DNA of 64,000 nt from Dimargaris cristalligena. Taxonomy: Eukaryota. The stretch lies in assembly GCA_003614675.1 (NCBI GenBank), contig ML002209.1, positions 1 to 64,000 of the forward strand, given 5' to 3'. A model generated the notes under the pieces. The model was given only the letters and a program-made list of their open reading frames with translations, had not been told where the DNA came from and ran no database searches. This document shows, one piece after another, positions 1 to 64,000 of the stretch (the stretch's first letter is position 1; each line of letters opens with the position of its first letter). The position numbers were made by a program, and so were the translations under genes.

Positions 1-221
1 GGGGGGGGGGGGGGGGGCACACATAAACTTGTGACCCACACACAGCACCCTTCCCTTTCTCTGGACTATTCTTTCGTTTGTTGGCAACACATCCGTCAAT
101 ACCAAATAGCCCAGAATGGGAATTAGGATAGGAGGAGAGAGGGTAAATAAAACACGACAGGGCGGGGGAGGATACCGAGAAAAATAGAAAAATCTGTGGG
201 GAAACCAATCCAACAACTTAC

Positions 222-1863
222 CTGGTGACACCAACAACTCGCTGGCCGTGGGGTAAATAAAGGGAGATGCGTGGCCCACCGCGGAGTTCCCAAAGTGGTG
301 TGAATTAGGAAGCAGCGTGCCCATGTGATCCACTGATAGGGCTACCCCGCTGCCCGAATCAAGGCGAGTCACTGCTACTTGTCCTTCTCCTTCCGGCTCC
401 ACCCTCCTGGCTTCCAGTCGCGACAGAATCAGGGTGGTCGCGGGATGGGAAACTGCAATACGGGAGCCATCGGGACTGGCCAAATTAGGGACCGCTTCAT
501 TCAATTCCCGCAGGGTGGTAAGGACCGGGGACCCCGGGGTAGGGGGGTTGTCTAGTCCCCCCTCCAAGGCTGGTGGATCCCCCGTTATCTGACTTAGCAA
601 GTCGCTGAGTAACTCCGCCGGACCGCAACCGGGTACGGCGGCGGCCATGGAGCTGGAACGGGAAGGGGAGGGAGAGGAAGCGCGGGATGATTCCATCGAT
701 GCGTCCGCCTCCGAAGGGCTCTCCTCGTCCCCGAACAGCCCACCGGCCGCGGAAGGCAGTAGAAACGACCGAAGTTCCACACTGGGTTCGTGCGGATCCA
801 ATAGCGCGGCCGGGTGGTCACTACTGTCCAGGAGGAGCGCATGGGCCAGGATCATGTCATCGTCAGGACTCGGGCTCCGGATAGACGAGTCGGTATTCGA
901 CTCGGACCCCGCGGAGGAGTCATCGGAGCCAATGTCCCGTAGAAGCAGGGCCAAGACCTGCGGGGTCAAGAGGGTCAGATACGGGCCCTTGGTGCCCAGC
1001 TGGTTGGTTTCCAGCATCAGCGCCAAGGCGGCCGCCCCTCCCAGACCCGCCTCGGGGTGCCGCCAAGCCGCGGGTCCGCCCATGGTTGGCGGTAGGGGCG
1101 GGAACTGCGTATGGAAGAGGGGGTGGTTAATTTGGGGGGCCATGGTCCCAAAGACCAGCCCGATGGCCTCCGTCTGTAGCAGCGCGGTGCCGAAGGATAG
1201 GGATGGGCACGGTTCGGCCGAGTCCGAGTCCGCCTCGCGGTGGCCCTCCCACGGCGGATGCAGGGACGCGGTTAGTTCTTTGGGATAGCTGCTACTAATC
1301 AGAACAGACAGAAACTGCTCCAGGTTAGCCGCTGGCCGGATCCATTGCCAAAGCGAATAGGCCCACCGGATAGCCCGGGGCCGTTTCAGGGCGGCGGTAG
1401 CGGCGAGGACTTGGGCCCAGTCGGGTTCCACCGCGTTGGCCCGGCTTTGGCTGCTTTCCTGACGACGGCGTTCCTGCTGTTGCTGTTGCCGCTGTTGTCT
1501 CCGGCGGCGGCGGCTTTCTCGAATACCGCCCGGTACGGGTGAGCTCGGGGTGACGGGTGACGCGGCCTGCGACGGCTCGCACAGGAGTCGGCTATTCCAG
1601 CGGGTGGCCAATTGGGTAGCCAGAACCTGGGCTAGGGCGGGAGGAAACACGGCGGAGTCGGAAGGGGACGCGGCGGAGGAGCGGTGCTCTAGTCGTCTCC
1701 GACGCGCTGTAGCACAGAAGGGCTGGCGACAACTGGGACTACCACACCCGACGGTTAACTGGTGGTAGTAAGCCCAGAGCCGTTTGGCCCAGCTGCGGGA
1801 GGAGGGAGCCACCTCCAGACTAGGAGTAGGACTTAAGCTAAGCTGAGGGGACTCTGTAGACAT
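222..1863 (-). CDS. First exon of an AZUL (E6AP/UBE3A N-terminal Zn-binding) domain protein, probably a HECT E3 ubiquitin ligase; gene continues beyond the left edge
   Basis: Absent from the ORF track because the frame has no stop before the window edge. Manual translation from ATG 1863 is open for 547 codons (MSTESPQLSL...AYYHQLTVGCGSPSCRQPFCATARR...). YYHQLTxGCGxxxCxxxFCA is the AZUL signature. Exon ends at a G|GTAAGT donor (222/221). No HECT domain is visible in the window. Confidence 0.8.
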
Positions 1864-3712
1864 GGTCTGAGCACAAGGCGCCTAATACAGTTAGACGGGG
1901 GAGGAACGTAGCAGCTTAACCTATTGGGAAAGGCATGTAAAAGTGCCTAGCCAAGGTGGAGAAATGCCAATATTGTTATTGGGAATGAAAAGGAACAAGA
2001 TAGCTTTCTCGGAATAGGGGGCTGGATATAACAAAGAAACGGCTAGAAGGAATGGGGAGGGTCTAGCCAAGGAATAATAAGGTTGGTTTGAAAGGGTCGA
2101 TTGCTTAGGTCTGTGGGAATGCGAAGAACAGGGAAAGGCGAAAACTATACACGGTTTACCGTATAAAGCCGAAGGGATGGTGTGGTATTTAAATAGACCA
2201 GCAAGTATAGTCCCCGTATACAAAGAGGGGAGGGCTTTTGACTGCATGGGCACTGGCCGAAAGGTATTGCATGGGGCCAAACACGAGTGTATTTCTCGGT
2301 CTGACTGTTCACAAAGACCTTTCCCCGCTACTTCCACCCCCTTGACCAAATTCAAATTACCTATATATTACCATGGCTCCCCACTTAAAGGCGGCGACGG
2401 TGGTCCATCCCTTTCTACTGACTGGTTCAGCCCACCAGATAAACCTTGGGGATTCGACCGCACAATGGTCCTCGCAAAGGCGGAATTGGAAGCGATAGTG
2501 GACTTTGAAATTAGCCGAGCCGCTCATTGTAATTGACAGCCACAGGTCAGCGCAGCCAAGGTACCTAAGAGTGCCCCCCCCGTCCAGCCGTATGGGAGGG
2601 GGGCAATCAACCCGTTTGAAAAAAAGGGAGAATGACCACGCTTTTGTTGTGGTCCGCTGACCGTACCCTTGCACTCGTGTGGCAGTCAATATTGCCTCGA
2701 CCCTTTACCAAAAAAATTTACAGTGGGTGGAAGGACTCCGCAAGCGAAAAATGACCGCCGCGGGGTGCTCGCCCATTGTAATATGTTTTTATTCAGCCCA
2801 TCGAGAGACTAGGGCCCCCGCGACTGCCTGCCGCCATGGAAAAAAGCCAGTCATGCCGGGTTAACATTAATAGAAGCGGCTTCTATGAATACCCCGGGGG
2901 TTCATACGCTGTGGACAACCCACCCACCACTCCCTCCTTGCAGCGGCGGGAGATGCTGAAGTCAAGAAAAGGGAGGGTTGCTGGGCTAGAATAGCAGCAT
3001 TGTTGTGCCGCCAACGGCAACTCGTGATGGTTACTGTTTCGAGCTGGAACGAGGGGGTGGGTAAAGATTCAACCAAAAATAATAAAACGGCTGGGCTAGT
3101 GAGGGTTGGAGGGGTCGGTGCTGCTTGAAAGGGCGGGTAGTCTGCCGACTTGACCAGCCGGTCGACTCCCGAATCAGGTCTATCTAATAATAATCCTCGG
3201 GGGTTTTTTCAATGTTCCTCCCTGTCGTTGGGCAGCAGCTGACCAGCCTGGGCTGCGCAGTCTAGTGTGTGGAGGGTAGATAGATAAACGGCACCATTAC
3301 TCATCACCGGGTTTAATACGAAAGGCAGTGGTGTTGCTAGCCCCATTGGGTGATTCTATAGATATACAGATAGCCCCTTTTGTGTCTGGATAATTTTCAC
3401 GTAGAGGTTCGACACCATGTCGCATATTTACTTCTCCGTAAAATAATTCGAACCTTTTTGTCATTGACCCCTTTAAGCCTGCCATACATAGATCAATCCA
3501 CAGTCAATATTCGCAATCAAGTATGACGTATTACAACAGACAATTGGTAAAAATGGCCCCATTTCCTACTGTTGAAAAATACTGGCAAATGCGGTAATAT
3601 ACCACTAACCCTGGGATGTTCCCAGCGGAATGGGAGTAAAACAATCCACTTGGAAGTACTGGCGATTACATATATTATACGATCCAGCGCTAATCGTTCT
3701 GACCACCCGTTA

Positions 3713-3747
3713 ACTACGACGACGACGACGACTACTACTACTACTAC
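3713..3747. repeat. Compound trinucleotide microsatellite (ACG)n(ACT)n
   Basis: actacgacgacgacgacgactactactactactac read directly. Confidence 0.9.
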
Positions 3748-6700
3748 CTGGTCCTTGTCTTGCTTTGCCTTTCGCCTAATCTCGGCCCGTTAAGTAGACT
3801 GCCGGCTGTAAACAATCAATGGGAATGTGTAATTAAGCACGGGCTATTAATCTAGCCGCTTTCGAGATTCCCAATAAATCTCGGGTAAAGGTCTACACCA
3901 TATAATATCCCTCGCGGATATGGTGTGTGAAGTTGGAATGAAACAGCTGTGTTATCCCACCATAATATACTCCCTTTCCCAAATAGTCAAGCGCGATGTT
4001 TAATAGCCCTTCATGTTATTTTTGGATATCCGTGTTTGATTGGCCGGGGATATACTTTCCACTGGAATATAGACCAGTATTGATTAACCGCCAAAGAAAA
4101 GGGGCGAGTTGGATTGCGCTGAACGGGACCGGGTCTCGGGACTGGCGGACTACGCTTTGGCAGCCAGCTAGCTACGCGATTTCACAGTCTAGTCCAGCAT
4201 TATGGCTTAAAAGTGAGCTCTTCACACCTGGCGGATATCCAGGACCATGCCAAATTTTACGGACTATTCCGCTTTATGGTACTTGGTTGGCCTCTGCCAG
4301 GGGATTATTCGAAAAGGACAGCAAGTTCGGCCCGTGTAATGGGCTGTTGGTTACAACGCATATTGCGAATTTAGGGGTGCTGACGTTGGCAGTTGCCCGA
4401 GCAAATAACCGTGCGGTGCGGCCGTAGTAAGCCTCTAGCAATACCTCTGGTGGCTATCTCCGTCGACCTGTTTATATTCTGCACTACTCAGCGCTTTATT
4501 TGATAGCCGTCGCTCTTAAACACGCCTTCACTTCCTTTCTAATAAACTATGAACAATTCCAAGTTGTTTATTAGCAATTCGATAATCGTTGTTTAAACAG
4601 CCACAGCCCGCTCTGTTGAAGGCCTAAGGCGACCATCACGTCAGCAAAAACGCAGCAACACCCAATTTGTAATCGCAGTCAACCTAATGAGCCGGTATAT
4701 TTGAATATACCCTAATGGTGTTTCCCAAATATTGTAACCAAATTTGCTGAATTCCCTAGGCAAATATTATGGGTAATGATTTTACGGAATGCTTCAAATA
4801 TGCCGGTTACGCAAAGTGAGGATAGTCACCCAACTGAGAAATAGTTATATAGTATCTTCCATTTCCCACTCCCTAGTTAACCTTGGGCATAGTCTGGGGA
4901 CAGCATGTATTATGAAAGGAAACACCATATCCAAATACTCACTTGGAAGCCCCAACTGTTGAGCAGCAATCTGATAATACATATGATAGTAATACTATTT
5001 CGGAAGCGTCAAGGAAACTCTATCCCAACACTTTCCATGTTTCTGCCTGCATTCCATTTATCTATCAACCTATATATGTATATATATGATTAACACTGCA
5101 TGCCCATTCCATACTAACTGTTTATTTGGGCCCACTATTTAATACAAGGTTGCCAACTTCGAGTTTCGTTTACCCCTGGGTCTTGCGTAATTTAGTCCCT
5201 CGGTTAGGCACACCTCCTATATTAACCACACTTACGTGAACCATCCCTCTCAACCCCTTACGTGTTCCATATGCCAATCCTACCACGGGTATTTGCCAAT
5301 GGGCAGGCTCGGATTCTCCATACAACTGGTTTGCTCAACCATTTTTTATATTTCAATTAATAGTGTACCACATAGTGTGTATATGATTATCCAATCTTGT
5401 GGAATAAGCCTCCCTCAACGGTGCCGCTTAGGTTGGTGCTGGAAAAAACAGGCAAGGGGACAGGCCCGTCACCTGAACTCACTTATATATAACCACGTTA
5501 ATACTACAGTTTATCGGACCCGTTGCCCTCACTAATTGCTACGATTATCCTATCAAAGCACTCCTACCTCTGCCATGTGCTTTATACCTGCACCCCCCCC
5601 CCCCCCGCTTGCTATGCTCGAGCCCCCTGTTTTTCTCTCCATTTTTTTATTTTTATTTCCTAGTCAGCAAGTATCGTTGGCATCATTCACTTACGTAAAC
5701 GGTATGCTATGGGTTAAATAGGTGCCCAGTACATTGTCACGGGGCCTTCGGGATTGTAACTGTATCGCCACATATTATAATATAAGTGCCCAAAGCTGTT
5801 AATAGTAGTGCAGTGTAACAAGCCGAATGTGACGTTTTACGACCCTTGTCTAACGCACATAATATTACTAATGTGTCCCTTCGCGTCTCCTTAATTATCA
5901 TTCGGCAGTTCGAGTCATCGCTGCTTTGCATTACTCCGGGTTACCCCAGCCCGACCACAACACGCCATAATTGTGTCCTGCTTTCAGTAACTACATTGAC
6001 TTCTTATAAAAAGGACGTCTTCGGTGCACGTCGAAGAAACAACAATCATCATAGCCCTCAACATTCTACAACAACACCGCTTTAGTTCTTCCATTTATTT
6101 CCCTATCTCTATCTATTATTTTATTATACCCCGAATAAACCTTCGTCTTAACACCAACATTGACGTTGGATAAACTGGGGTCATCTCTAAACGCTTATAT
6201 CGTTACACCGAAGATATTATCTACCCTCTTGGAGCTACCGTCTCCTCCCGCCTGTACTCATGCTCCAACCTATCCGCCGTATATGGATGAAACCCACCAG
6301 CTGTTTGGGGCTTTGAACTAAATGTGATTAGTAGAATAAAATGCGATCGTTTCTACCCCGCCAACTTAGTGGTATTAAATATATTATTAGTTATCCCAAA
6401 AAACTGTACCTCTCCCATGTAAAGTTCCCAAAAACCATTAAGTTGAATAATACAAGAACACTCAATGCTCAGATATATGAATGTATCAAATGGTTGTATG
6501 CAGAAGAGTCGAAAGTAGGTTTGGGATGGCCAGTTTCGTAACCGTTAACCATGATTGAAAAGTAGTACCGCCAAAGTAAGTGCAATGGGTTCAAATCGGC
6601 CACAGTGAAGAGTGCCAGAGATTGGGTGTTGGAATGTTCAGGGTGGGACGACGATGGATTCCATCGAAGCTGTTTTCAAAAAGCGGAAAATCAGGCCCAA

Positions 6701-7335
6701 AATATAGGTATTTCAAAAATAGGTTCTACTATTTCGCTACTCCAAATGTATATTTGAAATACCCTTGAACTCTCCCTCGTATTTTTTTCTTCGAATCCCG
6801 CCTCACTCGCCTTTGCAGCCAGGGCTAGGTTGGGCGTGTTTAACCTTACGGCGGTTTTTCTTGTTCCAATTCGAGTGCCGGCACGACCGTGGTTGGTCGG
6901 TTGACGTGCCACAACCCTTGTTCGATGTAACCGTTCTTTCCGTTTAGGGATCAAGTGGTGAAAGCAGCTGATGGTTGGCTCAACGGCTGTTAAAACCATG
7001 GGCCAATGAAGGACCAGCTCTCAATGGGCAATTTGTAGATGAATTATCGGGGTGTCGCCGCCGCCTTGATTTTTTTTATGGTGCTCAAACCCCAAAGTAA
7101 CTTACACCGTGAAGCCGCATTGCATAAATAGCGAGTATCTCGCAGCTTTTTGGGAAGGACACACCGCTACTATTTTCTGTACTTCGTTTAGGTGTTCATA
7201 CCCCGTTTCCCCTACCCTACTACTCTCCGGATACTCCAGTCCCTATGCTTTAGGGGTTTGCCATCATTTAGCAATCCTATTCCTCCCCCCTCTTCCCCTC
7301 GCCTCCCTTACTTTCCAAGTCGAATAAGAGCCGCC

Positions 7336-7959
7336 ATGAGACTCCATCACGTGACAACCGTTACATGTCTGATCGCAGCGTTCACTGTGGGAATGGCTAG
7401 CCCCTCGTCGTCGTCCTCGCAGCCATCCTCGACGTCGCTCGGGCAAAATGAAGCCCCGCAACAAGCCCCCAAGACCCGAAAACGCGACCATATCCGTAAT
7501 GTGGCCCACCGTTTCAAGGAAACATTTAGAACGCCCCAGGCTTCGTCGTCGTCCCAAGTGCTCCAGTCGCCTCAAGAGGTTCGGTTGCCCCAAACGGAAT
7601 TGGCCAAGTATTTCCAAGAAGCCGTCCAATACGAATCCGATTATGCCAACTGGCGAGGCATTTCCACTGCCCTCTATGAATCGGCCCTGAAAGAAGCCCT
7701 AGTCGTGGCTTTTGCGGTGGATCTAAGTGGAAACCCTTTTACGGCTACCGTGACGCCTTTAGCGATCAATACCGTCACTAATTACTACCAATTTCACGCG
7801 GGACAGGTATGGGATGTCGCGCCTTTTGTTTTTTTCGTTAACTTAAAAATTCCGGCCGAAAAGGAATTGTTGGAATACATTGTATTGGCCAATGCTTATG
7901 GTCGTCGCTTTCTCAAGTCAACTGGCGAAATCGATTGGGATTCCCAAACCACTAGTTAG
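7336..7959 (+). CDS. Orphan secreted protein, 207 aa
   Basis: GCCGCCATG start context; signal-peptide-like N-terminus MRLHHVTTVTCLIAAFTVGMA|SP; Ser/Gln-rich linker and basic KTRKR patch; intronless; no family recognised. Confidence 0.75.
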   Translation: MRLHHVTTVTCLIAAFTVGMASPSSSSSQPSSTSLGQNEAPQQAPKTRKRDHIRNVAHRFKETFRTPQASSSSQVLQSPQEVRLPQTELAKYFQEAVQYESDYANWRGISTALYESALKEALVVAFAVDLSGNPFTATVTPLAINTVTNYYQFHAGQVWDVAPFVFFVNLKIPAEKELLEYIVLANAYGRRFLKSTGEIDWDSQTTS

Positions 7960-8867
7960 TTGGTGTGAGATCGGGTCCTAATTATTATCAGCATGGATAT
8001 GGCAAACTTATGCACAGTAGACATTGGCAATGAATTCCAATCGAGGTATAGTACCTCCCACATGGCCATAAATTACTATCAGCTTATTGACCAAAAATAA
8101 TTGGACATAGCTCAAAAAAAATACCAATATATAGAAATACCCAACCAACGAGATGAGCTGCAGACTGCCTACATATCCACTTTTGTTACGGGAGAAGCCC
8201 AGTTCCCCTGGGTAATAATATGTACTTTTCCTGGGGGAGGTTTTACTATTGACCAATAACATCCTCACTTCGTATGCTATTGTTGCATCCACAGCCATAG
8301 CAGGGGCCGACCTTAGCCGGCGCATAAATCTGGCATGCCTGGATACCCCCAACGCTTCTGAGGCCGCTACATCTGAAGTACCGGTGGATGACCCAAATGG
8401 GATATATACATCCCAGTAGGTCTGGTGACAACATATGTGGACACCACCATACTCTTACCTGAGGATGGTCATCAGCTATATAAACAGTGTATCGGCCGCA
8501 CTTCCTGGATCCCCAGTTTACTAGCACCCATAATGCCTCTACTAGTTCAGATTCCATACTCCTTTAATGAAGCGCACTCTTTCCAATCGCTATTTAACAC
8601 TATTTCCTATTTAACCCAAAATGTATTGAGAAATATGTCCCAACTGGCCTATTACACTCGCCTATTTCCAACTGGATATGTTAGTTTAACCAGGTATTAT
8701 TTGTCCTCACATTTTAACCACTTAAAATACCCCTACTAATAATACTATTTAATACAACTAAACTTATTAGAGGTACTTATTACCCTCTAGCTATTTTATT
8801 ATCTTTAACCTAGTCTTAATGATATGTATTTAGTATTTATAATAAAATTTTATATAGCTAGATAGAA

Positions 8868-9450
8868 TATCACCCAGGTTAACTACTCTTAGCCTATTAA
8901 GAATCCTGAAGATAGGCTTCTAATGGTAGGTGGGGCTTAGACTCGACCAAGTGGGCTACTAATGTTAGGTACAGGCATAGTACTAACTAATATAGGCTAA
9001 GTGTAGGTATAGGTAAGGGATATGCAGTAAGCATACTTACTAGTCAGTATGAGGAGAGTGAGCATATATAGGGTTTATTAGGGATAAACTAGGGGTAAGA
9101 ATAAGCTAAGGAATCTAACTGGTCCCAATGGGGCCCAGTTATATATATGTAGGGACAACTCTAGAGGGAGGTCCCAGGGGAAGGATACTACTAAGACTAA
9201 AGTATAGTAAAAATAGGCTAACTGGATAGCCACTAGTATCCAGAAGACTCTGAGGGTAACTGGAAGAGTCTTCAGATTTACACTTGAGTAATTAGTGTAA
9301 AGAGGTGGAGTCCAGAAGGGGAAGGGTTATATAATATAGGATGATCCCATAGTACTGGGGGTGACTATGGGAAGGCTAATATGGTACTATAAGGTCTAAT
9401 AGGGACAGACATTAAGGCATCTAGATTAAGGAGGATTAGATGGCCTAATA
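8868..9450 (-). mobile_element. Degenerate LTR, copy 1 (583 bp)
   Basis: Aligns end-to-end with 41841-42423. Ends reconstruct to TGTCG...(C/T)GACA. Minus strand has TATATAA (9327-9333) then AATAAA (9074-9079). Only one CpG in 8661-9667. Confidence 0.7.
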
Positions 9451-10524
9451 GAGGGCTTAAATTAGAGAGGGGGGTGAATAATGAAACACATTAAACTAGC
9501 TAGACTGTTAGAGGCTAAGGAACTACCCATTTCTTAGAGACTTCTTATGTCCAGAAAGGGAGAGGGGGGTCCCATTTCTTTGAGTGAGTATAAGGTAGTA
9601 GTTGGCTGTGTGATTTTATTATAAGTGTCAGCCTTGGGCAAGGGTTTTTTTATGGCAAGTAAACCCCGAGTTGAAGCCCTATTTTCTATTGTATCACCTT
9701 GGGCCCTCGATTTTGGGGACCCAATTTCCAAACCTCCCATTATTCACTTTCCGAGCTCCAAAGTTGCTGGTTTTGAAGGAGCATGTTTGGGATCATAGCT
9801 GCAGGATTGGTGAATGATATCTGTGACCAAGGGATAGACCCCCGTTGGGTTCCACAGCAAGTGGCAAAAAAGGGAAGCTAGTTAGAGTAGTTATATGGGA
9901 GAAAGCAAAGTGTGTATGTGTAGAATGGGGCTAATGAAGGAACCGTCTGTGGCACAAGAAAGGCTTTATTAAAATTTGGAGTCGGGACACCCGGCCAATA
10001 GATCGGGTAGTAAGGATTTAAGGTGAAGGGGAGAGGGAATAACCTATTAGTGGGCAGCTAATACCTGGGCCCCCGCGTCTATGCCCATATTGGCCTCGGC
10101 CAACTATTAATAATGGTTAAGAATATAGCGCAGTTTTGCCCCCCTCAATTCGGAGGGTGCAAGTCCCCCTTCCCCCCTCCCTTCCCTTTCCCCTTGTCTT
10201 GCCAATAATGACAGTCACTACATATTCTGGTTTGCGTGGGCCACCATCCTTATATAAGCCAGCTCACCGGCCTCCATCATATTGTTATTCAGTTTCCTCC
10301 TATTCTCTTCTACTACCATATTATCCGTCCCCCCCCTATTCTTCGTTCTTTTTGTTAAAAAATAATAGTAATTGCAGAACCCTGCCTATCAATTTCTACG
10401 GTTACTGGTCCATTATTCACTCTCCCCCCGCTTTAGTGCCACCATAGACCGGCCATTCGCTAGTATCAGATATATTGAACTTGGCTTGACTTCTACTGCT
10501 TTTCCTGCCCAACCTCCTACCAGT

Positions 10525-11505
10525 ATGTTGGCTCGACCCTCTATGACCACGATTGTGATCCTCACTGCCATCCTGGCGGGAACGACTCAAGCAAGCCCAA
10601 AACTCTTTGTAAGTTCTGGTGTAGTATTGAACATGTGCAATGACTTGAAGCAGTACCCGTTTGCCCCGACTAAAAAATAGTAGGATATGGATTTGAGTGG
10701 CCTCGTCCCGGAATAGCCAAATGGCCGAAAAACCCTCGTTACTAATTCTACTTTAATATATATATATATGTGTGTGTGTGTATTTTTGCGGACGTTTGTG
10801 GTATGGCTATTGCTTCTTTTTTAAAAAAAAATGTATCAGGGCGACGGGTGTAGTGCGATTAAAAAGGACGAGTATCAATTGAAGACCAATCCCAGTGTAG
10901 TAATTGAAAGAATCCTTGGAGTCGACCTCCAGGCCTATCTGAACATTGAGCCGAAATCTAAGGGTAGGTTTAGTTTATTGCAGAGTTCTTTGAAGTCTTC
11001 GGGCAGCCCTATTGCGGACTGTTATGCCGAAAATCCCGCACAGGCCAAATCCTTTATCCAATCGGTCCTTTCCACCCTGCCACGCCAAGTTCCGGGCTAA
11101 AACTATGTGGACTTTTTGAAGGACCCCGCCATCGACGAGTTGATTAAGATGAAGGCGGATACGGATCGCGAATATGGTTCTAGTTTGCCGGAAACCGAGT
11201 CCTTTTTCGATTCGGACTCCGGCGTTTCCGGCGTTGGGGAGGACGAGGACGAGTACGCGTTCAACTCGCCCAGCGTTTACAGTCATCTCGACCATTCCGA
11301 AGAGAGTGATAGTATGCCGAGTTTCGACGAGATCTTCAATCACGGAGAAAGTGCGCCGCTGGATAATGAGTATCACTTTAAGTCTGGTTCCTACTGGGAA
11401 AAGCAGAAGGGGCTAGACTCCCTGAAGCTGACTGACAATGCCAAGGCCGAAGTAAATGGATTGATCGCTCAATACTTCACGGAGCTCCCGGGGCGTTTCC
11501 AGTAA
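10525..11505 (+). pseudogene. Two-exon secreted orphan gene with an internal in-frame TAA (114 aa to the stop; 249 aa if continuous)
   Basis: Exon 1 10525-10608 (MLARPSMTTIVILTAILAGTTQA|SPKLF); intron 10609-10839 (GTAAGT...CAG, phase 0); exon 2 from 10840; TAA at 11098-11100, then the same frame stays open to 11505; TATATAAG at 10251. Confidence 0.6.
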
Positions 11506-12476
11506 TTACCCATTCTATCGGGCCCTGCGGTCAGCAATGCTTCGCAACCAGTTGTGGCTCTTTTATCTGTATCCCTTGAAGTAATAATATGTCAAGAGTG
11601 GTTTTTAAGTTTTTAATGTATTATCTTGTATCCGGACAGTAGGTTCATATAGTGTTGTTGATTTTCTTGGATATCTTTTACCGACATACCCCGGTTAGTG
11701 TCATATTTTTAAATGTATTGTATGATATAGGACGAGGAATCTACAGGCCAAGAAATGCGGCCGCGGCTGGATGGTGGATGAATGACAAGTATATTGTCAA
11801 AAAAGAATCGGCATCTATAGAAGACAGGGGAGGATCTATACGAGAAGACTTGAAATACGGTACAAATTACAGTGCCGGATTAGAGGTAGTTTGTTCGGGA
11901 TTACTGAAGGCATATAGACCCCCTTTCAGTATTGGATTAAACATGTGGGGCGGGCACCTTATATAGCAAATAGACTGGGTTGGCCAATCGTTTATTTGTA
12001 AATGTCCTGTTCACATATTGCAACCTTCCGTAATTTCGATTAGACTCCCTGTCAAACTATGGTCCATAAATGCGGGTGGACCACTGAATTCACTGGGGCT
12101 CACTCAAGTAATTAATTATTGCCAATACATCTGGTTTTATAAATGGGATTGGGTATTCTGTAGCTACTTCGAAAGTGAGTTGAGTCTGAAGGGGGGAGGG
12201 TATTGCCGACCCATATTCGGCTGCACATGCAATCAATAGGAAAGGTGGTTTAACTGTAAAGCCGCTTGAAGTGGGATTATTGCACTGTTAATCAAGGAAT
12301 CGGTCACTTGGAGTAACCATAATAACCCGTAAAGGTAAAAGCCAGGAAAACGATATACAACAATGCGCGAATAGATAGGGCACTGGAGGGCAAGTCCAGC
12401 TCATTTGGTTTCCCTTGGGATAATCCAATTTTACGTTCCATCAATCCGCCGTTTTTTCACCCAACTTTAATTTGTT

Positions 12477-15400
12477 TTAGTTTAGGTTCGCCTTCCAAGC
12501 CTTATGCAAGGGCGCGGAAATGCGGGACAGGGTTGCGGCTATTTGGGTTTTGGTGTCCGAAGGGTTATTCACCTTATCCATGATGAACAGATCACTCAAG
12601 AAGCGGGCCAGCGTAAAATCAGAGCGCTTGCCATCGATTTGGTTCAAGGCACACAAGTCCCGAACCAAGCGGTCAATAGGCGGCTCACTGGTAGTCATAG
12701 TTGTGGTTGTCGTTGGCGGTGTAGTAGGGGTGACAATATTAACTGGTTTACATAGCGGAAACAGAGCGTGGTACATTTGCAGACTGATAGGCTGGCCATT
12801 TTGCTTGGCCAGGGCCATAACTCGCAGGGCCCCGCCGAGTTGGTGGCGTTTAGCGTATTCCAGGATTAGAGTAGAGTAGACCGAGTCATCGCACCAGACC
12901 TGGGCGTCGGCCATTTGGGCGAGCACCAGGGTTTCCACGGTGGGTGCGCTCGGTAGGCCCAGCGGGGGAGAGGACGAGGAGGAGGAGGAAGAAGAAGTAG
13001 GCATCATTTCGGGGGTGGTCGGTACGAGCACCGTTAACGTACCGTCCGCGTCGGTGATAACTTTTTGGCGCCGGTCGAATTCGGACCCGATGATCACCCG
13101 GAAGGTACTCTGGTCAAACGGAATAGGGGGATCCGCCCGCATGTGCTGTAACACTCGGCCAAACCCGGTCTCGTCGGACGCGAGTCGGTAGGCGTTTAGG
13201 CCGGCGTTGTAAAGAACCGTCAGGCTCGACCGGTGGGTGTGATCGATGGTGATCGATTCCGCGGTAAAAGAGAGGGGAGGAGTCTCCGTCGCGGCGGCGG
13301 TGGTAGGGGCGGCGGGGGATGGCGATTGTGGTTGGGCGCCCCGCATGTATTCGAAAAGCGCCACCCCGGTCGAAACCTCGCCCAGGTCGCAATAGAGCTT
13401 AATGATGAGACCACCCAGTTTCGCATCGATGCGGAGCTGCTGTTGCTGGCGCAATTCGGTCAACAGGACGTGGGCCCGGGTAGTTTGGCCCACCTGAGCG
13501 TACAAGTCCGCCAGATAAATCGAGTGAATCGGTTCCAGCGGTATGTTAAGGATGCGCATATCGCTGAGCAGACCCGCGAGTGCTTCTACCTGTTTGTAGA
13601 TGCGGCAGAAATTCAGCATGATGCCAAACGTATACAGGTCGGGGGATAGGTGATTGTTACGTTGGTGTTGAGAGGTCAGTTCATAGGTGGCCCAGACTTC
13701 GGTGGTGAGACCGGCCCGGACGAGGGCGTTCAGGAGGGAGTTCCAGGGGAAACCCGCGAAGGAGGAGTTCTGGATCGGTTTGTCGAGGTTGAAAATGTTG
13801 ATTGCGCGGTCGAAGAGGGCCCGCACCTGTTCGGTGTGACCCATCGCGGCGTAGGCCCGCGCTAGGTCGCCGTAGACCTGGTAACCGACGGTTTGCAATT
13901 TGGCGTTGGCCTGTTTTTCAATGGCGGCGGCTATGGCCGGGATCAGGGCAAAATAATGGTTATATAAGCAGCCGTGGAGCATCGACACCCACATGTTGGA
14001 CGAAGGGGTCACATGCTTCTGGATGAGGTAGCTGAGTAGCGCCCAGGCCTGTTGGGGTTCCTTTAGGTGGCCCAATGACCGGATGACCCGGTTGATTTCG
14101 GGGTTGCGGAGGTAAGGGAATAAGTTGTAGCGTTTGAGGATAGCCAGCCACCGGAGGGCCTGTTCCCGGTCGTTTTTGATGGAGTAGGCCCCGACGAGGT
14201 CGGTAGCGAGCTGGGGATCCAGGTAGGCTGCCGTGGTGGGGCCAGCCTGGTCAAGCTCGCAGGGGTCTTGGGGTTCAGGGATGCAGGCCTCTACGCAGGC
14301 GAGGAGGTCCCAGTTTTTGGTGGACACGGCCGTGGCTACGGCGGCGCCCAGCGCCCGACTGTCGACGGGGATTTGGTGCTGTACGGCGGTCTGCAGTACC
14401 TGTATCATTTCCTCGGGGGCCCGCATGGACCCGAGCACGGCTACCATCATGCCGATTGAGGCGGGGTCGTAGGGGGTACTGGGCTGTTGGGCTATTTTTC
14501 GGTACCAGGCCATGGCCTGCTCCCGGTCCCTCAACCGCCAGTAGGCCCGGGCCATACGGGCACATAGGTCCGGGTCCACCCCGGTCGTATGGTTGAGGTA
14601 GTTTTGGACCAGGGCGGCCGCCTGATCGACCCGTTGCTGACTTGATGATGGCGACGGGGGCTGGTTGGGTAGGGAAGCCTTATTTAAAGGGGACTTCGGG
14701 CCTGTAGCGTGGGACGGGTCACGATGGAATTCCTTGCGCGCCCCGCGCTGAGGGCCGCTCGAGCTAGTGGGCGGGGTCATGGTTAATAAATCAACCAGGG
14801 CACGTACCAATTTAAGGCTCGGAGTGGTGGTGGTGGTGGTGGCGGCGGTAGAGGTGCACATGGTACAGACGGACTGGGCAATGGTGGGACCTTCGGGGAG
14901 GCCTTGGTTATACATTTGCTGAAGAATCGTGATAAGGTGCAAAGGGTTGGGTGAGGCGCCCGATGCATTCATAATGGACATGATCCGCCAGACCTGAATG
15001 GGTTGTTGAATTAATATGAGGCCACGCTCGATATCATCCACGGCGGGGCGGGCGGCCTCGAATTTCGGAAGATCCAGGACTCGCCAACTTGATTCGGTGA
15101 GGGAAAGCTGGGGGGCTGCGGCCGGGGGGATAGGGGTCGAAGTCTGATCCGGAGCCGGTGCTGGGGCGGTGACGGCAGCCGTGGAGTTCGGCGGCAGGCG
15201 GCACTGGATAACGATCCGCTCCCACCAGTCGGAACATACCTCTTGGATCCGCTGGGTCAACAGGTTACGCTGGGTATCGGGGGCATTTAATGATCCCGGT
15301 GACTGGCGCGAACCCCCCCGGAGTGATGGTAAATCGGCGGCGTATTTCAGCGATGATACTGGTTTGTCATTTTGGACCGACAGCAGCCGATATGTGGTGA

Positions 15401-15782
15401 TAAGCCGGTCTAGCAGAGTGGAGTAGTGGGCCGAGTCCACCAATTCCCACTGACCCGTACGACGAAACTCCGAGTAAAACTGATAGACGCGATCGAGTGG
15501 CATACTGGCGTCGTCGCAGGCGGCGGTGAAAAGCCGGGCGGCCGTGGCAGCGTCAGTGCGGTTGGACGGCGGAGTCGGGCGAGAAGCATGGGACTGGCTA
15601 GGCTTTGATGGGTGCGAAGTGTAGTGGCGGTGAGCAACAACGGTGGCCGTGGTGGGTAATTGGACCAGAGAGGCGGTCAGCTGGTGGACATTTAACGGTG
15701 CCAATCCATGGGGTCGGGCCTGTTTGGTGACGACGGGGTACAGCTGGCGGGAAGCCAACCGCTGCGAAGCGCGGGATAGCAT
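12477..15782 (-). CDS. Pentatricopeptide-repeat (PPR) protein, probably mitochondrial, 1101 aa
   Basis: Arg/Ser-rich, acid-free presequence (MLSRASQRLASRQL...); ~35-aa helical repeats such as WNSLLNALVRAGLTTEVWATY...PDLYTFGIMLNFC and VYSTLILEYAKRHQLGGALRVMALAKQNGQPISLQMYHALF. Confidence 0.85.
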   Translation of the reverse strand: MLSRASQRLASRQLYPVVTKQARPHGLAPLNVHQLTASLVQLPTTATVVAHRHYTSHPSKPSQSHASRPTPPSNRTDAATAARLFTAACDDASMPLDRVYQFYSEFRRTGQWELVDSAHYSTLLDRLITTYRLLSVQNDKPVSSLKYAADLPSLRGGSRQSPGSLNAPDTQRNLLTQRIQEVCSDWWERIVIQCRLPPNSTAAVTAPAPAPDQTSTPIPPAAAPQLSLTESSWRVLDLPKFEAARPAVDDIERGLILIQQPIQVWRIMSIMNASGASPNPLHLITILQQMYNQGLPEGPTIAQSVCTMCTSTAATTTTTTPSLKLVRALVDLLTMTPPTSSSGPQRGARKEFHRDPSHATGPKSPLNKASLPNQPPSPSSSQQRVDQAAALVQNYLNHTTGVDPDLCARMARAYWRLRDREQAMAWYRKIAQQPSTPYDPASIGMMVAVLGSMRAPEEMIQVLQTAVQHQIPVDSRALGAAVATAVSTKNWDLLACVEACIPEPQDPCELDQAGPTTAAYLDPQLATDLVGAYSIKNDREQALRWLAILKRYNLFPYLRNPEINRVIRSLGHLKEPQQAWALLSYLIQKHVTPSSNMWVSMLHGCLYNHYFALIPAIAAAIEKQANAKLQTVGYQVYGDLARAYAAMGHTEQVRALFDRAINIFNLDKPIQNSSFAGFPWNSLLNALVRAGLTTEVWATYELTSQHQRNNHLSPDLYTFGIMLNFCRIYKQVEALAGLLSDMRILNIPLEPIHSIYLADLYAQVGQTTRAHVLLTELRQQQQLRIDAKLGGLIIKLYCDLGEVSTGVALFEYMRGAQPQSPSPAAPTTAAATETPPLSFTAESITIDHTHRSSLTVLYNAGLNAYRLASDETGFGRVLQHMRADPPIPFDQSTFRVIIGSEFDRRQKVITDADGTLTVLVPTTPEMMPTSSSSSSSSSPPLGLPSAPTVETLVLAQMADAQVWCDDSVYSTLILEYAKRHQLGGALRVMALAKQNGQPISLQMYHALFPLCKPVNIVTPTTPPTTTTTMTTSEPPIDRLVRDLCALNQIDGKRSDFTLARFLSDLFIMDKVNNPSDTKTQIAATLSRISAPLHKAWKANLN

Positions 15783-16332
15783 GGTCGAGGAAGGGGGGAG
15801 TAGGAGGGGCAGAAGACAACGAAAACTAGTGATTAAGCGAAGTACGGGACTGACAAGCTAGTTGTCTGGATCGTCGACAAACACTCATTGGTCCTTCGTC
15901 AAGGCCATTAGGAGCTCCGTCCCCACCATTAATTATGATGTGTACTTAATGGGGGAAGCTAGGGCTAATTTAGCATAGACGGAGGGGTATTTAGAGATCC
16001 AATCAAGTCAGCTGACCTTATTGCTGGTCTGTGCCTTACTGGCTATATAAGAAAAAAAAGGAAATATATGCCAAGCGAAACATAGGTAAAAGTATCCCAA
16101 AGCCTAAGTCGAAGCTGTCTACGAAGGGAGCGGCATGCAAAGTACTTTTTGAAAGAACTTCCTGTGGTCTACCACAGCACAGCCTCATTACTCTCATCGT
16201 TCCATTAAGAATTGAGTTGGCCTCCTTCATTCACTGTTTCTGGTATATATCCTTCATTCAGGGCCCTCGCCACTGCTATCTGCCTTTCCGTATACTCGAG
16301 TTTTTTCCTTCGTCGTCCTCTATTCTAGCAAC

Positions 16333-17658
16333 ATGGTAAGATCTACCTTCAAAACCCTCAATGAGTCTTCGATCACCGTCTATACGCCCTAATTATCAGC
16401 GGCCGTCCCAGTCACTAACCCTAACATACTAGCTCTTGCTTGAACCCTGTGCTTCCACCTATTCTTCCTCGGGCCACTACACATATTATGAACGACAGGG
16501 TAAAGCTGCTCGCAAGACTCGCAATGCCGCCACGGCCAAGCGCATGATGTCGCTGGAAAACCCCAAGCTGTAAGTAGCTGGTACTGTCATTTCTGTTAGT
16601 ATGCTCGTTTGCGGAATGCGACTATCCCGCACCCCCCTGCCAATTGTATTATAAACCGAACGCTTCTAACCTATTTTTGCATGTTGGGTATACGTCTGAT
16701 TACATCGGTTTCACGACTTTGGCGCTACAGGAAAGCCAACGTTAAAAAAACCCAGGCCGCGAAAGAAAAAGAGGAGAAGTCCAGAGTTAACCATGTGTAA
16801 GTTTTACCGATTGTGCACTATTAACATTGCCTCATGGTATACACAATTCCTTTATTCGGTAGCGCCAATGTCGTATATATATATATATATATATTCGTCA
16901 TCGAGGTCCGTCGAGGGTCCCCATTTCCCGACAACTAACTGAAAACCTCGAGTATATAATGCATTCATTTCATTTTTTACCCGTCCACAGCACTCAAGTG
17001 GCCTCCTCCATGTACTTCAAGTACAACACCGCCCTAGGCCCCCCCTATCACATCATTATCGATACCAATTTCATCAATTTTTCCATCCAAAACAAACTCG
17101 AGATGGTAAAATGCATGATGGACTGTCTCTATGCCAAATGTAAGTGATTCATGATTTCCCAGCCTCAGCTCGCTGCTCATACCCAACCTTCCTCGTAGTA
17201 CCCATACTATGCTTATTTGGTATTTATCACACCTAGATCCAGACCCGACCCTTCTATTTTCTATTACATCGATCCGAACTAACCCAATCTACCCTATGCT
17301 GGTTCCCACTGCTTTATGTGTATTATGACTACTTCCGGTGCCCCGGTGTTTAGGCATTCCTTGCGTAACTGACTGCGTCATTGCCGAATTGGAGAAACTC
17401 GGCCCCAAATACCGCATCGCTCTCCAGATTGCCCGGGATCCCCGTTTCGAACGACTTCCCTGCACCCACAGCGGTACTTACGCCGATGACTGCATTGTCC
17501 GCCGTGTCACCCAGCATAACTGCTACATTGTCGCTACCTGTGATCGGGAATTGAAATCACGTATCCGGAAAATTCCCGGTATCCCTATTATGTACATTGC
17601 CAAGCACCGGTTCACGATTGAGCGCCTGCCCGAGGCTTATGGCGCGCCGAGGATATAA
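16333..17658 (+). CDS. FCF1: PIN-domain rRNA-processing nuclease Fcf1/Utp24, 197 aa
   Basis: Exons 16333-16335, 16499-16569, 16731-16796, 16991-17139, 17354-17658 (594 nt, all GT-AG); motifs [51 protein letters not shown]. Confidence 0.97.
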
Positions 17659-18503
17659 TTACTCCGAAATATTGGATGGCCAACCTTCCTTTTTTTATTA
17701 TATTTTAGCCTTCCCATTCAAGCCCATGCCAATTTAAGGGGCATATATACGCCTTTTCTAGTGTAGGGGGCATTATTATGAATGAGTGACTTCGTTAACC
17801 CAAGGCCAGTCTAGCGTCAAAGCAATATTCAATAAATTTATCTGCTATTCGTAGATCGGTGGGCTTAACGATGATGTATGCCCTTTTGGAATACGGCATA
17901 TAAGGGTATAGACAATGTACATCATACAGCTGTGTTCATAGTGTTAATCTTGCCACCTATAGGGAGCCCTTTCGTTTAAAGCCGGATGGGTGCGCTTGGG
18001 GCATGTACGTCAGATAATATAATAGATGTTACGCTGAGTGGGTTATACTAAGAGCCGCCAAGGCAGGAAAATCCATAGAAGCCCCTACTATCTCTCCGTG
18101 GGGACCCTTCCCAAGTTTAGAGAATGTTATAGCAAGCCTCCAAATCATCGATGCTCCAACCCACCTCCGTATGATGCCCCTACTATGACAGTAGCTACGT
18201 CCTAGTAGGGGAAGATCAAGAAAATAGCGGTGGGAGGGGGGGTTTCAGATATGGTAGCCACCCTCCCTTTTGGCATAATTCCGACGGCAAACAGGGGGGG
18301 ATATAGATAAGGAAGGGAGAGATAGGGGGGACTTGTTTTAGCCAGGTACTTTTGCCCTGCCCTACCCTGCCCCTCTTCCGCCCCACCCATCTCCCCTTGG
18401 TTTTAGCAACCTTGCCCAAGTACATAAGTCGCCCACCCTCCCTTCCCTTCTTACTCGTTTCCCCAGTTCTAACCCATCAACCCACTCCATTACCTACACC
18501 ACC

Positions 18504-19271
18504 ATGCCCCGCACTGTCTACGCATTCCCTTCCACGGAGACTCTGGCCGCGAACCTCCGCGACCAGCTCCTACGGGCCCAGGACGAAGCCCTAGCCAAGC
18601 ACGACCGGTTCACCGTGGCCCTTTCGGGCGGTTCGCTCCCTCAGACGCTGGCCCAGGGTCTCCTGGCGCACCCCGAGTCCTTCCAATGGGACAAATGGCA
18701 CATCTTCTACGCCGACGAACGCTGCGTCCCGCTGGACCACGCCGATTCCAACCACCGGCTGGCCCGGGAGGCCTTCCTCGACCGGGTACCGATTCCCACG
18801 AGCCAAATTCACCCCATCAACCCCGACCTGGTGGACCAGCCCGCCGCTGCCGCTGAAGACTACCAACACCAGCTGATGCGGGTCTTCGCCTTAAAAGGCG
18901 CCGCCGTGCGCTTCCCCGTGTTCGACGTGATTCTTTTGGGCATGGGTCCCGATGGCCATACCTGCTCGCTGTTCCCCAACCACCCCCTGCTGGACGAAGA
19001 CGAAAAATGGGTCAGCTACTTGACCGACTCCCCCAAACCCCCGCCGACCCGGATTACCCTCACCTACCCGGTGGTGAACCACGCCCACACTGTCATTTTC
19101 GTCGCTACCGGGGCCAGTAAACAACCCGTGCTCGAACGGATCCTGGATCGTAACGAGCCCCTGCCCGCCGGACGCGTCAACCCCATCCACGGCCATTTAT
19201 ACTGGTACTTGGATGATGCTGCCACCGCTACGTTGACCCAAACTACCATTGATCGACCATCGGTCATCTAA
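18504..19271 (+). CDS. PGLS: 6-phosphogluconolactonase (Sol/PGLS family), 255 aa
   Basis: Motifs ALSGGSLP, FYADERCVPLDHADSN, DVILLGMGPDGHTCSLFP, DSPKPPPTRITLT. Confidence 0.97.
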   Translation: MPRTVYAFPSTETLAANLRDQLLRAQDEALAKHDRFTVALSGGSLPQTLAQGLLAHPESFQWDKWHIFYADERCVPLDHADSNHRLAREAFLDRVPIPTSQIHPINPDLVDQPAAAAEDYQHQLMRVFALKGAAVRFPVFDVILLGMGPDGHTCSLFPNHPLLDEDEKWVSYLTDSPKPPPTRITLTYPVVNHAHTVIFVATGASKQPVLERILDRNEPLPAGRVNPIHGHLYWYLDDAATATLTQTTIDRPSVI

Positions 19272-19631
19272 CTCAATGAACCTGGTGGAGGGATGGGGGG
19301 AATGGCCCATTAGTATTATTTCAGCCAGCCTAGGCTATCGGCTCATATTTGATACTATGAATTACTGACTGGTGATGATTGATCCCACGATTACATCGAT
19401 CTTTTCTCGCCTTTAGTAAACAGATTCAAGATTTGTAGTTGTCATTAATAAACTCGAATGGGGCCCCCATTAGGGAAATAATTGGGGTCTAATCAGAACT
19501 ATACAACGGTGGAAGGGCTATATCCGGTGACTGCGAACTGATTGATTCATCGATATCCTCAGCAACATCCCCCCCCCTCCCGTGTAGCGGAAATACTCGG
19601 GCGTTCTTAAAAATGATATCTACATTCCCAT

Positions 19632-20604
19632 TCAATCATCGCCACGCCCACCACGGCGGTTTTGCTTGACCCCGGACCGTCTCATCTTTTGTTTTTTAAG
19701 GTTTTCCTTGGAAAGCTCGTGGCGCTTTTGGAGACGGTCGATGGCCTCCTCGGCTGGGTCTGGGGGAATGTAGGCGGCTTGCCGAACCATCTCCCACAAT
19801 TTCTGTCGACAGTCCTCAATATTCTTCCGCTGGGTCCGGTGGCGCTCGGAAGTGACAATAAATTCGCCCTGTTGGTTGAGACGGTTGGTCTCCTGGTGCG
19901 ATCAAGGCCGAAAAAGCATTTATAGACCAGTACTAAATCCCATTAGAACTATGCTGGTAAATGGGGCTTAATAGGTTCTAAACAATAACAATTTGAAGTC
20001 AAGCCTTCACAGTTGAGCGGCAAAGACCTACCTGTTGCCGTAGTTGTCGTTTTACAAAATCGGGGATCCACATAGCCTTCGCCAGTTTGAAGCGCATATC
20101 CACCTTGGTGTTTACTGTCATCAGGGTCGGTAAGCAATGATCAAGACAGTCATGGTGTTTATGTGGTGTTAGTTGAGGCGTGCCTATCTTTTTGGTGAGC
20201 TGGACTGGCGAGACTATTCTGGACTAGGCCCCTCTCACACATAATAAAATCCTGGTTCGGTTGCATCATCCAGAGGCGACCCGTCAATAGAAATTTTAGT
20301 CGCTTTCAAGTGCATTTTATACGCCTAAAACACTAGACTATTACGTACCTTTATTGACATTCTGGCCCCCGGGCCCACTGCTCCGGTGGAACGAATACTC
20401 AATACCCTTGGAGGGTATGTCCTCGAGCCGAAAAGTCTCTTGCCAGTTGCGTATAGTCTGAACTTCTTCAGGTTCGAGGCCTAATCGCTCACTTTGGGTT
20501 GGAATATGGAAGAAGCAAAGGGCGGCATTGGGGCGAAGAGGCTCGCTACGGAGGCCGGGCCGTATGGACCCCAGTGGGGTAAGTCGCAAATGACGGATAA
20601 CCAT
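19632..20604 (-). CDS. ICT1: Mitochondrial codon-independent peptidyl-tRNA hydrolase (ICT1/Pth4/ArfB family), 199 aa
   Basis: Exons 20604-20349, 20114-20032, 19892-19632 (600 nt); RSSGPGGQNVNK|VNTKVDMRF, TSERHRTQRKNIEDC, basic C-terminal tail; targeting-peptide-like N-terminus. Confidence 0.93.
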
Positions 20605-20727
20605 AGTGGGGTTTAATAAATAAAAAGATATTATGATTCTACGGAGAGGGGTGTGCTTAGCAAGCCAGACAAGGGAATCTCAAACCCGGTTGTTGAAAAC
20701 CCTGCGCCTACCAAACTAGGAGTTGCT

Positions 20728-20741
20728 AGCTTATATAAGCT
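20728..20741. promoter_or_regulatory. Perfect palindrome AGCTTATATAAGCT (TATA box on both strands) in the divergent ICT1/CLPTM1 promoter
   Basis: 14-bp self-complementary sequence ~125 bp from the ICT1 ATG and ~360 bp from the CLPTM1 ATG. Confidence 0.45.
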
Positions 20742-21099
20742 GGAATTAGAGTTATTTTAGGGACGAATACGGCGCACGCATATGCTCCATGGTTGAGAGT
20801 GCCCATACAGCCACGGTACAGCAGAATCGCCAACTGAACAGGCTGTGAAATCCCAGTCAATAACGAAATAACGAATATATACCAGTGGGTCGCTCAACGC
20901 ATTGTCATAACAATCCCTTATTGGGCAAACCTGGCGAAAGACTTGGTCCCTTTTAGTTCCACTCAACTTGTGTATCCTTTAGTTTCACCCATTCCTTTGG
21001 TTTATTTCAGTTATTCGGCTGTACTTTGTTTTATAATTTGCGTTTCCCGCCCTTTTTACTTCGCACCTTAGTCTACACCCGTCGGTAAGCCAAGGCCAC

Positions 21100-23160
21100 A
21101 TGGCAGGGACCGATGTCACCACCCAGGACCGCCCAGCGGGCGACGCAGCACCGGCCACCGACGAGCCCAGCAACCCCTGGGGGTTCGTCCAGACTATTGC
21201 GCGCTACGTCCTCATTTACATGGCCATTCAGTATGTCACTGGGCGCTTTTTTAAGCCCAGTCCACCACCCTCCTCCGCCCCACTGAGCAATAACCCCTTA
21301 GCCCCCACCGACCCAAACCCATCCTCTCTTCTACCACCGGGCGCAACAGGAGCGGCTGGGGCGCCGCCTCCTCTAACCCCCCTGGCGGCCCCCCTCTGGC
21401 CCATGGGCACCCCGTTTTCGATTCGCATTATGCTAGCAGAGGACCAGACCCTGGAGCTTACGCGGGCCGACCTCCCCATCCCTATCTGGTCCCGCACTAA
21501 CTTGACCGTCGGGGACTGGGGCGTCGATATCCAGTCGACCGTGGAAGTGGCGTTGCCCGAGAATGTCCAGCATAACGGAAGTTATTACGCTCATATTGTG
21601 CTGGACCGACTGGTGGAGGCATCGTCTGAAGCGACATGGGATCCGGCCCTGGACCGGGTGTACCTGCAGCAGCCCCTCAACAAATACTTGACCGCGAATA
21701 CCCAGGCTAAGACGCGCAATCTGCTGACCGGTAATGCCGAATCGGCAAAAATTGAACCCGACGAAAAGCCAACCGAGGCGAACGCCCCGGCATCCGTCAC
21801 CCAGTCGCATTGGTACGGCAATCTCACCCTGAATATGCTTACGGAGGCCAAACCCATCCCTTACCAGCAGCTGCCGGCCGTTATCCAACGGCACATTACG
21901 CTGGAGCCCACCGGTCGACTGGACCCCGTCACCCGCCAACGCCTTTATCAACCCCTGGTCTACCCTAACCATTTCTGGATTTTGGAATCCAGCATGGTGG
22001 CCATTAATACCACGACCCCCACCCTGCCCCTCCATATTCACTTTTACCCTATTTCGATGTTCAAGCTCCAGTTCTATACCTCCATGGAGGACCAAATGTC
22101 CCGTCAGGCGTCCATGATGGGCACACCGGGCTCCCATTTCGACGAGTTCAAGCGGATGTTGGTCGAAACCAACCCCTGGCTCCTGGGCTTTACGGCGCTG
22201 GCCACCCTGCTCCACAGTTTATTCGATTTCCTGGCCTTCAAGAATGACATTTCCTTTTGGAAAAACAAGAAAGGCGCGGCGGGTATATCGGTCCGAACCA
22301 TTCTGGCGAATATCGCCTCCCAGGCGATTGTGTTCCTGTATCTGTTGGATAATTCCAAATCAACGAGCTGGATGATTCTAATGAGTCAGGGTGTGGGACT
22401 GGCCATTGAGGTTTGGAAGGTCAAAAAGGCCATTGATGCCAGATGGGTCCCCGTGGCCCCGGCCTCAACTCCCACCACTACCACCACCACCACTGATATC
22501 ACCGAACCGGCTGGGGAAAAGGTCTCATCATCACCGTCATCAACGGAAGCTCCCCGGCGCGTATGGCTGACCGTGGGCGGTCACCAACTTACCGTTAAAG
22601 GAACTGGTGACCAAACCGATGTCGAATCCCAAACCGACGAATACGACCAAATGGCCTACCACTACCTCTCGTTCCTCGCCTACCCTCTCCTTTTCGGCTA
22701 CGCGCTCTACAGTCTCTACTACGAGGAATACAAGTCATGGTACTCCTTTATTTTAAACACGCTCGTAGGGTATGTCTATGCGTTCGGGTTCATCACCATG
22801 ACCCCCCAATTATTCATCAACTACAAATTGAAGTCGGTGGCCCATATGCCCTGGCGGACCCTCATGTACAAATCGCTCAATACGTTCGTGGACGATTTGT
22901 TCGCGTTCATTATCACGATGCCCACGTTGCACCGGTTGGCCTGTTTGCGGGACGATGTGGTGTTCGTGGTGTATATTTACCAGAAATGGATTTACCCCAT
23001 GGACCCGAACCGGCCCAACGAGTTCGGTCAGGTCGCTAATCCAGCGGCGGCGGAGGTGGAAGCAGCGACTAACCCTGGGAAGGAGGGCGGCCAGGGTAAG
23101 GAAAAACGCAAAAAGAAAAAGGCGGCGAAGGCGGCCCCCGAGGACAAGAAAACCCAATAA
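21100..23160 (+). CDS. CLPTM1: CLPTM1-family ER membrane protein (putative lipid scramblase), 686 aa
   Basis: ETNPWLLGFT, LHSLFDFLAFKNDISFWK, GFITMTPQLFINYKLKSVAHMPW, KSLNTFVDDLFAFIITMPTLHRLACLRDD, NEFGQ; C-terminal KKxx. Confidence 0.95.
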   Translation: MAGTDVTTQDRPAGDAAPATDEPSNPWGFVQTIARYVLIYMAIQYVTGRFFKPSPPPSSAPLSNNPLAPTDPNPSSLLPPGATGAAGAPPPLTPLAAPLWPMGTPFSIRIMLAEDQTLELTRADLPIPIWSRTNLTVGDWGVDIQSTVEVALPENVQHNGSYYAHIVLDRLVEASSEATWDPALDRVYLQQPLNKYLTANTQAKTRNLLTGNAESAKIEPDEKPTEANAPASVTQSHWYGNLTLNMLTEAKPIPYQQLPAVIQRHITLEPTGRLDPVTRQRLYQPLVYPNHFWILESSMVAINTTTPTLPLHIHFYPISMFKLQFYTSMEDQMSRQASMMGTPGSHFDEFKRMLVETNPWLLGFTALATLLHSLFDFLAFKNDISFWKNKKGAAGISVRTILANIASQAIVFLYLLDNSKSTSWMILMSQGVGLAIEVWKVKKAIDARWVPVAPASTPTTTTTTTDITEPAGEKVSSSPSSTEAPRRVWLTVGGHQLTVKGTGDQTDVESQTDEYDQMAYHYLSFLAYPLLFGYALYSLYYEEYKSWYSFILNTLVGYVYAFGFITMTPQLFINYKLKSVAHMPWRTLMYKSLNTFVDDLFAFIITMPTLHRLACLRDDVVFVVYIYQKWIYPMDPNRPNEFGQVANPAAAEVEAATNPGKEGGQGKEKRKKKKAAKAAPEDKKTQ

Positions 23161-23403
23161 TCGCGAGAGTAGCATAGTATGGTGCACACCATTGTGTAAT
23201 ATCCCTTTTAAAAAAATAACCACCACTATTGGCTACTGCTGCTATATATACTGTGTATTAGATTGATTAAAGGTGTTTTATGAGTTTCTTGTGTCGTTCC
23301 ATACTAGTCCCTTTGTCAAGTACGGGCAATACCCAAATCAGGTTTATTGTCGCATACCTCTTGCCTTTTACTGATCGCCAGTCATTGACATGTTGACCAG
23401 TGA

Positions 23404-23437
<34 letters not shown>

Positions 23438-23533
23438 GGTGGACTATGTGAATATGGAGGCGCCTTTTTTATATTAAATAACATAACCAAGCATGCGGTA
23501 TCGACCAACAGCACCCAGATCCCAGCTACTTAA

Positions 23534-24259
23534 TTAGTACAACGCGACCTGGAGAGTGTTCTTCATAATATTGGGAAAGAAACATTCCCGGAAAAGGGTA
23601 AATAAGTCCTCGAAGCACCCGGGCATATCCACAACCATGCGGTCTTTGGCATCGCGGAAGCAATCGATGATGACTAGCTCAACGCGGTCCATTTTCAGCG
23701 CGCCTATCGGACCAGAGTGGTAGATAAACCAAGTGATTTGCGCACACATCCAGCATTGGTGGTGTATAATATATATGTATATGTATGAAAAAAATTAAAA
23801 AGGGAAAGCATGGTTAAGCCATATTAGAGCGATTAGGAAGCCATTATACTAGTAGTAGTTGGAATTAGGACCCCTCAATTTGGATACCAGATGCATCTTA
23901 AAGCATGTAGGGGTCCTTTTAACATAAACCGCTGGGAAAACCTACCCTTATTTTCGGTTAATTTGAGCATCCGAGTTGGGGTACCAATCGCGAAATCGAC
24001 TTGACCCTTCTTCAAAAAAGCAGCCTGTTCGGCGACCTTTACTTTGCGGGCATGCAGACTGGCCACCTGCCTAACCGAAGTGGCTTTTTGGACATGTCTT
24101 GATAAGTAAATCGAGTTGAGGTCAATTATTATTATTATTAATTTTTAAAAAAAGAATAAAAAATACATAATGATAATAAAACAAACAAATAAATAGATTA
24201 GTCTTGCATCCAATACGGACCAATAGCCGGATACAGTAACTTGTATTTAGGGTTAGCGA

Positions 24260-24305
<46 letters not shown>

Positions 24306-25351
24306 TATATTTTCCACCAAATGACTTACTTGATCAGTTCCTTGGCCCGGTTGTTCTCGCACGTAATAATTAGGATGCGAGGGCTACCCTTGGGGTTGGT
24401 TTTGAATTTTCTTTCCAAGTCAACCTTGCTGACTACCGGTTTAGAATAGACACAGGCACACACATGGTATAAATAGTGCAGTCGATTAATAAGTATGACG
24501 TGTCCGAATCTTTGGTTTAAATGCCGGTAAAGTAAATTTTACTATTCGTATTTAAAAAATGAAGATCAGGGGATTCACAATAAAAAATCTTACATTCTTT
24601 CAACCAGGCGCCGATGTTGGAAGTGGTTCGCGGTTTGTCAAAACTGCTCGAGTTTAGGATACAGTCATCTAATGGGATATTTCAAAGTAGCAAAACATAG
24701 GGCTATACTGTCAATAGGTTCATCGTACTGCCTGGACTAGGGAAACCATCAAAACAATTCATCGAACTAAACCAAAAAATAATAATAAAGATAATCGAAT
24801 AAGCTATATTTTACCTGTGAAAGTACAAGTCGCAAGTTCAAGCTCGGTAATGCCTTTGAAAGCCAGCTTGAGTTTTTGATTAAAGAAGGCGACCTGGGCC
24901 GGTGTATCGGCAAGGGCAATGGCCGGATTACCGAATTTACTGGGGTTGCGATCCTAGAGCAATAGCCATGATGATTACCAATACAATGGTAATAGGAGGG
25001 GGTATGCATATTAATAGAGTGTGAGGTAGTGGTGGTGGTGGTAAGGAAGGAGGGTTAAGCTTAGTCCATGGTTTGTTTTCCACCGAAGAACTACCCGGTG
25101 CACTGGATGAAACCCGATGATTTAAGTTCCGCAGGGATCCTCCCCCTACTACCCTCTGGCCACCAAAACCCTATAAGGGGAGGAGGTGATATGGAAAAAT
25201 GGGTTTTTACCTTCTTCTTCCGCTTGTTGGCCTTGGGGCCAGTCCCACTGGCTTCGGGGTCATTGGTCTCGTTTTCAACGGAATAGTCATCGACTGCGTA
25301 GTCCAGACCATCGTCGAGGGATTCCACGGCTTGATAACGGCGCTTAGACAT
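23534..25351 (-). CDS. CMS1: Cms1/CMSS1 90S pre-ribosome factor (degenerate helicase-like fold), 259 aa
   Basis: Exons 25351-25211, 24953-24815, 24668-24594, 24432-24330, 24097-23946, 23703-23534 (780 nt, frame-consistent); DDGLDY, GSPRILII, VASLHARKVKVAEQAAFL, IGTPTRMLKL, DAKDR. Confidence 0.88.
25071..25184 (-). ncRNA. Weak candidate H/ACA-like snoRNA in CMS1 intron 1
   Basis: Two hairpins (TCCTCCCCTTAT/GTAGGGGGAGGA and CATCGGG/TTCGGTG), ACA at 25076-25074 16 nt below the second pocket; H box not clean. Confidence 0.2.
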
Positions 25352-25982
25352 GGTGTTTAGAGAAGGGGAATGCTATTGGGTCAAGCTGGTGCAATGGAAT
25401 TGAAGAGGTACCGTTGGTAGTGTGAAGTGCTGTATATTAAGCTTAGCAATGTGTATTAAGAGCAGTCAACTATGGCCAATTCACAAAAATACGAATGCTG
25501 TTCTCACTAGACGTGTCTTATATTTCGAAAGATCTGCACTATTTGCGACAAGTTTCAAAAAGAAAAAAATAGAATAAAAACGGAGGGGGTAATAAGCTTT
25601 GCGTATAGGATTTTCTCCACACTACCAAACTTCGAAATAGGCTGAGAAAGGGGGAGGATTTTTGCCCTTGCCTCAAGTGCTCTACACCACACTATTGGCC
25701 TCAGAAAAAATATCTGAATTTAGTCAGGTGATCTCGGAAGCCCGGCCAAATCCATTTGATCCGATTGATCGAGTCATATAAATATCCCAACGAAACTATA
25801 CTAAACATTTCTAATATGTTTGGAAAATTAAAATATCATTTTATTTCTAAATAGTTGTAATAATAAGAAATCGAACTCCTTGATTAAATCGTCGTAGGTC
25901 TAGTACATCCGTTGGCTATTCCTGCAACTATCCGGGCAGGTCTAATAAGGGTAGGATGGCGGCGTGCATGGCCCCGCCATGA

Positions 25983-28037
25983 TCAGTAATCGGGGGATTG
26001 GTCTGGCGTTAGCTTACGTTGTCGAGTAGTAGCCACGTACTCGATATGGGTTTCGAAGCGGTGATGGTTATACAAACCCCGGGTCAAATCGGTGAGCCGG
26101 CTATTAATGGCAAACTGGCCGTCTGCCAAACGAATCAGATTCACCAGTTGGCGGTGCTGGGTGGCGAAACCCGTAAAATAATTTCCTAAATAGATACTAC
26201 GCTGACCCCAGGAAATGCGGTCAAAGACCATTTTAAGATCCTCGTAAAACGGCATCATCAACGCCAGCAAATACCTATTAAACAGAGCCAAACGATAGCG
26301 GTCCAGGTGGGCATCGATCAACTTGCCCTCGTGGCGGGAATGCCGGGCTATAAACTCCACGTTCATGAGTTCCAGGATGGAGTGTTGAAACTTTACCGAT
26401 TGGCCGAGATCCCTATTATAAAGGGTAGGGGCCAGTAATTCGCGAATGGGCGTAATGACATCGACGCCGCCTTGGTTGTACCATTCGATTTCCTGCACGG
26501 ATGAATCCCCGGCCTGGGCATACAGTTGTTTGAGATTCGCTAGAAAGCCGCCTAATAATTCCTGGAGTCCGGTCATGCGTTGGTCGGGATCGAGACTGCC
26601 CCCATGGAGATTATTGATCGCCATTACGTTTTGGTGAAAGTAATTATTCAATTCTTTGGTGATTTGGGCTTCCCGAACCGGAACTTCATCCCACTGCATT
26701 AATTCGCCCAAGTGAGCTCTCAGGAATCGGTCTTCCTTGGTGACGACCGGCCGCCGTCCCCCCTCCGCTGGATTAGAGAGGCCGGCGGCTTGGTGGCGGG
26801 AGATGGCACGCTTTTTCTGACCGTCGGAGGGCTCAGTCGCATAATACTCGACGGGGAAAGTTCGGTAGAGGGCCCCTTTCCGGTTGGACCTCGGGTAATG
26901 CTCGGAGGAGAGGATTGGGCCCTGGTAATTCTTACGGTCGGCTGAGCCTCTGGCGGAGGTAGGGGCTGTGGTGGTGGTGGCAGCGACGGGACGGTTTAGC
27001 CGGGCAGCGCCATTCGGTTTGTTCGACTTGACCCCGGGAGGGGAGCGGTCTTTCAATTTGGGTAACCTGACAGGCACATGGCCCCTTTGGTCTTGCTCAA
27101 ACCAGTGCGGCTCTTCATAATGGGTCGGGGGGATGTCCAAACGCGTCGTCTGTTTTGCCTCAGTGGGGGTGTTCACCTTCGGCTTGGTGTTGGTGTGGGT
27201 GTTGGAGTCAGTTGAAGATGGTGCTTTGATGCTAGGCGCGGGGTTGGGTTCAACCTTTTCGGGGGTGGTTTTTTTGGGCAAACCTGCCATCACCGCAGCA
27301 CTGTATGAAGTTGGCTTTTCCCGCCCGACTTCGTACCATTGTCTATTATACACCTTCTCGTCGGCAGCGGTCTTCAGAGTCCCTTGAGTAAAGTCACCGC
27401 CTTCGATCACGGGATTTGACGACCCCGAGTTGGGCGAGGCATCGGTCATTTCGGATGAGGGAATATCCAAGACGATGGGCTGAGCGCTCGACCCGGGTTC
27501 TTCCATGATAATTTCAACGTCCAAGTCATTTGGGGCACTATCATAGTAATCATCATCTTTCCAGTCATAGTTGGCAAAACAATCGGCTAGGGATGCGAAG
27601 CCACTCTTTTCAGTTGACGGATCGGTGTTCGGTTGTTCCTCGACTCGGACGGTCTCGTCGTGATTTTCCTCCGCGGCCACGTCCGTATACAAAGATAGAC
27701 CGCTAGTCTTGGGGGAATCTACCTCAGATAAATTAGCAACCGACAAACTATCGGGAGTTTGGTAGTTGACGAAGTTGGGCGAAGAAACCCCCCCATTCCT
27801 GGAAGATGGGCGAGTCTCGGGGGAATCAACCAATTGGTGGGGGTCCTTAACCTCTTCTTCAGTGTAGGGATGGTCCTCCCAGCTATCCCAGGTGGGCGTA
27901 TCGAGAACAGCCTCCTTGGGCACGGTGACCCCTACGGTTTCGCTGGCCCGGGCTCGGAGGGTTTGCGATCCAATGGTCCAACAGAAGACAAGGACCGTCG
28001 GTACCGTGTATTTCCACGAAGGGGTTAAACGCGGCAT
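25983..28037 (-). CDS. Orphan, probably secreted or N-anchored protein, 684 aa
   Basis: Long intronless ORF; first ATG 28037 (track starts at GTG 28073); hydrophobic N-segment YTVPTVLVFCWTIG...ARA|SE; acidic/Pro-Thr-rich middle and helical C-terminal ~250 aa; TATATAAA at 28223-28216. Confidence 0.75.
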   Translation of the reverse strand: MPRLTPSWKYTVPTVLVFCWTIGSQTLRARASETVGVTVPKEAVLDTPTWDSWEDHPYTEEEVKDPHQLVDSPETRPSSRNGGVSSPNFVNYQTPDSLSVANLSEVDSPKTSGLSLYTDVAAEENHDETVRVEEQPNTDPSTEKSGFASLADCFANYDWKDDDYYDSAPNDLDVEIIMEEPGSSAQPIVLDIPSSEMTDASPNSGSSNPVIEGGDFTQGTLKTAADEKVYNRQWYEVGREKPTSYSAAVMAGLPKKTTPEKVEPNPAPSIKAPSSTDSNTHTNTKPKVNTPTEAKQTTRLDIPPTHYEEPHWFEQDQRGHVPVRLPKLKDRSPPGVKSNKPNGAARLNRPVAATTTTAPTSARGSADRKNYQGPILSSEHYPRSNRKGALYRTFPVEYYATEPSDGQKKRAISRHQAAGLSNPAEGGRRPVVTKEDRFLRAHLGELMQWDEVPVREAQITKELNNYFHQNVMAINNLHGGSLDPDQRMTGLQELLGGFLANLKQLYAQAGDSSVQEIEWYNQGGVDVITPIRELLAPTLYNRDLGQSVKFQHSILELMNVEFIARHSRHEGKLIDAHLDRYRLALFNRYLLALMMPFYEDLKMVFDRISWGQRSIYLGNYFTGFATQHRQLVNLIRLADGQFAINSRLTDLTRGLYNHHRFETHIEYVATTRQRKLTPDQSPDY

Positions 28038-31000
28038 GGCGGCTATATATCGTAGAATAATCGATACCAACACAGGTAGAGAGTAGGCCGCTAATAATAA
28101 TCAACTTAATAACACGGAATGCAATGAACGGCGGGCAATGACGGTGGCGTACCTTGTTTTTGATGGCCCACGATAAAATTATGGAATTCCAAAATGGGGA
28201 CACGCTAGTGGTGGGTTTATATACCTTTTAATTAGTTCTATTCTCCCCGGAAATTGAACCGGTGCGGCCTCTTCTCACCTTCTTTTGACTTCCCCCTCCC
28301 CTCCAGCTTTCCAAAACAATACATTTAGAATAAAACAAAAAAATTATTACCTACTTTGTGGTACATTCATGGGACCTTTCCTATACAGTCAGCCTTAGTA
28401 CAACGTATCCTGGCCGCCCTTGTTCGCCTTTATTGATCTATACAGCAACATATTGCTTCTTAGCGAGCAGCGGTGTTGTGTACAAGCCCCTATATCTATG
28501 ATCAGCCAGCCGCTGCCCCATTCTTCGTAACAACCCAATTTTAACGTCGCTATAAGTGGCCGTGAGTCTTCCGCGGCATTCTGAACACTCGCCATTAGTG
28601 GGCTCAATTAGACAGGGTTGCACACATCTCCCACACGTACAACTCCCTCTCGCATCAACTACCTTTTAAAAAAATGCATCCCGTAGTTCCAATGCGCCAG
28701 GCGGCCTTATTATTTAAAACGGCTGCCGTATTTAATTCGTCGATTTTCGAGCGTACACGACCCTTTTCCATTTTGGGTTATGGCTGGGAGACAGTCAGTC
28801 TAACTGAACCATGACCTGTCTACACACCGATTTGGGACGAACTTCTCCCATATACTATATTGTAGTACATATCAGTGCAACTTGTTGTCTAACCCCGTTG
28901 AGTAGCGATACTGGCCTCGTTCTCGCCGGCAGTTTATATTTTGTTGTATTTATTTTAAAAAAGTGGGCATTGTGGCTGTATTATTGAGGATTGAAACCCC
29001 CCTAAAATGGGGGTTTCGGAACTACATAATATACAGTACGACATAATTGTTCTATGGAGGGAGGAAGGTTGGGCCAATAACTAACCCGAGAATTTACGAT
29101 TCGAGATGTAAGCTAGGGACGTTGACCAATGATTAGTTGTTTGGGTTACGTGCAAAGTGAGCTGAGTGGTTACCCTGGGTCGGACTAGCTTTCGGGACAT
29201 GACTAAAAAACAAGCTATGTATGCCTGCTCCAATAAATAGGATCAATCTAGTGCTTAAGACCCTCTCGTAAATGTATTTGCATTTTGGGAAAAAGCCAAT
29301 TGAGCAGCCCCAGGCATCGCATTAGTCCACGATGACGACGGGCCCAGTTTCCCGGTGCCTTAGCCCAGCGGGTTCTGCGTTGGGTTGTAGGTAGTTTTCA
29401 CATGGAAGTAAAGCAAGCTTATCCATGCCACAATCCTACTATACTCACCCACCCGATTTCAAACCAACTAAAAATGATCTGATGTTGGCTGGGTGGGGGG
29501 AAGGAAACGTGGGCAATTCCGGATCTGACAGGATAATTCCATAAAATCCGCTGGGCCATGGTCGCACGTCTTCCCCGCCCCTTTCGTGTCGCTCTAATGA
29601 GCTGGACGGGTGCCTTGGTGTTGGGGCTTGCTGCCGGTTGCGCCGACATATTCTTTGTGCGACCTTGTGGATGGTGAACTTGCTGAAGGAAGACCAGATG
29701 ATTCGTAAATAGGGCTCACTGTGGTGCGTATTTTTCTTTTAGTCTAGCTATGGGAGGGAACCCCAGTAAAATCAACCGAGCCAATACCGTCTTTCAAGAG
29801 AAGGGGAGAGGGGTGAATGTATTCTACATAAATTCCCTGGATATATGACAAACATTTAAGCTAGAAAGGATTAAAACCACTGGAATACCCCGAACCTGGG
29901 GGGATACTGGGGGTGAAAGGCGCCGTCCAAATAATAGGGTCGCTAGAATTGTGAACATTCGCCAGATAAGAGGCTGAGACATGGCGGCAGAGTAAAGTTA
30001 AACCCAAACTTAATCGATGATGGCAGTATTATATGAACTACACGAGGTGGCCAGTATTCGAACCGTACTTGGGTGAGATGAAATTCAGGGGCTCCAGTCC
30101 AAGAAACGGGGTTTTATAATGGGGTTAAGGGCATAGTTGTTCGCGCTGCGCATGTGTACATACCCGAACTATGAAACCATTCTACTCTTTTTCACCGCCC
30201 TGACCTCTCTCCCCCTTCCCATGACTATATTCCCCGCACATGCTTGCTGTAGGCTCGATTGGGCCGGGTTACACACATGCCACTGCTTGTATCCTTTCGA
30301 TTCGGTTTATCCGGCCTTTAGAGCAGGCAGTGTGGTTTGGCAGATCGGATGGCCTTGTCCAGAAAAATACGGCCAGTTTACAGTGCATCGATCTTGGGAA
30401 ATGGTGTAGCCACCATTGGCTTGAATCGCGCGTGCCTATGGTGGTACGGGATGGGAGTAAGCGGAAGGGGGATATTTGACACAGTGTCCCAACAGTGGTG
30501 GACATAGTTGGCCGTTTACAGCCTGCCGGATATATTTATTTGACATGGCTTAATTTGTTGGCCGAGTTCTTTACATTCGCTATAAAAGGGTCGACGACGA
30601 GTACAGATAGTTCGCGGCAATCCCCAGCCCAAAGTTGTAAACATGATCTCATATGTATTTTCCTATAGATATAGGCGTGAAGTCCCCACCTGCGTGTATA
30701 AGCATCAGTAACGTAAACTGATTACTGAAATCATATTGATAAAATCTATAGCGTAGTATATCAGATGGCGTATGATCTATACCTGAACACGACTGCCTGG
30801 TGGGATTCGCGATTGATGATCTAAAGAAGGACAGGGAAACTTCGAAAATGGATTCATACGTGTCTAGGAAAAGACGGATCCGTTCGGTACAACTGTATGA
30901 CGACAATCGCCACCCAACAATGAGTTTGACCAAAAAGCCCATGATTAACCAAGTGCCCAGGTTCTATACGCGACGGGGCTAGTATGGAAACCGGACCATG

Positions 31001-31639
31001 GTTTGCAGGTGGTATTAAGCCGTTTATTTCTGGAGTTTACATTGGTATAAATCATTTTGGAGACTTCCAATGGGTCTTGGCTGCAGGTTGTACTTCGGCG
31101 CTTGTATTTCAATATTGTACTGAGGTGTCCATCTTTTCACTTTAGAACCCAGAAGAGTCGGACATGTTTATGCCCGTGTCATGAGATATACCACTCCACA
31201 CCTTTGTTGATGGGCGGTTGGTCCAGACACCCCCCTTTACTTGACTGTCTACAGTGTAGAATTCAGCACCAGCTGCGTATAGCACCTTTTATTCACTAAG
31301 CCAGACGGGTGGACTGAATAACTCTGGTTAATGTAATAAAGTACCCAAGGCTAGATAGACAATGGGAACCATGCCGGGGTTGGACCATTTTCAAGCTCCG
31401 CACAGTGTGTGATGGCAGTGCGTCATTCTGGTCAGCTGCGCCAAAGAACAGTCCCCGCCAACCCCCCATAACGTAAGTCCGCCCAGTAGGCTTGGCCTTG
31501 TTCAATTGTTCACCACCAAAGTTCCGCCCCTTCCTCGCTGTGCCTTTCTAAAGTCAAACGTTTCCTGGTTTATTCTTCTCATTCCACCCTTTTCTATTCT
31601 ATTCTTTGGAATTCTTGTTCTATATTCGACTAGTTCACC

Positions 31640-32465
31640 ATGTTCGCGCTTGGCACTCTCTTCTACCTCGGGCTCATGCTCCTGAACGCCGTGGCGGTGT
31701 TGCACGAACAACGCTTCTTATCCAAAAGTAAGTCCCGCAAAGGCCTTTATCTCGGGCACACTAATAACACTCAGGGTTGGAGTAACCCTTTTTCCCGAGG
31801 AGGATATAGTATAAGTGCTTGTTAAATGGGGTTGTGTTCACTGCCATTTTGACCAACCGCAATAACCGCCACTCTCCCTTGTCTCGCCGATTCTGCCTTG
31901 AGGGGCCGGCCCATTTCCTGAAGGGAATCGAAAGGACCAACTGTCCTTGTACTACTTTATCCTGGTCCACACTAGGGGTATCTACCGCATGGTGTTCCTC
32001 CTTCCTCGTGCGCCACACTAACTGCTCGTTTTGTATCGCCCCCCCCCCACTTCGTCCCTATCGTCTTACTACCCTTATACCATTTTCCATCGAAACTCCC
32101 ACTACCGGCAGTTGGCTGGTCAATCGAGCAACTGAGTGGTTTCCATGACGCCAACCAAGAGGTCAAACTTCGTATCATTCATCTCATCTCGGCCATCCGG
32201 ATGCTGCTTCGAAGTAAGTCGGAATTCCTTAATAGCTTCTCGCATTCTTTACGGCATCAATGTCCCCTGGATATATTGAGTGTCCACCTGATTGTAAATA
32301 GGGATTTCTATTTTCTGATTTTAAAATAATAATAGTATTATTTATGAAATACTAATCGAATTAATACCGATATTATCTTTATTGGAATCTGCCATTGCGC
32401 ATTATGTAGTTCCGCTGATCTTCGTCAACTCGATGGTGATTATCTACGAAATTATCCTCGGGTGA
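31640..32465 (+). CDS. YOS1: Yos1/IER3IP1 ER-Golgi membrane protein, 81 aa
   Basis: Exons 31640-31727, 32112-32213, 32410-32465 (246 nt): MFALGTLFYLGLMLLNAVAVLHEQRFLSKIGW...LISAIRMLLRIPLIFVNSMVIIYEIILG. Confidence 0.95.
31744..31868 (+). ncRNA. Candidate H/ACA snoRNA in YOS1 intron 1
   Basis: Hairpin CTCGGG/CCCGAG with upper stem AGGGTT/AACCCT; H box ATAGTA (31806-31811) 16 nt below the pocket; second hairpin AAATGG/CCATTT followed by ATA; guide AACACTC complementary to conserved 18S GAGUGUU. Confidence 0.35.
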
Positions 32466-33104
32466 CATTGATCCTTCGCCTCAAAATATAGTTCGACCGT
32501 ATCAACCCCCCTCCAAAAAAACGAGCCCCCAGACTGCGCTGTCCTCATCTTTTCCTTCTCGTATTACCCTATTGTGCATTATTTCCGGTAGACGTATCGG
32601 TTAAATCTTCGCTCAGATCAACTCTCAGCCCAAGACCTTATTTGTATTCTTACTCATTGGTGTATTTTTTTTTGACTTGCCTATTCGATTAGGCCAACTA
32701 TCCGGTAATTCTAATTAGGCCATCATGTAATCTATCCCCGCATTTATTCCCGAGCGAAATTCACCTCTTCGCTAAATAGGTCCGCTGCTTAAAGGTTTTA
32801 TTAATCCACCTCGGACTATTCCCATCATTCAAGTTTTTTTGTTTGTCCAACCTATCTCTTCTAATACGTACTTCTATCTGGCAACCCAAAATAAATACAT
32901 AATATTATCCCTTGATCGTTTGCGCAAGCATAGACCACGTGGAGCATATCGGATCTCGTCGAATGGTATTGTCCCATGGTAAGGGGAACCAGTAGAGAAA
33001 GAGAGGGAGACCGTACCTTTTGAAGTAAAATGAAGTAAATGTTTATCATATGAAGATGTTGGAGGGTAGAAAGGGCAGTGTCCCTTTCAGAAAGTCAATA
33101 ATAG

Positions 33105-33139
<35 letters not shown>

Positions 33140-33353
33140 CATAAATACTAACGCTAGACCTGTAATTATTCAGTATATGGAAATAAGGGACCTAGGGGTG
33201 TGAGAGGATGGTCGAATAAAATATAGCCGTGTATCCCATAGTAGATGGTGCATGTGGGGTTTTTTAAGGCTAAATCGGGTAGAAATCGCCACTCCCAGTC
33301 CGCGGCTGCCAAAAAATGCGGCTATTGTCGAACAACGTCCCCCGTCCCCATGT

Positions 33354-36300
33354 TTAGCTATTCCGGCCGCTCACTAGAATAGCCTCCAGGGCCGCTTGAT
33401 AAGGTTCCACCAAGTGAGTCGCAAACGTTTTAGTGGCAAAGGAGCCCACTTGGAAGGCGGGGTCGAGTTTGATTTCACTCAAAAATACCGAGCCATCCAA
33501 AGTCGTTGCGGACACATAGAAATGGGTCAAACCGTCCACCACCCGTTCGGCCACGGTGAAAATATTGTTCCGGTGCAGTTTTTGGCGCACCTGGAGCATC
33601 GTTTGGTAATTGAGCGAATACACGGTCCCTAGTTTCTGCATGGCGTCGGGGATTTCCTTCCAGGCACCGAGGAACCGATCCTGTTCCAATTGGGCATTCT
33701 CCTGAAACAGAATGTGGACCAGATAGGTGGTCTGGAAGTAAAAAATGCCCAACGAGGTCTTGAGGGCCACTTGGAGGTTGTTAATGGGGCTCATGGACTG
33801 GACCAGCCCTTGGGTGTTGAGCGCTAGGGAGGCGTCCGTCGATTGGCCAGGCGGTACAATTGGTGCCACCAGAGGGGCAGTCGGCCAGATGCCGAAGCTA
33901 AAAATTGGAGTTGGGAGGTGGTGGATATTAGAAATGGGGAGAGGAGAAGGGCATTTTAGCGAGGTGAAAATCCAGTGTTACTCGATGACATATCAGCCGG
34001 CGGAATTGGTCCAATGGGTTGTAGCGGGTGCTGGTCCAAAGTAGCCATGTCTGTGTCAGAAACACAGCATTGCCGGATTGGCCCAATGATCGCTTTTGGA
34101 TTATGCGTCAATTTATAAGACTCTGTTGCCTCAGTGGAACGGCCGTTCCCCCAAAAATGGAATGGTGGTGGGGGGAGCTTGACACACATACCACACATCA
34201 AAAGGTTTATGGGAAAATAGTGGAACCAACATCTCCCCCTTTCCCCCCTCCATATTTATCACTCGACTCGATAATAACCACTTACCTATTCTTGTTAAAC
34301 TGAATCGCAAAGTCGCCCACCGGCTGAGATGAGAAGTTGCTGAACGAAAGGTCCAAAAAAAGTTGACTGCCCCGGCGAGCAAAGGTACCAGTGACCTCCA
34401 GCCCTTTGGCGTTCTGGGCGGACAACAGTACTTTTTTGTTGGGCACGAAATAGCCGCTGAGTTCTTCTTCCTGGTTAGTTGACGGCGACGGGAGGGGCAT
34501 TGCCGGGTGTGACTGGGGGGCGGCCAATTGCAAGCCGGCCATATTCTGCTGAAGGGCCGCCGCTGTTTCGTCGACTGGGTAGAATTGATTGGTGAAGCCA
34601 TGTTGCAGGGAGGGTGAAGGCGACGGCAGGGGTCCACTACTCCGGGGAGTAGTAGGCCCGGCGGAAAAGGCCTGGGCCAGGGCATTAGTGGGGTCCATGG
34701 CCGCGGTAGGGGATGCGGGATTGTAGGCGGAGGATGCGAACGGGTTGGCCGGAACCGGGGTCATTGTTGCTAAAGCAGTCGTTCTCGTCATCGTTGAGGT
34801 GTTCATCGATGCCACCGTTAAAGCCATTTGGTTCGCTGGGGCCCCACCCAGTAATGCCAAGGGGTCGTCACCTTTCAGGAAATCGGATTCTAGTCGCGAG
34901 TAATCGCCATTGTCCGTTTGGCCGTCACCATAATTGGCGGTGAATCCAGTCATTCCTCCGGTGGCCGCATTGAGCCCTTGGGCATTTGAAGTTCCCGGGC
35001 CGTTGGCCCCACTGGCTCCCTCCACTTGGAGACCCGAGCCGTCGTCGTTAAAGTCCAAGTCCAACAGGTCAATGAGTTGGGGATTCAGGTTCAAATTGGC
35101 CGGATAACGGTTATTGTGGCCCAGCTGGGTACTATCGTCCACTGCGTAGGGGTTGGCCAAAGACGACTCGTGGTCATTCTCGTCGTCGGTGAGTCCCGGA
35201 TTCGTGCGGACAAGAGCCCGGCTGGTATCCTGCACCATCAGGTCACTGGAATCGGACCGCGTGGGGGCCATATCGGTGGTTGGCGGGACCTGGGTGAGTA
35301 CAATCCCATCGGCCTGTTCGGCCTCGGTGGTCGCCGCCGCCAAAGCGGCCGCTGCCGCCGACGTATCGGGGATCTGCAGGACCTTCGAGGCGGGTAACAG
35401 CCGGCGTTTGGCCCCCGGAATGAAGGTCGCCGGGGGTTTGTGGTACACGGCGGCCAGGCTGGAAATATTGAGTAGGAGTTCCTCCAGCAATAGGGGGTCC
35501 AGATTCTCGGCCTCAGCCGAGATATCGGGCTTATCGGACAGGATAATTTCCTTGGCCGCTTCGGGGTCGGTGGACAGGAGGCGCCAGTAAATGTAACCCC
35601 GGTCCCGCAGGTCGGGGTTATCCACTTCCTCGGTAGCCCATTTGAGGACCTTGGGTACCAATTCCTGGCCCAGGGTGGGGCGTTTGATGAATAGCTTTAC
35701 CGTGGCGGTTAAAAGGGCGAGTTGGACTTCGGTGGGCTCCTCCAGGAAGGTATCCAGAAAGCCCTCCAATACCTCGTCCGAGTTATCGATACGGTCGGCG
35801 TACTGACCGATAATCCAAATCATGGCCGCTTTGGCGTCCGAGTCGTCTAAGCTATCCAGGTTCTCACACAGAATCCCGATGATACTTTCGTAGCGATTGG
35901 GATATTTACGGAAAATATCCTTGATAACCACCACGGCCTCCTGTACCACATAGTTTACCTTAGTTCTGATCAGGTCCAGCAGCACTTCAATGCACCGCTC
36001 GGCTGCTACGTCGATTTTAATTGCCAGGCGACCAATCGACCGCACGGCTTTGCGGACAAAATCCACGTCCACCTCGGCGGCGTATTCCTGGAGTTCGGGC
36101 AACACGAAGCTGTAGTTTTTATCGGATGTGAGGCGGATGAGAATCTCAAGTTTGGCCAGTTTGACGTAAATGGGATCGTTATATTTGCAGAAGAAGGATT
36201 TCAACTGACTGTTGAGAAGGGTGGGGCGGCGTTGGATAATAATGAGGATGTTGCGGAGGGCCACATATTGGACCTCGGGGCGTGAGTTGAGGAGAGTGAC

Positions 36301-38000
36301 TGTTGAACAATAAAACAAGTATCATACACAATAGGAGTGTTCAAGTTAAACCACGAATTATCGGATGATACTGAACCCTAGAACTTCAATAGTACGCATT
36401 TTCGACTCAATGGAGGTAGAAGACTCAGCATAAAATATGGCCCAATGAACTAAACTACTGGACTCGACTTACCTAGTGGCGGGGCCAGTTTCTGGCTGAT
36501 GCTATGCAGAAATTCTGCGTTGGTCATATAATTCATGAGATAGACGATCAGTTTCACAGCGGTCAGCACAACGGCCGCGTTGGCATGCTGCAGACGAGGG
36601 ATGATCCGCTCGGCCACCATTTCCGCGTCTCCCTCTTCCTGGGGCACAACAAACATGAGGGCCTCCAGGATATAGGTTTGGCCCCATTCCGAGCATTGGT
36701 TCAAGGCCTGGATCAGCTTGCTGGCTACTTTCAAATTCAGGCGGAGTTTGATGTTGGGGGAGCATTCTGATATTTCGGTCAAAGCTGCAACCGCATTGGC
36801 GACCACCTAAGGCGAAATAAAAATGTCAAATTCACGATGGTATTATATTAATACACTGCATCGGATTAGTAAAACGTATCAATGGGGTTATATGTCGCGG
36901 ACTACGCAGTTGCCCGGCTGAATTAGCACATGGTGGATGGCATATAAACCGTTTAATGTAATGAAGTCTTACCGCAGGGTTTGAGTCGGATAGTAAGGTC
37001 TTCAGCATATCAATGAACTGCTCCTCCTCAACCAGGGAACGGTCGTACATGCACAGTTTGACCACACAAAGGGCAGCCGTCTTCCGGACGTAGGGGTCGC
37101 TATCCTTCAAGGAGTGTCGCAATGGGTCACAGAGGGCATCGATAACCCGGTCCACGTATAAGTAGCTCATGGTTCGAATGGCTTGGGCCCTGATGAGTGG
37201 ATTATGATCATTGGCATCCTAGTATTGTGGTAGGAGATATTTCAAGGTGGTGGTGGTTGTCAAATGCCTTGCCGTTTAATATCGGGGTGGATGGGGCGAC
37301 GGGCTAAATTTATAGTATATAGGCGTGTCCGCAGTAAAGTCTGAGACCCAACTAGGATCATTTTTTTTATTATAAAAAACGCCGCATAGGCGATAATTCG
37401 CTGTACATAACCTACCTGAAGCATATGCTGGAGAGCAAGATTAGCAATCTCGGACCGATTTCTACCGTAGTTGACCAAATAGAGGTAGACCATTTTCTTG
37501 ATTTCGAGACTCGGGATGGTCATACAGGCAATAACTTCGGTACAGAGGGGGGCCATATCATTGCCCATGGTCATGTTGGCCACAATCTTCTTGAGGGCAA
37601 TGCGCTTTTTGGTATATTTGGCATCGCGCTTTTCAGAGAGAAGCTCAGCCCGGAGTTCCTGGAGCTTGCCTGCATCAAGATGGAAAATAAAACGGGTATG
37701 GTCAACATATGTGAGCAGTAATTGGCGCTAGATTAGATACTGCTAGAATGGCTAGATCGCTGTTCGTCAAATAAAAGTGCTTCGGCCTGTCATCGATTGA
37801 TGGTCCCTTAAGTATAAGGGGTTGTTGGGACATTGTGGTGCACAGTTACGTCCCATTGGCGAAGTAGAGGAGGACAACCTCCGCCCGACACCTCGGATTG
37901 GTTACCAGTGGCCTGGAGGGTCGGGTTAGTCATGTATATAGAGGTAGAACGGATGGGGTCGGGTGGACTCACCTCGCTGAAAGTACTTGGCATCGGACAT
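33354..38000 (-). CDS. APL1: AP-2 adaptor beta subunit with hinge and C-terminal appendage, 1139 aa
   Basis: Exons 38000-37973, 37669-37416, 37218-36973, 36806-36473, 36299-34286, 33897-33354 (3420 nt). N-terminus [19 protein letters not shown]...[13 protein letters not shown] is of the fungal beta2 type; [17 protein letters not shown]; ear motifs [37 protein letters not shown]. Confidence 0.9.
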
Positions 38001-38516
38001 GGCGCTATAGAGGAAATGGTGGGGCGGATGGCTCGAATAAGGGGGAGAGGCTGAGTTCTCGGGTACAGTGGCCCTTTAGGAAAGACTCGGAGGGGGGGCT
38101 GGTGCTATTAATAACCGCACTCGGGAAAAGTATAACAAAGAAGGACTTTAGGGGTGTAGGAGGGGCGGAAAGAAGAAAGAGTCGGGCGGTAATAGACAGC
38201 AGAGCGATATTGGGGTTATAGGGTGGAAAACGGAGAAGCCGCTGAAAGAGGACCTCTGCTGGCCAACGAATGGACCACGCTATTCAGCAGCGCATGTAAC
38301 CCCACCACCCCTCACCAAAAAGCTCATCTGGCCCCGCCTATTCCATCTTTCAATGTTTGGCCCTTCACTGCCTAAGGTCTCTCCTGCTATTGGGACACCG
38401 ACTCTACGCATTCTTTCAAGCGGAAGCCCCCTCTCTATTCCTTTTCGGAGTCTCCCAATCGCCCTATATATATATATATATATTATTACCCCATTCTCCA
38501 ATACTTGTAGTCTCCC

Positions 38517-41500
38517 ATGACGATAAACATCGCTGACCAGGCCGAACTCCAGACGAGCCCTGGGCCTTCGCATGAGGAAGTGGTCCAACTCGCCAAACTA
38601 TTGCGTAAGAAACCCGCTGTTCCCTCCTCTGCTGATGAGAGCTCCCCACCATTATCCAACACCAGGCCTGCTGTAAGTATACCTGCCATGGCCTGTCGTA
38701 TTGCCTTTCTTTTCCCAGCCTCTCGAACTCCCAATAGCCACGGAGAAGCAAAATGTAGCGTAGTTAACCCCCAAGTTTCCCTTATGTTTTATCTAATTAT
38801 ATTGCCTTTGCGGGTCCTCTTTATTTTTATATAAAATACCCCACTTACCAGACCTCCGCTATAGCCACTCTATCTTTGGAAGATGTCAATAAGCAGTTAG
38901 GTGAGTTTCAGGAGAACGAGGCCATCAGTCAGTTATTGAGTCAGGGCCGCGACCTCAAGGAACATGCCCAGGACATTGAGCGCCAATTGCGGGAAGCCGA
39001 GTTGGAGCACCTTGAGAACTATTTCCAGCAGAAGCATCGCCTCACCGAACTGGACGAACAGGTCCAGGATTGCGACTCCATCCTAAGCCATATGGAAACC
39101 CTGCTGAGTGGATTCCAGGTCAAGTTGGGCAATATTAACCAAGAGATTCGCGATTTACAGGACCAGTCCGTTTCCATGAGTGTGCGGCTAAAAAATCGTC
39201 AGCAGGTCGAGGACCAGCTAGAACGGGCCATTGACGGATTGGCCATTACCCCAGCCCTCATTACCAGTATCTGCGACCATGAAGTAAATCAGTCGTATAT
39301 CGAGCCACTGCTTGAGCTCGACCACAAAATCCGCGTGTTTCGGCATCAGTCCAGCAAGAACCGAACCATTCTAGCCCTGGCTGATACTGGTCCCGAGCTT
39401 GAGCGGCTGCGTTTAGTAGTAAGTCCAATATCCCTTATTCTCTATCTGTTATTCCAATATATCGTTATTTAAGCTATTATTATTTTTCTACAACAGGTCC
39501 AATATACCATATACTCATTTTAATTATTCTTGTACTTGCTGCACCACCTATCTTCTGATTTACTGGCTTAAGGCGGCGGCCAAGGTTCGGCATTTTCTGC
39601 TCAACAAAATCAAGTCGATTAGAACACTGGCCACCAACATTCAAATTCTACAGCGCAGCATTTTCCTAAAATACCGGGCCCTGAACCACTTTGTTATTGA
39701 ACGCCACAGCGAGACGGCCAGTGAAATCCGGGACAACTATATCTTTACCGCCCGCCTCTACTTCGCCGACCATTTCGAACGATACGCCAAGGCCCTACAG
39801 CGCCTTCAGGCCACGGCCGCCGAACGCGGGGACATGCTTGGCTACGATGAAAGTAGCAAAGCCGGGGGTATCTTCGGGGGCACTCGCCCGGCTCTAAAGG
39901 ATCGCCGCCACATCTTTGGCTTGGGCGACCGCATCCACGTGCTCACCCGACCCGAACCCCAGGTTATCATCCCCCACGTCGCTGAAGACCGCCACGAGAA
40001 GTTCACGTTTGAATTGCTCTTCCGGAGCTTCAACTTGGCCCTTATTGATAATACTACCAGTGAATACGAGTTCTTACTGCAGTTTTTTGTCTCGGAAGCC
40101 GCCCGGGCCCGGCATAGTGGAGCCGATATCGCCAAGGCTATTTTCGATCATGTGTTTGCACCAGTGTGTGCGGCTGGTACGGTAAGTGTAGCTCTATAGA
40201 TTAACGTGCCCTTCAGTATGGATAAGAGCCAGTCAAGCGAACCTCAGGTATCCTATTGCCAACGAACTCGATCTCATGGGAGGTTAAGGTCTAGATTATT
40301 TCACTAGATTCGCTAATACGGGACCACTAACCCCGCCTCTTATTAGCCCCCACTAACTCTATTGGATTCCACCCACTATATACTTGCGCCAACCATTTAC
40401 TTTTAGACCTTTACCCAATCGTTTGTGGAATCCACGTATGATGCCCTAGGCATTCTACTGTGCATTCGAATCAACCAACAACTTATCAACGAGCTGCAGC
40501 GGCGCAGAGTACCTGTTCTAGACGGCTATATGAACGCCACCAATATGCTGCTTTGGCCCAGATTCCAGACCATTATATCACTCCATATCGACAGCATCAA
40601 GAAAGTGAGCTCTGGTAATCGACCACGCCTGTCCAAAATCGATGTTCATCCTCACTTTGTAAGTTCTTTTGTATAGTAGAGCGACTTTAAAAAAGTATTG
40701 TCCGGTATTTCTGCTATGTACACTATATCGCCGCTGTGTATAGGTACTTTTATTATAGAAAATCGGAAATTCTCTCAAATGTAAAAGACCGATTATTAAT
40801 TCTGAGGTATAATATGTAACCAAATACCCCACTTTTTTTTTTGAATTATGTAGGTCAGCCGGAGGTATGCTGAATTTGTAGCATCCTTGCTCATCCTTAA
40901 CCAAGTTCCCGAGACCAACATTCTCGACCAAAGGTACGCTATTCATCTTTACCAATGTCATCCATTCACAGCGCCCTTGCATTTTTGTTACTTCTATCCA
41001 TATGGCCCACCTCAATAACTATAGCAATTATCAATCCTAATCTACTCTCCAAAAATTACATACTATTCTCTATTGAACTTCCACTATATTTTAGTGTACG
41101 CCGGCTTCGCAACGAACTCGAAGCAATGCTCTTACGCATCAGCGAGGGCTTCAATGACCGGGTGACCACCTTGATTTTTCTCATCAACAACTACGATTTG
41201 ATTCTCACGATTCTAAACGAAAACGGGTTCGAAGGGGACAGTGATGAAGAAGTCGACTATTTCGCCCGATGCAAAACGACCTGCGTTAGCGAATACGTGG
41301 AAGAGCAACTCGATACCTACTTCGGCTACCTCAAGTCCTTTGTCATCCGGGCCGAGTCGTATACTGACCTGGGTGGAGGCCACGGTGATGGGGCGGTGGG
41401 AGCAGGGGGCGATACCTCCGAAATCAGTGTGGACCAATTCGATAAAGTCATCGCCGAATTCAACGCCAATTTCCGCGGCAGTTTGGCCAATATCAATGCG

Positions 41501-41719
41501 GCCGTCATCCGAAACTTCTCCAACTTTAAAAACGGTACTCATATTTTACATAGTGTCCTGGGGCAGCTGATTCTGTACTATAACCGATTTTACCACCTTT
41601 TCGATCGTCGTTTTACCAAAAAAACGGCCGCGGGCTCTGGAGCCGGCCGGCCCAATCAGTGGCCTGTTGGTATTCAAAATGTCATGGTTGAGATCAAAAA
41701 ATACAAGTCCAACTTCTAA
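38517..41719 (+). CDS. VPS52: GARP complex subunit Vps52/Sac2, ~762 aa
   Basis: Exons 38517-38672, 38852-39418, 39573-40181, 40407-40658, 40854-40933, 41095-41719 (2289 nt); LLSGFQVKLGNINQEI, FELLFRSFNLALIDN, YDALGILLCIRI, LLWPRFQ, FLINNYDLIL, FSNFKNG, VMVEIKKYKSNF. Confidence 0.95.
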
Positions 41720-41840
41720 ATGGCTGGGATAAATCATTTGGTCGTATTATACAATATTATATTATATTTTTGCTTTATAAATATATATTCTTTATGTCAC
41801 CCTTAGCTATATATAAAACATTAAGTCTGTTTGTAGAGGT

Positions 41841-42423
41841 TGTTGCCTGGGTTAACTACTCTTAGTCCATCAAGAGTCCTGAGGATAGGCTTCTAATGGC
41901 AGACAGGGCTTAGGCTTGGCTAAGTAGGTCCTAGTATTAGGTAGGGGTATGGTACTAATTAATAAAGGCTATAAATGCAGGTACAGGTAAGGGACATGCA
42001 GTAAGCACACTTACTAGTCAGATACAAGGACAGTGAGTATATATAGGGTTTATTAGAGTAAACTAGGGGGTATAAATAATCTAAAGGATTGAACTTGTCC
42101 CAATGGGACCTAGTTATATGTAAGTGGGGATAGCTTTAGAGGGAGGTCTTAGAAGAAGGATATTATTAAGATTAGGGTAAGGTAAATAGGCCACCCAGAT
42201 AGCTGTGAGGGCCTGGAAGACTCTGATGGTAGTCAGAAGAGTCTTTGGATCAGCACCAGAGTAATTAGTGTAAAGAGGTAGAATCCAAAAGGGGAAGGCT
42301 TATATAATATAGGGTGATCCCATAGTACTGGGGGTGACCATGGGAAGGTTAGTATGATACTATAAGGCCTAATAGGGATAGACACTAAGGTACCCAGATT
42401 AAGGAAAATTAGATAGTCTGATA
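41841..42423 (-). mobile_element. Degenerate LTR, copy 2 (583 bp), preceded on the minus strand by a polypurine tract
   Basis: Homologous to 8868-9450 (106/120 identical in 9301-9420 vs 42274-42393); starts TGTTG, ends TGATA; minus-strand AAAAGGAGGGGAAAGATAGA (42443-42424) abuts the LTR; no CpG. Confidence 0.72.
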
Positions 42424-42633
42424 TCTATCTTTCCCCTCCTTTTATTCCTTCCTACCAGTTGCCCCTATTAGTTTATTCTATTTTTATAGTCAAAATTTGT
42501 CTCTACTGTATTCTTTACACTTGAGTATGATGACTTTTCAGTTATTATAGACCATGGACTTGTCCATTGTGCAAAATAAGTATTACCAATTAATAAAAAA
42601 ATACTGAGAATATTTATTAATGATAATAACTGG

Positions 42634-43001
42634 ATATGGAGTAACAAATAAGCTAATATAATTAGTCAGGAATAGGGTAGAGTAATAAACCCACTAATAC
42701 CTACTTTTAAATATTCAATATGGGAGAGGTTTAACCATACCATATAATAAAAAGTACATTGGATGAGTCAAATACTATTGGCTAAAAATGAATATGGGAG
42801 TAGTTCAATAAGGCTGTATAATAAAAAGTCCATTTAATGAGGCAAATACTGCCAGTTATAAGTAAATATCCCACCAATTTTCCCATACACATATCAGTTA
42901 AAACCTTATACAACCAAGCTGAATTTCATCCATATCCTATCTATTACCCCATATATGTACCACTTCAAGCCTTATACAGTTCTGCTAGATTTCACCCATA
43001 T
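42634..43001. repeat. Inverted array of ~30-bp sub-repeats; possible foldback/MITE relic
   Basis: ATATGG(G)AG...TATAAT at 42634, 42718, 42792; reverse-oriented TTATACA...CCATAT at 42906 and 42972; CpG-free. Confidence 0.5.
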
Positions 43002-43644
43002 GTATTGTACAAACTAGCATGGTCAGACTATACCTGTGGCTCACTTTATTCTACTCTAGTGACATGCTTTGCTGAACACTCAGAATTAACCCAGATAGTC
43101 TCAACTGGTGACTTTCCACTCATTGATGTTTTACTAAGATACATATGCCTCCCAACTGTTCATCAATTTTGTTACCAAATGCCCCATATACCCACCATTA
43201 GCTGATCCACTTTGTTGAAAATAAATCACATTATGGAGTTTATGTTCTCATGTTTCTGTATACAAAAATTGATTCATTGATCTACTTATTCACTTTTATT
43301 TTAACCACCTTTAATGAGCTCAAGTGATAAAAATTATATTGAAAAACTGACTGCCTAGGTGGCCACCAACTTCTAGCTGCTCAACTACTTTTTACACAGT
43401 TGTATTGATATATATATTTATAATTCCATGAAGTAACTTTCATGATGATTTGTATATGGGTGGGGCTAATAAACGAATAAAAAGACTGACCCTGTGATTG
43501 TTAATAGCAATATTGAGGCCAACAATCAACCATACATGGAAAAGCAGAAGTAGGGCTACGTGACCTACAGTCCAACATGGGCAAGTCAATAGGGTAAGTA
43601 GGGGGAGGAGAAGCATGTCCCATTGCCTGAGACAGGCCTACGTA

Positions 43645-44850
43645 TTACTGGGGGATATCGGGCCAGGGCTTACTTAAGAGGGACAGTTGGCAATTATAGT
43701 CATCTGAGCTAACCCAGTAAGCATCCACAATCAGGTGGGCATTGTGGGCCAACTCTTGAATTCTGTCAACGGAGAATTTGACCGAATATATCACGTGAAT
43801 GCGTTCACCCATTTGCATATTGATGTAGAGGACTGGCGACTTTCCCTGACAGTTGGAAGAGTCTACAGAATCTACGGAACAACTAGGACTAGACTCATTG
43901 GCTGACCCATAGTATTCCAATCGAAGGGCCCGACAAGTGCGAACATACATCTCCACTTGGGTACACTGGGGGTTGTACCAGCAATCATACTCAAAATCGG
44001 CCAGATCAAAGAGGGGCTGGCCTAGTATGTGGTTGGCATGCGTGAGTACATTTAAAAGGAGGCTGGCATGGATTCCAGCGCTGTCGTGGTAGGCCCGGTG
44101 GATGGCACTGGGATTAGTGGGACCACTGGAACCCAGTAGAAGGGCGTCGCCTGGCTCGAGGGCAGACTGTAAGCGTAACAGAAAATCATCTAAATCCTGG
44201 GGCGTAAAATTACCCATAGAGGATCCCAGCCACCAGACAAACTTGCGGTGGTGGGATGGGAGAGTTGGTAAGTAGGCCATACCATCTTCGTAGGTGCCCC
44301 ATAATCCCACCAAATTGATATTTTGAAAGTGCCCAATCTGGGTCAGTGCTTCGACCAGGGCAGTGTGGTCTAGATCCAAAGCATAGTAGGTAAAGGAGGG
44401 GCCCAATCGGTCGAATGCCTCCAGAAGCAGGCGAGTTTTACGTAGAGCACCCGCGCCCAACTCCACTAGCACATGGCGGTCTTTGCATTTCTGCGCGATG
44501 GCATCACTCTCCTGGATTAGTATGCTGGTTTCGGAGCGGGTGATATAGTACTCTTCGGTAGAGGTTAACTGGTCAAATAGGTTTAAGCCATGGGTGTCGT
44601 AGATGAGCACGTCGGGTAGTGTACGGACGGGATCAGTGGGAGTAATATCGGGCTCGGCGGGATTGAACCCCGGAATAATGGAGGGCTGGGTCAAGCCGCG
44701 GATAATATCCTTGGCCAAGAAGTGGTCCGTGGCTAGCTTCTGTCGCCGGATATCAATGATAGTGATCGATGGCTTACCACCAACTAGACCCAGATTACAC
44801 GTTGGAAGAACCTCCTTGATCTCGGGCAGGGTTTCAAGAAAATTTAGCAT
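43645..44850 (-). CDS. Stand-alone SAM-dependent methyltransferase of the EgtD/EasF (Methyltransf_33) family, 401 aa
   Basis: LIYDTHGLNLFDQL, EYYITRSE, LVELGAGALRKTRLLL, YYALDL, GLWGTYEDG, WLGSSMGNF, AYHDSAG, SVKF; intronless; no sulfoxide-synthase domain. Confidence 0.92.
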   Translation of the reverse strand: MLNFLETLPEIKEVLPTCNLGLVGGKPSITIIDIRRQKLATDHFLAKDIIRGLTQPSIIPGFNPAEPDITPTDPVRTLPDVLIYDTHGLNLFDQLTSTEEYYITRSETSILIQESDAIAQKCKDRHVLVELGAGALRKTRLLLEAFDRLGPSFTYYALDLDHTALVEALTQIGHFQNINLVGLWGTYEDGMAYLPTLPSHHRKFVWWLGSSMGNFTPQDLDDFLLRLQSALEPGDALLLGSSGPTNPSAIHRAYHDSAGIHASLLLNVLTHANHILGQPLFDLADFEYDCWYNPQCTQVEMYVRTCRALRLEYYGSANESSPSCSVDSVDSSNCQGKSPVLYINMQMGERIHVIYSVKFSVDRIQELAHNAHLIVDAYWVSSDDYNCQLSLLSKPWPDIPQ

Positions 44851-46720
44851 TTTAAAATGGCCAAAAGTAGTATTAAAACAAAAATAGCATTGAATAGCAC
44901 CAGTGTCGGGCGATTTTTATGTGTGGCAGGTAAGGAAGCCAAGCTCGTGGGACTAGGTGTATTTAAATACATCAGAAGAGTACTAGGAATAAAAATATAT
45001 ATATTAAAACGCGGTTGTATATGCGAATCCAGTCAGTTAGGTATGGACTGGACTGTATGTATGAACGACAAAACGCCCAGATAGAAGCTGTGTATTAGGA
45101 CAGCAGCTAATTGCAATGATTGGGGATCGACGGATATACTTGGCCAAATATCCCCAATCTACTCGACAGATTGTCAATATGACCAAACTTATATTTCTGT
45201 AAGGGTTTAATAAAAATAAATGGGTCTATATATTAATAAAAATATTTGACATCATTGTTTTGTGTTTGTACGCCATTATATCCTACCATGTCGACAATGT
45301 AACGGTTATAACCGTGTTTATACCGCATATGTTAAATCTAGTCAGGCATTGAAAAGGAATAATTTTATTTGCTGGAATGGTTAATAATAATGAGATCCCC
45401 CGCCAATCCCTCTATAACCTGTAGTGTTGCAGCCGGCTCAGCCTAGTCCATAGAAGGGGAGAGGGTGGTGTTCAAGACATTTATCAATATTAACTATTAC
45501 ATTTATTATTCTACGTCAACTACATGGCCAATATTCTTGTTAAGTTTTAACGCGATATTAACAACCACTCATTACAATGATTCTAGTTGGCCCGACCACT
45601 TAAAGCTAAGCCAATTCAGCCGTACATCTTTTAGTTAATTCGCTTTTTATTACTTGTCTTTATCTCCATGATCACCGCAAATACCACCCCTGGTATACTG
45701 ATTTAAACTATCTCCAGTGCACTGCCCCTAAACACAGAATATTATAGTAGTCCATACAATTGTCTATGGCAATACAGAACCATTGGCTAAGATCGCTTAA
45801 ATTTAATCAAAGCCATTACAGCTACACCTGGCACCAGGGTCCTATATAGTACAGGCTTGGCTGCCATTAATGAGTTCTATCTAGTTTTATTTTGCGTTTT
45901 TTTCTTACAGGTGCGTCACTAAATACTTGCCATATACATTAAAACAATAGGATGCCGGATAAATTTAAAGCAAAGGGCCCGATAGACCTAGGTCAATGGC
46001 CCCTAGTTTGGCTGTTATCATTATCATTGCGAAGTTGATTATAAACTACTACCATATTAAAACTCGTACGAAAAAAAATAGGTATGGAAAAAATTGGTAC
46101 CACTTGATAGCACTGGTTAACAGAATAAAGCCCATATTGGCGACGGGAAGGTACCTTTTTCGAGTCCTCCCTCTTTCCCCTTGGTTCTTCCCAAATTGGA
46201 AGACCCCGTCTATAACCATTAGCTTTGTGTTTGGCCGGCCGGAAGAATACACATCCACCTTCTACTATTTTCTGGGACTCATAATTGATAACAGGGTTTC
46301 TAAGTCTCTCGTTAGGGTTTTTTACCAAACGACCCCGTTCCTGGCAGTCTATACATCACTAAATATTTTCGGATATTCGGATTTGGATGATAGACAACTT
46401 AAAATAGTGATTCGATGGGAGTAGCATTTACGCCTCCAACCATAACCCATTGTCCATCCCAGTCGCCAGAAAGGTGATAGTTAGCGGCTTAGAAGCTATC
46501 GGCATTAGGGCATTTAGTAAATCGTAAAGGTGGGAAAAAATACAAGTAGTATTAGTACAAAAGGCCGGAAACAATGTATGGGTTGGAAGAGAAAGGATAT
46601 CAATACAATGACTGAAGCCCACGGGCGATAAGACAGTAAAACTGTTTGGAGTTTTCTCACAACAGCTCAATTAGACCTTAGAGTTTGACCCCATGCAATT
46701 AATTTATAATTATTTTTTAT

Positions 46721-48595
46721 TTAGAAATCCGGTGGAACCTCAATCTGGTCAAGTAGAAGGTCAGGCATTTTGACAAACTGGTTAGAATAGCCGTAGCGGC
46801 GGTATCCAGCATAGGTGACATGTCGTACTTGGTCGTAGAATTTGGGGTTCAACGCATGCGAATCAAAGTCCCAGAGAGATTGGTAATGCGGCCAGGGATC
46901 CATATTAGTCAAACCATTTCGTTCATGGGGACGAAACTCCGGCAGAAGAACTGCAATTCCCATTTGGGGGATTCCGTCATCCGTGAGGCGCAATTGATCA
47001 ATATATTTAAAACAGTGACCCAAGTTCCAGGTCAGACTTTGGTAGAGTTGGCTGTGCCCTAATTTGGCACAGCCCAGGACTTGGTTTAGAAAGACCGCAC
47101 CGCGGGGCAGACCAATCTCACGCATCACCCCGACTAACGAACATTTCACCGACAGGGCCGTGGTCGGCTCGTCATTAAACGAGCCGATGATATAGGAGTC
47201 GGGTAAAGAGGTTAACAGCTTCTCCTGACGGGCCACGGCCGCCAGGACGATGGCTAGTCGCTGAAATGTGCCAATGTCGTCCACATCTTGGATAAGCCTA
47301 CTGCGCTTATCAGCAACGTGCCCGAGATTCTCCACAAAGTACTTTAAATTATCGTAGCGTTGGGTCATAGCTAGGCGGGCCATCATAATAGCCGCTGTAT
47401 TATAAAACAGTCGCGTAAATACTTGGGAGGGGTCCTGATCGTCGGAGGGTTCCGGAACTTGGCCCATTAATTCTCGTAGCCGCCCGTGTTTTCCTGACGA
47501 CCCGGGGTATTGACCCATCGCCCATTCGCGCTGTGCAAGCTCAACAAAAACCGGGTTAGCAAGGGTGCCCAGCAACTTCAAGACACCCTGCCCATCCGAT
47601 TGTACGTCCACCAGGGTCAGGAGAGGCAATCTATGCGCTAGTACCGACGGGAGCATTTCATTGGGATTCACAAAGCCCCACACACCCTTCTGGAAATAGG
47701 GATTTTGGCGGTTATTTTTTAAGAAAGTGTAAAGGTGGCGAAACCGGGAGAGCTCGACAAAGTAACGGTGTTCTACGGCGTCGTCTTTTAATGACTTGAT
47801 CTCGGTACCCCAGTCACCGTTGGTGTAAATAAATAAACTGCCGGCGAATTGGTGGTAAAGAAGCCCCCACCAGTCCTCCAGGGTCCCCCGATTCCCGCAT
47901 GAGGATAGGTTATCGTCAGATTTACGCCAGGGCAGCTGGCGCCAGGATCGAGTCTTGGCTCGAGCCCCATCAATGGACCAACTGTCCGTCTTTTCCAGCA
48001 TAATTCTACATTGCAAATCCCGGTAAGTAGCCTGTGTTTCTCCGGAATTAGTGATATAAATATATTTCAAAAGAGCAGGGTTAGTGAATCAAAGTATAGA
48101 GAAACACACTTTATACCAAATAGTCCCGCTGTATATGTTTTTTTGCAGGCGTTCGGGACCCACCTTCACTTTTTCGATTGGGTGGCTTGCCGCATAACTC
48201 GTGATCAGTTTCGATGTTTTCAATAGTTCGAGCCGGGTTTGTCGGTCATAGTCGAAGTCTAAGATTTGTTGAATTATTTCACCGGGTAACCCTGCTAGTC
48301 TATTCGTAGGTTCTTTCTCGGCTGCAACTTTCGGTCGTACGGTGGTCGGTGGCGACTTACTTGATGAAGATGGCCTGGTGGAGGCTGCTTCCATTTGAGG
48401 ATTAACAAGTGGTACTACGCCACCCTTATTCGCGATGGTCCGTTGAGTGGTGAGGCAGTTGTTCGGAAGTTCGAGCTTGCTAGTAGCAGGTATACTCAAA
48501 ATAGCACCAGGAGTGGCCAGAATGCCTTCCACATTACAACTCAGAGCAAGGCAGAATAGAAGCAAGCCCAAATAGGCGAATTTAGGACGAGACAT
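46721..48595 (-). CDS. Secreted protein with an F-box-like motif and an unknown C-terminal domain, 598 aa
   Basis: Exon 1 48595-48110; 78-nt intron 48109-48032 (GTGTGT...CACTAAC...CACTAAT...CAG, phase 0); exon 2 48031-46721; signal peptide MSRPKFAYLGLLLFCLALSCNVEG; LAGLPGEIIQQILDF...LELLKTSK. Confidence 0.72.
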
Positions 48596-51500
48596 GGCGA
48601 TAAGGCTGAAATAAAAGGCGATGCAGACAACTGGTTGGCTATTGAAAAATATATACAGTCAGTTTAGAGGAAAACGATGACCAAGTATATCAAACCCAAT
48701 TGAGGCCAAGTCCTCTCACTATAGGGAATACAAGTATCAAGGGATGAAAACTGCCCCAATTATAAAATACCGGATTATGGTATTAGACACTAAATAACCG
48801 ATAGTAGAATAGCGCATAGTCTCTATATATATATATGTGTAAAAATATCCCCTAGAATTTGATGGGAACCCCCATTTCAAACATGGGGAGTGATATACAT
48901 TTTGGAGTGGTCGTCAGTTGGCCATATACCTCCACCCGCTTAGATGCTTCAGCCACTGTTGTAGTGGCATTTCAGTGGACTGTCTTCACCCACCTGTTCA
49001 CAAAGGCAGTGAGAAATTCAACCGGATGATACATTGAGGCAAATGTAACCAATGGTACAACCTCCCTATTCAGTAGCAGAGTATTGGTGATAAACCCCAT
49101 GACCAGGCCCATACGCTTGCTTAGGTGACTTGTTTGGACAAGCTATACACAATAGTGCAGTGTAAATAGTAATATAATTCGGTACATAAAGTAGCGTTGG
49201 GTATTTCTGGTTTAAATATACCTTGCCTCAAAAAGCCACCGAAACGCTCAACTATCTGACAACTATCAGTACGGCAAATAAATGTTAGGTGGTAATTGGC
49301 ACTAATATTGGGGTTGTTAGAACTATTATAAGACACAAATATGACTGTTGATTTTAAGCGGAATTATTGTACCCGGACCCTCGGTGGAATTAGTAATTAG
49401 CACCAAGCTATCCTTCGACAGAGTCTCTAGGATGATATTAACGGGCATTATCATCCACAACTTTTGCGGCCCAAGTCATCAATGGTACTTATATTAACAA
49501 AAGCGATCTAACCAACCTTCAAGTAGAATTAATATTCATATGAGAAGTACACGAATGTGATGAGGGGGAAGATGAGGATCTTTTGATGAAACGACGACGG
49601 TGATTAAAATATAATCGTTGGGTTTAATATTCAAGAGCGTCGAGCTGAACTGTTGAGTACTTGTGTAACTTCACTCGGACAATATAGGCCCAGCTATCCG
49701 CGGTCTAGGCGCTTGCTCTAGTAGAGGCGGCGACACAGCGACACGAAAGGTAGAAGTATGACTTGAGTGAACCATGATGGCCCATCAATTGACTTCGCCG
49801 CTGTGGTGCCGCATGGCTTGGCAGCGGACATCAGCAATATCCTCTCAGGATACACTCCTTCTGTATTTTGCTGCAGGGTGTAGGGAAGCGTGAAATCGAC
49901 ATACGAATCTGACATATGACTCGTCTATTCCACCAACCGTCCATTATAACTGAGTTTAATGCTGCTTAACCCGAGCAATATATTATTATATTCAACTAAA
50001 TTATTTTTTGGATTATTTAATATATTTGGAGATTTATAATGAGGAAATATAGCACTTGACCCTCTGGCAGGACTATTGTCATCGTTTATTCCCGTTTAAG
50101 CCAACTGCGTGACTACTTCTGTTCCAAAATGGAAGCAGCCACTTTTTGATAGTATTATTTAGGGAAGTTGCTATGTAATCAGTGCTATGTTCTGATCAGC
50201 CCGGAAACATACACCATTAGCCAAGGTATCATTTGAGTGGCAAAGTGGTGAAAAAAATTACTCTGGACAGCTCCCAGTGTATAATGCAACTGTGTGCCAA
50301 TACCCAGTGGTCTAAATTATTTGTCTTCACTGTCTGATGGTCCCTTATTATTAATACTTTGACCAATACTTGTAATTGTGCTGTGATAAACGAACCAGTT
50401 GTATGGCAACAGTCCATACGGCTACGACTACAGTTATACTATACCATATTGGATCGGGGCTGACGATTTCTCCCCTCGTCATGCAATCTGCAACAAAGGA
50501 TCTGCTGTGTCGAATTTGGAATCAGGATATCTCAAACCATTATGGCCAAAAAATAGGACAAACCTTTTACACCTTCTAGCACAACGCTTTCGGCATTTGA
50601 ACCTAATAAAATGGCAGCAGTGGTTGCCTTGCCCATTTGGCATGCATAATAATAAATCAATGACGTCTGGGCTCAATTACGGGAAGGTGAGTGTATCCGA
50701 TAAATGTACTAATAATATGCGGATAAGTGAACGTTTTGGAAAAATATAGTACAGACATGGCCAAGTAACTATTGAAATACACTTGTGGGTGGGGAACGGC
50801 CCCTATCCCCTTGTCTACCACGGGAACCCCCTTACATCAAATCATGTTTAAAATCGGACAGCCGGCACCTTTCGTAATACGCCATACACGACTGCCACCG
50901 TAAGCCACTGAACTGTCGCTTACATTTGGGTGTACGACCTGTGGTGAGACCGTTTTACCACTTGTTTCCCACCAGTAAGACTCTATAATTATCCGACGAG
51001 GTATTTTTTTTTCACATCCGGCTATCTGGTAGTTAAGGTCCGCCGTGCAAATTATGACCAAAAGGTCGCCTGCCTTAGATTCACTTTAAATAAAACTCTA
51101 CTTCATCTAAGGTCCGCCGCGTATACCATGGGCAACCCTGGTGAGGCCCAATTTAATGGAGTGGCGGGAAACTGTGCCAAACTCTGTAAAGAAGTATTTG
51201 GGCTAGACGAATCTTTGAAAATAGCCGACGAAAACACCCACGTCAACTAAATAAAAATAATAAAACGAGGGATATTAACATAGTGTGACCAATCAACTGG
51301 TCGCTTTTATTTTCGAATTAGGGGATTTTATGTTTCGGGTGCAGCTGCACCTGGCCCTTTCCACGTCCCAAGGGGCTATTCGTATGCCAATTATGAGTCT
51401 ACGTAGACATCCAGCGAATAAAACCACTGATAATAGGATTTTATGGATTGAAATATTGGTTCTAACCTGCGTACTAGTACAATTTCTTTAAAGACACAGT

Positions 51501-51650
51501 AAGCCGCGAGTTTTGTTGAGGCCCCAATCTACGGCCGGCGATTGGGCTAGGCCAAACTAAATAGCACCGGCCGCTTGAAGGGTCCGGGATACGGTCATTG
51601 GATACGACTTGCAGGTGGGTCGCCGCTTTATTTGACGATACAAAACGTAA

Positions 51651-52461
51651 CTAAGCCGCCGGGGATGCCTGCACCCATTCCCACTTGATCGGCATCCGCC
51701 CCTTATCCAAAGAAAACAGCTTTTGGAAGGCGGCCGAGCTTAGGTCGATGTCACCTTTCTTACATTCGGGGCACTTATCGGCAACCTGGATGTTAATGGA
51801 CTGGTTTTTATCGTTATAGACTTTTATCTGACGTTTACACAGGGAGTTCTTGTTGGGGTTACCGTTAGGGGTAGCTGGGTCAAAATCCGGAGCGTTCTGT
51901 AGCAAATTGAATAGACAGGATCAGGCGGTTGGGTAAGTTTTTTTCAAAAGAAAATAATTAATGAAAAGGACTATCCAAAAGATTCCAATAATTGGTAAGC
52001 AAGTCTAATTTTCCAAGTGAGCAGTGGTTAAGGCACATCGGACCTTATTTGCTGACTTAGCAGGGGGTCTAGGTACCGACATAAGGCAGTATCCACCCAC
52101 ATTGGGTAACGATTAGCCGGTTGAACTTGATAAATGTGTAAGGTGTAATTTACAGTGAATTAGGGAAATATAGTTTTATATTGAAACTTACGAGTGCACC
52201 AATCATATCCGTATCTTTGCTCACAAATCCACACGCGCCGAGCCCGGCCTTATACCAAGTCGCTTCGCCTCGCTGGTAGAGTTTGTGGACTTGTTTTTTG
52301 ACTTCGTTGATGGTATCGGACACGGCGACCTTGATATCTGATTTTATGGCGGCAACGGTAGTCGGAATGACGTTAGAGGGAGTACTAGGGGGATTGGCTA
52401 AAGTCGGGACGACCAGCGACCCGACGACAATGCAAATAATATAGTCCTGCGGTAGTCGCAT
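51651..52461 (-). CDS. Secreted RlpA-like double-psi beta-barrel (expansin/loosenin/barwin-like) protein, 171 aa
   Basis: Exons 52461-52192, 51896-51651; signal peptide; GEATWYKAGLGACG...IGAL|N...NPNKNSLCKRQI...VADKCPECKKGDIDLSSAAF...GRMPIKWEW. Confidence 0.92.
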
Positions 52462-54494
52462 TGTTTTACAGATGGGTTTGTGGATAGGGGGGGGACAGGC
52501 TGGGTAACTAAAATCAGCTGAATGGGAAGGAATTTAGCCAAATTATGCAGAGCTGCAGCACGGGTTTGAATAAATAGTGAACTAAAGGTACACCAAAAGT
52601 AAAGAGGGGGGATTACAAAGTCAATAATATATGGGTGTGGGAAGTCCTTAGGTGGGGCCAATATCTATATTTATATATATAGGTATCATTTGGCTGGATA
52701 GAGGCACGTCCGCTAATAGTAATTCAAAAAAGAAATTGTTCGAGTCTGCCTAACCTCGATAGTGGGCTCTTTGGATGGTCGGGAGGATGCGGTGTCTAAT
52801 CGTTCATTGAAGCCCACCTCCCCCAGCCCTAGACAGACAGGCTTAAACCCCTATGTTCCCTTTCATCGATTGACTGGTCGAGCCAGGTCGTCCATGAATT
52901 CTCACTCTACCAAAACGAGTAATCTGTACTCTTTCCAACGCCGCTAAGCTAGGACAACTAATACAGGCCTATATAGAGAAGGAAACTCCTGTGGGTGACT
53001 ATGATTGAGTAATTCCTGGCTTACGATGCTTTGCCTTGGTCAGTCTTCCCATCTGGCGGTTCGACTTGATTGCCGTCGCCCAAAGTATACGGCGGCATCT
53101 GTCCAAATTGTATAATAAATTTAGGCTAGGAAAGTTCATTCCATGCACCGCTTAAATGTAATGGCTCCTTCGCCACCTTTTTCTTTTTTTGCGACGTAGT
53201 ATGGGGTATGGAGAAGACTCGATTTGGCTGTGCAACGAATAAGTCGTTGGATGGGACGGGTATTACGAGGTAAACATAAATAGACCGCCTATTTGACCAT
53301 ACCCATATCAGTAAACAACGTATACAGCTGGGTAGAGTTTTACCCGCTATAAATTGAGGTTGACCGGCTCCGGTTCAACCCCACCGCGTATGCCGTCTAC
53401 TTGGCAAAAAGTGAGGTATTTTTCAAGGGTCGGCCCTGACATTACAATTCTCCTCGCTAGCACTCCCATTTAGTATTAAAAGTCCGGTTGCTTTTTATCT
53501 ATGAAATAGCCTTACATTGATTTTTATTATTTTACCAATGTACTACATAGACCGGTTTCAATAATTAAAAGGCGGAGCATTGGTCCAATCGGGCCATTAA
53601 AAAAAACCACCTGCGGCCGCCACTTCGAAACTTGTGAGATGTACGATAATTGACCAATTATAGTTCAGTCTATTCGGTAAGGATCGGGGGTGGACACGGG
53701 CAACAATAATACGCGCAAAACCTATAGAGGCCCAACAACAGGCGCTGACTTGGCTGCGCTGACCGCTGCCCGCCCTACAGGCACGAAATCAGGTGGTGGT
53801 ACTGTACAACCCATGCCGCAGGTGGCCGCCGTTGAGTACCGCCTATAGGAGGCCTAACTTCGCCACTTTGGCCCTAAAGTGCCAAGAAATGAATGCAAGG
53901 TAGAGGCGCCCATGCTAACGGGAAACTCTACTTTACAATGCGAAGTGTGGAGAGCTCTGGCACAGAGGCCATCTCTCCCTCAGCTGACTTGGCTGTGCTA
54001 CACCCAACCCCCCCCCCCTCCTATAATAAATTTCACTAAACTGACTGCGAATTCCCCAAATGTTCTTGGGGATATCCAATGGTGCATTTGAGTGAATGGC
54101 CCGATTCCTTCAACGGATGCGAGACTGTATTACTCGACAACGGCAGCAGTGGTATCGTCATTCAGGCAAATTGGCTCTACATGTGCCACAGGTGGATTCT
54201 CTCACTCGTTGATTGAACAGGCACGCAGGGTCTCTTGCGCGGTGCCCAAATTAAACCCTGAGCTCAAGTATGGTGGATAGTCGAGGCGATCTATCTGAAG
54301 GTATATATAATAGAGCCATCCCCCACTCTCGATTGTGAACCATACCGCTCGGCCATTAACTCACAATTGCCCTCCCCAGCCCATTTCCTCTATTACCCCC
54401 TTACTCTACCCATTTCGCTGCCCAGCCTTCCGATTGCTTTCATTGCTTCAATACCCATACACCCGACCCGCTCCATCTTGTCTCGCCACCCATC

Positions 54495-55054
54495 ATGTAC
54501 TTCACCTCAGCATTTTTTCTCGTGATTCTCGGCGCCGGTGTTCCGTTTGTCCCCCAAAGCCACGCCTCCCCCATCGAAACCCATACTGAATCAGTCTACT
54601 GCGACCGGATCATCAATGCCGAGGCAGCCGCGAGTTTCCCGAGTTCTTTCAAGCTTGCCATGCCCCGCATGTCGTCGTCACCCCTCACTACCCAGGAAAA
54701 GGCCTTCAAACTGATCAACAAGACGTTAGCGGAAGCCTATGCCTACCCAAACAAATTGCTCCCGCAGTCGAAACATCTCTCCATTGAGCCCAAGTCGGGC
54801 GATGACAGTTACAGCAAGTACGCTCAGTTTGCCTTGGCCAAGAGACTCGATGATTTTTGGCCCATTTTCTTCGACTCGGACCAAAGCTGGAGTTATGCGC
54901 GAAAGAATATTTTCTTTTTTTTAACGAGCCCAAACTTGTGGTCTCTTTCAATGTGAACAAGCCTGTCGAGCAGGCGGCCGCGGACATATTGAGATTATGC
55001 TACCCCCCTAACTCTGCATTTCAGTCTGCAGGTGCCAGTGCCCAGGGCATGTAA
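54495..55054 (+). CDS. Orphan secreted protein: 153 aa as sequenced (stop 54956), ~186 aa with a -1 shift at the T8 run
   Basis: Signal peptide MYFTSAFFLVILGAGVPFVPQSHA|SP; TATATAA at 54304; T8 at 54915-54922, after which the -1 frame reads NEPKLVVSFNVNKPVEQAAADILRLCYPP to 55054. Confidence 0.65.
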
Positions 55055-55790
55055 AGAGCACAGCAATTATTGCTGGTATTTGTATTTGCAGGTAATGCAG
55101 TTTTTCATTTTTTAAAAAAGGGCCGTTTCTGAGTAGAACATCACCCCCTAGTGAGTAATAGTTCCTTTTAGACCAATAAATACCCACAGCATTTACTTAT
55201 TTGAACAATTATCAGATAGTATACCTAAATGAGGGGGGAGTGGGTGTGCCTAGTTTATTGATAGCGGGTGCCGGATTGGTGAAACAATAGGGCGGATACC
55301 TCCTCCGTGTTGGGCTACGGCTGATTAATTCACTGCCAATTGACCCAAGCCACCAATTGTGTAGGCAATATATCTAATGTGCGGGTGTGTCCCCCCGCCC
55401 CGTTGGCATTAAAACGAGTAAAGGGGAAGAAACCCCTACCGTCAATTGAATGGGCTCACTTGCTATTCTTTCGAAACATTTGTACCGCAACGGACTGTAC
55501 TGCTGGGGAATTTTCCAACACATCGGCTGCCTGGCTGCCCTACGCAATCGGTTGTTAATATTGAGGTGCAACCACCATGTACACGCCCCTGACCTTTGTT
55601 TAAACCCCAGGGTTAAATTTGCTCCATTATTCCTAACCAACACCTGCCCGGGGCGGGAACTAAATCTGGCCCCGGGGTTCGCCCAATATCCCTTTACTTA
55701 TTCACCCCCATGCGTGTCCGCCCCATGCCTCTCTGTGACTTATAATTTTATCCTCTTCCCCCGCCCCCTTGTGAACTGAAGGATTCCCTA

Positions 55791-57287
55791 ATGTCTAGAC
55801 ACCCCACCGCTGACTCTCCTTCGGCCCCATTCACCCGGCTCTACCTTTGGTGGCACCACATTAGCACCCAGGTCCAGCTCTGGCTATTCACCCTCGCATA
55901 TCCAACCGGCGGTCTTCCTGCCGTACACGCTTCGTCGCCATTCTCCCTGACCTGGCTGGGCTTCCGCATTTACAAAGGTCTCAAATGGGGTCTACGCCAT
56001 ACCATCTACCGGGGCCAACCGGAATTGGAACGTCTGCTTCGGCTTCCTCCAATTAGCGCACCGGCAAACGGTCCCATGTTTCTAGGAACCGAGCACGCAT
56101 GGGCCAGCGGGTTCCCACCTCCGCAGCCTTCGGCTTGGCTATGGCGGGTTCAGCAGTGCTTGACCTATTCCCAGACGCTACAGGGGCCGTGTCGACTTAT
56201 TGCGGCCACCACGGCCGGGGAACCCGACTGGCCCGAATTGACCCAGGCGGTCCTGCAGGCCAAGGGCATCCCGTTGGGGACGACGGGACCAGGCTTTACT
56301 GACTCCTACGCTGTGGATGCCCCACTCATCAGCCCACCGACCCCCACTGAAGACGTAAAGGTTCGCCGACTAGCGGAGGCCCTGCGCACCATATGGCAGG
56401 TCAATATGCAGAACCGGAACTTGGCCCAGCGTAAACGGACCCCAGTCATGTCCACCAATGCCGAGCAGAGGCGTCAACTGGCCCAGTTTCGGGAGGCCCT
56501 GGCATCGGTCGGACGGTCCTCCTCCCCACCAACGGGCACGGCATCCACCAATGACCCGGCGGAAGGCTGGCAGGCCCTAGGCTTCCAGAGTCGGGCGGAC
56601 CCCACGACCGATTTCCGGGGTATGGGCCAGCTGGGTTTAGACGCACTGGTGTACTATACGCAACACCATTCGGACTCGGCCCAATTGGTACTCAAGTGTA
56701 GTCGGGACCATCCCACGGCCTGGTACTCCTTTGCAATCGTTGGGATTAATCTCGCCGCCCTCGCCTGGCGGTTGTACCAATCCCCGGAATTCCAATACTA
56801 TGTCTACACCACCAGCTTGCCCATTGAAACCGTCTACTTCGAGTTCTTCAGCTATCTGTTCCATATGTTCAACGACTTTTGGTTTACGCCGCAGGAATTA
56901 AACCACCTATCCAGTCAGGGAATTTCTTCCCCCCTGGCCCTTTTATCTGTATCGCCACCTAAACACACCTTGCAGCTGATTCCCCTATCCCTAAGGTATC
57001 GCCATTTTCAGCGCCAGGGTTCGGTATCATCCATCTCCCAAATCAAATTCACTGATACTAAGCCTAACTGGTCCCTTCAGCCTCCATACACCATCATGGA
57101 CTTTGAATCGGTGATTCCGGATTTCGAGGCCATCATCAGCCGCCAACTCTACTATCGTCAAGTTCAGCCGTTTATCCAACACCATCCTTTTGCTCTATCT
57201 GATACAGCAGATACAGAGGATTTGTCGGATTCAAGTGACCTAGATTCAGGTTCGGTAGCCGCTTCTGGGCATAAAAAGGATCAATAA
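55791..57287 (+). CDS. ELMO/CED-12 domain (ELMOD, ARF-family GAP-like) protein, 498 aa
   Basis: WQALGFQSRADPTTDFRGMGQLGL, WYSFAIVGINL, FNDFW...TIMDF. Confidence 0.92.
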   Translation: MSRHPTADSPSAPFTRLYLWWHHISTQVQLWLFTLAYPTGGLPAVHASSPFSLTWLGFRIYKGLKWGLRHTIYRGQPELERLLRLPPISAPANGPMFLGTEHAWASGFPPPQPSAWLWRVQQCLTYSQTLQGPCRLIAATTAGEPDWPELTQAVLQAKGIPLGTTGPGFTDSYAVDAPLISPPTPTEDVKVRRLAEALRTIWQVNMQNRNLAQRKRTPVMSTNAEQRRQLAQFREALASVGRSSSPPTGTASTNDPAEGWQALGFQSRADPTTDFRGMGQLGLDALVYYTQHHSDSAQLVLKCSRDHPTAWYSFAIVGINLAALAWRLYQSPEFQYYVYTTSLPIETVYFEFFSYLFHMFNDFWFTPQELNHLSSQGISSPLALLSVSPPKHTLQLIPLSLRYRHFQRQGSVSSISQIKFTDTKPNWSLQPPYTIMDFESVIPDFEAIISRQLYYRQVQPFIQHHPFALSDTADTEDLSDSSDLDSGSVAASGHKKDQ

Positions 57288-57551
57288 ATATACCCGGTAT
57301 CAATAGAAAGTTGAATATAGATCCACGCACCCGGCCCCCTAATAGCTGGCTGTCAATACGAGTGGGGGGTGCATTGAAGTGCAATAGATAATGCCATTAA
57401 TTGCACTTTGTGAAGTTCCCTAATGATCGCAAAGTATCCCAATCGGATGACTATCCAATTTCCTGGGAGGCTGATGTCTGTATTTCATCACTCCCACAGA
57501 CCCTAAGATTCTCGGGTTAAAAACACCATCCCCATATATACTCGGTACACA

Positions 57552-57561
57552 ATCACGTGAC
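57552..57561. promoter_or_regulatory. ATCACGTGAC E-box (Cbf1/USF-type bHLH site) upstream of the zinc-knuckle gene
   Basis: Matches RTCACGTGAY ~340 bp upstream of ATG 57900; motif match only. Confidence 0.3.
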
Positions 57562-57899
57562 CTCAAATACGGTAGACTTGAATGACCCCACCACGCTCTA
57601 GTTTAACTGTATGAATTACATTTCCCAATTATCACCATATTTTTTTTCTTGCTGTTCGGTTTTGTTGCCTGGAGTAAAACAAGCTGGTAAATTTCGCTCA
57701 CTAGACTAGCTAAGGTGCATTTACTAGTCTAACCTCGTGTAAATTCAACCCACTAACTCATTTTTGTACATTTCTACATGACTAGCCGCTTGGCCTTAAC
57801 GCATTTCCCCTGCCCATCCCTAAAACTTAGCAATTAGCCCCGACCTCGAGGCCTAGTCAGTCCTACAGCCAAACGTCACCAATACACAAATACAATACT

Positions 57900-59338
57900 A
57901 TGGCCCGTATAGCTAAACGTGCCCCCAAAAAGCCCTTCCAAGGAGGCGACTTTGTCATTAAAAATAACGACAAGCCGACCGCATCGGACGAGGCTAAAGA
58001 AGGGCGCAAACCCTACGCCAGAAACTCGGACGGCCCACGGCGGGGAGGCCCGGCCGGACGGGGCAAACCTAGAATATCGGGTAAGTGAACCATGATACTA
58101 AAACTAATTAGATAAATTGCCCTAGTATTGCACCCCCGAGCAGGCTATGTTCCTGAAAGACGGATGTTGTCTATATATATATATATTTATATATATATTT
58201 ATCAATTTAATGATTAGTGGGTCAGAAATTCATCTCTATATAATATGCCTCATCTCAATGCACCTCTTTCAGCCGGTACCAAGTGGCGGGACGCCAAATT
58301 TAGCAATGTAAGGCAAAATAATTAAGTATACCTTTGCTAGTCTTCGGTATAGCCAGATACTATATCCATCGAGTAACAGGGTAAACCACCCCAACCGGAT
58401 AGTTCATTCATTTGATTGAGCAAATGACAGTATCTTGTTAACCAAACTCACCTTGACGACTCACTTTCTACCCAACCCTACTTCCCGTACCTCCATATAA
58501 CTCCTCCATGCAGAAAAAACAATGCTTTGCTTGTCGGTCGCGGGCCCATCTCACCGCCGACTGCCCCAAGGGTAAAGAAATGGGGGTCGGGTTCTGCTTT
58601 CACTGCCGCTCGCCCGACCACACCTCGCGGAACTGTGATCTACCCAAATTGGACCAGACCTTCCAATACAGCCGCTGCTTCGTGTGTAAAGAGGAAGGCC
58701 ATTTATCGTCCCAATGCCCGAAAAACGAAAACGGCATTTTCGTCAAGGGAGGTGGCTGCCGCCTATGCGGGTCTAAACAACACCGTGCGCAGGATTGCAC
58801 GGCCCGCGAAGATGGTCAGTCGCTTACTTTCTCCTCCTTCTCTTTACATCTCGATTTTTTTGCATTATGTCTAATATACCAATGTTCCTAGTGACATATG
58901 GTACCTAAGATTCATCAGCGTAGGATACCATTAAGCCATTCAGCCCCATATCGACCCACGACGGAAGGGACACTCGAGTAGATGCACTTCCCGACTAGAA
59001 CGTGAAGTACCTCTACCATCAAAAAATAATAATAAGCATAGGCGAGGCTGCCTATTACCCCTCGTCACCCTTTAATTTAACCCTCACCCTCCTTTTTTTA
59101 AAAAAATTTCTTAATTGTGCACATTGTATCTTCCGACAACATTCCGTCTCTGGCGCCATACAATTTTTTCACAGATTTGGAATCCGGTAAAGTGGTGGGC
59201 ACTGGCTCTGGAAACCAAGGCGGCGACGACGATGACTATTATGAACATGAGTTCCGCGGCGATATCAACCAACAAACTCGGGTAGCTGCGAAGACCGAGC
59301 CCCCGACTAAAAAACCCACTAAGGTCGTCAATTTTTAA
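57900..59338 (+). CDS. ZCCHC9-like protein with four CCHC zinc knuckles, 226 aa
   Basis: Exons 57900-58080, 58273-58307, 58514-58814, 59175-59338 (681 nt); CFACRSRAHLTADC, CFHCRSPDHTSRNC, CFVCKEEGHLSSQCPKNENGIFVKGGGCRLCGSKQHRAQDC; GGDDDDY; KVVNF terminus. Confidence 0.88.
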
Positions 59339-61078
59339 TATCTATATTTTTGTAGTGCAGTTTGTATTGCATATACGTCTGTATGACGGATATATCCAAC
59401 TGGACATTGTAATTGCACTTCGGCTACTTTTATAATAAATCCGATTAGCCATAACCGCAAACCATCCCGAATGAATTTGCTATTTCGCCGTAGGGGTAGC
59501 CCCTCTAGTATTCTATGCAACGGGGGATTTTTGAACAATGGCCAGCGCACCTAGGCAAAGGACTAAAGCAGGTGCGAGGCTTCGGTTCGTGAATTTCACC
59601 ATCTAAGGCAAGGAAAATGATTTGTCCAAGCCCATGGACTGGAGGGGGGTCGGGTTAATCTTAGCTAAACTAGCCAGCGGATGTATCCGGCGCTACCTGC
59701 GGTAATGGATCCACCTTTTTGCTTTTGTATAGTTTCCCTATATGAAAAGATGAACCAAATGAGCGCGGCGTTCGGTCTCGCTGTTTTCCTTCAATGGAAC
59801 ATAACGGTTTCCTCCTGTTCACTAATATCTTCTATTCGCGAGATGTGGTTGGGCTGTTGATCGACAAGGGAAGGGGAGGGGGGCGGAGGAGAGAGGAAGT
59901 GAATAGCCGGCTTTCGCCTATTACCAAATGTAAACGGCCGTAATTTCTTTTACTCGTTCCATTTAAAACTCAGCCAGTGCGCTCCTCTTCTCGACAGTTG
60001 GTTGGTCGGTGGATATTGGGAATGGGCTGTACGACCGGTATTGGCGAGTCGCCGCTCAATTGAGAATTACCGAAAGCAACCTTCGCCTTCCGTTGCACTC
60101 GTTCATTTTCCCCCTTTCCCACTCCCTTGTTTTTATGTTGGCTTCGCTTTTACTTGACCAAGGCATATTTCGCCCTTACATACCTATGCGACAAACCTTA
60201 CTTGCTCTTCAAATCCCCCCTTTCCTCCACTAAACTAACCCTCGGCAGTGACCAAAGGGAAAGCAGTATATTTTCCCTCGGTCGGTTACTCCCCAATGGC
60301 CGTTTAAGGGGGAATTAGCCCTAACATGTGGACGGCAAGGGTTCTACTTTCGGTAGTCTTGTCGTGCTACCTCCCTTCGTACAGACTCTGTGGGCTGGTG
60401 GTCTATATGAATGAAGGCACAGGCGCAGGTAAGTGAACTAGTTCGCCCCTCCTCCTCAATGAGTTAGGTATTTATATCCCGTCGGCGCCACAAATCGCTG
60501 CAATATTCCCCCCCCTCCTACTCACTATTCCTCTCTTGTAAACGAATATTCACACCTGGACAGTGCCATACGAAGTTTCATCTCCTATAGGGTTTTTATG
60601 TATTTATTGAGTATTAATTATCTATTAGGCCATATCTCAGTCTATATCAAAACCATTTATTCGCTGCTAGATTAGAACAGTTTGTATGTAACGATTTGAG
60701 GGACTCATTATATGTACACCTACACCTTTTTATTTACTATTTTAACGACCAGCTTTTTTTTATTATTTTACATAGAGATACAGGGCGGTTATTAACGATA
60801 CTGTGGGGAGTATGGCCCTTAGCGATGCCATTGACGTCGCATTATAGTCTTGCTCATTAATTGCAATATTTTGGGAATATTCTTCAACATACTATTTTCC
60901 TGGTACAGTAACTAACACGTCTTATTTCACCCTTTATTTTGCACCATCGCCTACTCGTGCACTTCTACTGTTTTCGTTTGATTTTTATTATTTCGGGTGG
61001 GCATCTAAATTAGTACATGGATAACTAAATTACTGCGCCATTTCCAGTCCTATTTTAATATTAGTCAGTCCCCCTCCC

Positions 61079-61118
<40 letters not shown>
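61079..61118. repeat. (CA)6(TA)14 microsatellite ending 9 nt before the 7TM-RGS ATG
   Basis: Read directly. Confidence 0.9.
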
Positions 61119-61124
<6 letters not shown>

Positions 61125-61127
61125 ACC

Positions 61128-63140
61128 ATGCCGCCCGTACTCACCGACCACGGGTTCAACGAAATCCGGCACTTGGTGTACCTCCCCATCCTCTTCAGCT
61201 ACACCGTTTTTCACATCACCACCTCCACCCTGTATTACTTCCGGGTTCTCCCCGGCACCAAAATGCCGCGGTACATCACCATCATTAACCATACCGCGGC
61301 CCTAGGCCTCGGTATCACCATGTGTCTCAGCAATGCCTACCGTTTCCAATTCTCCTGCAGTATTAACCTCTGGGCCTACTATTTGTTCGTGCTGTCGTGG
61401 TGGATTACGTTTTTAGCGCGGACCGCCCATTTGAGTTTCCTGGCCCAGGCGAGTCACGCGAAACTGCACGTACCGGGCATTCGCACCCATCGGGAGGAGG
61501 CCGGCCCGGCGGCGGCGATGGAGGAGGCGTTCCGGTGTGCGGGACCGGCGGACGGAAAGGGGAAGGGGAAAGGCAGTGGTAATGAAAACGGGTACGGATA
61601 CGGAAAGACGGGAGCGCAACCCCGTCCGGCCGGCTTCCACCGGGTCCTCACGGCATTGGCCCGACGGTACACCTGGTCCCGTCTCCGCAAACTGTTGGCC
61701 GAACCGTCGCTCCTCCGCATCACGGGGGTCGCCACACTCATCGTCGTGATTTACTGTACCGTGGTCCAACTCGCCTCCCCGCATTTTCGGGCTAGTCCCG
61801 ACGGCGACGTGGGCTGTGGCCCCGTGGCCGAATTCCTGCCCTTATACCTCGCCCTGGGTTTCCTGGTCCTGGTCGTGTGTCCGTTTATTGTGTATTGCTT
61901 ACGCCCCATTCGGGACGCTTACGGTTTGAAACGGGACTTGACCATCACGGTGGTGGTGTGTTTCGTGGGGTTTTTGCTGTTCATGTTCATGGATATGGCC
62001 TTGGACCATTACGTGGAATACTTCGGAGGAAGTGTGTTTCTATTGTTGGGGTTCTTTATTATTCAAGTAACGACCGTGGTGATGCCCGTCCTGCAAACGT
62101 TCCGGCAAGGTAATGTTGGTGGGCCCCTTCCTCCGGCCCCTTCAGCAGCAGCAGCAGCAACAACGGCGGTGGCGTCAAAGGGAGGACCCCCCACCCCTAC
62201 TTTACCCCCCTTGCCACTGCCGTTTTCACCCTTATCGCATCCATCGGAATGGTTCACCCGCCATCGGACCTCCCCGCGTCCATACACTTGGGACGATTTC
62301 CTCCTAGTCGTGGGTTCCACGGAACGGTGCGGCCAACTGAAGCAGTGGGCCACCATGTCGTTTTGTAATGAATTGGTCATGTTTCTCGAAGACTACCAAC
62401 GTTTCAAAATGCACATTTTCCGGGTGCTGCAACTACCCATCCTTCCCGCCGCCACTACGGTGCCCGAGTCGATTACCGTTTCCCTGGGTACCCTAAATGG
62501 CGGAAAAGGGAATACGGGTGGTGGGAGTGGGGGTAGTAGTAGTAGTAGTAGTAGTAGTAGACGGTCCGAAGACGACCTTTGGCCCTCGTCCCGACCTTCC
62601 ACCAGTAATGATCCCCTATCGCTCATGGAACTACCCACCCCGGCCTACCAAACCATTCTCGAATCCCTCCAAGCCAATCAGACGTGGCTAAACGACCCCT
62701 CCATGACCCTGCCCAACTTATCCCAGGTCACCCTGAAGATGCCGGTGACTGCAACGATAACGACAAACTTGTCGTCGAAAACCTCCTCCCCAGCTAGTTC
62801 ACTCGCCGAAAAACTGGGCAGCGATGCTTTGAATTACCGTGCATTATCCCCCTCGCATTCCTCGACATCCTTATCCCGTATGCTGACTACCAATGAAGAT
62901 GGCCCGACAATGGTCCCGTTGGACTGTCAGGTTATGGCCCGCAATCTATTTCGGCGGTATATGGTAAGCACCAGCGATATGGTTCTCAATATTACGGGAA
63001 GCCTCCAGGACGCCATTACCGCCGAAATCAATGCAGAGAGATTTAGCGTCGAGATATTCGACCAAGCCCATCAGGAAGTCCTTCGGATGCTCTACCTTAA
63101 CGTTTTCCCAAAATATTGGAATAGCCCCACTGGTAACTAG
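61128..63140 (+). CDS. 7TM-RGS fusion protein (GprK/AtRGS1-like architecture), 670 aa
   Basis: Seven hydrophobic segments with IRDAYGLKRDL loop; RGS halves FLLVVGSTERCGQLKQWATMSFCNELVMFLEDYQRFK and ARNLFRRYMVSTSDMVLNIT...IFDQAHQEVLRMLYLNVFPKYW. Confidence 0.88.
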   Translation: MPPVLTDHGFNEIRHLVYLPILFSYTVFHITTSTLYYFRVLPGTKMPRYITIINHTAALGLGITMCLSNAYRFQFSCSINLWAYYLFVLSWWITFLARTAHLSFLAQASHAKLHVPGIRTHREEAGPAAAMEEAFRCAGPADGKGKGKGSGNENGYGYGKTGAQPRPAGFHRVLTALARRYTWSRLRKLLAEPSLLRITGVATLIVVIYCTVVQLASPHFRASPDGDVGCGPVAEFLPLYLALGFLVLVVCPFIVYCLRPIRDAYGLKRDLTITVVVCFVGFLLFMFMDMALDHYVEYFGGSVFLLLGFFIIQVTTVVMPVLQTFRQGNVGGPLPPAPSAAAAATTAVASKGGPPTPTLPPLPLPFSPLSHPSEWFTRHRTSPRPYTWDDFLLVVGSTERCGQLKQWATMSFCNELVMFLEDYQRFKMHIFRVLQLPILPAATTVPESITVSLGTLNGGKGNTGGGSGGSSSSSSSSRRSEDDLWPSSRPSTSNDPLSLMELPTPAYQTILESLQANQTWLNDPSMTLPNLSQVTLKMPVTATITTNLSSKTSSPASSLAEKLGSDALNYRALSPSHSSTSLSRMLTTNEDGPTMVPLDCQVMARNLFRRYMVSTSDMVLNITGSLQDAITAEINAERFSVEIFDQAHQEVLRMLYLNVFPKYWNSPTGN

Positions 63141-63539
63141 CCACCTGTACTTAGTATTAGATGTCATTCTATATAGTTAGACTATAATCAACCTTCCTAG
63201 TTAACTTGTACAATTACTCCCTCACACCCAACTTTCGGTTCAATAAATATATCTACGTACCTATATTTATATATACTTGGATATAACACAGTAAAGCGAT
63301 AATTGTGATGGATGGCTATCCTAAGACTAAATGAATAGGGTAATGATATATATATATATATATATATATATAAACGGGTAAAAAGATTTCAAACTCCGAG
63401 TAATATAGATGTAAATGATACTTAACCTAAATGAAGGTATAAAGAAAGTAGGGGTTTTTGGGGTTGAAATAGCTCTGACGAACACAAGGTGGACAACGAA
63501 ACCATCCTTTAGTAGAGCCCCCGGCGAGAGTACTGTGAC

Positions 63540-63570
<31 letters not shown>

Positions 63571-64000
63571 ATGTTTGTCCCAATCCCAAATCAGTCCATA
63601 GGGTATCACTGGTACGGGAGGTTTGCAGGCTTAGGTAAATATAAAGTATTCGAAACAAAAAGGGGGGAACGAGCATTTCAGGGATACGCTGAGTTTGACC
63701 AAAGTGATCTTTCTCCTCGAGAAAAGAAATCTATTGGATGAAAAGATATAAAGCTTGGAAGAAAAAACCACTGTGGCCAAAAAAAAATAATCTCCTACCA
63801 TACCAAAGCAATTCACTCCAGCGGCTTTTTTTTTATAAAAAAAATCGAAATATATCCAATAAAAAAATCGAACAATAGGATACTGCAAACGGCCACATGG
63901 CTCTCGAAAAGATAAAAGGCAGATCAGATTCTGGTCCGATTCATCCGTACCCTTCCTTCTCAGCTCAACATGACGACAAGCTGGGGCCTCGATCATACCT

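Follow-up and report, generated by a model that had tools for sequence, protein, structure and literature searches.

F-box proteins work with cytosolic or nuclear Skp1, and among bacteria Agrobacterium VirF is an effector of this kind. The closest precedent for the gene described here is SSGP-71 of the Hessian fly (Mayetiola destructor), for which Zhao et al. (2015) is the primary paper. In the portions covered of two articles (PMC7330099, PMC4617103), SSGP-71 is presented as a large secreted family with an N-terminal F-box and C-terminal LRR, and binding of wheat Skp1-like proteins is reported; the second also names RipG/GALA of Ralstonia as bacterial F-box effectors. A preliminary description of our locus had offered bacterial precedents only, and these accounts amend it, with SSGP-71 as a known eukaryotic family combining signal peptide and F-box. 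As far as those portions describe it, SSGP-71 resembles the family presented here, from the fungus Dimargaris cristalligena, in belonging to a eukaryotic parasite, in being a secreted family with an N-terminal F-box, and in having a C-terminal domain proposed to select targets in the host. By the same accounts, the Hessian fly is an insect on wheat and its proteins end in LRR, whereas in Dimargaris a fungus lives on fungi and the C-terminal domain is an unrelated helical one; Skp1 binding is experimental in the former and a prediction from a co-fold in the latter. Compared by description, both have a signal peptide and a lineage-specific expansion, but with no LRR found by Pfam in exon 2 or the family proteins, the Dimargaris family is not a member of SSGP-71.

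The bacterial effectors (RipG/GALA, AnkB and VirF) share with the role proposed for this family the mimicry of an F-box to recruit host SCF. Their route into the host is injection through a type III or IV system, and their further domains are LRR or ankyrin, whereas the Dimargaris proteins have an ER signal peptide, a predicted intron and no known repeat domain, and do not belong among them. In canonical cytosolic F-box proteins such as Cdc4, beta-TrCP, FBXL2 and FBXL17, a three-helix motif of around 45 residues precedes a large C-terminal domain, an order matched here as far as the model of paralog P0003 shows, but they have no signal peptide and bear WD40, LRR or other known domains. In the parts covered of the respective papers, expanded signal-peptide RING families with a proposed action on the host ubiquitin system are described in Nematocida displodere (NemLGF2; PMC4928854), a microsporidian and a close relative of fungi, and in phylloxera (SPRING proteins; PMC6892190). 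As described there, they share with the Dimargaris family the lineage-specific expansion, the signal peptide and a ubiquitin-ligase module, but use RING, which recruits E2, rather than an F-box, and their hosts are animals or plants.

According to the portions covered, a 2021 survey of Ascomycota describes it as unclear whether F-box domains are linked to pathogenicity in eukaryotes (PMC8146833), and a comparative study in which F-box does not occur reports that no orthologous gene marks mycoparasitism across its taxa (PMC6784888). The part covered of the main text of a 2026 survey of mycoparasite effector candidates (PMC13188720) contains none of the words 'Dimargaris', 'ubiquitin', 'SCF' or 'F-box'. 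Among the literature matches listed, there was no account of this family or of any fungal signal-peptide F-box family, and supplements could name its genes within predicted secretomes. The haustorial mycoparasite that the preliminary description had guessed at from the letters proved an apt choice: Dimargaritales, in the relevant part of PMC9866270, parasitise other fungi by an appressorium and a biotrophic haustorium, and D. cristalligena does so by a haustorium. With a probability of roughly one half, we propose that the gene product, a member of an expanded family, is a secreted adaptor that recruits the SCF ligase of the host mould.

The gene and its family

The gene lies on the minus strand of the 64,000-nt stretch of D. 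cristalligena DNA analysed here (the window), with its ATG at 48595 and a stop codon ending at 46721. Both open reading frames from which it had originally been assembled, 48089-48595 and 46721-48070, were found on that strand. The intron first proposed between them (48032-48109, minus strand) has 78 nt, GT..AG ends and two CTRAY branch-like motifs, its GC content is 33% against 48% and 51% in the adjoining exons, and it leaves an in-frame product of 598 aa. All 22 in-frame single-intron GT..AG models of the region and the deposited protein RKP40439.1 (23 in all) were ranked on a profile of 21 paralogs, leaving out the gene under study. The best score, 400.6 bits, was obtained with the donor at 48163 and the acceptor at 48032 (product of 580 aa), while the model with donor 48109 ranked third (393.5 bits) and RKP40439.1 ranked 22nd (368.5 bits). 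Donor 48163 is shared with RKP40439.1, and with it the F-box-type motif runs into the next helix with no insertion relative to most paralogs. Given a margin of 7 bits over 48109, and a GC content of 44%, intermediate between intron and exons, in the 54 nt that separate the two donors, we consider 48163 the probable true donor, and 580 aa the probable length, but with only fair confidence. The initial junction keeps its reading frames, its in-frame GT-AG intron, its branch-like motifs and its acceptor, which is common to both models, whereas its donor is, by the paralog profile, probably 54 nt (18 aa) off. In the preferred model, exon 1 (48164-48595, minus strand) comprises 144 codons, the predicted intron (48032-48163, minus strand) has 132 nt with GTGGGT..CAG ends and CTRAY motifs 53 and 20 nt from its 3' end, and exon 2 (46721-48031, minus strand), to which exon 1 would be joined by splicing, encodes about 436 aa of a mostly helical family domain.

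A family profile was searched against 1.84 billion representatives at the 50% cluster level (cut-off E<=0.001), a set that covers prokaryotes in part. This resulted in 37 cluster representatives, one of them the counterpart of the gene in a second assembly; 18 of the other 36 clusters were looked up, and all 18 consisted of D. cristalligena hypothetical proteins. These figures derive from the deposited proteins of two assemblies and may count fragments of one gene separately. A signal-peptide-like start was recognised by eye in at least one member of 18 of the 36 paralog clusters, 17 of which pass a strict rule; the other 18 begin inside the protein or without such a start, and in 17 of these only the representative was examined. 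The F-box-type motif is found at the same place in 15 paralog clusters, and 14 of them also have the signal-peptide-like N-terminus, so that the paralogs combining both features, which had been anticipated from the single gene, do exist. One motif-bearing cluster (P0026/P0050) is annotated to start at the motif, with no signal peptide, and four signal-peptide members have no motif. The recurrence of the motif is not a product of the query, because the best-scoring stretch of most carriers lies in the C-terminal domain. In two word-index searches, both insensitive, residues 88-162 matched none of 53 candidates at E<=10, and the family alignment matched only paralog P0003 among 7,999.

A tree was built from the C-terminal portions of 22 proteins; it is rooted at the midpoint and is no proof of the order of gains or losses. 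Carriers of the motif fall to either side of its deepest split. Six of the 21 paralogs on the tree lack the motif, and five changes are needed, at least four of them forced by well-supported branches. An old motif with several losses would account for this pattern, as would faulty gene models: either the C-terminal domain can persist without the motif, or the motif-less models are wrong. One member, P0043 (RKP33881.1), carries the UniRef name 'Cytochrome P450', and its last 110 residues or so are probably a fused P450 fragment resulting from a gene-model error. Judged from sequence, this is a real, expanded and apparently undescribed family of secreted-type proteins with a divergent F-box in a fungus-parasitising fungus.

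Inspection of open reading frames revealed no tandem paralogs in the window; the flanks (44900-51600) showed no notable repeats or transposon-like ends. On one side, 43645-44916 (minus strand) is a single-ORF histidine-specific methyltransferase (PF10017, E 2.6e-76), which we take to be EgtD-like, with no ergothioneine domain adjoining in the same frame. On the other, 3 kb upstream of the F-box gene, the spliced gene at 51651-52533 (minus strand) encodes a DPBB_1 domain (E 5.7e-9) behind a signal-peptide-like start, and its product is presumably a secreted wall protein of the expansin/loosenin type. Orphan proteins of secreted appearance abound in the window: signal-peptide-like starts with no significant Pfam family were also seen at 7192-7959 (plus strand), where a weak RXLR match (E 0.099) is probably due to chance, 25983-28100 (minus strand) and 54360-54956 (plus strand). 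A GPCR-RGS fusion of 690 aa is encoded at 61065-63140 (plus strand): its N-terminal part is of seven-helix type (7tm_3, under the cut-off), and the RGS domain at its C-terminus passes the cut-off. Housekeeping neighbours include a PPR/TPR protein (12477-15857, minus strand), a CLPTM1 family protein (21037-23160, plus strand), Vps52 (38768-41719, plus strand) and an ELMO/CED-12 domain protein (55746-57287, plus strand).

The F-box-type motif and the domain behind it

The divergent F-box-type motif is encoded at 48176-48301 (minus strand), corresponding to residues 99-140. It opens with LAGLP at residue 100. Many F-boxes end in a Trp that is missing from the family consensus, LPxELxxxII...RxxLxxTSK. 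Positions P13 and L33 are invariant in all 16 of the 16 aligned stretches and E15 is nearly so. Mean identity to 14 paralogs, picked for carrying the motif, reached 30.8% in the motif, against 4.6% in the linker that precedes it and 25.0% in the C-terminal domain, making it the best-conserved segment of the protein among carriers. On a profile built from the 15 paralog motifs, the copy in this gene scored 44.3 bits, compared with a maximum of 6.3 in 200 shuffles. When each of the 16 motif members was held out in turn, scores lay between 25 and 47 bits, whereas 200 shuffles of each yielded no more than 9.4, although the scores are partly raised by close pairs helping each other. The motif exceeds chance and is homologous across the family.

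Neither Pfam F-box (PF00646) nor F-box-like (PF12937) matched the gene product or its motif at E<=10, and an F-box match at E<=1 was absent from 35 of the 37 full-length family proteins scanned and from all of 8 further members. PF00646 was matched at E<=10 by five of the 16 motif stretches (best E 1.3e-5), and one paralog, P0036, exceeded the Pfam gathering score (22.0 versus 20.5), the sole protein of the 37 to do so. A UniRef name including "F-box domain-containing" is attached to a member in 7 of the 18 clusters looked up. In the ESM Atlas, the top matches of residues 90-162 were F-box clusters at 0.93; the first two shared 122 and 156 features, below the 170 typical of same-family matches, a scale that is uncalibrated for partial proteins. 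Sequence searches of the PDB gave two weak matches with the motif alone, nothing relevant among them, and 12 matches with the motif profile, none to F-box proteins. The F-box that had been read from the letters of this gene holds as a real, family-wide and F-box-like motif, but not as one that Pfam recognises in this copy, and we consider an F-box origin very likely.

Structural evidence comes from an AlphaFold2 model of paralog P0003, about 32% identical to the gene product, built with a 44-row family alignment (pLDDT 72, pTM 0.76). The three helices of its motif span residues 96-106, 112-118 and 120 onward, the third continuing into a long main-domain helix (residues 120-151). When the model was compared with 48,161 solved chains, F-box protein entries made up 9 of the best 50, aligned from residues 86-89 (Cyclin F in 9cb3 being counted as an F-box protein). 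Matches confined to residues 86-145 were F-box entries without exception (6/6 among the best 50), namely 5ibk, 6w66, 9o04, 9xzj, 6o60 and 5k35, with Z 4.3-6.0, rmsd 2.4-3.0 and 41-57 residues aligned; the last of these is the F-box of Legionella AnkB, which the P0003 motif overlays with Z 4.3, rmsd 3.0 and 47 aligned. Values of Z below 8 are in the range that the tool calls common, and the result pertains to P0003 rather than to the motif of the gene itself, but the same identity recurring among the matches would be hard to get by chance. By computation, then, an F-box-type fold is seen in the P0003 model, at modest Z.

For a co-fold, residues 92-144 were paired with a fungal-like Skp1 from a metagenome contig, identified by Pfam Skp1, which stood in for host Skp1. 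The score was 0.59, against 0.02 for the best of three controls, with contact agreement between runs of at least 93% and a partner pLDDT of at least 66. In a microbial benchmark, 51 of 78 solved pairs and 2 of 108 mismatched ones attained the co-fold mark, and in a eukaryote benchmark it was attained by 39 of 65 solved pairs that had no earlier complex of similar kind and by 2 of 126 unrelated ones; passes at 0.60 or below comprise only 5 of the 78 solved pairs, but all 4 mismatches that passed. Because Skp1-F-box complexes have already been solved, the pass may reflect likeness to them rather than binding by the copy in this gene. The co-folding with Skp1 suggested in the preliminary description gave a score above controls, albeit with a stand-in partner and with this ambiguity, and lends weak support to the motif binding Skp1.

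These results bear on the alternative that survives best, though we think it rather unlikely: that the family is secreted but its F-box-derived motif no longer binds Skp1 and has been kept as a structural cap or delivery leader, with all activity residing in the C-terminal domain. The divergence from Pfam profiles, the repeated absence of the motif among paralogs and the continuity of its third helix with the main domain would all be in line with such a change of function, but they have to be set against the conservation of the motif among carriers, down to its invariant and near-invariant positions, and against the co-fold, weak but above controls.

The C-terminal domain extends over some 430 aa, mostly helical, with about 25% identity to paralogs over residues 201-520. 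It had been noted as a helical domain with no recognised relative, and this description was confirmed, with no Pfam match in exon 2 and mostly long helices in the P0003 model. Pfam scans of exon 2 and the 37 family proteins gave no LRR family, no ankyrin domain was found in the family, and no known substrate-binding repeat family was matched by Pfam on the 37 proteins, by Foldseek or by the fold search of the P0003 model. A PDB search with the family profile returned three weak matches only, and Foldseek gave no match at E<=0.001 against the PDB and viral models. Structural matches of the P0003 main domain were generic helical repeats (best Z 6.2), as they were in a second look with VIA (best Z 5.4), and in the ESM Atlas the best score for exon 2 was 0.80, with a blank result. 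Among the columns conserved in at least 70% of rows, hydrophobic residues, Pro, Gly and Cys predominate, alongside a single Asp and a single Arg; two Cys are conserved (34 of 44 and 34 of 43 rows). A catalytic role was considered; the conserved columns are mainly structural and do not suggest an active site, although there may be one. The domain may possibly represent a new fold. Its placement behind the F-box suggests that it could act as a substrate receptor, in which case a new substrate-receptor fold might be involved.

An improbable variant would have the protein act in the host as a Skp1 decoy, occupying Skp1 or blocking SCF assembly and so damping turnover or defence with no delivery of substrate. 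The motif and co-fold evidence fits it equally, as does a C-terminal domain matching none of the known substrate-binding repeat families; on the other hand, a simple sponge would presumably not need 15 or more diverged paralogs with a conserved domain of 400 aa.

The N-terminus and the deposited models

A predicted cleavable signal peptide is encoded at 48524-48595 (minus strand), around residues 1-24, with a positive n-region, a short hydrophobic core and (-3,-1) sites at residues 20, 24, 27 and 30, so that the exact cleavage position is not fixed. Net charge is +2 and the best 10-residue hydropathy is 2.95. On a crude ad hoc rule combining hydropathy, charge and a (-3,-1) site, the gene and 17 of 18 N-complete paralogs passed, against 18 of 178 internal-Met controls, which bears out the signal-peptide anatomy first reported for the gene. 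The Ser/Thr/Pro linker reported between signal peptide and motif was likewise found, as a variable stretch at residues 25-98 (48302-48523, minus strand), and its equivalent in the P0003 model has pLDDT below 50.

The possibility that the N-terminus is instead an uncleaved, cytosol-facing anchor, or that translation begins downstream, with the protein serving as an F-box adaptor for the parasite's own SCF, has little in its favour beyond the best 19-residue hydropathy window of the gene product (2.0) and the cluster annotated from the motif onwards. According to the positive-inside rule, N-terminal charge sets membrane orientation, and 17 of the 18 N-complete paralogs have an n-region of neutral or positive charge, which would place the F-box on the lumenal side; (-3,-1) sites are present in all 18, and the best 19-residue window falls below 1.6 in 13 of them. 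We regard this arrangement as very unlikely.

Exon 2 has 97% identity to KAJ1990017.1 and agrees fully with the C-terminal part of RKP40439.1; the two proteins come from D. cristalligena. RKP40439.1 has 546 aa and departs twice from the first gene model, by using donor 48163 and by dropping 48259-48360 (minus strand), an in-frame stretch of 102 nt that carries the first half of the F-box-type motif. This stretch begins with a consensus donor, GTAAGT at 48360, and true alternative splicing is possible on that account. We nevertheless consider it probably coding, because it has 48% GC, contains no CTRAY motif and is conserved in paralogs, which retain the homologous residues; leaving it out lowers the score of the model on the paralog profile by 32 bits. 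RKP40439.1 probably splices the motif out wrongly, and this probable error in a deposited gene model hides the F-box. A single-sequence fold of the deposited protein was uninformative (pLDDT 32). Between the two assemblies, P0001 and exon 2 in the window differ at 11 of 426 residues (97.4% identity, the second lowest among nine pairs ranging from 96.8 to 100%), possibly a hint of faster change in this gene. The weakest alternative, an extracellular role in the wall or at the interface of the haustorium, unconnected with ubiquitin, where the transcript might lack the motif as RKP40439.1 does, could appeal to the consensus donor and to a possible disulfide between the two conserved Cys, as in extracellular proteins, but is most unlikely in view of the composition and profile score of the skipped stretch and of its retention in 15 paralog clusters.

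Possible role in the parasitised mould

Computation establishes the architecture of the protein and its family, and the retention of both signal peptide and motif across 14 diverged paralogs makes action in another cell the simplest reading; the haustorium supplies that other cell. For a secreted adaptor recruiting host SCF, we infer secretion, host entry, substrate binding and ubiquitination as follows. The signal peptide would route the protein of about 580 aa through the secretory pathway of the parasite, and would at the same time separate the F-box from Skp1 of the parasite. Once released at the haustorium, the protein would enter the cytoplasm of the host mould by some route, a step that is wholly postulated. 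The divergent F-box would then dock on host Skp1, and the helical C-terminal domain would keep a protein of the host in place for ubiquitination by the SCF ligase of the host, with the choice of substrate differing from paralog to paralog.

A fuller version can be put forward at slightly less than even odds: D. cristalligena might possess some 15 to 35 secreted SCF adaptors with a novel substrate-binding fold, delivered across the haustorium and causing the degradation of chosen proteins of the host mould, with the signal peptide doubling as self-protection where parasite and host Skp1 are near-identical. If so, this would be the first fungal F-box effector family, and the first case of a fungus reprogramming the ubiquitin system of another fungus.

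How a biotrophic mycoparasite controls a living fungal host with no harm to itself is largely an open question. The family offers a concrete candidate for intracellular effectors in a fungus-fungus interaction, one in which the F-box would provide a built-in marker of host entry, since cytosolic Skp1 is required for its function, and it suggests that the parasite delivers F-box proteins into its fungal host to redirect protein disposal.
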